From: Sphaerodactylus townsendi | Taxonomy: Eukaryota | Direction: 5' to 3' | Assembly: GCF_021028975.2 (NCBI RefSeq) | Contig: NC_059435.1 | Span: forward strand, 78,368,001 to 78,432,000 | Length of the DNA stretch: 64,000 bases | Shown here: one piece after another, positions 1-64,000 of the stretch | Numbering within the stretch: position 1 is the stretch's first letter | How the letters are laid out: each line of letters begins with the position of its first letter | Position numbers and translations under genes: made by a program | The notes under the pieces: model-generated | What the model saw: the letters and a program-made list of their open reading frames with translations, nothing else | What the model was told of the DNA's origin: nothing | Database searches by the model: none

Positions 1-330
1 AGTTGATGTGCCAATGTTTCAATTTGTTGTTCACCACATGAGCATACCCTTTCGCTCATTTCCAAGTTGTTAAATCTACCACGCAATAAAGCGGAGGGGA
101 AAACATTGAAGCGAGCAAGTGTGAGGGCTCTTCTCTGCATTGGATTAGTCAAAAAATACAAATAGGGAGCCATCCTGTTTTGATATAGGGGTATTGAAAG
201 ATGTAAGGGTGAACAAGTTTTCATAGCAGCCCTAAATAAATTAATCCATTCGCTTTCCAACAATTTTTGTTTTAACAAGTTGTAGGATTCTGAACTAGAT
301 AGCGGGAAAAGCGAGTCGAGAGATATAAGT
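1..330 (-). mobile_element. Fragment of a non-LTR retrotransposon ORF C-terminal region, same family as the LINE at 35612-38776
   Basis: Reverse complement matches 38160-38500 and reads as an open frame ...QRRALTLARFNVFPSALLRGRFNNLEMSERVCSCGEQQIETLAHQL; runs off the window start. Confidence 0.75.
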
Positions 331-1402
331 TAAGTAAAATCTGCTACTTCCAAGCAACCGCCCACCCCCACCCCACTGGTTCTGCAGAGGACTTAAAGCA
401 AACCTTGGCTTTGGTATTGCATTTAACAGCTCTCACAGAAAATGTCAATGTGTTGAACAGCCGAATCAACTGGAAACTGAACTTCTGGGTGCCACAATCA
501 GTTTTAATTTTAATTTTGCTGTGGGTTGGGAGGAATAGAATAACACAGTGGAACTCAGATGTGAAATTAACAAATTACTTCCATGGCAAACTAAATTTAT
601 GTTGGTTTGTTTTATACAAAAGCTGACGAGTTACTGGTTTACAAGATGAAGTCAGTGTCTACCTGCAACTATATTGCAGCAATTAAATATAAATAAGGGG
701 GGGGGGGTTGGGTTTGTGTCACTCCAAAATCAATTAATGACCAATTGAAGAAGTTCTATTGTGATGACACGTTATGATAAAGGTGTGTGTGTGTGTGTTT
801 GAGAGAGACAGAGACAGAGAGAGAGAAATCTGCATCTGTTTCTAGACATCTAATGAGTGGGACTTCTGGAGACCCTTGAAAGCACGTTGTAGGGAAATTT
901 GAGGAGATTCTACCATCAACATTAAGAGAGAGATCATAAGGATTTTAGATGAGGGATTCCTCGTTGGGCATTTATCCAGACGCACATATGAATTTTTAAA
1001 TCAAACAGAAAATAAAGTCCCACAATTCTATCTTTTACCTAAAATTCATAAAAATGAACTTCCGGTTATATCTGGATGTGGGTCTACTTTTGAACCCCTG
1101 GCCATGTACTGAGATACATATTAAAAAACCTTTCATTTCAAAGATTCCCACATATTTGAAAAACGCTCTAGACTTTTCGGACATATTAGTAAGATCCAGT
1201 TGGATATGGAAAAGTGTTGAAAGCAATGAGACAGACCAGCCCCTCCCTGTTGGGTTGGCTCCTGGTGAGCCAATGGGCGAGGCCTCTGCACCCCCAAGTC
1301 CCGCCCACCTCCCTTCAGAATCCCAACTGCCACAGCAGCCTGCAAAGGGGCACCTCAGAGCTCACCTTAACTGTTCCCTGCAGGGCTCTTGTCTCTTGGA
1401 AG

Positions 1403-4400
1403 ATGTCAGCGACGTCCCTGGAAGAGACCATTTACAATCTTCTCCCTGTGGAAGAAAAAGAGCCCTACCTGCCCCCTAGGTATGAAGCCCACCCACCCAC
1501 CTCAGCATCATCCTGCCATTCCGCCAGACACCTCAAGGGGGCTTTCCTAACTGGTTCTCCCTTCATCTGTTTTGATCTATGCAACACCCCTGTGAAGTAG
1601 ACTGGGTCTCAGGTTACCCAATGAACTTTGCGGCCAAGTGAGGATTTGCACCCGCGCCTTCCTGGTGCGAGCCCAGTGCTCTACTTGCTGTATCATACTG
1701 GCGGTCACTTGAAATGTCATATTAGCAATTACTGTTTTGCATTGCAGAGGGTAATATTTTCCTGTCACCGTCTGCTAAGAAGCCCCAAGCCCGACTTCCC
1801 CAGACATCCGTATGACTGGGATCATCATGCTCTGCTGTCATGTCTAGGAGGGAAAGACCAGAGGAACTGGGTTCTAATTCTGTTTCTGTGTCTTCTTTGC
1901 ACAAAAGGTACACATCCACATTCAGACGCTCTGTGAAAAGGGAATTCTGGGGGCAGACTAAAGCCTCGGGCAAAACGATGGGTGTGCCAAAGCTCCAACT
2001 ACCCACTCCAAAGGACTTTCTGCAGAAATATTCGAAGACGCCAAAGCTGCCCAAGCGAAGTAGGTGTTCATGCAGCCTTTGCTCCCCTTTTTGCTCTGCT
2101 TGAAGGGTTGCCAATTCCCACGTGGGGCCTGGAGGTCTTTTGGCAGGACGACTCACCTCCAGGTGGCCAGGATGAGCTCACCTGAAGGAAAGGGCGTCTT
2201 CAGAGAGTCGGTCGTCTGAATGCTTTTGGCCGTCTGCTCCTCCTGTTCTCTTATTGTTTGCCTTATTGTCAACGTGTCTGTCTGTAGCCAAAACCTGTGG
2301 TCCCTTTTTCACCTCCTATGGGGAGGCCTGAGCCACCTCTGATCCACGTGCCAGTGCTCATGGTGGCTCCCTCTTTCACTTGTCCACTTAAATTACTTCC
2401 ATCCCGGCTCTCACCCCAAAGGCTGCTCACGAGCGTTCCTGAGAACAGCACTGGGACTTCTGGTTTCTATAGAATGAAGTGTGCTTTTGAAAAAGTTCTT
2501 GCATAGTCGACTGGGCTGGCAGGCAGCAGCAGAAGATCTCAGGGGATATGAGGATCGGGGGAGGGGGACAGGTGGTTGTCACACCACACCCTGCCAAGGT
2601 GAGCTTTTTGTATTTTTTTTCTGTGTGTAATCTTTCTGGGAGACTTGCATTATAAGACTTTCACTGGGACATTTTAAACAGGAAAGAAACCTCAAGGCAG
2701 CAAGAAAACACCTGTGTTGAGCGTGCCCCAAAGAACAGACCACCCCCTCATGGGCATTCAAAGCAAGAAGGATTTCATTGCGGCAAATGCCGCCCAGGCC
2801 ATCGTGCAGGTAGCCAAGAAGCCCACCCGGGCCTGCATCGATGTGCGAAAGGGGGACAGATTCCTCATCGACGATTCAGGGCTCGTTCAGAAATACCTCA
2901 AGAAACAGGTGCGCTTCGTTGTTGACTGAGGTGGGAAAAGTGGCAGCAGAATGAAAATGTATCCTCCGAATTAAAATGAAACCCTGCTGATTGACCCGCT
3001 AAGCCAGGGGCGTCCAACTCTGGCGCCCCAGATATTCATGGACTACGATTCCCATCACGGACTATGATTCCAATTGGCCATGCTGGCAGGGGCTGATGGG
3101 AATCATAGTCCATGAACATCTGGGGTGCCAGAGTTGGACGCCCTTGAGCTAAGCCTTCAAGCTCCTACCCTCTTTCCACAGAACTTGCTTCGGTGGCAAC
3201 TTGGCCTAGGATCGCAGCAGGCAGACAACTTGCATTAATATATTTATTAACAGATATATTGCCTGCTGGAGGCTCACAGAGTTGACAAACATGGACAGAA
3301 AAAGACACTGTGATTAGAGTGCTGGATTGGACTGAGGCGACCAGCGGTCAATCCCATTTATGTACCATGAAACTTACTAATGCAGTCTTGGCCCAGATAT
3401 CCTTCAACCTAGCCCACCTCACAGGATTCTTGTAAGGATGAAGTGGAGGAGGGGGGAACCCTGCAAGTTTGGGATAAAAATGCTTGAAATAAGCACAAAT
3501 GCCATGTTCAATAAAACAGGGCTGGATCCACTTGCATCCGGTTAATTTTTTGCTTAGTATTAACAATTGATAATATTTGTTATAGTGCTCATTAGAGGGT
3601 CAGCCTGGTGTGTAGAGGTTCAGGTGTCGGACTAGGATTTGAGAAACGCAGGTTTGAATCCCCACTTGTGGTGTGGGAATTTGCTGGGTGACCTTGGGCC
3701 GGTCACACACTCTCAGCCCTGACCCTGGCCAGTATGTGCATGGGAGACCTCCCAAAGGAGGCCAAGCAGGCAGCTGATTGCAAACCACCTCCGAAAGTCT
3801 CTGGACTTGAAAACCTCTGCTAAGTGGGCAGCGCCTTGCCAGCACTCTAGACACCTGCACACACAATAGCCATTATAATATGTAGTATTTGTTATAATAC
3901 CAAAATGAGAATTTTTCACAGGGTGCAGTTCGAGCCCTGAGGCATAAACGCAAACGTTGTGAACGTATGCAGGGTTCTTTTTTCTTTACAGGATTTTGGT
4001 GCTGTCCCCAGATACCTCGTGAGGCGAAACAAGGCAGCAGAGATGGCCAAGGAAGAGTCTGACAATTACATCAAGGCGACCCTCAGACAAAAAGCCCCCA
4101 AGCGTGTTTCCCGAGAAGAAAGGGAGAATGTTCTAGCGGTACGGGGTCTGTTTAAATTGCACGGTGCCAAGAGCTGTCCTCTCCACGCTGTGCACTCAGG
4201 ACAGGCAGCTATCATAGGGTGGGAGTCTGGAATGAGAGCCTGCAGGATGAGGCAGGAAGTGCTTCTGGCTTCAAGCATCCGACAGTGACAGTCGGTCATA
4301 AAAACTGCCGCTGTGGGAGGAGAGAAGGGTGCCTGGCGGCTGCAAAAGAAGTATGTTCTTTTCTTACCAGAAATGCACATAAAACAGACAGGGAAATAAC

Positions 4401-6416
4401 ACATGTTTAGAATGAAGGAATTTGGGTCAATTTTATGAGGTCAGCGGGTGCAACATTATTTGTGTGATGATGTGATAAATGTGGTTGGGTTTGAGAGAGC
4501 TCATGAAGGCAGATATTTGACGTTAAAGTGTTTGATATGTAATGGCATGTATGGATTTGTTCATGATTACAGGCCACATCAATCACAAGGAAGCAATCAC
4601 AATCAGAGGATGATTTTAACGGAATTATGGGATCTGAACTGGACAATTAACAATTAATTTGTTAATTGAAGACTTCTCTCTAAAAACTTTCTAAAATCAT
4701 AGTCTCGGTTATGAGATGAATGGAGATTATATATTCCACTTGCCTCCACATGTCATATTCAAGAATATTTTTTTCTGTCTCTCCACCAGTAATAGAGTTA
4801 GTTTTGAAGTTATGATGCACGCATGCATGCCAAGTGGACGTAGTTTTATCTTAGAATGTAGGTGGCATTCCTTTTCAACAAAGGAAAATAGGGAATTGGC
4901 TGCTGCAGAGCGTGGGTCTGCCTGGCTTTGTTTGCTGACTTGGGGACCCTAAACTGGGTGGAAAGCCAGCATACAAAAGTTTTAAATGAATAAATAATAC
5001 ATCAAATGTGAGTGGATTTTGTGAATAGTGTTGCTCTGGATGTTGCATGGCCAGCAATTTGGGACTCATTTAAAGCCCCCATCAGATGTGTTTTTATTAA
5101 TTTTGTTAATTGATGTTTGTTTCATCTATACCTAAAACAGTTTACAGTGGAACCTTGGTTTTTGTTGGTAATCCGTCCGAAAAAAATCGATGAAAACCGA
5201 AACCGACGAAAACTGAGGCAAACATTTGCATAGGAATCAATGTAAATCCAATTAATTCATTCTAGACACTCCAAAATACATACCCAAAACACATTTATAG
5301 TGAATAAACATGGTGTTTAATACTGAAAACAATAACAAACAGGCACTGGATTATCTTCACAAACCAGTGAAGAAAGCCTACATTGCACAAAATAAACCAC
5401 TTGCCTTTAAAATCTGCAAAACAACCTTGCAACTGTGCACAAGCAGGCTCTGGGTGCTCACACATAAGAACATAAGAACAAACCAGCTGGATCAGACCAG
5501 AGCCCATCTAGTCCAGCTCTCTGCTACTCGCAGTGGCCCACCAGGTGCCTTGGGGAGCTCACATGCAGGATGTGAAAGCAATGGCCTTCTGCGGCTGTTG
5601 CTCCCGAGCACCTGGACTGCTAAGGCATTTGCAACCTCAGATCAAGGAGGATCAAGCTTGGTAGCCATAGATTGACTTCTCCTCCATCAATCTGTCCAAG
5701 CCCTTTTTAAAGCTATCCAGGTTAGTGGCCATCACCACCTCCTGTGGCAGCATATTCCACACACCAATCACACGTTATGTGAATAAGTGTTTCCTTTTAT
5801 TAGTCCTAATTCTTCCCCCCAGCATTTTCAATGGATGCCCCCTGGTTCTAGTATTGTGAGAAAGAGAGAAAAATTTCGAAACACGACGAGACACTGAGCA
5901 GGAAATTACGAGGTCACATGGCCGACGAGAGCACGCAAGATCACAGAGCCCGGAGAGCACACCGACGAAAACCGAGACAAATTTTTCACGGAAAAAATCA
6001 CCGAAAACTGAAACCGGCGAAAACCGAAGTCAACGAAAACCAAGGTTCCGCTGTATATATCTTTTCTCTCCTTCATTTTGTCTTCACAGCAGCCTTCATC
6101 AGCTGTCTTAACATTTTCTTGCGTCACCGTGTGGTAAAACTTGCCTGCTGCTGGTGCTGCTGCAGGCCTCCCAGGAATGAACTAAACATTTCCTTTCTTC
6201 ATGCCCCTGGACCAGGGCCTCAGGAGGAACTGGGAGGAGATCAACCAGGCCTTCCAGAGCATGTCTGTGTCCGTGGACACGATCCCCAGGAAGCTTCACC
6301 GGGAGAAGCTGGAGACGCAGATGAAGCAGCTGGAGCACGACATCGGCACCCTGGAGAAACACAAAGTCATCTACATAGACGGCCATCAGGACCCTTGTCC
6401 GAGATACTGGCCGTGA
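1403..6416 (+). CDS. Enkurin-like protein, 5 coding exons (1403-1479, 1908-2059, 2682-2908, 3992-4138, 6216-6416), 267 aa
   Basis: GT-AG junctions with matching phases (2,1,0,0); 804 nt total. The translation follows enkurin throughout: EETIYNLLP..EP..PPRY, KTMG.PK..PTPKDFL.KYSK, VP.RTDHP.MGIQS.K.FI..NAA, GL..KY.KK.DFG..P.Y, GLRRNWEE....FQS.SV..DTIP.K....LE..MKQLEHDIG..EKHK.IY. Orthology to ENKUR versus a paralogue is unresolved. Confidence 0.92.
3005..3146. mobile_element. Palindromic hAT-type MITE (enkurin-like intron 3)
   Basis: Foldback CAGGGGCGTCCAACTC...GAGTTGGACGCCCTTG; 8-bp TSD CGCTAAGC/AGCTAAGC. Confidence 0.85.
5145..6053. mobile_element. Non-autonomous Tc1/mariner (Tigger-like) DNA transposon with a nested CR1 fragment
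   Basis: TA flanks; TIRs CAGTGGAACCTTGGTTTT ... GAAAACCAAGGTTCCGCTG; repeated subterminal GAAAACCG motifs. Confidence 0.8.
5463..5876 (-). mobile_element. CR1-like LINE 3' fragment
   Basis: Starts with the reverse complement of a (TTCTTATG)n tail; minus strand encodes RTRGHPLKMLGGRIRTNKRKHLFT, the typical CR1 ORF2 C-terminus. Confidence 0.8.
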
Positions 6417-6492
6417 TCCAGACAGAATGAAGCACTTCCCCGTCCTTCTGTGTCCAAAGAGAGAGTGAAGCTGCTCCTGCATTCCTCTTATT

Positions 6493-6640
6493 CAGGGGTC
6501 TGCAACCTGCGGCTCTCCAGATGTTCATGGACTACAATTCCCATCAGCCCCTGCCAGCATGGCCAATTGGCCATGCTGGCAACGGCTGATGGGAATTGTA
6601 GTCCATGAACATCTGGAGAGCCGCAGGTTGCAGACCCCTG
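6493..6640. mobile_element. Palindromic hAT-type MITE in the predicted 3' UTR of the enkurin-like gene
   Basis: Near-perfect 148-bp palindrome centred on GGCCAATTGGCC; perfect TSD CTCTTATT. Confidence 0.92.
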
Positions 6641-7044
6641 CTCTTATTGGAAGCAATGAGACCTGAGTACTTAATTTTGAATGGCTCGTGCTTCACCCAA
6701 GTGGAAAAATGAAGCCATTTCCAAGAAGGAAAAGAAAAATAACCATTTATTTAACAATACAATAAGAATTATTGTATTCTGTGAGTTTTCTGTGAGCATT
6801 TTGGGTATTTTGTGAGTTTACTAATTTAATTTGAGTTTACTAATTTGTGAGTTTACTAAATTTTGTGAGTTGACTAACTATTGTGTTTGGTCCTGTGATC
6901 TGTTCTACTCCTGGTTGTGCCTCCTGAGAGTATGGGGGCCCCTCAAGCTGGGCCACCCTTGCTCAGAAGAAATGCACCCCCACCCAAGCTGTTCAGTTGT
7001 AAAGTTTTTTTAAATGTGCCTAACGTTCTGTACATTTTCCCTCA

Positions 7045-7050
7045 AATAAA
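7045..7050 (+). promoter_or_regulatory. Candidate polyadenylation signal of the enkurin-like gene
   Basis: AATAAA about 630 nt after the stop codon, followed by TG-rich sequence. Confidence 0.5.
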
Positions 7051-8039
7051 TTTTCACATGTGTTATTTGGACACTGTCCATTTATTTAGCATCCGTCTGC
7101 TATTTTTCATGCATGATGATGCCCAAAACAGAACACAACATTGTGATGAAAAAGGCAAAAGAGAATTTGACAGACAGACAGCTGGGAACCCACCCCGCCC
7201 GCCCGCCCGCCCCCAGGACAGAATTACATCTGTCTTTGTACAGATCTGCTTTGTATATTTGTTCACCACTTTTCTCCCCTAAAAGAACCAAAAATGGCTT
7301 ACAATGTTAATTTAAAATACAATTTAAACACACACAGGTAAAACAAAAGCAAAACAGTCAACTCTGCCTTGGTTGGGCCTTGAATTCAAATGACTCTTGG
7401 GCCCTTAGCAGTGCCCTGGATTATTCCTAAAGATGGGGAAGAAGTAAAAAAGAGATCCTCTTGGGATCTGGACTGCACAAGGAGCTGGAGTGCTCAGTGG
7501 CCAGCTGCTGCCATACTTTTTCTAAGTATTTTTGTGGATAAAATTGCTTGGATCCATCAGACTTGGATGCTACATAGGCAGCCCCAGGGTGAGACTGTCC
7601 CAGGGTGCTGGTTTGTCCAGTTGTACGAGATGCCTTTCAGCTGTGCAGTGTGAGGATACCAACAGGGAACCTTGAGACAGACCCCCCTGCTTGCATGACC
7701 TTTGCCCTTTCTGGCCCCATACATCTGCAAGAGAGGGGGTGGCATGGGTCCTAAAATACAACTTTTTGTCAAATAGTCTCTGATTGGTTTCACTGTGAAG
7801 GAGTGACTACTGTGCAGCAGGCCATAGGCCCTTTGCAGGGAAAACGAAGGAGGTCGCTACTGTGTTGAGTGCTCCTTGGGTTTTGTTGCTCCCTCCCTGC
7901 CTCCCCCCACAGGTGACACTCAGCTCTTCCTTGTACTTCCAGCTGACCCAAGAAGGCTGTGGAGACCCTGAGCCAGCGCCCGGAGGCAGTTCTGGGGTGG
8001 GTGCAGGCTAATAAACTGAAGCACACAACTATGTACAAT

Positions 8040-8625
8040 GCAATAACTTTTATTAGGCATAAATTAAGAAGTTATTTACGATCTAACCAGGAGGAGCCTT
8101 TAATCAGAGGTGGCAATAAATTGACAAAAGCAAAACAAGTCATCAAAAGGAAATAAAAGTTATATCTTCCACAAAATATTATATATTAAAAATGTGTAAG
8201 AGCATAGTTTTACAACATTAAAAATATAAATGAGTGTTAAAAGGCCCATGGCTATGTCTCTTTTGCAGAGAAACTGCAACTTCTTCAAGAATCTCAGCAT
8301 CAGTACTATTGAGAAAGAAGGCCAAGTTAGGTGATACAATGACCGCAGATTTGTCATTGGATACGCTGCAAAGCGCGGGGGGGGGGGGGGGGTTCTATCT
8401 TTTTTGTATTTCGGGCAATCAAATAAAATGTGGCTGACTGATTCCAGTGGATTCAGGCAGAGATCACAGACTCCACCCTGGAGTGGAGCTGACATAAAGC
8501 AGCCGAGGGGGTTGGCTGATGAGAAAACATGAGTCTTTGCTGCCCTCGCTAAGATCCGTCTCTGTCTGGGCGCAGTCAAAAGATCGAGGCACTTGGTGAT
8601 ACTCCTGTGAGTAAGGGGAATGTTA
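8040..8625 (-). mobile_element. Older 3' fragment of a LINE related to 35612-38776
   Basis: ORF 8160-8687 contains VCDLCLNPLESVSHILFDCP (CCHC-like); the 3' end TTATGCCTAATAAAAGTTATT resembles TTATGCCAAATAAAGGCTTATT of the long copy. Confidence 0.6.
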
Positions 8626-8635
8626 TGGTGTAGTG

Positions 8636-8782
8636 CAGGGGTAGGGAACCTGCGGCTCTCCAGATGTTCAGGAACTACAATTCCCATCAGCCCCTGTCAG
8701 CATGGCCAATTGCCATGCTGGCAGGGGCTGATGGGAATTGTAGTTCCTGAACATCTGGAGAGCCGCAGGTTCCCTACCCCTG
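8636..8782. mobile_element. Palindromic hAT-type MITE
   Basis: CAGGGGTAGGGAACC...GGTTCCCTACCCCTG; perfect TSD GTGTAGTG. Confidence 0.92.
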
Positions 8783-8829
8783 GTGTAGTGGGAACCATGA
8801 CTTACTGGCTTGTGATAGTAGTAGCCATA

Positions 8830-9300
8830 AACTGAAGCATTGCCCGGGCAAGACGGAAGCAGTAAGCAGAGTGGCTGACCTGGGATTTAAGATGCCCCCA
8901 TTCCGGCAGGGCTGCACTTCCCTTGAAGGAGGGGGAGCGTAATCTGGGGCTGCTGTTGGATCCAGCCCTACTGCTGCGCAAGCACGCGGCAACTACCGTA
9001 TGGGCTGGAGGGCCTTTTACCAGCTTTGACTGGCTAGCCAGCTGCAGCCTTTCCCGAGAAGGAAAGATCTGGCGACTGCGTGGGGCACGTGTTGGTAACA
9101 TCCAGATTGGATTGCTGAGGCTGCTTGAGATGTGTTTGGAAACTTTAACTGCTGCAGCCGGAATGTTGACTGGAGTGAATCGTAGGGACTGTTTCCCTTT
9201 GGGCCCATCTATGCGCGTCCCCAGTTTGCTTCAAGGCTCAATTCAAAGCGCTCGGTTAACATTTAAAGTCCTGCATGGCTCAGGAGTCTAAGGCACCGGA
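8830..9300 (+). mobile_element. Degenerate L2-like LINE ORF2 fragment
   Basis: Translates to RNLGLLLDPALL...; later AAGMLTG and TFKVLHG, recalled L2 post-RT motifs. Confidence 0.55.
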
Positions 9301-9347
9301 ACTGTGGAACTCTCTCCTACGGGATATTTCTCTTTTGCCAAGTTCTT

Positions 9348-9540
9348 GATCCTCCTTGATTTGAGATTGCAAATGCCTTAACAGACCAGGTGATCGGGAG
9401 CAACAGCCGCAGAAGGCCATTGCTTTCACCTCCTGCAGGTGAGCTCCCAAAGGCACCTGGTGGGCCGCTGCGAGTAGCAGAGAGCTGGACTAGATGGACT
9501 CTGGTCTGATCCAGCTGGCTTGTTCTTATGTTCTTATGTT
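9348..9540 (+). mobile_element. CR1-like LINE 3' end
   Basis: Reverse complement of 5463-5655; ends in TTCTTATGTTCTTATGTT. Confidence 0.8.
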
Positions 9541-10364
9541 CTGTCATTGACTTCTGAGTGTCTTGCTTTGTCTGGCTTCCCTCAATGATCACTCCTTCCT
9601 ACCCAGTTTTAATTTATTTATGTATTTATTTGATTTGGTAAACCGCCCTACCCCCAAAGGACTCAGTTGACCTAATTGTGGGCTTTTAAGGTGTACTTAA
9701 GTTGGTTTATGTGCTTTTAAAGTGTATGTAAGTTTTGAGTTTACACATTGCTTTTATGACATGTTTTTATAATGTTTTCACTGCCAGTCACCTTTGTACC
9801 CCTGACTGGGCAGAGATGCGGAGCGCAACTTTTCCGTGCCTGAGCAGAGCACAGGAAGGCTTCTTCCTACACAACAAGAGCTGTTAGTTAGGGGTGACTT
9901 TGCAACACACCAGGGCTTGCCCTCTTCCTGCCTCTGGGTGGGCTGCTGGACAGAGAAAGGAACGGTTCTAGGTGCAGATCACCAGCTCCCAGTCTCTGGT
10001 CAAGGAAGCCGATCAGCCACCCGGCTTGACCACCTGGAGGATCCTCAATGGACGGGGGCTTCTGCACGAACGACCAGATCCCACCGACCGACTTTTCTTT
10101 CCCAGACTCCTGCATCGCTGCTCAGGGATGCTCTTTTGCCTCCTTCAGGGCTGCAGCAGCTGCAGCTGAATCCGCTGCTCCTGATCTTGTGGGGGGTGGG
10201 GGTGGGGTTTCCCACATAATTCTGGGGGGGGGGGCGCTATTTCTGTTCTGCTTTTTTGTGAGGGGTTAAGTACAGAATAGGAGGGAACGTTCTCTCTGCC
10301 GGCCCTCTTTATCCCGTCCATGAGTCTGTAAACCTCTATTTTAGTCCAGAGGGAGGAATTTTTA

Positions 10365-10490
10365 TACTTCCAGATGTTATGGACTTCATACTTCATTTGC
10401 TCTGCCAGCATGGCCAATTGGCCATGCTGGCAGGGGCTGATGGGAATTGTAGTCCATAACATCTGGAGTGCCAAAGGTTCGCCACCACTG
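10365..10490. mobile_element. Partial palindromic hAT-type MITE
   Basis: Right arm intact to GGTTCGCCACCACTG; left arm degraded. Confidence 0.8.
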
Positions 10491-11564
10491 CTCTATTCTC
10501 TCCTCCTCCTCGTCCCTTAGTGGTATCTTTTCTAAACTGGAAAAAAACCCAGACTCTCCAGCCTTTCCCATGGAAGAAGAGCCTCCAGCCCCCCCCCCCC
10601 CCCCCCGGCACCTTGGTTGCCCTCTTTGGTGCTTCTCCCAGCTCTGCCCAGTCCTTTTGGAGAGCTTTAGCAATGACCCCAAATTGTCCAGAAAGGTGAG
10701 AATATGAGCAGATCACAGAGGAGCCCAAACATCTACTTTGACAAATACAAAAGCGAGTCAGGAATTTTCTCCTTCCTGCCAGGGATGCAGAAACCTCTGT
10801 GCAGAGAAAGGGGGGGGGGCACCTTGCAGAATCCCTTAAGTGGAGTTGTGGGGAGCTAAACGGAGGCTTGCTGGTGAGTTCATCCCACGGATGGCTGCCC
10901 TTGTCCCAGCCTGTATTTGTTTATGAGCAACCCACAGCCCACGCTGGAAATGGTCTGGCTGCCAGCCCCCCCCCCCCCCATTTTGAGCTCCCCCACCTGC
11001 ACTTCTAAGGTCTACCCAGCAACTCGGAAATAACTTTTCTGCAACATGAGATGGGATTCTGGCCACCAGAAACATCAAATACACCAGACATTCGGCTCCA
11101 GATCTTCCCCTCGCAGGAGGGGTTCATGCAACTTTTTTGTGTGTGAAACAAAAACAGCAAACAGCAGCTCCCGAGGGTCATTTCAGTTCCAAAACCTGCC
11201 TCAGGGGGAGTCTGACGCCCCTCTCCCCTTATGCCAATCCAGTTCAGAGCCCCCCTCCTCCTGAAAATTAACTTAATAAAAACAACCAACTGCAGAACTT
11301 ACCCGCAGGGAGTCTATAGCTTTGGAGTACTTGGGCCTGAAATCTCCAGATGAAAACTGGTTCCAAAAGCAGGGGAGAAACACACTCGATACTGTGTGTC
11401 TGAACAAGCTCATCTGTCCACAAAAGGGAAGCATCTGCATTCAGCAGCAAGAATGGCCCACAACTCTTGTGCAGTTTGCACGACGGCCCAGGAGAGCCAC
11501 ATTGTGGGTCCCCGACTACCAAAGTCACTTTATGGCTACAGCGTCACTATATGTCTCACTATGT

Positions 11565-11860
11565 GCCAGTAGGAGGTTGAAGAGCTTCGTGTATCTAATA
11601 ATCTGGAGGAACCAGGTTGGATTCCCCGCTCTGCCGCCTGAGCGTGTGGAGAGCTTATCTGGGGCGATTCTCAGATCAGCCTGTGCACTCCCACACATGC
11701 CAGCTATGGGTGACCTTGGAGGCTAGTCACAGCTTCTCGGAGCTCTCTCAGCCCCACCTACCTCACAGGGTGTTTGTTGTGAGGGGGGAAGGGCAAGGAG
11801 ATTGTCAGCCCCTTTGAGTCTCCTGCAGGAGAGAAAGGGGGGAATATAAATCCAAACTCT
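11565..11860 (+). mobile_element. tRNA-derived squamate SINE (Squam3-like)
   Basis: Shares core GGGTGACCTTGG.CTAGTCACAG...CTCTCAGCCCCACCT.CCTCACAGGGTG...GAGTCTCCT.CAGGAGAGAAAGGGG..TATAAATCCAAA with the copies at 18515, 21265 and 49600. Confidence 0.7.
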
Positions 11861-12192
11861 CTCCAAACTCTCTATTTTCCTTTGCTGAGATGACGACAGG
11901 CAGACCATAAGCTTCAAATCGTTTATTTGGAAGGGGTGCATTTTATAAAAGAAATAATATGAATAATGCAAACAAATGTGTATGTATAGCTGTAAACTGC
12001 ATCTACCAGTAGGTATTAAAGGTACAGTAACTATGAATATACAGCGGCTATTTTGAATATCAAGAGTAAAACAAAGGCCAGTAAAGCAAAATGGGGTCCA
12101 GTCAGAGACTGGAATTTCAGAAAACAGAAGACCCCCGTGGAGTGGGCCCGCTTTGGGGGCTGCCGCCCCGGAGCTGCTTAATCAACTAAGGA

Positions 12193-13563
12193 CTAAAACT
12201 TCACGTCCACCTGGGCTTCCTTGGCCAAGATCATTATTTCCGAGATCTTGACGACCGTTTTGGCGGCTGCATCCAACTCATAAAGCTAGCCGAAGTGATC
12301 TTTGGCGGCTCCTGCAGATATGATAGTCTTTGGCATCGTCCCACTCGGGAGACCTCTGGAAGGGCGTATCTACTGATCGGGATCTTTAGCTCCAGGATCC
12401 TCAGCCTGCCATGATGATGATGATGATCCCCTGTAGGCGATCATCAATGTCAAGCGGCGCATCAGGCCTCCAAAGATGTTGACCAGGATCGCCTCCACGG
12501 TGGTTTTGGAGGTGATGATTTTAAGGGCCTCAGTCACTTGCTGCACCGTTGCGCCGCCCCCCACGTTCAGAAAGTTGGCCGGCAGGCCCCCGTGGAATTG
12601 TATGATGTCCATGGTGGCCATGGCCAGCCCGGCCCCGTTCACCAGACAGCCGATCCTCCCCTCCAAGCCGACGTAGCTGAGATCTGCCTTGGCTGCATTC
12701 CTGTCTCTCTCGTCCTCCTGGGCCCAGTCCTGAAGCCGGAAGATTTCCTCCTGACGGTAGGCGGCGTTGCCGTCAAAGGTCATCTTGGCATCCAGGCACA
12801 CCACGGACCCCATCGAATCTTCTGCCAGGGGGTTGATTTCTACCATGGTGGCATCGTGTTCAATGAAGAAGTTGTACAGTTTAATCATGTGATCAGCGGC
12901 TTCACGGACCAGGTGAGTGGGGAACCCAATTTTCTCAGCGAACTGAAGGGCTTGCTCGCTTCGAAGGCCTTCCATGATGTCCACCGGCTCCTTTATGATG
13001 GCGTCAGGATCCTCGGCAGCCACCTCCTCAATGCTGACCCCGCCCTGAGAGCTGCCGATGAGGACCGGGCCCTGGAAGGACGGCTCCATCAGGATGGCGA
13101 AGTAGCACTCTCTCCTGGGGTAGATGCGCTTGCACACCAAGACCTGGCTGCAGATGCGGCCCTTCTTCCCCGTCTGCTGCGTGAAGAGCTTCTTCCCGAT
13201 CATGCGGGAGGAAACTTCTCTGGCTTCCTCCGCAGAAAAGACCACCTTCACCCCACCTTTGAAGCCGCCTTCAAAGACTCCCTTCCTCCGGTCACCAGCT
13301 AAAATCTGGGCCTTGACAATGAGGTCCTGGGAGCCAATTTTTTTGGCTGCTTTGTAAGCCTCTTCCGGCGTCTTTGCAAGGATCCCGTCCGGGACGGAGA
13401 TGCCCGCCTCCTTCAGCAGCCTCATGCTCAAGTATTCGTGCAGGGACAAGCTCCTTGCTTGCAGACGCGGCCCTGGCCACTGAGGGCGAGGAAGCAGCCC
13501 TGGACCCCTGCCCAGCACCGCGGCCCTCCCCCTCAGCCTCCCCACGGCCCGGCTGGAAAACAT
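12193..13563 (-). CDS. Intronless succinate-CoA ligase [ADP-forming] beta subunit-like retrogene (SUCLA2-like). ORF clean for about 370 codons; C-terminal ~80 codons disrupted by clustered 1-bp insertions
   Basis: Kozak GCTGCCATG and Arg-rich mitochondrial presequence, then [65 protein letters not shown]. Past the annotated stop (12370) the native tail is still readable as [28 protein letters not shown]. No introns; minus-strand AATAAA at 11922-11927. Confidence 0.88.
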
Positions 13564-13689
13564 GGCAGCCCCCGGCCTGTGCCCTTCGCCAGCTTTCTGT
13601 TGCCTCGTTTTGCCACAACGGGCCTCTCAACTGCCTTCTTTGACCAAAAGCCACCAAAGTTCCTTCTGCAACGGCTCGCGGCTGCCTCC

Positions 13690-13780
13690 CATTGGCCGGG
13701 GCAAAGATTCCACGGCATCAGCGCCACGCCCGGCTCGGCCTTCAACTCCCCCCCATCCACCTCTCAAAGCAGACGTCAGT
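13690..13780 (-). promoter_or_regulatory. Putative promoter of the SUCLA2-like retrogene (CCAAT box and CRE-like site)
   Basis: ATTGG at ~13691 (CCAAT on minus strand) and AGACGTCA at 13771-13778 (7/8 match to CRE TGACGTCA), 130-215 bp upstream of the ATG. Confidence 0.4.
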
Positions 13781-15597
13781 GTGACCCGTGGATTAAGGAG
13801 ATGTGGGTCTCGTGATGACTGTAAACCAAAGGGCGTCCGCTGCCGAAGCAGATGAGGAACAGATTCAGGATATATAAAGAGAAATACTTTTTTACAGAGA
13901 GTGATTAAAATGTGGGTTTTGCTGCTAGAAGAGGTAGTAACGCCACGGACAGCTTTAAAAGGGGATTAGACGGATTTGTGGAGGTTGGGATCCATTAGTG
14001 GCTACTGGTCATGGTGACTAAACAGAACTTCCACATCCAGAGGCAGTCAACCCTGAATTGCAGTGCCAGGAGGAGGCAACATCAGGGGCAGATCGCGTCC
14101 TACACAGGGGCCAACCAGCTCCTCTGGAGGTCCAACAACAAGGCAGAAAGGCCGAGGCTTTCCCCTGAAGGGGGTACCAGGGCACCCAGTTCTGTTCCTG
14201 GGGCAAAACATTAGGTATCCATCACATCTTCCGACAGCCCAAATCAATTCAAGTCCTCCTCCCTCAGTGGACTTGCTTCCCTGGGGCTGTTTTGGTTATG
14301 ACAGGTGGGCTCGTCGTGTTCCAGAGGTGCAGCAGCTGCCTGCTCAGCTTTGGGGCCTGTCTGCTTTCTCGGCACACGGCCTTGGGGCTCCTGAAACGAC
14401 GGGTCCCCCACCTAGCGCAACTTTGCTTACAAACAGGGCCAGGGAGGGTAAACCTTCTGCATGGTGCAGAGATCCCAGGAGCCAGGAAAGGCATTCTCCC
14501 CCCAGATCCCCTGTGTGTCTGCTCTTCAGGTCTGTGTGGTAGAAAATGTAGTTAAGTCAGGTCTCCCATCCAAATACGAGCCAGGACTGGACCTGCTAGC
14601 CTGGGGCACAGAAGCTTAAAGGCTTCTAAAATGAAGAGCGGTTCTTCTCTGTGCCCGGCATTCAGGAGACACCTTCAGAACTCTGTCCCAAGAAGAGGCT
14701 GCTGCTGTCTGATTCCAGCTCCTTTGCCGGCTCACATCCAGGAATCGGTTTTGAACAAGCCTTTTCTCCAAGTGCAAACTTAAGAAGAAAACTGGCATTT
14801 AGTCCCTGCCTGCCGGGCAAATGTGAGGCGTGCGTGCAGCCCGGCCTTGCTCGGCTTGGATGCAGGAAAGACACTGAGCCTTACAAGTCAAAACCATTCC
14901 GGGAGACCAGCTTGGGACACCGTGCGCACATTTCCCACGAAGCCAATGCGAGCGCCTCAATGAACACGTGGCAAGAAGACTCCACTGAAATGCCTGCACA
15001 ACATCTTTAACAAACCTGCCAGTGCTAAACCTGCATGTCAGCTCACTGGGAGCAGAAGCTTTCCAGCACACTGCCACGGTCAAACATAACGGCGGCACTG
15101 TAAGCTCCTCTTATTGATCCTAACTACAGCTCTCCCTGCGAGGGTGGCTTTCCTGTATCCCCATCTGACAGTGAGGAACGGAAGCCCAAGAACAGCCACT
15201 CGTCCACTGCCTACTAAAAGGGCTGCCGGCTTGGGCAGAGTTTCACCTTTATCCTGGATCCTGCCATAGGGACATCCTGCCTCCCTGTGACCAGGTGAGC
15301 CTTGCAGGTGAGTCTTCCCAGCTGACTGACCATCACACCCCCGTTCTGGAGCACCACCCAGGCCCAGAGTGCCATCTAGTGGCTTCCACCCCCAACTGCT
15401 CCAAGGCCCAGCCTCTCAGGCCCGCCAGAGGTTTTGTCTCTTCCACGGTCTGCGAAGGCACATTTGCCGCCTTAACGTTTTGTGCTCTCGTTGCCGTTCC
15501 TATTTCTTCCTTCATGCAAAGATCGTCCTCAGAGATCCATTCAGGAAAATGCCAGCAGGTCCCCAATATCAAGTCAAGGGATCCAGGTCCAATGCGT

Positions 15598-15770
15598 TGT
15601 TGAAGGGTTTCACAGCCGGAATCACGGGGGAGTTGTGGGGTTTCCGGGCTGTCTGGCCATGTTCCAGGAGCATTTTCCTTGCATCAGCCAGCCACAGATG
15701 CAGGCAAAACGTCAGGAGAAAATGCTCCTGGAACATGGCCATACAGCCCGGGAAACCCACAACACCCCAA
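15598..15770. mobile_element. Penelope-like terminal-repeat foldback
   Basis: GTTGTGGGGTTTCCGGGCTGT.TGGCCATGTTCCAGGAGCATTT with its inverted copy; related pieces at 30815-30933, 33930-33965 and 44972-45060. Confidence 0.5.
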
Positions 15771-16157
15771 GGGAATGAGAGTTGGAAGTTCATGCCCTGA
15801 AAACCTCATTGGTCTTGGAGGTGCTCCGGCCCACAAATCTGACTCTTCTACTGCAGACCGATGCAGCTGCCCACCTGCCACCATAACGGCGGCCTTCTCC
15901 CTTTGCACCAGAAGTCCTCCCGATCACCTGTCTTATCTGGAAGGTTTCTGACACCTGCCTTACACTGAGAGCCACCGTGGCGTAGTGGTTAAGAGATGAG
16001 CTACGAGCAAAGGAAACTCCGCGAGGACATTCTGCAAATGGCAGCAGCAGCAGTGGCACAGAGCCTCCTGAAGAGGGCGGGAAATGGCAGGGGTCAGCTG
16101 CAAAGGAAGCAAAAGTGACACCTTTAAACTTGGGTGGGAAAAAATAAAACGCTCCTT

Positions 16158-16672
16158 GGGCGATTCCGCACATGAATAAAATAGGTTCGACCCAGTTCCC
16201 TGAGAAGGGTACTAACCTAGGTCGAAGCCATTGTTGTTCCCCACTGCAACCAGCTTGATCCCAGCTCGGAGGGCGGAATCATCCTGTGCCTCTTCGCTGC
16301 TCCGTTCCGATTGGCTACTGTTCTACGGCCATGTTCCGTCTATCCCCACACACGTTATAAAAAAAACTGCCACAGGAATGGAGGGACGAAGGTGGCATTT
16401 TTTGATTGGCCAGCTGTACGCATGCCCGAAACACTCAGCTGTGATTGGCTGAATGGGGGACTCCTAGCACCAGAGATTCCGCACTTTACTGGAATCGAGC
16501 TGAGTTTGAGCGTGGTTCCCTGAAAAAGTAGTAGTTCCCAACTGGAGTCGGAAATTTGACCGTTACACGGGGCGAAGCTGGTACAAAACCACGTCGATCC
16601 CAGTGGTTGTGTGGAGCACTGAGGTTGAACGCAGCTTGAACTTAGGTCGATAATGCAAATGTGGAATCGACC
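16158..16672. mobile_element. Non-autonomous PIF/Harbinger-like element
   Basis: Imperfect TIRs GGGCGATTCCGCAC / GTGGAATCGACC, flanked by a 3-bp direct repeat CTT; no ORF. Confidence 0.55.
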
Positions 16673-18514
16673 CTTGTTCCCGCACAGCCAAGAGAAACCA
16701 TCTTGACTCCGTCTTGGGGAAAAAGAATTGCTAATTTAGCATTTTCTGAAAAACCTGGGTTGGGCAGAAATAAAACGTCCTGAAGTTGGGCTGGGGGAAA
16801 AACTGTGCAGAGTTCTCCCCCAAAACGCCTTTCCCCCTTGTCCTCAGGACGTTCTGTTTGTGCTGTACAGAAAGGACTTTTTGGGACTCCTTACAGGAGA
16901 GAGAGGGAACAAATCCAGACTCTTCTCCCTCTTCCACTTTGGCCTTTTCTCCAAGTATCCTTGGCCCACCCTTCTAGCCAACAGCCCGCCGATCTCGCTA
17001 CACGACTGTCCCGGCCTCATCCAGGCTCCTGGCCGGAGCTCCCAGTGTGTGTCCCTGGGGAGGACCCAGAGAATTTTCCTCAGCAGCAGCAGTGAGGAAT
17101 CAGCTGCTGTGAACAAGATAAAGCCTCGGGGAGTTATTTTAAAAACTGCTCTGCACCCTCTTAGGCACGACACCCCCCCAAAGCCAAGGATCTGGACCCT
17201 CCCAACCCCCAAAGGAGCAGGCAGCTGGCCTCTCTCATGGGCATTTTCTAGCCGTTTGCACACAGTTGCTGCCTACTCATAGGAGACACCAGCAGGCATG
17301 GTTTGTGAGAGACGGAGAGGAGGCCGAGGGGGCCGTTGCCCTGCCTCGCAAAGGAGGGAGGTGCGCGTGTGCGTGGAGCAGGGCATCCCCCACTTAGACA
17401 AACGCACATGAAACACGCTGCAAGGAGGGCAGTGGTTTGGCTGCTCCAAGTTCACCACCGTGAGCAGCCACAGGGGAGCATTTCCTGCGCTTGTGCTGCC
17501 AGCCCCCAACCCCCCACCCCCCAGAGAGACTTCCCTTTAAAGTCAACTCCACGCAGAAGACCTGTCCTGTGAACACCCGGCATCAAGTCAGACCACTGGC
17601 TGAGCCTGCCGCTGCTTCCTGCTCTGACCGGCAGAAGTCAAGGCAGGGGTCTCACCGGGCCAGACCAGGGCAGGGGGGTGCCTCAGGGGACTTGCTGGCC
17701 CGATAAGCCCCCTCAAGGGGCCACCCACCTCCAGGCACCCCCAGGGCCATTCCGGGACCTGCTGAGGAACCCCCTCCCCCAAAAGGGCCCAACCCAGCCA
17801 AGTCACTTTTCCATCCTATGCGGCCCTTGCCACAAATGAGTGTGACGCCTCAGGCAGAGCCGGGCCTTTGGGGAGCAGTGCCAGGAACCAAACTGGGGGC
17901 TGCCCGGCGTGCCAATCAGCGGCTTTCCTGCCAACTCCCACTCCCCCCAGGAGCTGTGAATGTGGCCTTCCCACCTGTCCAACCCCTGAAGTGGCCTCAC
18001 CTGGCCCGATGAACGAAAGGGGGGCTCGATGGCGGGGAACCCCTCTACCCCTGAGCTGAGGAAGCGGCAGGGGGAATCGGGGCTGGGGCCGGACGGATGA
18101 AATGGACGGGGATATCAGTCCAGCTGGGCCAGAACGAGAACAAACCGGCCTCACACTCGCCACCCCGGGGGAGCAGCATCCGGACACCAGAGACCTGTGC
18201 TAACGGCACAGAACGGGCCCCTCATCCCCTGCCTGGCTGGTGCTGCTCCGGAGTGGGTTTTGACACCAGTGCTTGGGGGGCGGGGGGCAGCTTTTGAAAC
18301 ACGGAGGTGTTGAATTGAATCAGGGGCAACATGAATACTGTGCTTGTATGAATATATTTATGAAGTATCTGGTCTTTTCCCGTCCGCTGCTCCTACAATC
18401 CTCGCTTTGAGTATTAATGGTCACATCCTGTTCATGGTTCGTGTGCGCCATTAAGAGGTTCTGGGATTTATGGGCCTGGCTGAACGCACAAGAGGACGCC
18501 ATCTGTTGAGCCAC

Positions 18515-18810
18515 AAGGCCAGCGTGGGGTAGCAGTTAAAAGCAGGTGGATTCTGATCTGGAAAACCGGGTTTGATTCTCCCCTCCTCCACCAGACTGGC
18601 AGAGGCTTATCTGGTGAACCAGATATGTTTCCACACTGCTACACTCCTGCTGGGTGACCTTGGGCTAGTCACAGTTCTCTCAGAGCTCTCTCAGCCCCAC
18701 CTGCCTCACAGGGTGTCTGTTGTGGGAAGAGGAAGGGAAAGGAACTTGTCTTGAGTCTCCTTACAGGAGAGAAAAGGGGGGTGGGGTATAAATCCAAAAC
18801 TCTTCTTCCT
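18515..18810 (+). mobile_element. tRNA-derived squamate SINE (Squam3-like)
   Basis: Box A-like GTGGGGTAGCAGTT, box B-like GGGTTTGATTCTCC, shared core and CTT-rich tail. Confidence 0.7.
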
Positions 18811-19927
18811 TCACTGCTTCCATTCTTTTCAGCTCCTCTCTTCCTGACTGAGGCTGGCCCATGGAGGCAAATGCGTGCCCAGCTTGACACAGAATAGTCT
18901 GGGAAATGGGAATGCACAAATCCTGACAGACCAAAGTAAGACAGAGAGGCTGAGTCAACCCTGAATGTGCCTTTCCCAGCAGCTGCGCGCAAACACGTTT
19001 GGGCTCCTTTGCGTCCCTCTCCCAAGGATTCCCCCCACTTTCGTCATCGGAGGCCTCGAGTTTGGCAGACTGGCTGATGCTGGTTCTGACTGGACTCAGC
19101 TGGCTTCTAGCCTTGCTGAGGATGGACACGGAGCCCCTCCCCCCCCCCTTTGAAGGTGGGCGCCGGGCAGCCCCCACTCCTCCTGCAGCAGCTCCATTTG
19201 TTTCTAACCTGAAATGTGTATGAGGAGACGCACCATCTCCTGCCATTCTGCTGACTGGGGGGGAGCCGCTCCCTTGGTCCAGTGTTGCAAACACCCCCCC
19301 CACCCCCCACCCCCCATGGCTCTCTGCCTCTCACGGAGCTTCTGGCTCTTCTCTGGAGTCCTCTGAGCAGTTGCTCAATTTTACCTTCCAAATAACTGCC
19401 TTGCCGAGTTCCACAGCGGCCCACTCCTCCGTTCTCTTTCGTTTATTAAAAGGTAGTCTTTTTTCATATTAGGAGAGTGACGGCATCATCCCACTCATCA
19501 GCCTCCCCCACCCTCTCCCCTCTCATAAAACCACGCCTCTTCACACAGGCCCCTCCCCCACAGCACAGCCTCCTCCTCCTCCTCCTCCTCCTCGCTGGCC
19601 AAGCGCATGGGTTGCTAAACAATCCCCAAGTCTGGAAAGTGCCCAAAATGTGACCGCAGTAAAACTCTTGCTTGTGACAGCGGCTGAAACTAAAACAGTG
19701 CACGAATGGCCAAGTCCACAGTGGCCTCCTCTGAAGCACGGGGCCACAATCCACCGCTGGCCAGGAGACCGCAAGACCAGCCTGCGGCACAGACCCGGCT
19801 CTGGCATCCTCCAAGAAAGAACCCTCTCCTCGGTCTCCGTCATGCGTACGCACACTTGTGGTTTTGTGAAGCACGCCAGCCTGGCCCCGCTGGTGCAGAT
19901 TACAAACCGCCCCCCCCCGCCCCCCCA

Positions 19928-22900
19928 CTATGGATCGGGGCCCTCCAGCTCCATCCGCTGGTAGCCGGCCTCCTGCTTGAGTTTGGACAGGGTTTCGAGG
20001 GGCACCTGCAGAGGGGTGCAGGAGAGCAGCAGCGGGTGCACCTGCAGGAAGGGGTCCCCGTCCTCGCCCTCGTCCCCGTAGCAGGGCAGCAGGCAGCTCC
20101 CGGCGTGGGCGGCCTGGTGGGCCTTCAGCTCCTTCCTCTGGCTGAAGATGACGCCGCATTCGGTGCAGGGGTACACCCTCTCCACCGTGTGGGTGAGGTG
20201 GTGCGTCCGGAGGTTGCCCTTGTACTTGAAGCTCTTGCCGCACTCGAGGCAGGTGAAGGGGCGCTCGCCGGTGTGGATGCGCCGGTGCTTCATCAGGGTG
20301 GTCTTCAGGTTGAAGGTCTTGCCGCACTCCCCGCACACGAAGGGCCGCTCACCGGTGTGGATGCGCTGGTGGGTGATGAGGGTGCCCTTGCGGTTGAAGC
20401 TCTTCCCGCACTCCAGGCAGGCGAAGGGCTTCTCGCCCGTGTGGATGCGCTGGTGCTTGATCAGCTCCCCATTGTGGCTGAAGCACTTCCCACAGTCGGC
20501 GCAGGCGAAGGGCCGCTCCCCGGTATGGATGCGCTGGTGCCGGGTGAGGTCGCCGTTGCGGCTGAAGCTCTTGCCGCACTCGGTGCAGCCGAAGGGCCGG
20601 TCCCCCACGTGGATCTTCTGGTGGAGGATGAAGGTCTTCTTGGCGCAGAAGCCCTTGCCGCACTCCCCGCAGACGAAAGGCCGCTCGCCCCGGTGGATCT
20701 TCTGGTGGGTGATGAAGTTGGCCTTGCGGTTGAAGGCCTTGCCGCACTCCTCGCAGGAATACGGCTTCTCGCCCGTGTGGATGCGCTGGTGGAGAACAAA
20801 GGTCTGCTTGGAGCAGAAGCTCTTGCCGCAGACGCCACACTCGAAGGGCTTTTCCCCCGTGTGGATGCGCGTGTGGCGCATCAGGTCCCCCTTCTGGCTG
20901 AAGCTCTTCCCACACTCCGCACAGGGAAAGGGCTTCTCCCCCGTGTGCACCCGCAAGTGAGTGATCAGATTCCCCCGGTGCTGGAACCGCTTCGCACAGA
21001 CACTGCAAGCAAAGGGCCTCTCGGCAGCCGTGTGGCTCTTGGGCCGCTTAGCTGGCTCAGAGGCGGCCTGGGCTGGAGGGCAGAGCTTCTCCCCACCAGT
21101 GGGGGGTCCTCCAGGTACCGTCAGCCTGCGGGAGCTCTGGAAGGAAGAAGCCATCACCCGAATCCCGTCTGTTCGCTCACTTGCCGCTTCTGGTGAGGGC
21201 TGGCTCAGCTCTGTGTGGCCACCTGAGGGAGCAGAGATGAAGGAACAGGGTTGGTTCACTTTTCTCACCTTTAAGGAGTCTCAAAGTGTCTTTCAATTGC
21301 CTTGTTTCCCCTTCCCCACGACAGACACCTCCTGAGGTAGGTGGAACTGAGAGAGTTCTGAGAGGACTGTGACTAGGCCAAGCAGGCTGAATTTGGAAGA
21401 GCAGGGAAACAAATCTGGTATACCAGGTGAGGGTTTGCCACTCATGTGGAGGAGAGGGGACTCGAACCCTCATATTGAGGGGCCTGCCGTTCCTCCTTTT
21501 TGGGGAAGGTTTTAAATGTGAGTTTTTCTGGATGCCTCTTATTTATTTAATTATTAACCGCTGTTTTATATGAAGTTTTAGAAAGTTTTATTGATTATTA
21601 ATTGGATGGAGCTTATGTTATTGTTTACTGTGTCGTATGATTTGCTCCTCTATTCAATATTGTATGGATTTTATGTTGTACACCGCCCGGAGCCCTTTGG
21701 GGATCGGGCGGTATAGAAATCTAATAAATACATAAATTAAATAAATAAACTGGGTTCTCCAGAGCAGAATGTGCTGCTCTGAACTGCTACATCACACTGG
21801 AGACAGGAGGGGGGCCATGAGCCAGGCCAGGAAGGGAAGAGGTGCTTCACCAGCTCTAAGAAGACGCTTCCGGCCACCACATGACCCAACGTCCTCGGTG
21901 GGCTGCGGTTCACAACTATCCCATTTCAAACAATTTTCAGAATACCAGAACCCCTCCCCCGCAGCTGGCGCATAACCAGAAAATAAACAAAAGTCAAACT
22001 TCAGTTACTCATTTCAAGGTCATTTCTCTTGACAGCTGATCCAAAGTGGTCAAAAGTAGAAAACAGACAGCTTATTCATGAACCTTCCACCTGATCTCAG
22101 CCCAAGAAGTCACAAGAACTGGAGTGATAAAACAGACCACGGTTTCTGAAGGTACTTCCCAGCACACCCCTAACTGCGCCTGCAGCCTCAGAGAACTTCC
22201 AACATCCCCGCAGAACGAGAACGGGCACCCCCACCCCCGGCTTGCCTCCTGAGCCCTGAGGCCTTCTTCCAGAGTCCAGATGAAGGAGCCTCCCCCAGAC
22301 AGAGAGGCGCTCCCTGGAGTCGGAGGAAGGGTTCGCTCAGCCCTCTCATCAGGGGTGGTCAAGAAACCCCAGGCCCTCCCCCACACCTCCCACCTGGAAG
22401 CTTTTGCTCAGTACGTCAAACTTGAACCCGGTACTCCACTGTGCCAGCAACAAGGCTTACCCTCTTGAAGGACGCTGGGAGCTGTTGCCTGGCCAGGCGG
22501 ACTTCTGAGGGGGCCCCCCTCCTCCTCCTCTTCCTCCTCCGGCTCCATCTTCACAATCACATCAGGTCTGACGTCGGCTGTGTGGGGGGAGGGAAAAGTG
22601 GGACAGGTGGTCAGGGGGAAGTCCAAGGTTGGGGGAGGCTCAGGTGGACTCCTGCTGCTTCCCTAGACCAGGGGTCTGCAACCTGCGGCTCTCCAGATGT
22701 TCATGGGCTACAATTCCCATCAGCCCCTGCCAGCATGGCCAATTGGACATCTGGAGAGCCGCAGGTTGCAGACCCCTGCCCTAGACCAAGTGCAGCCCGT
22801 GCAGAGAAGTGGCACGAAGCCAAGCCTCCCAGGTGCGGCCCAGCTCCAGGTGTGTCCTGGCAGAGGCAGCCAGTGACTCAGGGTGGCACCTACAGCTCCC

Positions 22901-24720
22901 TCAAGGGGCCATGGCTTAGAGCCCTGCAGCACAATGCTGGTGGTTGCTTGCCCAGGGGAAGCCACATGCTTGTGACCTCTTGGGTCTAGTTATCCAGAAC
23001 ACTGGCCCTTCTGACCGGCCTTGAGGTATTCAGAGTGACCTTGGAAAGGGGGTGACACCGATGCTTCCCCGGAGTGTCTCTCTCTCTCTCTCTCTCTCTT
23101 CCCAGACCACAAAGCTCGGCCTATCGGCAGTGCTTGCAAATTAGCCCTGAAGGCCGGAGCCAAAGCCCCAGCAGTGCTCCCGGGGAGCTCAAGGGGCGTG
23201 CCCACAAGAACCGTGTGGCGGCTGCTGCCCTGTGCCCAGGAGGCGGCCCTCGGAGTATTCCGGAGATCCTGTGGTAGAAGACGAGCAGGCGGGATGACTC
23301 ACAGGCATCTGTGTCCTCGCCAGACTCTCCCTCGCTGTCACCCCACGGAGGGCCACGATATGCATCGTCCACCGGCTCGGCCTTTATCCTCATCTCCTCC
23401 TTGATGCCTGAAACAGACCACGAATCCCAGCCCCACATCAGCCCCAGACTGCTCAGTCCCATCATGGGCAGCCATTCACAGCTGCAGCCAGCTCCTCAGA
23501 AGGAACTTTCACACCCTAAAGGGACTGGGACCTTTGAATCTGCGGGACTGACTCTCCTGCGAAGGACCCTTTTCCCAGCAAGAAACAACCCACTGGTGGC
23601 CCCTGGCCCAAAAGCGGGCTAGTTGGCATCAGCCGCGGCCAGCGCTTTTTCGGTCCTGGCCCTGGAGAAAGGACCCTACTTCGGTTCTGCAGGGCCTGTG
23701 AGACGGAGCTGCTCCGCCGGGCCTGTAGGGCTGTGGTGGCGAGCCTTTGGCACTCCAGATGTTATGGACTACAATTCCCATTAGCCCCAATTGGCCATGC
23801 TGGCAGGGGCTGATGGGAATTGTAGTCCATAACATCTGGAGTGCCAAAGGCTCGCCACCACTGCGTAGGGCAACAACGGGATTGTGTCCATCTGGCGGGC
23901 CTCTCTTCTCCCTTTCCTTTCTTTTGTTGTGCCTGGTAACGGGTTTGATATTGGCATTATTAGTTCATCCCCCCCCCCCCCCCCGATTGATTATTAGTTA
24001 TTAAGGCACTGGGACATTGCATTGCAACTGTGGATTTTAGTATCAGTTTTATTGCTGTAAGCCCTGAGCCTGCCTTGCAGGGAAGAGGGGGCGCCGGGGG
24101 CTATGAAGTCAAACAAACAAGAGATTCCTCATTTGTCCATCTTCCCCTGAATTAGTAGCTTTGGGTGAGAGATGAAAAGTCCCCCTTGGGAAGGTGATCA
24201 GGGGCCCTTCTTGATGGCATAAACTGCCGTGGTGGTGAAACCTTTGGCACTCCAGATGTTATGGACTACAATTCCCATCAGCCCCTGGCCATGCTGGCAG
24301 GGGCTGATCGGAATTGTAGTCCATAACATCTGGAGTGCCAAAGGTTTCACCACCACTGGCATAAAGGATTGCCCAAAGTTGAGGAAACGAAGGAATTTCA
24401 CCACAGGACTAACTGGGATGGGACACCCAGGGGATGGGGGGAGCAGGCAGCACAGCTGAGAAGACTGAGGAAGCCCCTCCCCCCCCCGTTTGCTCCCACC
24501 TGAGGCCCTGCAGAGCCGTTGCCACTTGGAGGCCGCCAGGCAGACCCGGGAAGACCAAGCAGGGCCTGGCTCAGCACAAGGCAAGGGCACGGGAGTCACC
24601 CGCACAGCTCACCAGTTCCAGGGGGCAGTGGGGCCGGCATCCCCGTGGGGCCTTGTGGGGGTCTGATGCACACCTCTTCCTCTGGCTCCTCTTTCACAGC
24701 AACCTCTGGGGCAGCCCAGC
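19928..24720 (-). CDS. C2H2 zinc-finger protein, 11 fingers; exons 24613-24720, 23303-23407, 22461-22577, 19928-21222; 5' exons unresolved
   Basis: Last exon has 11 CxxC-x12-HxxxH fingers with TGEKP/TGERP linkers. Three upstream phase-1 exons (VKEEPEEE, IKEE/IKAEP, VKMEPEEE) have canonical GT-AG sites and splice in frame. Minus-strand AATAAA at 19442-19447. Confidence 0.9.
21265..21472 (-). mobile_element. Squamate SINE copy (intronic)
   Basis: Reverse complement of the SINE core seen at 11565-11860. Confidence 0.6.
21480..21750 (+). mobile_element. L2-like LINE 3' tail
   Basis: T-rich UTR, stem-loop CCGCCCG...CGGGCGG and (TAAA)n tail. Confidence 0.55.
22669..22778. mobile_element. Internally deleted hAT-type MITE
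   Basis: Same TIRs as the 6493 copy; perfect TSD CCCTAGAC. Confidence 0.88.
23731..23863. mobile_element. Palindromic hAT-type MITE
   Basis: CTGTGGTGGCGAGCCTTTGG...CCAAAGGCTCGCCACCACTG; imperfect TSD containing GTAGGG. Confidence 0.85.
24227..24358. mobile_element. Palindromic hAT-type MITE
   Basis: Foldback with the GGACTACAATTCCCATCAGCCCC core; GCATAAA near both ends. Confidence 0.85.
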
Positions 24721-26230
24721 CTGTGGCAGGAAGACACAACCGGCAGCAGAACCTGTCACACTTGACAGCCACCCCAGTGATATGTCCCACCCCAGATTAT
24801 GGGATGAAAACCACCCCTCCATTCAACTGGGATATCGGCAACAGTCTCCTGCCTCCAACTGGCTACTAGTCCCCCCTCCCCTGCATGCATTGCTGCATCT
24901 GCAAGAGCTGCACCATCACCCCCACTGCTCAGGAGGGAGAGGCCGACGCACCCTAATATGCACCCCCACCCCACCCCGCCTGCCGCGTGTGAGCACCTGC
25001 TGGGGCTGTGAGCCTCCTTCCCCACCGTTGCCAAGCCCAACTGCACGAAGGGGGAGAGCACCCTGCAGGCCTCAAGTGCAAAGAGGGTGCAATATTTGCA
25101 GGGGGTGGGGTGTTTCACACTCCATGCGGGCCTAACAGCCAAGGGGGTCTGCCAGAGAATCAACAGCCGAGGGTCGACTGGGGGATCGGGGCCACCCTGC
25201 CACTGCGTAGAAGGGAGTGGATCCGCCTCCCCCCTGCGCTCAAGTCCTGCATGAAGGGACAGAGTCAGAGAGGGGGGCTGCAGCCCCCTTCATCCACTCC
25301 ACAGCCCGAGGGGGGGGGAAGGCAGGAGGGACGAGAAGGGAGCAAACAGAGAGGAAATGACCCCTCCCCACACTTCCTGGACACTGTCTGGGAAAAAGGA
25401 AAGTGCCGCTTCTGCTCCCTCAGGGTGGAGAGGAGTCCTGGAGGGGACGGGGCCAAGGAGAGAGCAGGGGTGGCACCGACCCCTTTGCTCCGGAGGAGGG
25501 GGAGGGCAAGACCCTCTCGAGTGGCCCCTCCCACTTCCTTGAGACTTACGGCTTTGAGCTCAGGAGCCCCTCACAGCCCAACCAGACCTCCAGGGCACCA
25601 GGTCTTGGGAGTCAACGCTCCCTTCATCAGATCAGCTGCCCCCGTCTGCGTGGCGGGGAGGGAACAGGAGGGCCTGCCCACCCGGGCTCTTCTGGGCTGC
25701 CTCCCTTGCCACCTCTGGGTGCTTGTGCAGGGCCAAGATTAACATTTTTTGGTTCACCTCAGAGATGGACCAACCTGTCCCCCTCCCCACCCATATTCAG
25801 GAAGTACAAGAAAAGCCCTAAGTGGCCTGAGACCAGACTATTTGCAGGAACCCCCCTTCGGCCATACAGACTGGCCTGGGTGCTGAGGTCGGGTGGGGGG
25901 AGGGGGGCTGCTGGTGGCCCCTTTTCCCTCTGAGGTGAAGGGGGCGGGGGCTGGGAAGAGGGCTTTCTCTGCGATAGCCCCCTCCCTTAGGGAATGCCCT
26001 CCTATCAGAGGCCTGACAGCACCCAGAACACACACCTTTCGGCACATGGTGAAGACCGTCAGTTTTGCTCAGGCGACTGACTGACTGATGCCACCCACCT
26101 GCAGACTGCCGGCATTCTTGGAACTTGCCCGGCTGCACCTGGCGGGCAAAAGGTTAGGGAGGGGGTGGGTTCTTGAGTACTGGGCAATGGCGTTTAGGTA
26201 TGGTTTTAGGAGTTTTTAATATGGCATAGA

Positions 26231-26375
26231 CAGTGGTGGTGAACCTTTGGCACTCCAGATGTTATGGACTACAATTCCCATCAGCCCCTGCCAGCATGGC
26301 CAATTGGCCATGCTGGCAGGGCTGATGGGAATTGTAGTCCATAACATCTGGAGTGCCAAAGGTTCGCCATCACGG
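26231..26375. mobile_element. Palindromic hAT-type MITE
   Basis: Full foldback; GCATAG on both flanks. Confidence 0.88.
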
Positions 26376-27707
26376 GCATAGGATATATTTTTTTATAATG
26401 CAGTATGTATTTTTAGACCGTGTAAATCGCTGTGGGGTGTATTTGGAGGGTGAGCTAGAAATCCACTAAATAAATAAATAAATAACCTCAGCTCCAGTGA
26501 CCATCCCATGTCACACGCATCTGACACGTATTGAAACAGCCACTCACAGGAACTGCCCCCCTGAGCTGGCTCCTTCTGCAGGGTGTCCATCTACCACCCA
26601 CCTGGGCTGGAGGCTTCGGGGATCCTGTCCTCCATCTCTTCTGCAGAGTCCTGGCCAGGGGGCCCTTCCACACGCTCCTCCTTGACCACTACTGGGGCTT
26701 CATGTCAGCACCGCCTGTCCAGGGGAGACCACACAGAATGAGACCCTCTCGTCTTGCTCTGCAACCCAGTCATCCCGGCCCCGGGCCTTCCATCAGGGCC
26801 CACAGCACCAACCAGTGAGTCTGAAAGACTAGCCAGAGAGGAGGTGCCAGGACTCAGCCCCCAGATCTCTTACGTCCAAAGGAGACACTCAGCTGCTGAG
26901 CCAGAGCCCTCCCGCCCACCCACCTGCGACCCGCACTGGTGGTTCATGCACGGCAGCCTCAGCACTCTCCCGGAATTGCAGGGAATGCTCCTTCACTGCA
27001 CTTTGCTCCTCGACCGACTCCCATCCCAGTTAATGGGTTTCAAAAGTTTGCTCCAGGTAACCAGAGAGAGCAGATCGAGAGCCATGCAGAGGAAGACCCA
27101 AACATATCCCTGACGGGGGAGGGAGCTCCCTGCTTGGGGCCACACCAGACTAGCCCCCGGATGACCTGCGAGCAGCCAAGGACTCACCAGGCATGTTGGG
27201 CTGAAGCGCTGCTTGCCGCCTGGGCCCGTGCTCCTCCTGGCCCTCCAGGAAGAAAGCACGGAACCGCCTCCTTGGGAACATGGACAGGTTGTGGGGCTGG
27301 ACGTTCTGGCACACTCTCCCAGTGGCCATGAGCAACCGCAGCATGGGCCGTCTTGTGGACATCACAGGCCCCCTCACGCGGGGCTCGTGGAAGGCCGGGA
27401 AAGCACCGCCATGCGGTGGGACTTCATGCCTGCAAGGAGGCCAAGAAGAAGCAATGAATCCACCACGCCCCTCCTTGCAGCGAGATCCAGCGGCGCGGCC
27501 ATCGACGCCTCCCAGGCTCCCTCCTGCCTTATCTCAGGAATCCTGACTGGCCGCTTTTGCTCGCCTGAGCCACCGGGAGGCAGGGTCCGGCTGGGGAGGA
27601 TAATTCCTACGGGGGCCGTCTTCCCTTGACCCTGCAACACATCCTCAGCAGGTGACCCCAGTCCCCAGTGGGTGGTACCTCCCCTTTTGTGATACAGGAG
27701 AGTGGTG

Positions 27708-27853
27708 CAGTGGTGGCGAACCTTTGGTACTCCAGATGTTATGGACTACAATTCCCATCAGCCCCTGCCAGCATGGCCAATTGGCCATGCTGGCAGGGGC
27801 TGATGGGAATTGTAGTCCATAACATCAGGAGTGCCAAAGGTTCGCCACCACGG
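27708..27853. mobile_element. Palindromic hAT-type MITE
   Basis: Full foldback CAGTGGTGGCGAACC...GGTTCGCCACCACGG; TSD not clean. Confidence 0.85.
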
Positions 27854-29099
27854 GGTTGGAGCAACCCCATGAATGTCGGTGCCCTTCATGCTCCAGGCAG
27901 CCTAGATGACCTCTGGTTCCATTCTGCCCTGCACCAGTTCCAAGGGTCTGGGCGAGGTCGAAGCCTCTCACAGAACACAGCACCAAAGGGTTGGAAGGGT
28001 CCACAGAGGCCATCCAGTCCAACCCTTTGCTCCATGCAGGATCAGCCTAGAGCCAAGTGCTTGAAGACTGCCAGTGAGGGGGAGCTGACCCCCTCCCTAG
28101 GCAGCTGACTGCGCAACTGTGGCACGGCTCTTACTGGACATTTTCTCCTTAATATCCAGGTGGAAACATTTCTTGCTGCAATTTGAATCCATTGCTGTGA
28201 GCCCTGCCCTTTGCTGCCGGAGGAGAAGGCCTAAAAAGTGGGCCCAGCAGACAAACCCAAGAATAACCGAAGTGTAGCTACTGAATGACAGTTTATCTCA
28301 AGTCCGTATATTCAGAGAACCGCCCTAGAGCCACCCATATAGCTAAGAATACATTGTGCTTATGTAGCTGTCTTCAGTTTTCCTTCTATTGTTTTCTGTC
28401 CAAGGTTATTTCTGAGCTAGGTCGGGCTGGCCGGCCCTCCCTCCTGCATGGAAGGAACAGGGGCAATGGAGCACGCCATTTCCCAGAGTCTGAGAAGCAG
28501 ATAAGGAAGTAAATTTTGGCAAGCGCAAGGAAAGTATCCCCTTTGTGTACTTTTTGGTCCATTTTCTCAGCAGACAGGCCTCCTCTCCCACGGGGTCAAA
28601 ATCCTCCTTTACTGCCAAGAGGAGCCGGTCCCTCCCTGTCCCCCTCTAAGGGACAACCTTTCAAGGGTTAGTTAACACCCACCAAGAACAGCAAGCAAAA
28701 CTCCCTGCTGACTGGGAGGCCGGCTCTTGGGCAGGCGCTGCCCTGCGGCTCAGGTGGGTGCAGTGGGTGGCTCAGGCGGGCACCGTGGTCAAAGCTGTCC
28801 TCCCTGTCAGCAGGGAGGCCGGGGAGTGCAGGAGCTGGCCTGTGCCCGCGGTGACCCCCTGAGCCGCGGGGACCCTGGGCATCCCCCCCCCGCAATGATC
28901 AAATGCAGTGCACCTGGGGACATGAGATACCCCGTGTCCCCTTTAGTGGCATGCCGCTGCTTGGATCTGAGCAGCCCCAACTAGGAGTCTTGGGGCACCG
29001 ACTGTCAGGAGACTTCGGAAACACGGAGCTCCAACTCATCTGTGGGGGGAAGAGAGACCCCCCCCCCCCCGCCGCCTGGCAGCCCCTCAGTTCACAGGG

Positions 29100-29624
29100 G
29101 GGCATGGAGCCTGCTGGGTCCATGGAGGTCAGTCCAGTGGACTCTTCCCGGGAGTGCCCCCCCCCGCCACCCTCTAGCCCGTGGCGATGCCCCCCCCCCC
29201 CGCTCTGCCACAGCTGTCTGCAGGAAGACCGCTTTGCCCCGGCGCTGGCTGAGAAGAAGGCAACCAGCGGGGGAGGGGGGGAGGGAGGGAAGGGAGGAAG
29301 GTCGGCCAGCCCCCAGCCCCCACCCCCCGCTCGCCAACAGGGTTCCGGCTCAGCCCCCGAAGAGGGGGTCGCCTTCCCTCCCGCCCCGCCGCTGGCATCC
29401 GCTGGCAGCACCCTGGACGGCGCCCCCGGGAGCAGAGCCAGCCAGGCAACGGTCCCCTCGGGGCGCCGCCGCCCCACCGTGGAGGGGGGGGGGAATAGAT
29501 GGACGGAGGGAACTGGCCGACACCCCCTCCCCCCGCGGAACCAATGGGCGGCGAGGGGGGGAGGGAGGGGGCGCACCGGCCAGGGCGGGGGGTGGGGGTG
29601 GGGGTCGCGGCCGGGGACGGGGCG

Positions 29625-29659
<35 letters not shown>

Positions 29660-30300
29660 ACCTCCGGGCCGCCGGCTCTCCCGCGGGGAAGGGGCTCCGC
29701 CAGGCCGGATCGCGCTCCCCTTTGTCGTGGCCGGCCCAGGGACTACAGCTCCCAGCAGGCCCGGGAGGCCCCGCCCTCCAGGTGGGAGGGGCGAAAGGAA
29801 GCCCCGCCCACCCGCGACAGGGCGGCTCGCGCAGGCTCCGCGGTCCACGAGCGCTTCCCGGCCCCTCTCCCGCGGCTGCCTCTTGCCGGAGCCGGGGCGG
29901 GGGGGGCGGGGGCACGTGGAGCTCCCTCCGCCCCGCTGGACCGTAGCCGCACTTGCCCGGGACGGGGCGGCCTTTCTGTCCGGGGCGAGACCTCCCTGCC
30001 CCCCCACCCCCGGGCGGCCTCTGCGGGCCCCTCCTGCGCCTCCCCCCGGAAAAGACCGCCGACGCCCCGGGCACTGGCCTGGAGGCGGGGGGGGGGCAGC
30101 AGTAACTACCGGATCCCGCCCACACGCGGAGTCTCTGCCCCCCCCCTTATGCTCACAGCACCCCACGCCAAAGGGGATCCGTGCCCCCTCCTCCCGGGCT
30201 TCCCCAGTGACCCTGAACAGCCATGTGCTCATGGCTGGTCGTCCACTAGTTTGCAAGGTGGCACCTCAATGCGGGGGTCTCTGTGGCACGGGAGGGGGTC
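29100..30300. promoter_or_regulatory. CpG island, probable promoter of the 11-finger ZNF gene, with a ZNF143/SBS-type motif
   Basis: Very GC- and CpG-rich with GC boxes; ACTACAGCTCCCAGCAGGC at 29742-29760; (GCCT)n at ~29624-29660. Confidence 0.7.
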
Positions 30301-31289
30301 TGCACTACCAGGCCGAGTGGGCAACGCTGGAAACTGCCTCTGACTCAAGGCCAAAAGGCCCCCCACCCAGCAAACCAAGAGGTCACTGAAACCCTGCAAT
30401 CTTCGGACCCTCGCCTGAGCTTCGGACCTGCTGGCGTGTGCTTGGACGGGCCATAGTTCAGAGGCCAAAGACGGATTCCGCTGTCCCGCTGAAAGTGCCC
30501 CACCCGGTGGGGAGCCCCCACCCATCAGGGGTGGGCATGGTGGACGACGCATCAGCCTCTCGAAGAAGAGGCTGGGGGGGGGGGGGGTCATCTAGTTCCC
30601 GAGGGCAGCCATGCAGGTCTGCAGCAAACTGGATTCAAGTTCAGGAGCATCTCAGAAACCCACAAGATTTCCAGTGGGTTCCAGAAGGCACAGCTCTCTT
30701 TGTCAGTCACGATTCCCCAAACCTCATGCGCCCCCATTGTTGGTCGCTGAAGTGCTCACTGGACTCCAACCTACTAGGTTTTTATAGGAGCATATGAAGC
30801 TATTAACTCTGAAATGGTTTCACAGGACTGGGGTGTTGTGGGGTTTGTGGGCTGTAGCAAATGCTACTGGAACACGGCCATACAGCCTGCAAACCCCACA
30901 ACACCCCAGTGATATGGCCTTCGACAGTTTCACAGGACTGCCACTCCGCCAGTGTGGAGCCAGGCCGAAAGTCCACCCACCAATTTGAAGAGAACAGCAA
31001 AGGCTGCTGCTCGGGTAAATGTTGCTTCCTGGCTTGGATGGCCCAGGCGAGCCCCTTCCAGTCAGATAAGCTGGGCCAGCCCATTTGGATGGAAGACCCC
31101 CGGGGAACACCAGGGTTGTGATGCGGACAGGCCACAGCGGGCTCTCTTGCCTGGCAAACCCGGGGGGGGGGGGGGGGGGGCTGTGAGTCCGCTGTGACTT
31201 GGCAGAATCCTGTCCCACCAGCAAAGTGTGAATTGCCAAATAGTCCATGCAGCATAACTGGCTTAAAAAAAAATATATAGAACTACTAA

Positions 31290-31754
31290 TGCTGATGTGT
31301 TTGCCCTTAAAAAAGCCATTTGCGGCCTGGGCCCTGCTTATCTGAGGGACCGTCTCTCCCTATATCACCCTTCTAGGCCCCTCCGCTCATCGGAGGCGGA
31401 CCTACTGGTGATCCCTGGCCCCAAGGCAATCCAGCTGGCCTCTACAAGGGCCAGGGCTTTTACGGCCCTGGCCCCTACCTGGTGGAACAGGCTTCCAGGT
31501 GAGATCAGGGCCCTCCGGGACTTACAAAGTTTCCGCATGGCCTGCAAAATGGACCTGTTCCACTAGACATTTGGCCAGCCGGGATGATGTCAACTCCGCC
31601 ATAAACAACATCTGGCCTCCCTTGGGTACACAAGGGGGGGAGGGAGGGGTTGAAGCCATCTGCAGTTTTAGTATTTTATGTATTATTTTATGTAATTTAT
31701 GTATCATGATATGTTTTAAATTGTTTTATCACTGATGGACACCGCCCTGAGCCT
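31290..31754 (+). mobile_element. L2-like LINE 3' fragment next to the gap
   Basis: ORF 31297-31566 (GLGPAYLRDRL..Y.PSRPLRSS...RAFTALAPTWWNRLP.EIR) is the typical L2 ORF2 C-terminus. Confidence 0.75.
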
Positions 31755-31924
31755 NNNNNNNNNNNNNNNNNNNNNNNNNNNNNNNNNNNNNNNNNNNNNN
31801 NNNNNNNNNNNNNNNNNNNNNNNNNNNNNNNNNNNNNNNNNNNNNNNNNNNNNNNNNNNNNNNNNNNNNNNNNNNNNNNNNNNNNNNNNNNNNNNNNNNN
31901 NNNNNNNNNNNNNNNNNNNNNNNN
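31755..31924. other. Assembly gap (170 N)
   Basis: Run of N. Confidence 1.
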
Positions 31925-32975
31925 CAAAAAACCCTCTAGGGACAGCACCCCAATGTTGAGGTGGAATCTCTTTTCCTTCACCTTGAACACATGACTCCTG
32001 GTCCTGGAGCAGCAGAAAACAAGCTTGCTCCAGAGAGAAGCCACATGCAGCCACAGAGACCACGGTCACCCAGGGGCCCACTGAAGAAGAGCCGGTGCTC
32101 TGATTTCGCCCTCTGCTGCTTGAGCCCCAGATGCAGCAGCACTCTGCCCTCAGGAGAACCCTCCCCAGCGAAGCAATGACCAGGATTCATTTTAATGCAG
32201 GCGGCTGTGGTGTGACGAACCTGCCATTAGGGCTAGCACCGGACAGATTGCCCACTTCAACCAAGCCAGCCATCACTTAAAGCGACCTCTGCTCACAGCC
32301 ATCGCAACGTCCACTAGCAGCAAAGTCCCGCAGGTGATTATGGGGAGGGGTCCATCTTTTTTCCAGACAATGAAACCCCAGACTCTCCAGCTGTCCCGCA
32401 ATCCTCTTGGCTGACCTCTCCTGTTCTTTTCCCAGCTCTGCTGTTTTCTTTCTCAGGTGAGGGGATTGGCATCACACAGTGCTCCAGAGGACAGATCTAT
32501 GCAGGGGCAGCCAAATAGCAGCCATTTTATTTTCTGTCTCTTCTACTATCATTCAATTTGGACGTTGCCTTTTTCACAGTTACGACACATCAATATTTAC
32601 ATTGGGCTGTTCGCTCCGACCCCAAGTTCCCGCTTTCCCTCTTGGCCTCCTATTAGCATCAGTTGCTTATCAACACCGCGCATCATTTGCCACACTGTCA
32701 GCGCACTCATCCAGTGTAGAGATCTCACCGTCTGCCTTGGTGGTCTTCATCCTCCTGAATAATTTCCTGTCATCTGCACATTTGCCGGCCACTGCGCTGC
32801 TTCCCAGTTATTTGGCACAGAGGCAGGTTTTAATGACAAGGTGCACAAACAGACAGGTTAGCAGACCGGGTTCCTGACGGGTTCCCTTACGGCTTCATAT
32901 CTGGGCTCCTTACGGCATCCTGGGCATCTGGACTTGGAGACTTTCTGGTTTTCAGCTTGCTTAGTAGTCCTAGAA

Positions 32976-33474
32976 CAGTTATGGCGAACTCTATAGCTTA
33001 CATCGGGTGCAAGAAGGTGGTGACACTTCCGGAAGAACCCTCTCTGTGGAGCACGCACACACAGAGTCTAGATCAAGTGTGTGGTGGGCAAGAAAAATGC
33101 ACACACACACCTACACACACATCTAGGCTGGCCTGGGCCACTGAGCATGATGTGTGAGGACTGGGGTGAGCAGGGAGGACTCAGCTAGTGGGCCTGGTGC
33201 CTGTGCTCCAGGTGGCTGCTGCCCAAGCGGGGGGAGCACAGAGGAGGCAGAGATGCTAGACAGGCACAGAGCGGTGTGCGCGGGACTTGCTGGAGGCTAG
33301 AGCAGGCTGGGCCCTGCTCAAGCGGGTGGGGCGGAGGAAGAGGGAGCCAACTGGTTTTTTCTAAACCAAAACCTCAGCATTCAGGTTAAATTGCCGGGTT
33401 GGCACTTTGCAATAAATAAGTAGGGTTTGGGTTGCAATTTGGGCACTCGGTCTCAAAAAGGTTCGCCATCACTG
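32976..33474. mobile_element. Non-autonomous hAT element (499 bp)
   Basis: TIRs CAGTTATGGCGAAC / GTTCGCCATCACTG; perfect TSD TCCTAGAA. Confidence 0.85.
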
Positions 33475-35257
33475 TCCTAGAATTTCATCTCTCCTCTCAT
33501 CAATTCACCTCCGCTTTTCTAAAGCCAGCTTTCTCAGATTCAGTTTGGACGGATGCCCCAGGTTGTCTGCAAGGAAAATGATGCAAAAAAGTCCAGCTTC
33601 TCTGCTGTCTCTTGACCATCCTTAAGCAATCTTTCCATTGCCCAGTGGCCGCTCCATAGATGGGTCCCCCCCCCCCCGCCCAGCAGTCCAGTGGAGCAGG
33701 CTGTCAGCTGACATGAACCTTCTGAAGGAGAATCAGGAACATACCACTAAGGAAAAGGGAGCCAGTGAGGGGGAGCTACGTCTGTACTAAAGAAACTGAG
33801 ATTAAATGCTATAGAGTCCAATCCTTTTTTGAAAGACCTCCCCCCCCAACACACACACATAATTGAATGAATGAATGAATCTTTATTTACAGTTAACAAT
33901 CAGTAATAAAATACTGGTTTCACCCTCTGACCACGGCCACACAGCCCGGAAAACCCACCACAACTAGGAATAAAATAATTCATAAAGGGCCAAATTCCAA
34001 ATTTTTACAAACAAAGAGGCAAAAAGCTAAAATATAAAATAGGTGAAGTAAGATGAAATATAAAATAAGACCATGCAATCAGCGAGTGGCACCCTGGCAA
34101 GGGAGGAGCCACCGGCCGCCAGCCGGGGTGCCGCCCCATTGGAGAGGCTGGGCACGGAGACCTGTCTCGCATCTGGCGCCCCCCACCCCACAGGTTCAAA
34201 AGGCATGTGCCGGGGACTTGGGAAGGGTGCCTTGCAAGGGAAAGGGAGGGAGGGAATATGAGGGAATCAAGTATATTTCATACTTATTTTAATATTCCGC
34301 TAAAAGAAATGATGGTCTCCCACCCACTTGCTTTCCTGTATTTATTTACTAAAACACAAAACGGAGCTGAATTACTGGGGATTCTTTGGTCCTCACCCAA
34401 CAGCAAATAGTTCAGTCTCCATTTATTATCTTTTCCAGCCCATTCAGTCAAGTTTGGCTCCAGGATTTCTTCTCTAAGCTTATCCTATAGAGGGCACTGA
34501 AGCAGCCCGTTCACGTGAACCCACTCACATAATTTAGCGCAACTGCAGGCCCCCAGACCCCCCCCCCCCGCCCTCAAGCACAGCGGCGCTCGCCTTTGCT
34601 CGAGACCCTCCAAGGAAGATGTGACAACCTCCCTGCATGACACGTACTTGGACTTCCAAAAGCCCTCCAATAAGTCCTTTGCCAAAGGGATGGGATGAGA
34701 GAACAGGCTGTCTTGCTGACTAGAACTTGGCTAAATTACAGGAGCCAGCAGGACTGGAAAGAGAGTCCTCAAATAATCGAGCACTAGGGGTGACAGTGAA
34801 GGCAGCCAAGCTTGCGGGTGGCACCAAGTCCCTCCAAGCTGGCAAGAGCCCAGCAGATCGCGAGACGTTCCAAAAGGGGGCACTCCAGAGGAGGGGGGGG
34901 GACAGGGGTTGATGGGGCTGAACCAGGTCAAGGCGGAGTGCACAAGAGCGTTGGAGGAGCCGGCAGCAGCAGCAGGAGCCCAGCCCAGCATCCCGACTCA
35001 CACGGTGGCCAGCTGGCCACTCCGAAAGGCCAACGGGGCACAGAGGCCGAGGCCTTCCCCCCTGCCTGTGGACATGGAGGTTCCTTTTGGTCCCTGCGGC
35101 TGAGAGCCACTGATGGAGCCCCCTCTCCTCCAGGATTCTAATTGCCTCTGACACGCATTTATGCTGGGGGCGGCCATCACTACCTCCTCCTTTAAACTAA
35201 CATCATGACGCTGCCTTCTGCCCAGTCCACCCGCGGTCCACCCGGGCCAGTCCTGCC

Positions 35258-38200
35258 CAGTGGTGGGATCCAAAAATTTTAGTAACAGGTTCCCCTGGTG
35301 GTGGGATTCAAACAGTGGCGTAGCCCCAATGGGGCTGGGCGAGGCACGACGGGGGCGTGGCCGGGCATTCCAGGGACAGGGCATTGCTGGGTGGGGCTGT
35401 GTCAAGGACACAGCCGCTGCAGTGGTCCTTGGGCAGGAAATGAATGCACGAAGGCGCAGGCTGCCACGCACGCTGGTGCACCTCCTGCCAGACTGCTTCA
35501 AGTTCTGCGCGCTACTGCTGAGGAGTGGAGGAGCGTAACTAAGGCAAAAATCACGTGGCAAAATCACCCATTAGTAACCCCCTCTCAGCACGAACAAATA
35601 ATTAGTAACCTCCTTCAACTGAAATTACTATATTGGGGGATTTCAATGCGAGAGTGGGTAATAATCTAACCTCATATTTGGAACGTGAAGGTTATGATGA
35701 TAACGATTATGTCTATTCACTCTTACTTCCATCAGAGCGTCATTCTGAGGATACCCAGACCAATTACACTGCTAGGAATCTGATCAGACTCGCTTATCAA
35801 ACATAACATGTTATGGCTCAATGGTCTAAAATGCTATGACTGTTCTAATAATTTCACATTTGTTAGTACGCTGGGGAACAGTGTTATAGATTATTGTTTT
35901 ATGTCACCAAAATTAAGAACTTCAGTCCAGTCTTTTAAGATAGGAGACCTTCTAACTAGGAGATCACCTCTCACTTAACCTTTGTTCTCCATCAGGAAGA
36001 GGGGTGGAGCGTTCCTATGGATACATCTAAAAAAAGAGTATTTACCTACGGCTTTTCTGGACATCCCATTTGGCCCTTACAGCACTAAATGAGCTAATGC
36101 TAATTCTCAGCATCTAGGTAATCCTCTTAAGTGCTTTTTTTATAAGGCAGGTTTAAGCGCTTGTGTGGCAATTGGCAATTTTGAAACATTAATCAAGAGT
36201 ATATCACAGACTATCTTTGTAAAGTCCGTTAAAGCAGAAACCTCCATACAGCAGCACTAGAGGTGCCCCCTGGTTTTGGACAAAGGAGTGCCATGAATTA
36301 AACAAACTAATTCGGTGGCATGCTTACCAACAATTCAAAGAGGATTTAAGAAATCCTGTGTCGGCCTAAGCGATCAAGCTAGTTCAATATATAAAAACTA
36401 CTCTTCATTCTTTAAATGAAAGAGAAACAGGTTCAGTATCGCGCCCGAATCCAGTGGGATCGCTTATATCAAGCTGTAATTCTCCCAAATGACTCAAGAC
36501 CAGTTTTGGGCCTTGACAAAACAGACTTGACTCCAATAAAATGAGAGCGTTTTCTTCCATTCTCCTCCTGAGGTTTGGATAGATCATTTTCTTGCTAAGC
36601 TGTTCCAAAAGGAAGAGACCAGTAACATTTATCACATCCATCTCCATCTATTAGATGATTCCAGAAATGGCCTCCTGTTACAACTCAGGAAATCATGGAT
36701 CTAATAACTGAATTATGGGGAAACTCCCGTAAAGCCTCTGTTGCCCAGATATAATTTCCCCAAGAGATACTGAAGTTAAGCATATAGAGTGGTGGGCACC
36801 CCTTTTGGCCAATCTATTCTACCCAAATCAATGACTCAGGCCTCATTCCTAAGCCTTGGCTATCTGCAGTCATTATTACCTATTTATAAAAAAGGTGACC
36901 CATCGGATCCTGCCAACTTCCGTACCAATCTAGTTTGACATCAGTCATTGGGAAAATATATGCTGAACACTTCTATCCAAACTACAGGCCTGGACGACTC
37001 ATCGGAGCATCATTGCCCCAGACAAAAGAGGCTTCACGAGGGGGAAACCCCCGTTAGACCATGCGATGCTTCTTACAGCATTTGGATTCAATAAATACTC
37101 CAAACGTCCAAGAAGCAAACTTTATGCTGCCTTCATTGATTTGAAGGCAGCTTGTTGACAATAGTCTCTAGAGAGCGCTCTTTGGAATAAATTGGCTGCT
37201 TATACAAGGAATAGACAATAAACTTCTTTCTAATCAGGCAACTTTATACCAACACAAACTGCATGAGTTAAGTGCTCCCACGTGAAGGTCTCAATGACTG
37301 ATTCTATTTCTACCTTTAAAGGTGTGAGAGCAAGGCTGTGTGTTAGCACCAACCCTTTTCAATTTATTTTTGAGTGACCTTCCATCAGCCTTATTGGAAA
37401 TTAATAACCATGCCCCTAAATTAGGAAACTCAAGGCATATTCCCAATACTTCTATATGCTGGATGATACCATCCTTCTATCTTACGCTCCAAAAGTTGGA
37501 CTTAGTCGACTGCTGGGAGAATAGATGTGGGCAGTAACTGTACGAGATAGCGGACTAGTCATCAATTATCAAAAGACCAAGATTTTGATCTTTTGCCAAG
37601 AACTTAATACAAAAAACATAACTGAAGGCGATTAATAAAGTGCCAGTGGAGCAGGGTTAACCAATACAAATATCTTGGAATTACATTTTCTTATAACCTC
37701 TCCTGGTTACCCACACAAAAAAGCTGCTATTGCAGGTGCTACCATCAGTTATTCTGCCATTGCACGCTTCTTTTTTATGGAAAGGGCCATACCCTTGTCC
37801 CCAGCAGCATTAAAAAATCTTTAACTCTAAGATAGAAGCGCAGTTACTTTATGGAGTACACTATCTGGCTCCAAGCAGTTGACGACTCCTTTGAATACCT
37901 CGTCCAATCCAAATTTTCCTCCGTGAAAAAATTATAGGGCCTTAGCCAAATTGTTGTACGTGATGCGGCCCACTCTGTTTAGAACTGGGCCAAAATTCAT
38001 TAGTTTATAGGGCTTGGTTGAGAGCTTTTTTGCAAATTTTGGTCACGCCTGCATTTCTGGCATGATGAGCACTTTCGCTGATTCACCTACTTTTGTCTGA
38101 TACTCAGGCTAATCCATGGTTCTCTCCTGATCGAAAGAAAGATTGAATCAATTTTGGTATATCTCCTTCGACTTCGCTTTTCCCGCTATCTAGTTCCAGA

Positions 38201-38831
38201 GAATCCTACAACTTATTTAAAAGCAAAGAATTGTTGGAAAGCCGAATGGATTAATTTTATTTAGGGGCTGCTAAGTGAAACTTGTTCACCCTATACATCT
38301 TTCAATGCCCTATATCAAAACAGGATGGCTCCCTATTTGTATTTTTCGACTAATCAATGCAGAGAAGAGGCCTCGCACTTTGCGCAAAACTCCAATGTTT
38401 CCACACGGCATTAGTGGGTAGGATTTTAACAACTTGGAAATGAAGCGAAAGGGGTATGCTCTTGTGGTGAACAACAAATTGAAAACATTGGCACATCAAC
38501 TGCTTTATTGCCCTAAATCTGCTAATATCAGATCAAAATATTCCAACATTCTTTCTAGGATACCTAGTGAAATGGAAGAATCAAGTAGACTTCCTTTTCT
38601 TCTGGACAATTCTGACAATGAAACTTGTGAACTGGTTGCACAATTTTTACTGGAGGTGATGCACAATCAATAATTTATATTTTATCTTAAACCTTTGTAT
38701 TTGTATACCTTTTATCTCAGGTTTTTTATTGTGTTATGATTATTGTTATGCCAAATAAAGGCTTATTATTATTATTATAATTAGTAACCTACTCTCGGGA
38801 ACCTGTGAGAACCTGCTGGATCCCACCTCTG
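35258..38831. mobile_element. Non-autonomous hAT element interrupted by a 3.2-kb LINE
   Basis: TIRs CAGTGGTGGGATCC / GGATCCCACCTCTG; perfect TSD GTCCTGCC. Confidence 0.85.
35612..38776 (+). mobile_element. 5'-truncated APE-RT non-LTR retrotransposon (clade uncertain, RTE-X/L1-like) with a C-terminal CCHC-like motif
   Basis: Frameshifted motifs FTFVS..G.SVIDY, GVRQGCVLAPTLFNLF, LLYADD, YKYLGI and CSC-x8-H-x4-C; AATAAA plus (TTA)n tail; 14-bp TSD ATAATTAGTAACCT. Confidence 0.85.
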
Positions 38832-39424
38832 GTCCTGCCTCCTATGACTGGCAGCCACTCCCCAGGAGGTCAGGTGGAGTTGCTGGCCCCTCCCACCACC
38901 CAGCGCCTGGCCCCTCCCAGTGGGGATGCTTCTGGGCACCTTCTGCTCTGCCGCTGACCAGAGCTGAACTGGCAGCAACTGAGAAAAAAAACGGGCTGAC
39001 GAAAATGTCGACTGAGAGTGTGACGGAGGTGAGAAAGCAGGCACATCCGGAACGCCAGCCACAGCTGATGTTGCCCAGAACTGCCAGGGACTGAGCGGGT
39101 GCTCAGCGGTTCTGATGAGTTCTCCTTGCCCCGTTCCTGTGGGGAGGGCTAGATTAGAAGGGAGCAAACAGCTTAGGAAGGTTTGTGGCTGAGCAGGATT
39201 AGCACCTCAGGCACCAGCAGCACACGCTCTTACACGCCACACTGTTTCTGCAGCAACCCGTAGACGTGGGTGTGGGAAAATGGGCACGTGCCTCCACAGG
39301 CACACACAGCCAGAGGGAGAGGGAGAGCTCAGCCCCTGCGGGCCCTTCCGGAGGCTGGGAGGACCATCCCCAGGGGAGCCTCTCCCTGGGACCAGGGCCA
39401 GCCTTGCAGCATCCATCGAAGGGG

Positions 39425-42400
39425 CTACGGCTCAGCCTCTTGCTTGACGGGCCTCTCCTTCATGCCGTGGGCCGCCTGGTGCTCCAGGAGTTTGTCCGCG
39501 GAGCCGAAGGAGCGGCGGCACTGTGGGCAGGGGAAGGGCCTGCCGCCTCGCCGATGCTGCCTGCTGTGTGCCACAAGGCTGGTCCGGCTGGGGAAGCTGC
39601 GGCCGCAGTCGGGGCAGGGGAAGGGCAGCTCGCCCGTGTGCAGCCTCTGGTGGGTGAGGAGGTTCCCGTGGCGGCTGAAGGTCTTTCCGCAGACGTGGCA
39701 GGCGTGGCTCCCATCCTGCGCAGTGTGCGTCCTCTGGTGCACCTGCAAGCTCTCCTTCCAGCTGAAGCTCTCCCCGCACTTGGTGCAGAGGAAGGGTCTC
39801 TCCTCCCTCTTGATGCCAGCTCCAGCTTGGTGACTCCTCCTGTGCTGCCAGCTTGGCTTGCCAAAGGCCATGCCGCCGCGTGGTGGGAGCACCGATGGCC
39901 CCGCCACGCATCCGCTTGTAGCCCTTTCAGCAATGGCCTCCCAGGTGCCTCTTGTGCCTGAAGAGCAGGCTTCCAGGAGCCGTGCAGTGGGTGGAGGCCC
40001 CTCATGGCGCTGGCTCGCCTGCGCCGAGAACTGGAGTCCTCCTTTGAGGCAGAACTGGCCCCCCAGGGCCTGGGCAGGCGTGCCGCTTCTTCCCACGGTG
40101 CTTCTTGTGGCTCAGGAGGTTGAGGTGGTGCTGGAAGAGTTTCCCACACGAGGTGCAGGTGAAAGGGCCCTTCTCCTCTCTGTGGAGGCCCTGGTGCTCG
40201 CACAAGGAGGCCATGTCCTCAAAGCTCCTCCCGCACTCGCAGATCTGCAACTCCGCCTGCCCCAGGGATCCCGCCCCCAGAGAGCCCCGGCCCTCCTTCC
40301 ATGCCCAGGGGCCAGGTGAGGCGCTCCCTGCAGCGTCTGGCAGCTTCGACTCACTCCAGCTGGGGCACGCCTTCAGGAGACTGGCATCTGCTGCCAAGGC
40401 AGCACCGTTTGGGGACACCAGGGGGCGCCAGTCCTCAGTGGCTGGATCCTGCGCGCTTGGGCTCCCGGTAGCTGTGGGGAGACAGACAGGAAATCCCTCT
40501 GTGAGAACCAGGGGCGTAATGCCCATTGGGCAAGGTGGGCAGCTGCCCAGGGCAACACCTTGTGGGGGCATCAAAATGCAGGGTTCGTTTTTGGCATTTT
40601 GGCGTTTTCATTTTGGCCTGCAGAGCAGTTTTAGTGGCGACACCAAAATTTCAGCGTAACATCAGGAGACTGTCCTTATGCTACCCCCCCAAGTTTGGTG
40701 AGGTTTGGTTCAGGGAGTCCAAAGTTATACCTTTGGACTCCTGGTTTCGCTCACCAAACTTTGAAGGGCTGCGATCTCCCTGATGATACCTGAAATTTGG
40801 TGCTGATATCAATCTACAAATGCGCCTGCGAGCCTAATGTCCTGGTGCAAAAAAAAAATGTGGTTGTGGTGGAGTGGCCGCCCATTGGGGAGGGGGGAGC
40901 ATCCAACTCAGGTTTTGCCCAGGGCTCCAGTTTGCCTCATTACACCCTTGGTGAGAACTGGCATGGAGTGGCAGCACTGGCGTAGCTCCAATGGGGACAT
41001 CCGGGGCGGTCCGCCCCGGGCGGGCTCCTGCCAGGTCACGTGGGGGGCGGCAGCGTCGGCTGCCGGCTGCCGGTTATGGCTGGGCTGCTGGGGGCGGATG
41101 TGCAGCCGAGGCAGGCCTCCTGGTGGGCGTGCTGAGGCTGCCTGAGGGGCAGGGAGTTTGAGGGGGCGGGCCCACAGCTTGAACAGGCACCACATGTGAC
41201 CTGTGGCTAGCATATGGCCTGAAGAGGAGCAGCAACGGAAAGGCTGCTGTAAAGGGAGCCCTTTCCACTTCTGTGAGCCACCAGCAGTCCCTAAGCGCCT
41301 GCCTGCCGGAGCCTGAAGACGAGCAACAGGTCAGGTAAGCAGCACGCAGGCACTGGCTGGCAGGCAGCCAGACTGGCCTTGGATCGATCTGGCGAGGCTG
41401 GGCAGGGCTGCAACGCGACACCCGCTGTTGGGAGGGTGGGGGGGGTGGCCTGGGCTGACTCTCTCTTCCTCCCCAGGGTTGCTCTGGGGGGGTGTTTGAA
41501 AGCTTCCATGGCCAGCAGGGCCTTTGCAAGGATTTTTCTCCTGTAAAGAGCCTGCAAGAAAGTCTCAGCTCTCCGGGAGAAAAATCGCTTGCAGAAGGCC
41601 ATGGAGCCAAACACCCCCCAGAGCAGCCGAGGGCAGCCCCAGCCAGGTCTCTGATCCTGTGATCTCAATTTGTGAAGAGAGGTCCTTGATAGATGGACTT
41701 GAGTGTGGAGACAGGACCTTGAAAAATGGATTCTAGAGTTTGGTATCAGTATTATGCAGTATGTTGTGAGAGAATCCTCAAGATGGGAACTCTTGGTGTT
41801 TTTACTGAAATGTTTATGATTCCAAGAATAGTTCCCACAGTATAAAGATAATAAAGGCATGTGACTGTAACAAATCTATACCATGGAAGACTAATTCCAA
41901 CGTATTGTACAGAAATATTTGTATTTTATTTCAAGTTAAGTTATTTTATAAAGAATAATTTATTTTAAGCTATTCCAAGTTTTCTAAGTTACATTATTTC
42001 TAAAGACTGTGAATTCATGTTAGTAAGTGCCTTACATTGTTATTGTTAAAATTTGCCCCTTTCTCTCCTTCCTTTCCTTCCTGGCTCTGTACTGTATTTC
42101 TAATGCTGGGGGGCAACTGGGGGTGCTGGATATAACACCATAAAACATTTTCATAGCAGTAATAAAACATTTTGAAAGCATTTTGAGAATGTTTTCAACA
42201 TTTTTTATTTCTGCTGTGTGGCATGGCCCATTGCTGTGTTCTGTTCAGATTTGTGAGTTAGGACATGTTCTATAATGAGCTGGTGACTTTGAGATGACCT
42301 GGTGCAAAAAATCATTCATTGGTAGTAGTGGTGGAGGGCAGCTGCCCATATCGGGGGGGGGGGGGGGGGCTCAGATTTCGTCCCGGGCTACATTTTTCCT

Positions 42401-45400
42401 AGCTACGCCCCTGAGTGGCAGGGCCGGGCCTTGGTTTGCCATGTGACCCAAACGCACCCTGCAGGGTGGCAGGACTTCCATCAAAAAAGAACCCTTCCCA
42501 CCTCCCTCGAAGTCCCAAAGTGGAGGAAGGGGGGCACAAGGGGGTGCAGATCTCCCCCCCCCTCTAAGAGCAGGAAGAGGAGCCCTGGGGCAGAAAGAGA
42601 TCTGGAGGGGGCTTGGGGGCGAGGAGGAAGGGGGGATTCCCCCTCACAGCACTGCAGGGCTCCTCCCCTCCCCCCCAGACCCCTGCTGGGCCAGGATGTT
42701 TTGGGGACTGCAGAGAAGTCGGGGGGGGGACCCCGTGCAGAAGGAGAAGGCTGGATCTTGCACATAGGGGGCGTTTTTCTTGCCCCAACATCAGCCAAAG
42801 CCCCCGGGGGGCGGGGTTGTAAGTGTTGATATGACAATTGCTGACGTAAAGCAAACCCTCCCAAAGCCATTTCCCTTCCCAGCAATGGAAGTGGAGGGAG
42901 GGGGAATGACCCCCAGAGAGACTAGGCAGAGAAAACGCAAGGAAAGCAATGAGGGGGCAGCCCCACTGCCTCTGCGCTGACTTGGCAGCTTCAGCACCAG
43001 TGCAGAAACCCTTGTGGAAGAGGCCTCAGATGCGGGAAACACTGGGACAGGCCCAGCCCAGCCAGCCTCTCTGCCCCCCCCCCCCCGCCCCACGGCCTCA
43101 GCCAAAGCAACCTCTCAGTGGTTTGGGAGCAGGATGGTGTCACTCACCGGAAATGGGGGTCCTGCAGGCATCCATTCCCCCCTGCCCAGGGAGACCCAGG
43201 GCACAGGGCTCTCCCCCTTGCTCCATTTTGCAAATCAGCTCTGGTTTGGGAAGCATTTGGGACCCTGCAAGAGGGAGAACGAGAGGTTGGAATTTGCTAT
43301 CCCTGGAGCAGCATCTGGGCATGAGAGGACGCAGCCCCCCTGGCATCGCAGACAGCGGAAGCACCTGGGGCGCAAGAGACCTTTCCCAAGAGACCCAGCA
43401 CCCCCGCCTGGGCTGCTCCCGATACACCCTTGGGCAGCAGGAACCGCAGCCAGGAGCCCATTCACATTTTATCAAAAACCAACCATTTAACTTTTGCGTC
43501 AAACTGTCAGGGTCACGACCCTCACCTAAGCCTCTGTTGCATGATAAGTTTCTGTTTCCTAGTTCTCCCCATTCCCGCCACTGGGAAGGACCGCCCACTC
43601 CTACCTGTATATATACTGGAACGGAGGGCAAGAACCCTCAGTTCCAGCACCCTGTATCTTAGGGCAACACAAATCAATAAAGTTCGTTTCTTTGTTTCAA
43701 AGTCGACTTTGTCTGAGTGTGTCCAGCCTTACACAAACCCTCTTGTGGAAAACCCATTTGGCAGGAGGGGGCTGGTCTTGCTCTGGAAAAAAAGGAGTCT
43801 AAGGTCCTGATCCGACTGCCTTTTCCAAGGGCTTGTCCAGTGAAAAAGGCCCGTGCTTCTCCCATTCAGAGAAGGGACAGAGGCGGAGAGGATACAGCTT
43901 GCCTGTAAGGGGAAACTCAGTCCTGCCGAGGTGGGCTTCACTTCTTGGATGGGCTGGGAGGGGCCACCCTGGTTCAAGCTAAATTCCCACACTTTGGGAA
44001 GCAGCCACAGCCAGGACCTGGGTGGGGGCAAGCCGGCCCCTTCTCGGAGCCCCCAGAACACTCATCCACCCGCCCCCGTCCACGATTGTATTTTGAGCAC
44101 ATGGCATTGGCAGACCACTTTGGGCATTTGGGGTCTGGACAGCTTAAAATAAACGCAGGGTATGAAAAAGCCTTGGTGGTCTCCTGCAGCTCCAGCTGAC
44201 CCTCCTGTTGCCATGTCCAACATGCTCAGTCCAGCTGGCTCTTGGCCCCAAGAAGGTGCCCCAAAACTGCCCTGGACAGAGCTGCCGCCTTCAGAAACAA
44301 AACCCCACCCATCCGAACAGCCACAAGACCTTTTCCTTCCCAGCACACACACACATACACCCCCGCCCGCCAGCCCTCACCTAGCGAGGCCACCAGGTCA
44401 AAGTTGTCTTCCATGACCTCCTGGTACAGGTGCCTTTGCCAGGCTGTCAGCATCGCCCACTCCTCCAGGGAGAAATAGAGCACCACGTCCTCAAACGTCA
44501 CCACGACCTGGAAGAGAAAGAGGAGCCCCATCGGGCACAGGGTCCAGCATCGACCTCTGGGGGGGGGGGGAACCGTGGCCGATGCTCATGGGGCCCTAGA
44601 CCAGTGGTGGCGAACCTCTGGCACTCCAGATGTTATGGACTACAATTACCATCAGCCATGATGCCAGGGGCTGATGGGAATTGTAGTCCATAACATCTGG
44701 AGTGTCAGAGGTTCGCCACCATGGCCCTAGACCACCTTCCGACACGGCAGCCTCTGCCACAGTCCCTTCTCAGAGCGAGGCAGAACTCTGCCATGTAAAG
44801 AACCCGTTTTCAGTGCCAGGTCTGAGCACACGTGTGGCCACGACCCGTCCTTATGATCAGGGTGGATTTGATTGACACCCAATCAATTTAAATCATGATT
44901 TAATTCACTAGTCTGTAAGATTGGATTCAAATGTATACATGAGGATTCAATTTTGCTGGCATAACTTTGATAGGGTGTTGTGGGTTTTCTGGGTTGTATG
45001 GCTGTGTTCTGAAAAACCCACAAGACTCTTGGTGATTCCGGCCGTGAAAGCCTCCGACAATATATAATTTTGATATTCACAACCAGATGCACCTCTCTGT
45101 TCCGCATTGGCGCCTACTTCCGGGCACGGCAATTCAAGAAGGAGACTGACAAGCTGGAACGGGTCCAGAGGAGGGCCACCAGAATGGTAAATGGCTTTCT
45201 GCATGAGATGCATGATGGTCCACTTGGACTATTTTTACACAGATTTTTTTCTCACAAAAAGCATTTTATTTTAAAAAATCCAACTGTTTTGATCTGATGT
45301 TTGTCCCTCAGGCAAGTGGGGGCCCCTGCTGCTCCGGCCGCCTCCTTGCAAAGATGCAGCAGCAGCAGCAGCAGGAGGGCTACAAGGCGTCCGGTGGGGG

Positions 45401-45998
45401 CGGCCAAAGGACACTTTTTCAGGGGGGCGGGGGGAGGTCCCGAAGCGCCCCCAGAGGCATCCGCCTTGTGGCCGCAGCTGCGGGCAGGCGGGCTGGCCGA
45501 GGCTGCCGGCGGGGTCGTCGGAGGCGGCTGCTTCTGGCCGGGACCCCTGGAGCCCGGACGGCTGCCCGCCAGTGCTGGGAGTGTGCGTGGCCGTGTGCGG
45601 GGGGGGGGGGGGGGGCTCTGTTGGGCAGCTCTCGGGGGAGGGGGCGCCGCGCAGGGCTGGAGGGCAGGCAGGCAGGCAGCGGGCGGGGGGGTCTCTCTGC
45701 CTGCGCTTGGCCGCTGCGCCCCCCCCCCCCGTGGCAGGCGAGCAGGAGAGGGGGGAGGGCTGATGGCCTCCTCTGGGGCTCGCGGCCGGCCGCCTTGCCC
45801 TGCGGAGGGGCAGCCCGAGGGGCCCGTCCTTCCCGGGAGCTGGGGGTGGGTGGGGGGGCGCCGTGTCCGGCGGAGCCCTTGGGGGCGAGGGGCGCACGTG
45901 GCGTCGCAGGGCCGGTGGGGGGGGGGGCAGCGCCCGGGAAGAGGCGGCCCTTCGCCTTCCTGCCCCCCGCCTACCTTGGCGGCGTCCTCCGCGGCCAT
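39425..45998 (-). CDS. KRAB-C2H2 zinc-finger protein; exons 45975-45998 (MAAEDAAK), 44381-44507 (KRAB-A), 43148-43264 (KRAB-B), 39425-40471 (fingers; frameshift patch ~39840-40080)
   Basis: 127-nt KRAB-A exon [34 protein letters not shown]; [19 protein letters not shown]; phases 0,1,1 agree. About six readable fingers lie in two frames, with damaged finger remnants between them. Confidence 0.85.
40509..40950. mobile_element. Non-autonomous hAT element, 36 bp from the final-exon acceptor
   Basis: TIRs CAGGGGCGTAATG / CATTACACCCTTG; perfect TSD GTGAGAAC. Confidence 0.85.
40975..42413. mobile_element. Non-autonomous hAT element (1.4 kb) with an AT-rich internal segment
   Basis: TIRs CACTGGCGTAGCT / AGCTACGCCCCTG; perfect TSD AGTGGCAG. 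Confidence 0.8.
43505..43733 (+). mobile_element. Solo LTR (229 bp) between the KRAB-A and KRAB-B exons
   Basis: TGTCAGG...CCTTACA termini, 5-bp TSD CAAAC, internal TATATATA and AATAAA. Confidence 0.7.
44602..44724. mobile_element. Palindromic hAT-type MITE
   Basis: Foldback; perfect TSD CCCTAGAC. Confidence 0.88.
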
Positions 45999-46250
45999 CT
46001 CCGCCGGGCGCTGCGGGGGGCTGCGGAGCGTTGCGGGCCTCCTCGCCTCCTCCTTCCCCGCCGCCACCGTCACCGGACGAGCTCAGCAGCGCCGCCGGGC
46101 TGCGGGGAGGAGGCGCGCGGGCGGTGCCCGAGGGAGCGGTCCCGGCTGGCTGGCTGCCCACGGGGAACCTCCAGGGGCAGAGGCAGTCTACCAGTGGGGG
46201 GCAGGGGAGGTCCTGCGCAGGCCCTGGCCGATTCCACCAGTGGCCTTTAG
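45300..46250. promoter_or_regulatory. CpG island over the first exon and promoter of the KRAB-ZNF gene
   Basis: Dense CpG and GC boxes around the ATG at 45998. Confidence 0.8.
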
Positions 46251-46442
46251 GACCCCCCCCCCTTCATCCCCCGCAGCTCTCGGGAGTTCCCAGGGCGGCT
46301 GGCACTGCAGGATACAGCAACTGTGTGTCGCCCAGGGCCCCTCCCTGGAAAGCCCCTGCTAACCCACCACCACTGACCAGGAGGACCCCCAAGACTGAGA
46401 AGGCCCCCTGCCAGCCCCATACCAGAGCAGTCACTAAGTAAC

Positions 46443-47660
46443 TGATACCCAACCTGGTGGCCGCCCTGCAGTCTCCCCCCCGGGGAAAGAGATCAAAAAC
46501 CCCACAGAAATAGATTGTACTAAGTGGGGCAAAAAAGGCCTCTATGAAAAGCTTTTTTGTAAAAGGGGAGGGGGGAGGGGGGAGGCAAAGGGCGGCTGGG
46601 TTCAAAAGGGGGTGGGGAAACACACGACTGCCGCAACAGACAGCAGGGCAGTGGTGGTTCTAACAAAGCTAACCACATGACCTGTGCTGTGGCTGGTTCC
46701 TCAGAGCTGGTGCAGAGTTCCTTGTGGCTACAAGAAGTTGTAGTAGTGTAAGCACAGAAGGAAAAGAGTGAAAGTAAGAAGGAAATAGCAAGTGTTAGAA
46801 AGTAAGAGAGAGAGAGAGATAGAAAAAAGAAAAAGAAAAGGATTTTAGATTTACCAGAAGGTTATTTCTTCCTTCTCCCCATTATTTAGGAAAATAATAG
46901 AGAGAAAAAGGTTCAGGCAAAAATACAGCTTAAAGTCATTTCACAGAATCATGAAAAAGTGTCTTTGTTAAGAGAAGTGCATTCAATGTTCCTGCATTCC
47001 AGAAAAAGATACTTTTTAATGCTTGCGTGCAAGTAAAAGGCTCATGAAAATAATATCTTCAACTAAAGCACAGACCCAGAAAATAGAAATAAAGCATTTA
47101 AATGATTATTTCAACTGAAGTATACACACACACATATATATAACTTAAGCAAGTTTTCTTGAAGACATTTTAGTATTAAAAATTATGGCTCAGAAATAGC
47201 AAAAGGTACTTTGCTTTCCAAAACAGCCCCTGTTGTCTCTTCCCACATTCCAAAGAAAAGATACTTTTACTTAGCAATAAGCTGAGAAAGTGTGTGTGTA
47301 GAGGAAAATAACTGACCTTCAAGCAGAGATTAAAGCAAAGAAAGAGAGTCAAGCTTTCACGTGAGAAACTATATTCTTAAGAATACTATTTTGTAACAAA
47401 TGTATCGCCATGATTAACAAATGATGGGAATATTGAAACTGTCATGAATTGGACAGGGTTTTAGAGCTTTTAAGCAACATTTATGATGCATCAGCTGTCT
47501 TTATCCTATAAGAACTGTGACTTTTGTATACTCAGGGCGACTCCTCTGATTCTAAAGCAGACCCTCTGAGGGTCCGGAATAAAAATTATTTATTTAATAA
47601 GTCCTTGTCGGTTCAAGCTTATTAGCTAACTATTAGTAAACACGTTACTCTGTGGTAACA
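46443..47660 (+). mobile_element. Possible long solo LTR (Gypsy-like)
   Basis: TGATACC...GGTAACA termini, A-rich body, AATAAA near the 3' end; flanks GTAAC/GTAGT match only partly. Confidence 0.4.
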
Positions 47661-49139
47661 GTAGTCCTTACCTCCTGCCCAGTTTTCTGCGGGGCCCCTT
47701 TCCACTGACGCTGAAGATCAGGCAAAATCCCAAACGCCCAAATAATTTGTGTTAAATGGAGTGGGACCCAAGCCAGCCCCCTTTCTCTGAATGACAAGTT
47801 GATTCCTCCGGCCCCACACAAAGCCCCCTCTCTAATGTCAAAGGCTACTTTTACCAATCAGAGCCATCTCCCAGGTAGCCCCACCCCCATCAAGCACTGA
47901 ACTTCCATGACAAATAGCTGGGTCTGGTCCAAACCGGCTCATCCATTGTCCAAAAGGGAGTAAGGGGGGGGGGTGTCCAATGTTGGATAGAAGTGAATGG
48001 CTCCACCTGATGGAATCTCTTGTGGTCCGAGATCCCAGATGCTCCCAAGTGGCACTCCTGGGCCTTAGCAGGTCTTAGGATTTCTGCCACAACAGAGACC
48101 CAAAACAATTAATGACTGACATCCCCCCCTTCATTTTATCCTCACAGTAACCCTGCAAGGTAGGAAAAACTGAGAGCACCTGGCCCAACTTTACCCACTG
48201 AATTTTCATGGCATAGAGGGGAGTTGCTAGCTGGTGGTCAGTTTGGATGCGCTTAGTTTTACCTTCTGAGTTGTGCCTGGCACCACGGAAGATGCCACCA
48301 ACAGTGATGGAGCAGGAGGGGCCACTCCAATTACCTTCACATTTTTGCCTGTAACTCCCATTTTCATCCTGAAGGTGGAGGCAAACTTTCAAACACCTGT
48401 CCTCAATAGTTACTCTGACCATAAAGTAGTTCAGCTTCCATTGCAAATAACATGGGTGTGGAGGGAATAGCTGTTATTTTAAATAGCTGTTATGAGGCAT
48501 TTCTTATTTCTGTTACTAATATGGTGCCCTTTTGATTTATGGACCTTCACAAACAGTCATCAAGCATCTTCTGCGCATGCCTCTCTTCAGGTAGCCCCCT
48601 CCCCATGGCACACAATGGAGGTACTGTGGTATGCATCAGAATATAAGGCCTGCTGGAGCAGACAGAGGGCCCATCTAGTCCAACATCCCATCTATCATCA
48701 TGGCCAACCACTTTCTCTGGCGTTCTAACAGCAGAGCGGAGAGTCCAAGGCCTTCACAAGAACCCCGGAGGAGCCCTGCTGGGTCAGACCAGGGAGGGTC
48801 CATCTAGTCCAGCCAACCAGATCCTCTGGAGATCCAGCAACAGGGCACAGAGGTCGAGGCCTCCCCCTGAAAAGAACCTCAGAAGAGAAACATTAACAAG
48901 AAGGAGCCCTTTCCAATGTTTGAACAATTAATTGCTGGAGCTATAAGAAATTTATTAGGGAAAATTTATAAATTGTTTTTGTAATATGAAACTGGAACAG
49001 GACAACTAAAAGTCTGTATGGTATGATAGATGTCAAATTTTTGGAGAAAACGTAAGTATGAATTAATGGTAGGATCTTTTGATTAAAGAAAGTTCCTTTT
49101 TAGAATGTCAAATGCTAAGAGAAAATTGGTATAAAATGT

Positions 49140-50356
49140 AAATGAATATTTCACTTTTTCTGCCTAAGTGTAGTATCGTACATTTACCTCTGCTGAAATT
49201 CATTTTGTTAGTTTTGGCCCAGCTCTCTAATCTGTCCAGGTCATTTTGAATTCTGACTCTGTCCTCTGGGGTATTAGGCAGAAAAAAAGGAAATGCACAG
49301 AAACAGGATGAGGGACACCTGGCTTGACAGCAATACGCATTAAAGGGATCTGGGAGTCTTAGTGGACCACACACTGAATACCAGTCAGCAGTGTGATGTG
49401 GCAGCCAAGAAAGCCAATTCAATTATGGGATGCATCAATTGGAGTATAGCGTATAGATCGAGGGATTTAATTGTACCTCTGTATTCCGCATTGGTTGGAC
49501 CTCACCTGGAATACTGTGTGCAATTCTGGGCACCACAATTCAAGAAGAAGGAGGAGAAGAAGAGGAGGAGGAGGAGGAAGAAGAAGAAGAAGAGGAGAAG
49601 GAGTAGTTTGGATTTATATCCCACTTTCTCTCCTGTAGGAGACTCAAAGGGGCTGACAAACTCCTTTCCCTTCTTCCCTCACAACAAACACTCTGCGAGG
49701 TGGGTGGGGCTGAGAGAGCTCCGAGAAGCTGTGACTAGCCCAAGGTCACCCAGCTGGCGTGTGTGGGAGTGTACAGGCTAATCTGAATTCCCCAGATAAG
49801 CCTCCACAGTTTAGGTGGCAGAGCGGAGAATCAAACCCGGTTCCTCCAGATTAGATACACGAGCTCTTAACCTCCTACGCCACTGCTGCTCTAGTCAAGA
49901 AGGATAAGAAGGATATTGACAACCTGGACCTGGTTTAGAGTGACCAAAATGGTAAAAGGTGTGGAGTCCCTGCCCTACGAGGACAGACTTAGGGAGGTTG
50001 GGATGTTTGGTGAAGAAAAGGTTAAGAGGTGACATGATAGCCATGATTGATATTTGAAGGGATATCATCATCATCATCATCATCATGTCCAGATGAAGGA
50101 GCAAGCTTGTTTTCTGCTGCTGCAGAAACTAGGACCAGGAGTAATGGGTTCAAGGTGAAGAAAAAGAGATCCCACCTAAACATCAGGAAGAACTTCCTGA
50201 CAGTAAGGGCTGTTCGACAGTGGAATTCACTGCCTCAGAGGTGGAGTCTCCTTCTTTGGAGGTTTTTAAAGAGAGGCTGGATGAACATGTGTTCCTGCCT
50301 GGCAGGGGGTTGGACTTGATGGCCCCTTGGGGTCCCTTCCAACTCTATGATTCTAT
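49140..50356 (+). mobile_element. CR1 LINE 3' region with an inverted piece and a nested SINE
   Basis: [12 protein letters not shown]...[23 protein letters not shown] and KNFLTVRAVRQWNSLP; ends CTCTATGATTCTATG. SINE on the minus strand at ~49600-49893 with an (AAG/GAG)n tail at 49542-49600. Confidence 0.85.
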
Positions 50357-50399
50357 GGATCCCTGGCATTAATCCTCCATGGATGGAAGGGTTGCGGGT

Positions 50400-50736
50400 G
50401 GGAGAGAGGGGCGCCCATAACACGTGTCTCCCGGTGACCCGGAAGGAGGCGTTGCCTTGTCCGGAACAGAAGCCGGACGCGCCCCTCGAGCCACCTCCGG
50501 CACCGCCCCCAATCCGGAGAGGAGGCCTTAGAGTGGCGGGTGCCCTAGCCAACCAGAGGAGGAGGAGGCCGTGAGCCCCTCCGCCCCCTTCTCCACCTCC
50601 CGTGACTGAGGCCACGCCCCCGGGCTTCCGGAGCAGCAGCCGCCCCCCCCCCCCCCCGCGCAGCAGAGCCAGTTGTTGGCCGGGACCGGCTGCGCCTGCG
50701 CGAGAAGACTCCGCTGTCCCCGTCCGGCTTCCGGGC
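50400..50736 (+). promoter_or_regulatory. CpG-island promoter of MRPS12 with NRF1-, ETS/GABP- and CCAAT-like sites
   Basis: TGCGCCTGCGC at 50691-50701, several CCGGAA/TTCCGG, CCAAT at ~50509. Confidence 0.65.
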
Positions 50737-51965
50737 ATGGCCTCCGGCTCCTGGCTGAGGGCGCTGGCGGCTCCCCTGCGGTGGGGTACGTGGTGGCAAC
50801 TCCCGGCGGGGGGTCTTTGGGGACGGGCTGGAGGCGGCGGAGAGGTTGATGCAGGGATGCAGCTGGCGGGGGCGGGGGAGAGGCCTGACAGCCTCCCCCC
50901 CCCCCCAATGCCTCCGCTCGGGGCCCCCCCTTGCATTAAGAGGCCGAATCCTCTGCCGGGGGGGCGGCCTGGACTGGTGAGTCCGCAGCAGCATCGCCAG
51001 GCCAGACGCGGGGAGGGGGCCGAGCCGAGCCTGCAGCCCAGGCGGGGAGGGGGCGTGCTTGGACTGGGCCGCCAGCAGTGGGTGGGTGCCTCAGCTGGCT
51101 CGTAGGCCGGATCTGGCCCCGCCCGGGGCATGGCCGACACCCCAAGGCAAGAGTTCACTGTCGGCAGCCTCCACCTCCTGACCTTGGGCTTCCTTGGAGG
51201 CCTCCCCTCCAACCACTAGGCAGGGTCTGTCCTGCTTTGCTTCTGAGATCTCACAAGATCAGGCTGGTCAGGGCAGCTACAGGCACCGATAGAAACACAC
51301 ACCGGCGTGGGGGGGGGGGGAGGTGCATCCGTAGCTGATTAGCAGGATGGCTAAAGAGAACCTCCACACTTCAAGGCAGTCACCCTCTGGATCCCAGAGC
51401 CAGGAAACAACATCAGGGGAAGGCCTTGGCCTCTCTGCCCTGCTGCTGGACCTCCAGAGGAACTGGTCGGCCACCGTGTGAGATGGGGTGCTGGGCTGGG
51501 TGGGGCCCCCTCTCTCCCCCCCAGTCTGATCCCACAGGGCTCTCCTTCTCTCCCTCCCTCCCTCCCACAGGCTGTTCTGCCGCCCTCCTGCGGCCTCCGG
51601 CGCTCACCTCAGCAGGCCCTGCAAGAGCTTCCATGGCCACCCTCAACCAAATGCACCGCTCGGGTCCCCGCAGGCGGCCCCCGCCCAAGCCCGGCCCCAC
51701 CGACGGCTGTCCGCAGCTGAAGGCCGTGGTGCTGAAGACGTTCACCCGCAAGCCCAAGAAGCCCAACTCGGCCAACCGGAAGTGCGCCCGCGTCCGCCTC
51801 AGCACCGGCAAGGAGGCCGTCTGCTTCATCCCTGGGGAGGGCCACAACCTGCAGGAGCACAGCATTGTGATGGTGGAGGGGGGCCGCACCCAGGACCTGC
51901 CCGGCGTCAAGCTGAAGGTGGTGCGCGGCAAGTACGACTGCGCCCACGTCATCAAGAAGAAGTGA
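50737..51965 (+). CDS. MRPS12: Mitochondrial ribosomal protein uS12m, exons 50737-50785 and 51571-51965, 147 aa
   Basis: [52 protein letters not shown]; phase-1 GT-AG intron after a 49-nt presequence exon; AATAAA at 52073-52078. Confidence 0.96.
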
Positions 51966-54019
51966 GCTTGTGGGGAGCCCCCCTCTCCCGGCACCAGGAC
52001 TCTCTGTGGCTCCCTCTCCCTCCTGGAAACTGGCACTGGATTTGCGGGGGTGGGGGGATGGGTTTGGTTTGGAATAAAGCAATTCCGTGGCCTGGGTTTC
52101 TTGCTTGGCGTGGACTCCCCCGTGTGTCCCAGCCCCCCTCTGTCCAGACAGGCCCGGGCTCAGCTCCACGCATCTCGGGTACCACAACCAACACTGACTG
52201 CTGGCCCCAGCTTGGGCTGCCCCCCCTCCCCCCGAAAACCTGAGGTTTGCTCCAGGAACTTTTAAGCCAACCTTTGGGGTTAGATGGGTGCAGCTCTGGA
52301 GAAAAACGGGTGCTTCTTGAGCTCCTTTGCAGCTGGCCCTGAAGCCACCGTGGCTCGGCACCAGAGGAGAGGCAGCCCCTGGCTGTTGGGGTGGCAGCTG
52401 GCCCTTCCTCACGGCCTCCTCTGGCATAGAAACAACAGCCTTGCCTGGAACCCCCCCCCCCCCATACCTGTTATATAAGAAAACTAAGAGTGAAAGCGTA
52501 GCCGGGGGGGGGGGGTTGCGTGCCCAATTCGGGCCCAGTTCCAGGCCATGAGTTCCCCTGTGGATGACGGGGCGCTCTCAGTGCTTTGGTGGCGTCCAAC
52601 CTGTCAGGACTGTCTTAGGGATTCTGGTCTGGGAGCAGGTGAGGAGGTGTGTCACCTCTACAGAATGATGTGCAGGTAGACAAGACCAGGAGCCCAAGAT
52701 GTGGCCTGCCCCGTTTCTGGGCGACTGCGGCCTCATCCCCACTGCCTGGCCACCTGCAACAGGGCTGTTCCAGGGGTCTCTCTTACTCTGGTGTGTCCCC
52801 TTCCTCATTTTGCCAGTTCCACTGACCACGAGGGGGGAGGGGCCTCTAGTCAGTCAGAGTGGCCCCCGCCCCTCGGTGACCATGGCAACATGACGGAGGT
52901 TAACCCTTGCCGCCGTCACTTCTTTTGGCAGGGCGCTGCTGCTAAGCAACCTTGAGGGGCCTTTGGGTGGAGGGCAGGAAGAGACACGGAGGACTCGGAG
53001 GCTCTCTTGGGCCTGCCCTTGAAGCGAAGGCAGCTCTCCCAGCCAGCCTCCCACGGGCAGAAGAGGCGGCTGAGGGGCAGCAGGGGGCAGAGAAAGGATG
53101 GGGGCAGCCCTGAACATGCTGCAGCGCAGGAGCACAGAAGGCTAAACTGCGTGCAGCTGTCTGGGGCCTCCAGGCAAAGCCTTGTGGATGCCAACTGTCC
53201 AAGAGGCTGGGCCTCTTCCCCTTGGAGGGGGGGGGGGTTGGAGCTGGTCCCTTGTTCCTTTCATGCAGGGCCAGAGGTGCAGAACAGAGCAGCCGGCGTC
53301 CCCAACCCCAGGGCGGCTTCCTCAAGAGTTTGTACAACCCACTCAGCCCGTATCCTGCTAGGAAAGGCCGGTGGCTGCAGGCTGCTCAGAAACACACTCG
53401 GGACAGATGCTTCGGCACACAGGCAGCGCAGTTGAACAGGAACAGGGAGAGGAGCAGTGGTGGCTGGCCGGATCCATACCCCCTGAGCAGACATCTGACT
53501 GAACTCTGGCATCCCTGCAGTTGTGGTTTCTGGGGAAAGGGACCATGTATACACCCCCCTCCACCTCGGTGCAGAGCCAGGACAGGCGGGTGGGGCTCAG
53601 CGAACATCAGCACCGTGCCAAGGGAGGAATCTGGTCATCCTGTCCAGCTAGGGTGCCCCTCCCTCGCCCCATGGTGCCTGCGGGCTGTGGTCCAGGAGAG
53701 CGCTGGGCAGGAGGAAGGAGGGCAGGCTTCCCAGATAGTCGCGACGTTTGCAGGCATGGGTGGGAGCTTAGGGCTTTGCTCCCTCAATCTTTTGTTCCCA
53801 TCCCTGCCACCCCCAACACACACAGCCTGCTTTTTCTGCCATCGCCTCTGCCTTGCATTCGGCCAGATTTTGCTGCCAGAAAACAAAGCCAGTTGCGCTA
53901 GCTATGTGCGTGCGTCAAGCTGCATCCAGCTTTCTGGGGCTTTGATAACCGTTCAGTACCTTTAGGGAAACGATCCCATTCTTGGTGAGGAAGCTGAGCT
54001 ATTTCAGGACGTGGCAGGT

Positions 54020-55667
54020 TTTAAATGTCCCTACTGGCTCTGGGTAAAAATTAAGGGGCAGAAAAACAACAGTGATCTCATTGTGGGGGTCTATTACAGA
54101 CCCCCAAGCCAGACTGAAGAGTTGGTTGATGCCTTCCTGGAGCAGATGTAATAGTAGTCATGGGAGATTTCAATTACCCAGATACTTGCTGGGAGTCAAA
54201 CTCTGCCAAGACTACCAGGTCCAACAGTTTCCTCACTTGCCTTGCAGACAGTTTCATGGTCCAGAAGGTGGATGAGGCAACAAGGGGACCGGCTATTTCA
54301 GATCTGCTCCTAACCAACGATAACCTGATTAATGGGGTGGAAGCGGCAGGGACCTTCGGTGGGGGTGGCCACATTCTCCTGGAGATTTTAGTAAGGCTTT
54401 TGACAAGGTGGCCCATGATATTCTTGCAAGTAAGCTGGAAAGATGTGGACTAGACAATGCATCTGTTTTCAGTGGTGGCGAACCTTTGGCACTCCAGATG
54501 TTATGGGCTACAATTCCCATCAGCCCCTGCTAGCATGGCCAATTGCTGGTGCAGGGGCTGATGGGAATTGTATTCCATGCTGACAGGGGCTGATGGGAAT
54601 TGTATTCCATAACATCTGGAGTGCCAAAGGTTTGCCACCACGGCATTAGATGGATTTGTAACTGGTTGGCTGGTTGAACCCAAAGGGTGCTCAGCAGTGG
54701 CTCATCCTCATCCTGGAGAGAAGTGACTAGTGGGGTGCCATAGGGTTCCTGGGCCCAGTGCTATTCAATATTTTTATCAACGACTTGGATGATGGAATAG
54801 AGGGCATCCTAATCAAATTTGCACGATATCAAATTAGGAGGGGTAGCTAATACCCTGGAGGACAGGGGCGGATTCAAAATGACCAGGACAGATTAGAGAG
54901 CTGGGCCAAAACAAACAAAATGGACGTCAATAGAGATAAATGTAAGATTCAACACTTAGGCAGAAAAAATGAAATGCACAGATATAGGATGGGTGACACC
55001 TGGCGTTTGACAACGGTGCACGTGAAAGGGATCCGGGAGTCTGAATATGAGTCAGCAGTGTGATATGGCAGCCAAGAAAGCCAATGCAATTCTGGGATGC
55101 ATCAATAATAGTGTCTAGATTGAGGGGAGTAATTGTACCACTATTCTGCATTGGTCAGACCTCATTTGGAATACTATGTCCAGTTCTGGGCACCACAATT
55201 CAAGAAGGACATTGACAAGCTGGAACGGGTCCAGAGGAGGGCGACCAAAATGGTCAAAGGTCTGGAATCCATGCCCTGCGAGGAGAGACTTAGGGAGCTG
55301 GGTGTGTTTAGTCTGGAGAAGAGAAGGTTAAGGGATTGACATAATAGTCATGTCTAAACATCTGAAGGGATGTCATGTCAAAGCGGGAGCAAGCTTGTTT
55401 TCTGCTGCTCCAGAGACCGGGACCAGGAGTAATGGATTCAAGAGATTCCACCTCAACATTAGGAAGAACTTTTTGACTGCCAGCGCTGTTAGACAGAGGG
55501 ATACGCTGGCTCGTAGAGTAGTGAAGTCCCCTTCTTTGGAGGTTTTTAAACAGAGTCTGAATGATCACGCGCTGGGAGTGCTTTGTGGATTCCTGCATGA
55601 CTGGGGGTTGGACTTGATGGCCCTTGGGGTCTCTTCAAACTCTATGATTCTATTCTATGATTCTGTG
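54020..55667 (+). mobile_element. Deleted CR1 LINE (endonuclease, RT and 3' end pieces)
   Basis: [59 protein letters not shown]; (ATTCTATG)n tail. Confidence 0.88.
54470..54643. mobile_element. hAT-type MITE nested in CR1
   Basis: Foldback with an internal duplication, interrupting CR1 sequence. Confidence 0.85.
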
Positions 55668-55961
55668 ACTCCTTGGATGAAGGAAAATGTTTATTGAAGA
55701 GACTCAGGATTAATGATTACGACCTGAAGCTAAGAAGATTTTATAAAAGGTTTATAAAAGGCCAAACAGTGAAACCGGTAAAAGGGGAACTTTGTGGAGG
55801 TGCGGACTGTTCCTTTCCCCTGTGAAGTGAGGCCAGAGAAGGGAGATGTAACCTGAGTAAACCCGTGCCCCCTCCCCCTCCCCTCCTTTTGAGTGAGGTC
55901 AGACCTAGGAAGGGGGGGGGTTATAGCACGCACACACATACAGGGTCTCCCCCCCCCCCGT

Positions 55962-57169
55962 TCACAGCTCCTCATCCTGCCGCCTCTTTTCGAAGAAAGC
56001 GCAGAACGCCTCGCGGATGCTGTGTGCCGCCCCAGTCTCTTCCGTGTCCGCAAAGCTGCCGGGGCTCTCGGAGGCTGCGGAGGGCAGGTCCGTGTAGTCC
56101 AGGCCCTCCTCCCACCCGTCTTGCATGGCCTCGTTGCGGCTCTCGCAGATGTTGTGCAGGATGCAGCAGGCGACGATCACGAGCGGGACGTTCTTCTCGG
56201 CCACGTCCAGGCGCTTGAGGAGGCACCGCCAGCGGCCTTTCAGCCTCTCAAAGGCGTAGGTCACGGCCATGCGGCACTTGCTCAAGACGGCGTTGAAGTG
56301 CTGCCTGGGCCCGCTGCTGCCGGCGTTGGGGTAGGGCTTCATCAGCCACGGCCTCAGGGGACAAGCGGGCCCTCCCAGCAGCACAGGGCGGATGGCTACC
56401 CCTTCGATCTCCCGGGTGGTCTGAGGACCAAAAGTCCCTTTCTCCATCCGCTCAAAGATGGGGGAGCCCCACGGCAGCCCAGAATCCTGCATCCCGCCGG
56501 ACCACCCCGTGTACACGTCCATGAACCGGCCAGCGCTGTCCACCAGGGCCTGCAGAACCATAGAGACCAAGCCTTTCCCGTTGATGTAGGCGGAGGCTCC
56601 GTGCGGGGAACACAGGATGGGAATGTGGGTCTCGTCCACCACCCCGAGGCAGTTGGGGAAGCCGACCCTTTCGAAGCCTTCCACGACGGCTCGCGCGTCT
56701 CCCAGCTGGACGACCTGCCGCAGCAGAACGTCATGAATCGCCTCGCACACCTCCATCACGATGACCGACGCGGTGGACACCCCGACGCCAAACTGGTTGG
56801 CGACAGATCTGTAGCTGTCCGAGGTGGCAAGCTTCCAGAGCGTCAGGGCGACGCGCTTGTCCACGGGGATGGCGGCGCGCATGTTGGTGTCCTCGCGCTG
56901 GAGCACAGGCCGCAGCTCCTCCACCAGCTCCAGCACCGCTTCCCGGGACATGCGGAAGTGCCGCACCCACGCGCCCTCGTCAGGCTGGCCGGCGAGCAGC
57001 TTGTCCCACCAGTCTGTCCTCCGGGTCTTGCTCCATACCGTCCGGTCGTTGGGGCGGTAGCTGGCCCCTAGCAGCAGCCGAGCCATCGCCGCCCGCTGCC
57101 TCCTGCGCCTCAAGCGGAGGTCACGCATACGCTTTGCCGAGGAGCTGGGCGCCTTCCCCGGGTGCCAGG
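55962..57169 (-). CDS. Harbinger/PIF transposase-derived (HARBI1-like, DDE_Tnp_4-type) exon
   Basis: [121 protein letters not shown]; strong acceptor with a CTGAC branch point. Confidence 0.93.
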
Positions 57170-57559
57170 CTGAGAGGCAGAAAGCAACCGAAGGGTCAGT
57201 CATTCAGCCACCTTTTTCTTTCAACATCCCCTTGCTGTGTGCGTTTCCCCCCGTAATCCGTTCTGCCCTTTTCCCACCTCATTTCTGAATCCAATGACTC
57301 TCCTCCCCGCCCAATAATAAACTTTTTTACAAATACATTTTGTGGCTTTACTTGGTAGAATTTACTCCTCTGGGATATTTCTCGACCCTCTGTGCTAGAC
57401 AGCACGGGAGCTACACAGCTAGTTATAAGGTATTTTCTAGGGTTTCTGTTCTGTCAGCTAGAAGGATATCTTCCCAGCAGTCTAGATGTTCTCAGGGGAT
57501 TCCTGAGTTGTGATGGCTGGTTACCAGGGTGCTTTCCAGGAAATCCTTGTTCTAAGGGA

Positions 57560-57607
<48 letters not shown>

Positions 57608-60600
57608 ACACACACACACACACCCCCCGCCTCCGGGCACATTCAGGTGTTCCTACTGTCTATCTATGCAGGACAAAAGGCAGCAAGGCAGACCGGCACA
57701 CCCAGGATCCCCAAAAGCAAACCTCCGAAGGAAGCAAACTTTCCCCCCTCCAACACAGTAAAAATGTGCAAGCAGCGTTGTGATGCGCTGCAGGAAGAAA
57801 CAAGCAGAGGCTTTTTCTGGAAGGAAATGGACGCATGCGTCAGAGGCCCTGGGAATTCGGTGCAGAGCCCTCGTTCCCAAGGAGGAAGGCCTGGGGGTGC
57901 AGAGTGAGGCTGCCCTGGGATCCCCCCTCCTTCTCCCCGCCCTGCCCCACACAAGCCTGAGCACAGCTGATGCCGCTTCTATCAAGGCCCGGCCACGACT
58001 CAGGCCTCCTGAGAGCCACTTACTGGGAGTGCTCTCCTGTGCTGCGGTGCTGGCCGGGCACTCGGGAGCCATGGAAGCGAGCTCTTGCCAGAGGCTGCTG
58101 GCAGCAGACAGCCCGTTGATGGGAGCCAGCAGCATTTCTTGGTGCTGGAGGCAGCTGGATACAGCAGAGGCATCTGGGTCTGGGAGCGGCAGCGGGAAGT
58201 CAGGGAGACCCACGGCCCAGGGGAGTGAGGATTCACTCTTCCTCGGCAGCTGGGAGCTGGGAGCCACCCTCACAGGGGCCGCCACGGGGTCTGGTTTGGG
58301 CAGAGGCCCCTTGCAATCTGGAGCGCTCCCCGCCTGGCTGTAATGCTCCTGGCCAGGTCCGGGGCCCTGGCAGCCGTGGAGCCCCAGGGTGCGGATGTAG
58401 CGCTCCTGGTCCGGGAGAGGCAGCTGGTGGAAGTCAGAGCTGCGGGAGGGCAGCATGAGGACGAACGGCGGCTCGCCAGGCAGCTGCTCCCTCCGGCTCC
58501 TGCCCTTCCGGCCCTTCTGCCTGGCGCGGCTGGCACAGACCTTGGGGATCACCAGTCCCCGGCTGGTCGTCAGGAAGCGGTCCAGGAGGGCGAAGAAGGG
58601 CATGGTCTGCCGCGCGCGGTTGGAGTGCAGGTGGCCGTCCTGGATCTCCTTGAAGCCCCTGCGCAGGTCTTTGGCCCGCTGCCGGCACTGCTCCAGGTTG
58701 CGCTGGAAGCCCAGCTTCCCCAGATTGTCCGACAGGCGCTTGTACTGCACCTCGTTGCGGTAGTTGTCGTAGAGCGCCGTCTGGACGTGGTCGTCCCCCC
58801 AGAGCTCCACAAAGGCTTTGGTCTCAGAGATCGTCCAGTGAGCCGCCCGCTGACGGACCTGGTCCAGGGCTTTCTGGTGGCTGCAGACACAAAAAGGGAG
58901 AGCAGGCCGCCCCCGGGCAGTTCAGACCACCTGGCCAGAGGAGCTCTGCTGTGTGTCCTGGGGAAGGGGCGATGGCTACGATGCCTCTTTGCCATGTGAT
59001 ACCAGGGGGTTGGAAGGGCAGCATTCCCCCCCCCCCCGCCTGCCCCTGCTCTATTTTGCAGCCAAGCGAGGGGTGGGGGCTGCAGCCATGGCCTCCTCTG
59101 GCACGGACAACCCTCCTCTGTTCATATAGAATTAAACTCCCCTCACACAGAACACACAGAGCAGTTTCCTTCTCAGATTTGTTCCCCAAGCTTGACGAGT
59201 GTTACAGCGTGACGTGTGGCCAGTCTGAGAAGCAGGCAAGCGGGACTGAAAGCCACCCCTCTGCCCCATTGCTCGTCTCAAACATCTTTTATTCAGAGGT
59301 AGACCTGCCTCTGGCTATGAAGGGTCCAATTACCTTCTATAGACCGACCCACCTGGATTTTCTACCCTGGGTCTACAAGCTAACCCCCGTGTACGCCTGT
59401 GGCTTAACCCTAACCCCCCCCCCCCCCCCCATACAACCCCTAAGAACCTAAGCACTAGCCTGCTGGATCAGACCAGAGTCCCTCTAGTCCAGCTCACTGC
59501 TACTCGCAGTGGCCCACCAGGTGCCTTTGGGAGCTCACAGGCAGGAGGTGAAAGCAATGGCCTTCTGCAGCTGCTGTTGCTCCCGAGCACCTGGTCTGCG
59601 AGTAATGTGCCCTGTCCTTCACCTTCAGACGCTTCTTAAAGACTCCCCGAAATCCCCCATCTGCAGCCCTGCCCCACTCCTCTCACCTGTAGTCCGCACC
59701 GTCCGGCTGGCCAAAGGGCAGGGAGCCGTGGAGGAGGGCGTCGGGCTTCTGGTCCACAGCGAGGGGCCTCCTGCAGCTGCAGCTGAGGCACTTGAAGAGC
59801 TTCCCGAGGGCCAGCTGCCCACGGATCCGCCCCGCCTCCTGCTCCTCGTAGGCAAAGCTGCTCCGGCAGTCGATGCAGGTGAAGAGCTGCTGCTGCTGCT
59901 GCTGCTGCTGCTCTGGCCGGTGAGAGTCCTGGTGGGCGGCCAGGTTTCCGGGTAGGATGCAAAGAACTTACGCCCACGCAGCTCGGTGGCAGGGCAGGCC
60001 TGCGCTTGCATGCCAAGAAGAGTGGGCCGCGACTGGAGCCGCGTGGGGAGGACGCAGCACCTCTCTCTCGGGGAAGCTCTGGCCGAAGTCCCGGCAGTCA
60101 TGGGGGGGTGCCCCCCTGGGGCTCCCCACCTTCTCTTCAGGCTGGATGCAAAACTTCGGGTTTTCTGGGGAAAGGACATGAACAACGGGGCAGTCAGTGG
60201 ACCCAGGATGGGCCGGAGGGAGAGCTGCGCCTGGACGTGACTTGCCAGGAACCCCCCCCCCCCGCTGTCCCCCCTGGGGCCCTGCAGTCTGCCCCACCCC
60301 TTGGTTCCATCCAGGGAATTTCTTTATGCTCCAGCATATGGCAAAGATGGCAGAGGAATCCCAGAGCTCCCAAGCAGTGGCTTTGCCCCAGTGGCCTTGC
60401 CAGCCCTTGGGTCTGACAACATGCCCCCCCCCCTGTCCCGACCTCTGATGCCCCATCTGACTGCCCTCCCCCCCCCGGTCATCTGCCCATCTGACACTCC
60501 CCAACATCTGTTTTGCCAGCCCTGGTTTTAATACTCTCAGGGGAGGAGTCAGCCTCAAGCAGGGTGCCCCGCCCACACCCCCGAGGCCCCCCCTTCCCTC

Positions 60601-62036
60601 TCTGCTGGGCTTCCACCGGTGATTCAGAGCTGCAGCCCCACAAGAACAGAAGGGAGGGGGTGGCAGACAGGGGGGGAATCTCTGAGCAGCCTGCCTGCGT
60701 TCTCCCACTGCCTGACAGGTTACAGCTGTTGCCGCCTCAAGGAAGAACAGCCTGCGGGTGGGGTGGGGTGGGGGGACTCTGGCATCAGCCTCGCCACAAG
60801 CCCCCAGCCTCACTCACCGGGGCAGGGGCCAGCAGGAGACCCCATCCGTGGTCCCTTGGAGTCCGTCTTCTTGCCGGCGGGCTCTGCTGTTCCTGGCTGA
60901 GCCCCCGCCTCCTCCGCCCGTGCAGCAGAGTCCCTGGAAACTGTTCCACACAAAGGAGGGGGGGGCTATCAGGGAGGAAGCGAAGCCGGCCCTTGAGCAC
61001 AACGCATGACACCCCTCCCCCCAAGAAAGCCTCTGTGGTCAAGGCTGGGACTCTGGTGATGCGTATGTAAGAGGAAGGGATTGGGGGGGGGGGGGGTTGG
61101 TGGTTGCCAGAGGGCCCCTCCCCCCGGTTGCTGTGACCTGTTTACCCATAAGTTGTCTTAGCCATATCAAGGAACAAGGTGTGGAAATGAAAGGTGGGCT
61201 GGCTCCTCTAGGCCAGTGGTGGCGAACCTTTGGCACTCCAGTTGTTGTGGACTACAATTCCCATCAGCCCCTGCCAGCATGGCCAATTGGCCATGCTGGA
61301 AGGGGCTGATGGGAATTGTAGTCCATAACATCTGGAGTGCCAAAGGTTTGCCACCACGGCTCTAGGCCAATCGCTGCTGGGTCCACAGAGCAGCCAGCCC
61401 ACAGGAAGGGACCCCCCCGCCCCTCCCCCAAGTCCAGAGGGGCTGCTCAGGAGGCAGCATTCCAACCGGCCGCCCTCAGCAACTGCCCCTGCGCCTCCCA
61501 AGGCGATGCAGGACCACGGAAGCTTCACTTACCACGGCGGTGGGCGAGGTTTTGGGGGGCAGCTTTCCTCTCCCTCCGCAGAAACCTCTTGGAAGGAGGG
61601 GCCTCCCCTCGAGCTATCCGGCCCAGGACCTCCGGCTGGTCATCACGCTCGGATACTGTTCAAGGGTGAGAGTGAAGGAAATTCAGCAGAGGGTGGAGAG
61701 GGTGCCCGTCCCTCCCCCTAGATTTAGCAGGAAAGAGGGGAAGAAGAGACCCCGCAGGAGCAGCAGAGGGGTCTCTCCCACCAGACGAGGCCAGGGCCAG
61801 AGCGGAAGGAGGAAGCAAGTCTTTGCCCTCCTGCTCCCCAAGGAACCGCCCAACCCCGGCCCAAACGCCACCTGGCCCAGCAGGGACCCAGCCAGGACTC
61901 TCCCCGCCCCCTCACCTAGGGAGCCCACCAGGGTGTGAGTCTCCTTCATCACATCCCAGTAAAGGGCCTTCTGCCAAGCGGTCAGCTCCGCCCACTCCTC
62001 TGGGGAGAAATAGACGGCCACGTCCTCAAACGTCAC
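55962..62036 (-). CDS. Predicted KRAB-C2H2-Myb/SANT-Harbinger DDE fusion gene; exons 61916-62036, 61533-61655, 60818-60940, 59687-60164, 58024-58880, 55962-57169; start exon not identified
   Basis: Six exons, all GT-AG, phases 1,1,1,2,1 compatible, 2910 nt in total. One in-frame TAA (59968-59970) lies inside an indel-damaged finger. Minus-strand AATAAA at 55690-55695. Confidence 0.75.
57563..57622. repeat. (CT)n(CA)n microsatellite
   Basis: Visible directly in the sequence. Confidence 0.95.
58024..58880 (-). CDS. Myb/SANT-like (trihelix, Harbinger ORF1-type) DNA-binding domain exon
   Basis: [24 protein letters not shown]....RN...Y..LS..L...[21 protein letters not shown]....G......[14 protein letters not shown], followed by a Pro/Ser-rich linker. 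Confidence 0.9.
59687..60164 (-). CDS. Degenerate C2H2 finger and polyQ exon of the fusion gene
   Basis: [10 protein letters not shown]; a damaged PCTECGK.F...[10 protein letters not shown]; (CAG)8 encoding Q8; [10 protein letters not shown]; FKCLSC; ends GADY-AG|GTGAG (phase 2). Confidence 0.7.
61214..61359. mobile_element. Palindromic hAT-type MITE
   Basis: Full foldback; perfect TSD CTCTAGGC. Confidence 0.9.
61533..62036 (-). CDS. KRAB-A (61916-62036) and KRAB-B-like (61533-61655) exons
   Basis: [33 protein letters not shown]; [14 protein letters not shown]. Confidence 0.88.
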
Positions 62037-64000
62037 CTGAAAGACAAGGCATTTCGCATTCGGCACCAGCTGCTTCCGTGGTTACCTGCAACAGCAACAG
62101 AAGCCCCCACAGGATTGGTCGCCATTCCAGAGGAGGAAGTTCTGGGCTGACCGTCCTCAGGTGCGATCCCAGCAGGACAGAGTGTGTGTGCGTGTGTGTG
62201 TTGGGGGCGGGGGGCTGCTGTGCTTCCTCCCCTCCCACAGGTCCAGCTGTGCTACTGACTGGGGCCCACCCAAGGAAAGAGAAGGCGCCTCTCCCAGCTG
62301 ACGCCATTCGTAGGCAGCCCACCCAATGAACGCAGGACGTCCACTCCCTGGGGGAGCACCTCCGACAGACCCTCCGCAGAACCCCCAGAAGGGAACTCTG
62401 CAGGCCTTCAGGGCCCCTCTTTGCCAGGCTGAGCAGAGCCAGTGGAGGAGGAGGAGGAGGAGGAGGCCCCTCGCCCACAGCCCCTCCCTCATGGACCGGC
62501 CTGCAGGTACAATCGGCTGCGCTTTGAGGAACATCAATTAGGGAACAGAAGATATTTGTCCAGAGGAAAAAGGCAGCCTCCACATCTCCAGGAGGATCCC
62601 CACCCGCCCCAGCCATCGCTCCTGAGTCACGTGAGCTCCCGGTGGCGTCCCATGTTCGTGCACCTGCTCTGTCAGAACGGATAACAGAGCTTGCAAAGTG
62701 GTGCTTGATGCTGGGCAGCAGTCTGGGGCTGCTCTCCTGCCCCCTCTCCAGCACGTGTCTAAGCAGCCCACCCCACCCCCCCATCATCTGCTCACCTGAG
62801 CAATTCCAGAGGGGCTTCTGGAGGTCCTCTCCTGCTCCAGGTGCTCCAAGACTCTCTGGTGCCAGCACTGCCAGGTGCACTGGCCCCGCCAGGCTCCGGG
62901 GGCCACCGAGCAATCCCACAGAGGACGAGCGGGTCGGCTGGCGCCTTCACAGCCTGGGGGGCAAGCAGCAGCGGCACAAGAGATGTTGCACTGGCCTGGG
63001 CACCGCAGAGACACTTCTGTCACACCCCCACCCCCCACCCCCGCAGGGCTTGTGCCAGGGCAGACTCGGCCCCACTCTGCTGGCCGCCCTCTGGCTCCTG
63101 CTCCGTGCCTCCTGCTCCAAGCAGGCTGCCAAACGAAGGGGAGTCTTATCTGCTAGGGCGGCTGGCCAAGTGTGGGCGTGCACGCTCTCTCTCTCTCTCC
63201 CAGATGTGGCAGGCCTCTCCCCGAGAGTGCCAGATGCTGCACAAGATACAGGGCGGGACCCATCCCTGCCTCCAATGCTCAGTGCGCAAAAAGAAGCCAG
63301 CGGGTGAGCAGAGGGCGGCACAGCAGGCGCAAGAGAGCAGGCTGGAGCAGAGGGCAGAGGCAGCCGGCGGGCACCGGGGGCAGAAGCCCCGCCAAAGGAA
63401 GGCAGGCTGGGCCAGCCAGCAACAGCAGATCCTGCCTGGAGGGGCTGCGTGCCAAGGGGAGCCCATTGCATTCTGGGTCCAGAGCACTTCCCGCACATGA
63501 CCGCCCTGCAATCCCACGTCGGCCTCCCTGTCAGCAAGCCGGTCCGGTCTCTGGCCTGAGGCTCCCCAGGGAGTTTGGGAGGGAGGCCGGAGTAGAACAA
63601 CAGGGGGGGGGGGGCTGCTGGACGGCGCTTGGCCCTCTTGCCCACTCCGAGCATCGTGAGCCAGCAGCACAGAGCCTGCTCACTCTTTCCCTCCCTGCCA
63701 ACAGCGGGGAGTGGGCTTCAGGAAGCACCCCCCCTTGCAGGAACCCACGGCTGCCCCCACCAGCCTTGCTCCCTCCTGCCTCTTCTGTGGGCCACATGGC
63801 GGGTCCACATCCAACCAGATTCCTGACCCCTCCCCCTACCCAAACAATGGTCACTCTGGGGCCTCCATTCAGCCTCTCTGTACCTGGGCTGCCGGCAGCC
63901 TCCTTGGCTGGCACATCTGGCAGCAGGATACCTTCCACATCTGCTTCTGTCTCCCAGATGTCTCTGTCCGCCTCCATTTCGCGGGCCCACTCTAGGCCGT

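Follow-up and report, generated by a model that had tools for sequence, protein, structure and literature searches.

The stretch of DNA considered here, 64,000 nucleotides from the gecko Sphaerodactylus townsendi (the window), contains a long open frame that reads as a Harbinger nuclease with an altered active site, and the question raised by this locus is what such a transposase does when its catalytic residues appear to be gone. The gene to which this frame belongs is almost certainly a domesticated fusion gene. In the reading proposed here, a KRAB zinc-finger gene of lizards took up a Harbinger transposase; two of the three catalytic acids are lost. The captured nuclease would likely be non-cutting and would likely play a structural part within a transcriptional repressor, and the net role that our analysis favors for the protein is that of a Myb-targeted KRAB repressor.

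The organization of the gene is given in Table 1, where residue numbers are those of protein P0001, the 402-residue open frame at window positions 57170-55965 on the minus strand. The gene order is KRAB, zinc fingers, Myb, and nuclease, with six exons that have GT-AG ends, and KRAB, Myb, and DDE_Tnp_4 are annotated together in proteins P0002 and P0004. The match of the nuclease to Pfam DDE_Tnp_4 scores 74.3 bits against a cut-off of 24.8 and covers the entire profile (1-158 of 158). The exon that follows KRAB-A is one that we take, by resemblance, to be KRAB-B-like. The preliminary description of this locus had placed the Harbinger motifs at 56230..56640 with the first Asp and the Asp of the QD motif kept, and the motifs are found as described, on the minus strand and within the 402-residue frame. 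Its statement that approximately 400 codons are intact holds for the open frame, but approximately 35 of these codons are apparently not nuclease-derived.

Table 1. Coordinates of the KRAB-Harbinger gene and of selected residues in the window.
Feature	Position	Strand	Remarks
Further upstream exon	starts near 63883	-	joint 62952/63883 in X4
Exon upstream of KRAB	62792..62952	-	X4 contig 62792-62958; joint 62952/63883, CT..AC, 24 letters on short side
KRAB-A exon	61916..62036	-	Pfam KRAB E 5.3e-20; same 1703-nt X4 contig as zinc-finger and Myb exons
Exon after KRAB-A	61533..61655	-	joint 61655/61916 in X4
Linker exon	60818..60940	-	joints 60164/60818 and 60940/61533, CT..AC, X4
Zinc-finger exon	59687..60164	-	Eublepharis orthologue has zf-C2H2
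Exon with Harbinger-type Myb/SANT domain (58577-58840), conserved extension, and variable linker	58024..58880	-	Pfam Myb_DNA-bind_4 E 9.1e-14
Last coding exon, 402 codons plus stop	55962..57169	-	open frame; phase-1 AG acceptor; short basic helix (probably Myb-exon-2-derived) and Harbinger nuclease
Basic helix, residues 2-36	57063..57169	-	likely start of Harbinger Myb gene exon 2
Helix-turn-helix region, HTH_Tnp_4, residues 104-147	56730..56861	-	Pfam E 6.8e-05, under curated cut-off
DDE_Tnp_4 RNase H-like core, residues 178-340	56151..56639	-	Pfam E 1.1e-20
D179 (retained first Asp of the triad) and the new acid E180	56631..56636	-	D179 at 56636-56634
D229 (the QD Asp)	56484..56486	-	Asp of family HD motif
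G267 (second triad position)	56370..56372	-	Asp lost; codon GGG
T304 (third triad position)	56259..56261	-	Glu lost; codon ACC
E308 (AFE Glu)	56247..56249	-	one helical turn past lost Glu

Sequencing reads bear on the triad codons as well as on the joints between exons. Four public runs (X1-X4) were used, all from one study, with X1 and X2 representing one sample that is possibly the assembled one. Relative to window positions 55900-57553, the contigs of X1 and X3 contain no other letters and no gaps, those of X2 contain no other letters and one gap, and those of X4 contain two other letters (56907 and 56918, outside of the triad) and two gaps at unlisted places. The triad codons in the read contigs are the same as in the window, and the agreement between read contigs and all 17 orthologue rows described below leads to rejection of sequencing error as the cause of triad loss. 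That errors are unlikely had been argued before on the grounds that both changes need multiple substitutions, which is correct for the present codons relative to those of Asp and Glu but not for the route to glycine, as an Asp codon (GAY) becomes a Gly codon (GGY) by one base change.

One 1703-nt contig of X4 runs from the KRAB exon through two short exons and the zinc-finger exon to the Myb exon across four CT..AC joints, each with at least 123 letters on the short side. The same contig continues 30 letters into the nuclease exon across joint 57169/58024, which is CT..AC and in frame, such that both joints of the Myb exon are present in X4. Only X4 shows the Myb-nuclease joint, whose 30-letter short side is one letter under the bridging rule, and this joint agrees with the annotated orthologues. 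None of the splice joints are found in X1-X3 in the regions compared. While the record of X4 carries no RNA label, the joints and the exon-limited depth of this run lead us to infer that it is RNA. Splicing of the gene as one transcript is strongly indicated.

The zinc-finger exon in the window has a local frame disturbance and an in-frame stop. All four runs have 29-35 gaps (the listed gaps being letters left out) over 59921-60300 or the whole zinc-finger exon, and approximately 30 window bases within 59921-60263 that break this exon are missing from all four read sets. The exon has a length of 445 in X4, which keeps the frame. Since the disturbance coincides with gaps in all four runs, assembly errors are the most likely source of the stop and the frame switch; the extra bases distort the database protein model, and the database protein P0002 omits the disturbed part of the exon. 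Downstream of the C2H2 fingers, which decay in several orthologue lineages, is a four-cysteine motif (CxDC...CxxCxC; window 59687-59875) whose conservation is 68-84% in all but one of 11 orthologues.

The state of the active site was examined by aligning the nuclease regions of 158 homologues, namely 17 orthologue rows and 141 non-orthologous rows. The non-orthologous rows have Asp at position 179 in 127/141, Asp at 267 in 126/141, and Glu at 304 in 125/141, and G267 and T304 are assigned to the second and third triad columns because the other rows carry D or E there. The structural model described below places D179 in strand 174-185, G267 just past strand 263-265, and T304 on helix 287-313. 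From their conservation, their position in the model, and what is known of the Harbinger family, columns 179, 267, and 304 are taken to form the catalytic triad. The triad of the window gene reads D-G-T. Among the 17 orthologue rows D179 is invariant, and the triad is D-G-T in 12, D-G-S in three, and D-G-A in two (both Varanus); the triad state is the same in 23 more rows, most of which are isoforms of these genes. Loss of the second and third acids, first noted in the window, therefore extends to every orthologue row, with Gly at 267 in 17/17 and T (12), S (3), or A (2) at 304, and no orthologue retains the second Asp or the third Glu. Judging from these substitutions, the nuclease domain very probably has no DNA cleavage activity.

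An active Harbinger element was considered as the identity of this locus and rejected, as the triad is broken, the gene is single copy, and the protein is one chain. The intact D-D-E of an active Harbinger transposase is absent from the sequence, and so are dispersed near-identical copies, the next-best genome match having 55-56% identity (152 matches; 150 of 384 candidates scored). An active element has two separate genes for Myb and nuclease; here, Myb and nuclease are one annotated chain in 13/13 long orthologues, with an in-frame joint in X4. Active elements also carry terminal inverted repeats (TIRs) and a 3-bp target duplication; of 266 inverted pairs, none of the 25 longest flanks the Myb-nuclease block, a length range in which short TIRs would not appear.

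A search of longer proteins gave 23 hits, 13 of which come from other species, cover 98-100% of the exon, and share 74-88% identity with it. These orthologues come from Rhineura, Eublepharis, Gekko, Pogona, Phrynocephalus, Sceloporus, Tiliqua, Hemicordylus, Podarcis (two species), Zootoca (two rows), and Varanus, and further searches added Anolis as well as Lacerta and Elgaria, for a total of 14 genera beyond the gecko of the window. All 13 long orthologue proteins contain Myb and DDE_Tnp_4, and 12 contain KRAB. The gene is single copy, is conserved in lizards, and has the triad D-G-(T/S/A) in all orthologues. Snake, tuatara, turtle, and crocodilian orthologues are absent from the 23 long hits, from the top 120 of the 799 hits of near length, and from the cluster members listed; as these are protein hits, drawn from candidates limited to about 8000, rather than genome-level results, loss of the gene in snakes is only a lead. 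Since the gecko and the other lizards share the loss, the triad loss predates the gecko split, dated to approximately 200 million years in the text available from PMC12262214.

Conservation is uneven along the protein. Mean identity across 11 orthologues is 95% for the basic helix, 90% for Myb, and 87-88% for the nuclease (87% for the DDE core), compared with 25% for one linker and 43% for the linker of the Myb exon, and this difference between nuclease and linkers serves as a protein-level proxy that suggests purifying selection on the transposase part. In 108 relatives with an intact triad, 125 columns reach a conservation of at least 85%; 90 of these are retained in the 13 orthologues, 25 are replaced, and 10 are variable, and the replaced columns include H228, D267, Y270, and E304. 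The AlphaFold2 model, built from a 62-row alignment, has a pLDDT of 84.2 and a pTM of 0.82, with a helix at residues 10-35 in the basic region. Structurally, it comes closest to piggyBac (Z 9.5, rmsd 5.8, 236 aligned) and Tn5 (Z 9.3, rmsd 6.0, 251 aligned), and the top eight structural matches (VIA rows) are all DDE transposases or integrases, so that the modelled domain has an RNase H-like transposase fold. Residues 104-147 give sigma-4-like helix-turn-helix matches at Z 5-6. Foldseek with the model returned nothing at E <= 0.001, and a sequence search of solved structures returned two chance-level hits and no Harbinger relative. The ESM Atlas gave generic DDE_Tnp_4 clusters, the first of which (0.90) comes from plants and carries annotations for both DDE_Tnp_4 and a Myb family, indicating that one-chain annotations exist elsewhere. 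The earlier reading of the domain as catalytically dead but structurally preserved is supported by the loss of two acids in 17/17 rows, the 90 of 125 family columns kept, the confident model (pLDDT 84) with its matching fold, and a triad resembling the DGA of plant ALP1.

The relationships of the nuclease were probed with quick trees only, using SH-aLRT support. The window-gene clade has a support of 100, its sister L002 clade 98, and the L003 clade that follows 96-98; by sequence, the window gene nests among Harbinger nucleases. Its nearest relatives, among the best 120 of 799 near-length hits, are Harbinger nucleases of squamates and turtles (45-55% identity). The sister gene L002 (G000:C15, ~30.72 Mb) is an intronless nuclease gene in a 44-member cluster, often labelled an IGFBP3-receptor isoform. 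Its clade has D-D-E in 14 of 15 listed rows (one unparsed), a mean identity of 95%, and members in lizards and snakes, making L002 a candidate active domesticated nuclease. Three other conserved squamate Harbinger nuclease genes are L003 (G000:C3, ~16.74 Mb; clade triad D-D-E/D/G), L004 (C15, ~37.15 Mb; clade mostly G-G-E), and L005 (C3, ~10.74 Mb; clade D-D-E/G; seen in geckos, inside a zinc-finger cluster). Two further fusions, SCAN-KRAB-Harbinger nuclease P0020 from Sceloporus (triad D-D-K) and KRAB-Harbinger nuclease P0053 from Emydura (triad D-D-E), are independent of the window gene, suggesting repeated capture in reptiles. Mammalian HARBI1 is present neither among the listed hits nor in the trees, and the lizard-only distribution of the window gene argues against HARBI1 orthology.

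The genome also contains a young Harbinger family in a distant clade. Its copies L014-L017 and L019 are near-identical, have an intact D-D-E, and are 33-42% identical to the window nuclease. In this family (with L050-L051), the nuclease gene has an intron and the Myb and nuclease genes lie on opposite strands; in L050, the minus strand carries a second Myb-like frame (7839-8399).

The last exon itself appears to be composed of two pieces. Its first approximately 30 codons are an ungapped match to the exon 2 start of the stand-alone Myb paralogue L044/L045, and the basic helix shares with L045 exon 2 the same splice phase and acceptor offset (score 56, 0/1000 shuffles). The best of 17 other candidates is the N-terminus of nuclease L002 (score 42, 8/1000 shuffles), a likeness that covers the second half of the helix, and a second stand-alone Myb paralogue, L048, gives no match to the helix (496/1000 shuffles). 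In a profile of five Myb exon-2 starts, the full-length orthologues rank at the top (E 0.001-0.012) and the best non-orthologous sequence has 0.12; as this five-sequence profile was seeded after the match was seen, it is supporting rather than independent. These comparisons make a Myb-exon-2 origin of the basic helix quite probable. Only ~30 of ~180 Myb exon-2 residues are present in the last exon, and the nuclease match to L002/L003 starts ~95 residues past their first Met. It is strongly indicated by the sequences that the last exon is chimeric, with a Myb exon-2 start joined to a nuclease lacking ~95 N-terminal residues.

The missing segments are of interest because, in Ping, in zebrafish Harbinger, and in the domesticated pairs, the nuclease is bound at its N-terminal part by the C-terminal part of the Myb protein, according to the text available from PMC7282668. 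With most of the Myb C-terminal part and the nuclease N-terminal start missing, a covalent link seems to stand in for the greater part of the surface through which Myb and nuclease normally dock. Proteins of the same Myb clade with SCAN-Myb or KRAB-zinc finger-Myb architecture (P0171, P0187, and P0190, the last a KRAB-zinc finger-Myb protein from Tiliqua) occur without a nuclease, making it plausible that Myb capture came first and nuclease joining second. Stand-alone Harbinger Myb genes are also present (L033/L044-L045, L034/L048, L053, and L054); the first two are confirmed in the Myb clade of the window gene, and orthologues of L033 are conserved in snakes (P0150 cluster). Among 32 candidates for shorter Myb relatives, only three exon fragments of orthologues were recovered, and no Myb gene was found within the stretches examined around L002-L005.

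How the parts would act together can be proposed from known systems. KRAB domains recruit the TRIM28 silencing machinery. In the window protein, the Myb domain would select DNA sites (ancestrally Harbinger ends), the KRAB domain would bring TRIM28 and its silencing machinery to these sites, and the dead nuclease would be retained for dimerisation, DNA contact, and partner binding. The closest precedent is provided by KRABINER-type fusions, as four KRAB-transposase fusions repress in a sequence-specific manner in the text available from bioRxiv 2020.05.07.082677 (10.1101/2020.05.07.082677). Similar to these fusions, the window gene has host KRAB exons in frame with a transposon-derived last exon, an in-frame host-domain fusion over at least two exons, conserved orthologues, and a multi-exon structure. 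Unlike KRABINER, its source is Harbinger, and both Harbinger genes (Myb and nuclease) were captured in one chain. The window KRAB retains D, V, E, E, L, and Y, six of the seven residues mutated in KRABINER. Against the repressor reading, a Trp stands at the place of the critical Arg of KRABINER, the nuclease domain is slightly less conserved (74-88%) than the L003 clade in the same six genera (85-91%), and Varanus is eroded further. A more specific version of the repressor reading, which is quite unlikely as a whole, is a single-chain pseudo-transpososome in which Myb docks on old Harbinger relics, the dead nuclease with its D179-E180 pocket pairs two sites, and KRAB silences or loops; the gene would be the inactive twin of the intact L002-clade sister, with the twin lost in snakes. 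If true, squamates hold an enzyme/pseudoenzyme pair (L002-clade nuclease and window nuclease) that has not been described before.

Harbinger proteins have been recruited repeatedly for chromatin control in plants, and we know of no established role for domesticated Harbinger nucleases in vertebrates. Arabidopsis ALP1/ALP2 (PMC4671723, PMC7282668) and HDP1/HDP2 (PMC5339849) are, in the available texts, domesticated pairs of a broken-triad nuclease and a Harbinger Myb, and the analogy with ALP1/HDP1 was drawn in the preliminary description. The analogy is apt for the dead-triad pattern, as the triad of ALP1 is DGA (PMC4671723), matching D-G-(T/S/A) of the window gene and literally DGA in Varanus, and the triad of HDP1 is broken (PMC5339849); as predicted from sequence and model, the window gene likewise combines a non-conservative triad loss with a kept fold. 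The analogy fails for the architecture: the plant systems are two proteins that dock via the Myb C-terminal region, while the window gene has the Myb in the same chain, most of that region missing, and a KRAB added, and is thus not a stand-alone nuclease with a separate Myb partner. The origins are independent. By the gecko-iguana divergence in PMC12262214, the window gene has been conserved for ~200 million years after a loss of the ALP1 pattern.

The ALP1 likeness also underlies the strongest alternative, in which the dead nuclease is the working part, binding a chromatin complex or a separate Myb paralogue, with KRAB secondary; such a scaffold could possibly oppose silencing. Besides the shared triad pattern, the whole surface is conserved (207/363 columns show no change across 13 orthologues), the genome has stand-alone Myb paralogues whose C-terminal regions are intact (L033/L044-45 and L034), and HDP1 and HHP1 reside in chromatin complexes. 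However, the ~95 N-terminal residues of L002/L003 that are missing here are part of the region implicated in Myb binding, MSI1 in plants is contacted by the Myb partner and not the nuclease (PMC7282668, available text), and the chain that holds the nuclease has conserved KRAB and Myb domains as well. The scaffold is consequently unlikely as a replacement for the Myb-targeted repressor.

A different alternative, and a very unlikely one, is a rewired active site in which D179, E180, D229, and/or E308 bind metal to give residual or altered nuclease activity. An acidic pocket does persist by sequence: D179 and E180 are invariant (17/17), D229 is D in 14/17 (A in 2/17, gap in 1/17), and E308 is E in 15/17, with G in both Varanus rows. 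H182, H339, and N340 are invariant in the orthologues and, with K199, K311, R313, and R315, are among the charged or polar family residues retained. Weighing against activity, H228 (the His of the HD motif, with Gln, Arg, or Met instead) and Y270 are replaced in 13/13 orthologue rows, and Varanus is without both D229 and E308. Moreover, a single triad loss already cripples Ping, where one Asp-to-Ala change lowers excision ~150-fold in the text available from PMC2836001.

Compensation by the AFE Glu (E308), suggested at first as a partial replacement, was rejected: E or D occupies the equivalent position in 13/13 L003-clade rows, eight of which have the true catalytic Glu, and Varanus has Gly. 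This residue is probably not compensatory. The sister L002 clade has Gly or Ala at this position, and E308 may have been gained independently in the window-gene lineage. E180 appears to be the better candidate for a new acid; the family has mostly Gly there, and E is absent from the five commonest residues, which cover 139/141 other rows.

A role in transposon defence, as a poison subunit or an end-binding repressor against active Harbinger elements, is highly improbable. The genome does contain near-identical intact copies, and the protein combines both Harbinger halves with KRAB, but the active-type copies are distant, Myb-nuclease pairing is element-specific in plants with no cross-interaction of ALP and Ping proteins (PMC7282668, available text), and the gene evolves slowly, unlike an arms-race gene. 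A decayed transposon copy, pseudogene, or assembly artefact, for which the in-frame stop in the zinc-finger exon could be cited, is scarcely credible, as that disturbance is missing from all four runs, 14 other genera carry the same substitutions with open frames, and shared triad states, read contigs, and regional conservation rule out a pseudogene.

Several vertebrate and insect genes are comparable to the window gene, and the statements here are limited to the available texts of the sources. HARBI1/NAIF1 and MSANTD1-4 (PMC9392472) are also Harbinger-derived host genes, but they are stand-alone, ~430-500 million years old, and found in jawed vertebrates or sarcopterygians, whereas the window gene is found only in lizards; that text has no mention of KRAB, fusion, or reptile. 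Insect PIF co-domestications (APLG1/APM1 and others, PMC9710019) likewise keep both element genes, sometimes in one transcript, but as dicistronic or adjacent genes rather than one fused protein, and the text has no mention of fusion or fused. The harbingerTRIM-linked gene (PMC12262214) is similarly an apparently domesticated squamate Harbinger gene of ~200 million years, but it is intact and located in a TRIM/butyrophilin cluster, whereas the window gene is beside an MRPS12-like gene; neither KRAB nor Myb is mentioned in that text. No description of the window gene was found among the top results of full-text literature searches or in the available texts of PMC9392472, PMC9710019, PMC9179366, PMC8616336, and PMC12262214. 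The host-transposase fusion paper (bioRxiv 2020.05.07.082677) reports that every major superfamily contributes; its main text does not mention harbinger, PIF, Myb, squamate, or lizard, and an earlier listing of the gene in its Table S3 (106 genes) is quite possible.

Domesticated transposases commonly lose catalytic residues, and this by itself would not be surprising. The interest of this gene lies instead in its fusion anatomy, a two-protein transposase collapsed into one chain and wired to KRAB, and in the live/dead sister pair. The pair offers a natural comparison, as the sister L002 gene has the full triad and ~95% identity, while the window gene has lost two acids and is still highly conserved.

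The surroundings of the gene include an intronless MRPS12-like frame (ribosomal protein S12 family) at 51339-51965 (+), which adjoins the KRAB-Harbinger gene and provides a synteny anchor. C2H2 zinc-finger arrays are also found at 19931-21280 (-) and 39428-40607 (-), the window being part of a zinc-finger gene cluster. An intronless frame at 12373-13626 (-) resembles a succinyl-CoA ligase beta subunit and is possibly a retrocopy. Positions 54050-55660 contain what we take by resemblance to be a CR1-like LINE fragment, into which a palindromic element is inserted at 54472-54650; a second copy of this element is located at 61208-61365, and another short repeat, of very high copy number, is present in the intron at 59440-59600.

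Follow-up and report, generated by a model that had tools for sequence, protein, structure and literature searches.

A squamate gene in which KRAB exons are spliced to Myb/SANT-like and transposase exons of likely Harbinger origin

The window analysed here, a stretch of 64,000 nucleotides of the Sphaerodactylus townsendi genome (contig NC_059435.1, positions 78,368,001 to 78,432,000), carries on its minus strand, between 55676 and 63998, a gene whose successive exons encode a KRAB box, a Myb/SANT-like domain and a Harbinger-type transposase domain. The genome's own annotation represents it as a fused protein (P0289, 1037 aa). Its features, in the order of transcription, are as follows (a slash marks a splice junction):

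63882 to 63998, minus strand: upstream coding exon, about residues 44-82 of the annotated protein P0289 (tblastn of P0289 and peptide mapping)
62796 to 62953, minus strand: coding exon of the conserved N-terminal region (…LWDCSVAPGAWRGQCTWQCWHQRVLEHLEQE…), acceptor ag/GC, donor Q/gtgagc (tblastn of P0289 and peptide mapping)
61916 to 62036, minus strand: KRAB-A box exon, acceptor cag/GTG, donor G/gtgagg, phase 0 to 1 (Pfam; RNA contig record 27)
61533 to 61655, minus strand: KRAB-B-like exon, phase 1 to 1 (frame and splice sites; 100% identical to P0289 residues 175-215)
60818 to 60940, minus strand: spacer exon of low complexity, phase 1 to 1 (100% identical to P0289 residues 216-256)
59687 to 60164, minus strand: zinc-finger relic exon, phase 1 to 2 (covered by RNA contig)
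58024 to 58880, minus strand: Harbinger Myb/SANT-like exon, phase 2 to 1 (Pfam; RNA contig record 27, positions 31-887)
55962 to 57169, minus strand: Harbinger transposase (DDE) exon, TGA at 55964-55962 (Pfam; RNA contig record 25)
55676 to 55961, minus strand: 3' UTR, AATAAA at 55695-55690 (length of RNA contig record 25)

The original prediction comprised the six exons from KRAB-A to DDE, and on re-examination their GT-AG sites and matching phases were as described. Both of its quoted junctions were reproduced, GADY-AG/C-HQKALDQ (59687/58880) giving the codon AGC (Ser) and QESTP-A/CC-WHPGK (58024/57169) the codon ACC (Thr). The extent of the gene had been underestimated, since at least two more coding exons lie upstream (63998-~63882 and 62953-62796) and the 5' end (residues 1-43 of P0289) falls beyond window position 64000. 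The former exon is taken from the annotation, and its donor would be non-canonical (G/gc); the latter has no Pfam match, and its motif is also found in the Gekko, Eublepharis and Phrynocephalus proteins. P0289 agrees with the window at 100% in five of the eight mapped pieces and at 99.7% in the Myb exon, identity being lower where three upstream matches overrun their exons. The frames of the Myb and DDE exons (285 and 401 codons, respectively) are intact, and the G+C content of the locus (~0.65) is the same as that of its surroundings, in line with the claim that it is as GC-rich as its neighbours. The polyA signal expected after the frame is the AATAAA hexamer at 55695, located ~265 nt downstream of the stop, and the RNA contig ends ~19 nt past the start of this hexamer.

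Pfam searches of the window ORFs returned KRAB (5e-20), Myb_DNA-bind_4 (9e-9), DDE_Tnp_4 (1e-20) and HTH_Tnp_4 (7e-5), and Myb_DNA-bind_4 was also recognised in P0289 (2.4e-13). The KRAB match covers profile positions 2-42 of 42 and keeps the DV, EEW and LY.DVM.E positions; the KRAB A (+B) module lies on the N-terminal side, as is usual for KZFPs, and repression with TRIM28 binding is predicted from the KRAB-A match. The Myb exon consists of a Myb_DNA-bind_4 domain (the first ~128 codons), a fast-evolving linker and, near its end, a conserved motif P(I/V)NGLSxASxLWxE. The DDE_Tnp_4 match spans profile positions 1-158 of 158, which points to a DDE_Tnp_4 fold accompanied by an HTH. Three members of the proposed four-domain architecture were thus recovered by the Pfam scan. 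The fourth, zf-C2H2, had no Pfam match in the window ORFs or in P0289, each finger lacking one Cys, and what had been described as a zinc-finger part is, in Sphaerodactylus townsendi, a two-finger relic rather than the functional finger array of a KZFP.

Four sequencing runs of one study contain the stretch: three DNA runs (X1-X3) and X4, which comes from another animal and behaves as RNA, a judgement based on its exon/intron depth profile, as no run is on record as RNA. The transcript evidence consists of de Bruijn contigs of this single run, read junction by junction. In record 27, which is 1703 nt long, 62040-61916 is joined to 246 nt, then to 60164-59687 and 58880-58024, with another 30 nt after these. 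The 246 nt match the two 123-nt exons (KRAB-B-like and spacer): in the bin of the KRAB-B-like exon the X4 depth is what 123 nt of record 27 would give, and the spacer exon is assigned to the same record by X4 depth together with a T>C difference at 60857 (depth 190.9). The 30 nt, which are the first of the record, were placed at the start of the DDE exon (57140-57169), because a depth of 105.5 was measured in bin 57097-57295 and this equals (73x170.4 + 156x18.1 + 30x190.9)/199. Record 25 (1494 nt) begins exactly at 57169, with 670 nt on 57169-56500. The depth of the exons (170-191) is about ten times that of the intron contig (18). The linkage of the KRAB/ZNF, Myb and DDE exons called for by the original prediction is present in X4 at the level of contigs, one contig linking the KRAB-A, KRAB-B, spacer, finger and Myb exons and the first 30 nt of DDE. 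These data support the splicing of the KRAB, Myb-like and DDE parts into one mRNA, that is, a host and a transposase domain in one spliced frame, as in fusion genes sensu Cosby et al.; internal starts or other isoforms may occur.

RefSeq models with the KRAB-(C2H2)-Myb-DDE organisation were found in geckos, skinks, lacertids, cordylids, amphisbaenians, iguanians and Varanus. KRAB, Myb_DNA-bind_4 and DDE_Tnp_4 are all annotated in Gekko, Eublepharis, Tiliqua, Hemicordylus, Podarcis, Zootoca, Rhineura, Sceloporus, Phrynocephalus and Varanus, and altogether the fused protein is annotated in Sphaerodactylus townsendi and about a dozen other squamates, the orthologues being named 'uncharacterized protein LOC...'. 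The retrieved isoform of the Pogona orthologue (LOC110082590) starts inside KRAB-A and carries Myb and DDE only, and a 442-aa DDE-only Ensembl model of Anolis carolinensis belongs to the same clade; no snake orthologue was among the matches from the protein database searches. The tree unites the 13 orthologues in a single clade (SH-aLRT 100), separate from KHARBID3 and from SCAN-KRAB-DDE genes, and these separate clades rule out a shared origin with either. Syntenic orthologues beside MRPS12, which the original prediction had proposed to look for, exist in Gekko and Hemicordylus, in the order ABC transporter - gene - MRPS12, and at locus L001, where, as in the window, MRPS12 alone was seen adjoining. 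At all orthologue loci seen, back to geckos, 850 bp separate the Myb exon from the DDE exon and both have the same orientation; most of the loci checked also preserve the splice acceptors of the two. The Myb+DDE unit lacks flanking inverted repeats, as had been noted, and both exons have the DNA depth of the single-copy flanks; instead of the many near-identical TIR-flanked copies that would have spoken against the prediction, there is a single-copy locus without TIRs.

Selection was assessed from pairwise NG86 dN/dS values among the window, Gekko, Hemicordylus and three further Logan species. The DDE part gave 0.06-0.15 (~400 codons, five species), with a dS of 0.5-1.1 and a dN of 0.06-0.08 at the syntenic site from geckos to cordylids. 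KRAB-A gave ~0.10 (vs Gekko and Hemicordylus) and the Myb domain a median of 0.18, values far from the neutral ones that would have spoken against the prediction; the Myb linker (0.54) and the finger exon (0.34-0.50) evolve fast. Our results support an immobile, syntenic gene whose KRAB, Myb and transposase-derived DDE parts are under purifying selection. In alignment A1 the catalytic triad reads D-G-T/S in five orthologues (D-G-T in the window) and D-D-E in the multi-copy turtle Harbingers aligned: the first Asp is kept (VVDETH), the second is replaced by Gly (LLGGPACPL) and the Glu by Thr or Ser (AVTYAFERL). With this triad the transposase is dead but constrained, and the intact D-D-E, terminal inverted repeats and multiple copies of active PIF/Harbinger elements are all missing. 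An active or recently dead transposon copy was considered and is ruled out by the lack of TIRs, the single copy, synteny and low dN/dS.

The lost catalytic residues and the fast-evolving linker and finger parts would also suit a functionless, decayed Harbinger insertion that predictors or read-through had stitched to a neighbouring KRAB gene. This reading is already contradicted, and we give it hardly any credence: frames of such length remain intact at a syntenic site with the low DDE dN given above, the Myb and DDE acceptors are conserved in most loci, and the exons exceed the intron about tenfold in depth. Somewhat more weight, though still little, falls to the gene being broken in Sphaerodactylus townsendi itself, in which case the KRAB part would end at an in-frame TAA (59970-59968) in the finger exon and a Myb-DDE protein, if made at all, would arise by internal initiation; a real TAA in the reference animal would uncouple KRAB from Myb-DDE in that allele. 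The codon is present in the assembly, and the annotation begins the finger exon at 59966 to avoid it, a shifted acceptor that holds the frame. Both fingers are degenerate, finger 1 reading C-x2-F after a change of Cys to Phe and finger 2, which carries the TAA, being frame-scrambled in the assembly; moreover, the exon is loosely constrained and is skipped in the Gekko gene model. The finger-exon orthologues of Eublepharis, Podarcis and Rhineura have exactly two intact C2H2 fingers. Against a broken gene, the window hops between frames in this region relative to the orthologues (…LPC… and …GRKFFAS… fall in different frames). The RNA contig across 60164-59687 measures 445 nt vs 478 in the assembly, a net difference of 33 nt and a multiple of 3. 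Twelve of the 27 indel differences of X4 are listed, all of them omissions of one or two letters, including 59968 and 59970; applied to a 136-nt stretch, these twelve remove the TAA and yield no single clean frame, the placement of the gaps being fuzzy. DNA runs X1-X3 have no contig over exactly 59877-60233, the interval that contains the TAA, and for want of contig cover it could not be corrected with such short reads. A (CAG)n poly-Gln tract at ~59877-59920 follows finger 2, and after it comes a conserved CxxC…CxxC segment (FTCIDC…EEQEAGRI…LFKCLSCSC…DQKPD). Given also the intact, strongly constrained Myb and DDE exons downstream, the TAA is probably an assembly error: it stands in the assembly, as the original prediction had cautioned, and is missing from the RNA-derived contig. 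As a practical point, the probable error flagged here would make a false stop codon and distort the genome's gene model.

Rather than a broken or decayed locus, we consider it likely that the locus is a host-transposase fusion gene, domesticated and dating back at least to the common ancestor of extant squamates, and we propose that it is a repressor born by transposase capture. A single spliced mRNA would code, in order, for a short conserved N-terminus, KRAB A and B, a spacer, two C2H2 fingers, the Myb/SANT-like domain and a near-whole transposase, the exons of a KRAB-ZNF having presumably been spliced into acceptors near the starts of Harbinger ORFs. The product may act as a sequence-specific transcriptional repressor that would bind DNA through its Myb/SANT-like domain, the HTH of its transposase and, in species with intact fingers, these as well, and would recruit TRIM28/KAP1 through KRAB; the Harbinger TIR-like sites suggested in the original prediction may be where TRIM28 would be brought. 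Its dead RNase-H-like core may have been retained as a platform for protein-protein contacts or oligomerisation, as in HARBI1 or plant ALP1. ALP1 has likewise lost catalytic residues. The capture of a whole element in one step, as originally put forward, is not borne out by the one related autonomous element examined, turtle Harbinger L006, whose two ORFs, transposase and Myb-like, converge instead of lying in tandem. Hence a two-step or mixed origin has to be weighed, in which a host KRAB-ZNF already possessed the Myb exon (as in ZSCAN20/ZSCAN29), or this exon came from another element, and the transposase was captured later. In addition to the convergent ORFs, the lower identity to L006 of the Myb part (29%, E 1e-12) than of the transposase (49%) could be read in its favour, as could the existence of vertebrate genes with the Harbinger Myb part alone (MSANTD family, PMC9392472). 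The constant 850-bp spacing and shared orientation of the two exons in all orthologues seen argue for their joint arrival, no orthologue with just one part was found, and the Myb exon begins ~12 residues before the Myb domain, near the would-be ancestral ORF start. Because transposases generally change more slowly than Myb-like ORFs, the difference in identity is uninformative. Taken together, we regard a two-step origin as rather unlikely, with perhaps one chance in a few.

To our knowledge, Harbinger is the one DNA-transposon superfamily that requires two proteins, and in every domestication of it that we know of either both survive as two genes (HARBI1/NAIF1, ALP1/ALP2, HDP1/HDP2) or one protein is kept. 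As in these three pairs, both Harbinger proteins have been domesticated and kept here. The pairs, of which HDP1/HDP2 is a described case of co-domestication (PMC5339849), are separate genes whose products associate non-covalently; in contrast, the squamate proteins are encoded by exons of one gene, as one polypeptide with KRAB in front, and the Myb_DNA-bind_4 (SANT/trihelix) domain characteristic of NAIF1, ALP2 and HDP2 resides in an internal exon instead of a gene separate from the transposase. Other host genes with Harbinger-derived Myb/SANT-like (Myb_DNA-bind_4) domains, namely ZSCAN20/ZSCAN29 and the MSANTD family (PMC9392472), differ from this gene in having the Myb part alone, with no Harbinger transposase; ZSCAN29 is entered with Myb_DNA-bind_4 in the table of Cosby et al., and the MSANTD family paper (PMC9392472) does not mention such a fusion.

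Fusions of KRAB to a Harbinger transposase have already been catalogued as the class KHARBID1-4 (Cosby et al., Table 3). These genes share with ours a KRAB (or SCAN) domain spliced to a PIF/Harbinger DDE_Tnp_4 in reptiles, the 'fusion only' status and low dN/dS; Myb_DNA-bind_4, present in our gene, is listed for none of the Harbinger entries of Cosby et al. KHARBID1 (Pogona 110070590, Anolis 103280956), with a dN/dS of 0.08, spans Toxicofera (Cosby et al.). It was dated to Toxicofera though Gekko was screened, whereas our gene is present in geckos, and going by gene IDs and this dating the two appear to differ, though ours may yet be KHARBID1 itself. KHARBID3 (Python LOC103055168 = P0015) is ~44% identical to our gene and belongs to a different clade. 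None of the six orthologue IDs that were tried (among them Pogona 110082590, Gekko 107118608 and Podarcis 114607153) occurs in the tables of Cosby et al., and literature on KHARBID, on DDE_Tnp_4 with Myb_DNA-bind_4 and on Harbinger, KRAB and squamates yielded no description of the architecture. The original prediction is thus upheld as to one spliced, conserved and constrained gene, and not as to its fingers, its one-step capture or the full breadth of its novelty: the KRAB-Harbinger class is known and the gene is in RefSeq, so that only the Myb partner on the same chain appears undescribed. Other KRAB-transposase fusions, KRABINER, POGK, ZNF862, PGBD1 and KRBA2 (Cosby et al.), were born by the same mechanism and presumably work on the same principle, with the DNA-binding domain of a transposase directing KRAB repression; unlike our gene, they descend from single-protein superfamilies (mariner/pogo, hAT, piggyBac, Ginger).

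On balance, it is slightly more likely than not that the gene is the first recognised covalent fusion of both Harbinger proteins in one KRAB-coupled polypeptide, kept for ~200 My from the squamate ancestor onwards and not included in the published catalogue of host-transposase fusions. If so, it would be a natural 'single-chain' counterpart of the HARBI1-NAIF1 or ALP1-ALP2 complex, bearing on why the transposase core persists after domestication and on whether selection acts on the Myb-transposase partnership as such, and the KRAB 'transposase capture' class would gain a squamate-wide member. The clade nearest to the DDE part (SH-aLRT 93, with a long-branch caveat; ~50% identity) is a single-copy 'ALP1-like' gene (483-488 aa; for example in Thamnophis, Pogona and Anolis sagrei LOC132765152), which is likewise Harbinger-derived and found across squamates. 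Unlike the fusion gene, it is a stand-alone transposase-like gene without KRAB or Myb and keeps the second catalytic Asp.

The fusion gene is most probably a domesticated gene of KRAB-(C2H2)-Myb-transposase architecture that occurs across squamates and is transcribed into a single mRNA, and we infer that its product likely acts as a repressor, which the Myb/HTH DNA-binding parts would aim. As an observation the original prediction was confirmed, and its interpretation was supported in part. As predicted, six minus-strand exons (62036-55962) possess AG acceptors, GT donors and compatible phases; the splice-site and frame check also found the two proposed junctions correct, with AG-C (phase 2) giving the Ser that joins GADY to HQKALDQ and A-CC (phase 1) giving the Thr that joins QESTP to WHPGK. 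The frame is followed by the expected polyA signal, and mapping of P0289, the same genome's own annotated protein model, placed two upstream coding exons.

Features of the fusion gene and its neighbour (the six exons from KRAB-A to DDE by splice sites and phase)
63998-~63882, minus strand: upstream coding exon (P0289 mapping)
62953-62796, minus strand: upstream coding exon, conserved N-terminal region (P0289 mapping)
62036-61916, minus strand: KRAB-A exon
61655-61533, minus strand: KRAB-B-like exon
60940-60818, minus strand: spacer exon, low-complexity
60164-59687, minus strand: zinc-finger exon
58880-58024, minus strand: Myb exon
57169-55962, minus strand: DDE exon, TGA at its end
55695, minus strand: AATAAA downstream of the DDE exon
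51633-51965, plus strand: MRPS12 coding exon, convergent with the fusion gene, 82% identical to the copy in L001 (Logan contig of another species)

Pfam profiles matched KRAB (5e-20), Myb_DNA-bind_4 (9e-9), DDE_Tnp_4 (1e-20) and HTH_Tnp_4 (7e-5) in the window; the predicted zf-C2H2 domain had no Pfam match in the fusion-gene exons. Inverted repeats were looked for around the Myb+DDE unit in the window and none were found, in agreement with the predicted absence of flanking TIRs. The N-terminal region at 62796-62953 (minus strand; …LWDC…PGAW.G.CTWQCW..RVLE.L…) is common to the gecko, agamid and window proteins and has no Pfam match. The end of the Myb exon (58090-58040, minus strand) carries P(I/V)NGLSxASxLWxE(L/M/I)xS, a short stretch that all six aligned species conserve in a linker that otherwise evolves fast; it is a candidate interaction motif.

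The fusion-gene stretch was present in four public runs of one study (X1-X4). X1-X3 behave as DNA, with even depth across exons and introns and huge depth at two intronic repeats, whereas X4, whose run type is not on record and whose RNA nature was judged from the depth profile, shows depths of 170-191 on exons versus 0-18 in introns. One X4 contig (record 27, 1703 nt) covers 62040-61916, then 246 unlisted nucleotides, then 60164-59687 and 58880-58024; by length the unlisted part equals the two 123-nt exons (KRAB-B-like and spacer), with which bin depths agree exactly (e.g., 123/199 x 190.9 = 118, versus 118 observed). The contig extends 30 letters past 58024. Bin 57097-57295 has a depth of 105.5, which equals (73 x 170.4 + 156 x 18.1 + 30 x 190.9)/199 and thereby places these letters at 57140-57169, the opening 30 nt of the DDE exon. 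Another X4 contig (record 25) has its first base precisely at 57169, spans the DDE exon and ends at about 55676, 19 nt past the start of the AATAAA hexamer. Hence, all junctions from KRAB-A to DDE are present in RNA-derived contigs, as expected if the KRAB/ZNF, Myb and DDE exons are spliced together; at the contig level these junctions are shown one by one and do not prove one full-length molecule. The intronic repeats (59286-59683 and 61077-61474) reach summed contig depths of 10^5-10^6 in the DNA runs, versus about 20-80 in their flanks, and resemble SINE-like elements of very high copy number; the numerous short 'joints' called within them are artefacts of repetition. Contigs break at a (GA)n microsatellite (57554-57636) in the Myb-DDE intron.

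In the assembly, the zinc-finger exon carries an in-frame TAA (59970-59968), which had been named as a potential objection to the gene; the genome annotation starts this exon at 59966 and so avoids it. The X4 RNA contig includes the entire exon, at 445 nt versus 478 nt in the assembly, the net shortening of 33 nt being a multiple of three spread over many indels. Of the 27 indel rows, the 12 that are printed each omit one or two letters, 59968 and 59970 included. Over 59877-60233 none of the three DNA runs X1-X3 has a short-read contig, and in the same stretch the window reading hops frames against Eublepharis and Phrynocephalus. This is most simply explained by insertion errors left unpolished in a G+C-rich region lacking short-read coverage; 59877-60233 is a probable assembly error that gives a false TAA and forces the shifted acceptor of the gene model. 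The C2H2 part of the prediction did not survive: independently of the assembly problem, finger 1 has C-x2-F at a site beyond the unreliable segment, where X4 shows no listed difference, and hence the fingers are relics in Sphaerodactylus townsendi. Two intact C2H2 fingers are found in Eublepharis, Podarcis and Rhineura; the Gekko model is without the finger exon, and Pfam found no finger in the Varanus model.

Searching the whole library by HMMER, with the DDE exon as query, revealed a 1125-aa Phrynocephalus protein (84% identity over the DDE part) with KRAB, Myb_DNA-bind_4 and DDE_Tnp_4. Used as a query, it retrieved full-length models from Pogona, Sceloporus, Rhineura, Tiliqua, Eublepharis, Podarcis, Hemicordylus, Zootoca, Gekko and Varanus, as well as P0289 (1037 aa), marked as encoded by the window's genome. 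P0289 maps to successive exons of the window, with 100% identity for five of the eight pieces and 99.7% for the Myb exon; its first 43 residues fall outside the window, and the three upstream matches extend past their exons and therefore have lower scores. The proposed synteny held: the gene is flanked in both Gekko and Hemicordylus by an ABC-transporter gene on one side and, in convergent orientation, by MRPS12 on the other, and L001 carries the finger, Myb and DDE exons, then MRPS12, which is a conserved synteny marker. Since geckos have the locus in common with all other lineages with orthologues, the fusion is older than the crown-squamate split, which established dating puts at roughly 200 My ago. 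Protein homology searches with the fusion-gene proteins yielded no snake orthologue, either because snakes may have lost the gene or because the searches may not have reached it.

Pairwise Nei-Gojobori comparisons among the window, Gekko, Hemicordylus and the Logan species gave dN/dS of 0.06-0.15 for the DDE exon (dS 0.5-1.1), about 0.10 for KRAB-A and a median of 0.18 for the Myb domain, the low, non-neutral values sought by the original prediction; the linker after the Myb domain gave 0.54 and the finger exon, over its conserved half, 0.34-0.50. When five orthologues (including the window, Gekko, Hemicordylus and L001) were aligned with multi-copy turtle Harbingers, the first catalytic Asp was retained (VVDETH), and all five had Gly in place of the second (LLGGPACPL) and Thr or Ser in place of the Glu (AVTYAFERL); the full-length orthologues inspected beyond the alignment have the same motifs. 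Two replaced catalytic residues together with low dN/dS indicate a transposase that is catalytically dead but strongly constrained, as would be expected, judging from sequence, of a domesticated protein with a non-catalytic role.

The Myb domain begins about 12 residues into its exon and the first conserved transposase motif about 38 residues into the DDE exon; hence both acceptors lie near the presumed ORF starts, which is how transposase capture has been described. One whole Harbinger element, as proposed, may have supplied both parts; in a related turtle (Chelydra) Harbinger, the one element examined, the transposase and Myb ORFs are convergent and the Myb is 29% identical to that of the fusion gene.

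Features of the turtle locus (L006)
6001-7284, plus strand: Harbinger transposase, D-D-E intact
9879-10571, minus strand: Myb-like ORF, convergent with the transposase

The protein cluster of this Chelydra copy has 80 members, consistent with a recently active family. In the DDE-part tree, 13 fusion-gene orthologues form one clade (SH-aLRT 100) with a long stem, apart from KHARBID3 (Python LOC103055168) and from SCAN-KRAB-DDE genes; a stand-alone 'ALP1-like' gene found across squamates is placed as its sister, subject to a long-branch caveat. This separate Harbinger-derived gene (P0007, P0159-P0167, P0169; 468-515 aa in the rows found) occurs in geckos, snakes, lacertids, iguanians and Varanus; it has short branches inside its clade and a replaced catalytic Glu, and looks like another domesticated transposase.

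The KRAB-Harbinger class is already known, and RefSeq already lists the fusion gene, as an uncharacterised locus. Among seven Harbinger-derived fusions, four carry KRAB (KHARBID1-4) and none is given a Myb domain; Gekko was among the genomes screened, and KHARBID1 was dated to Toxicofera with a dN/dS of 0.08 (Cosby et al., bioRxiv 10.1101/2020.05.07.082677, Suppl. Table 3). Identity of the fusion gene with KHARBID1 is unlikely, as judged by gene IDs: the Pogona IDs differ (110070590 for KHARBID1, 110082590 for the fusion-gene orthologue), and the orthologue IDs are absent from those tables. No account of a chain that combines Myb, DDE and KRAB turned up in full-text literature searches. Of the claimed novelty, the class itself was already catalogued, and the architecture with both Harbinger proteins in one chain appears undescribed.

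Elsewhere in the window, 31755-31924 is a 170-N gap or masked stretch, and 55133-55340 (plus strand), past the poly(A) site of the fusion gene, resembles a LINE reverse-transcriptase ORF in its C-terminal part, with a similar fragment at 11904-12266 of L006. Beyond MRPS12, a second KRAB-A-like exon (44382-44501, minus strand; 65% identity to the KRAB-A of the fusion gene) suggests another KRAB gene in the window.
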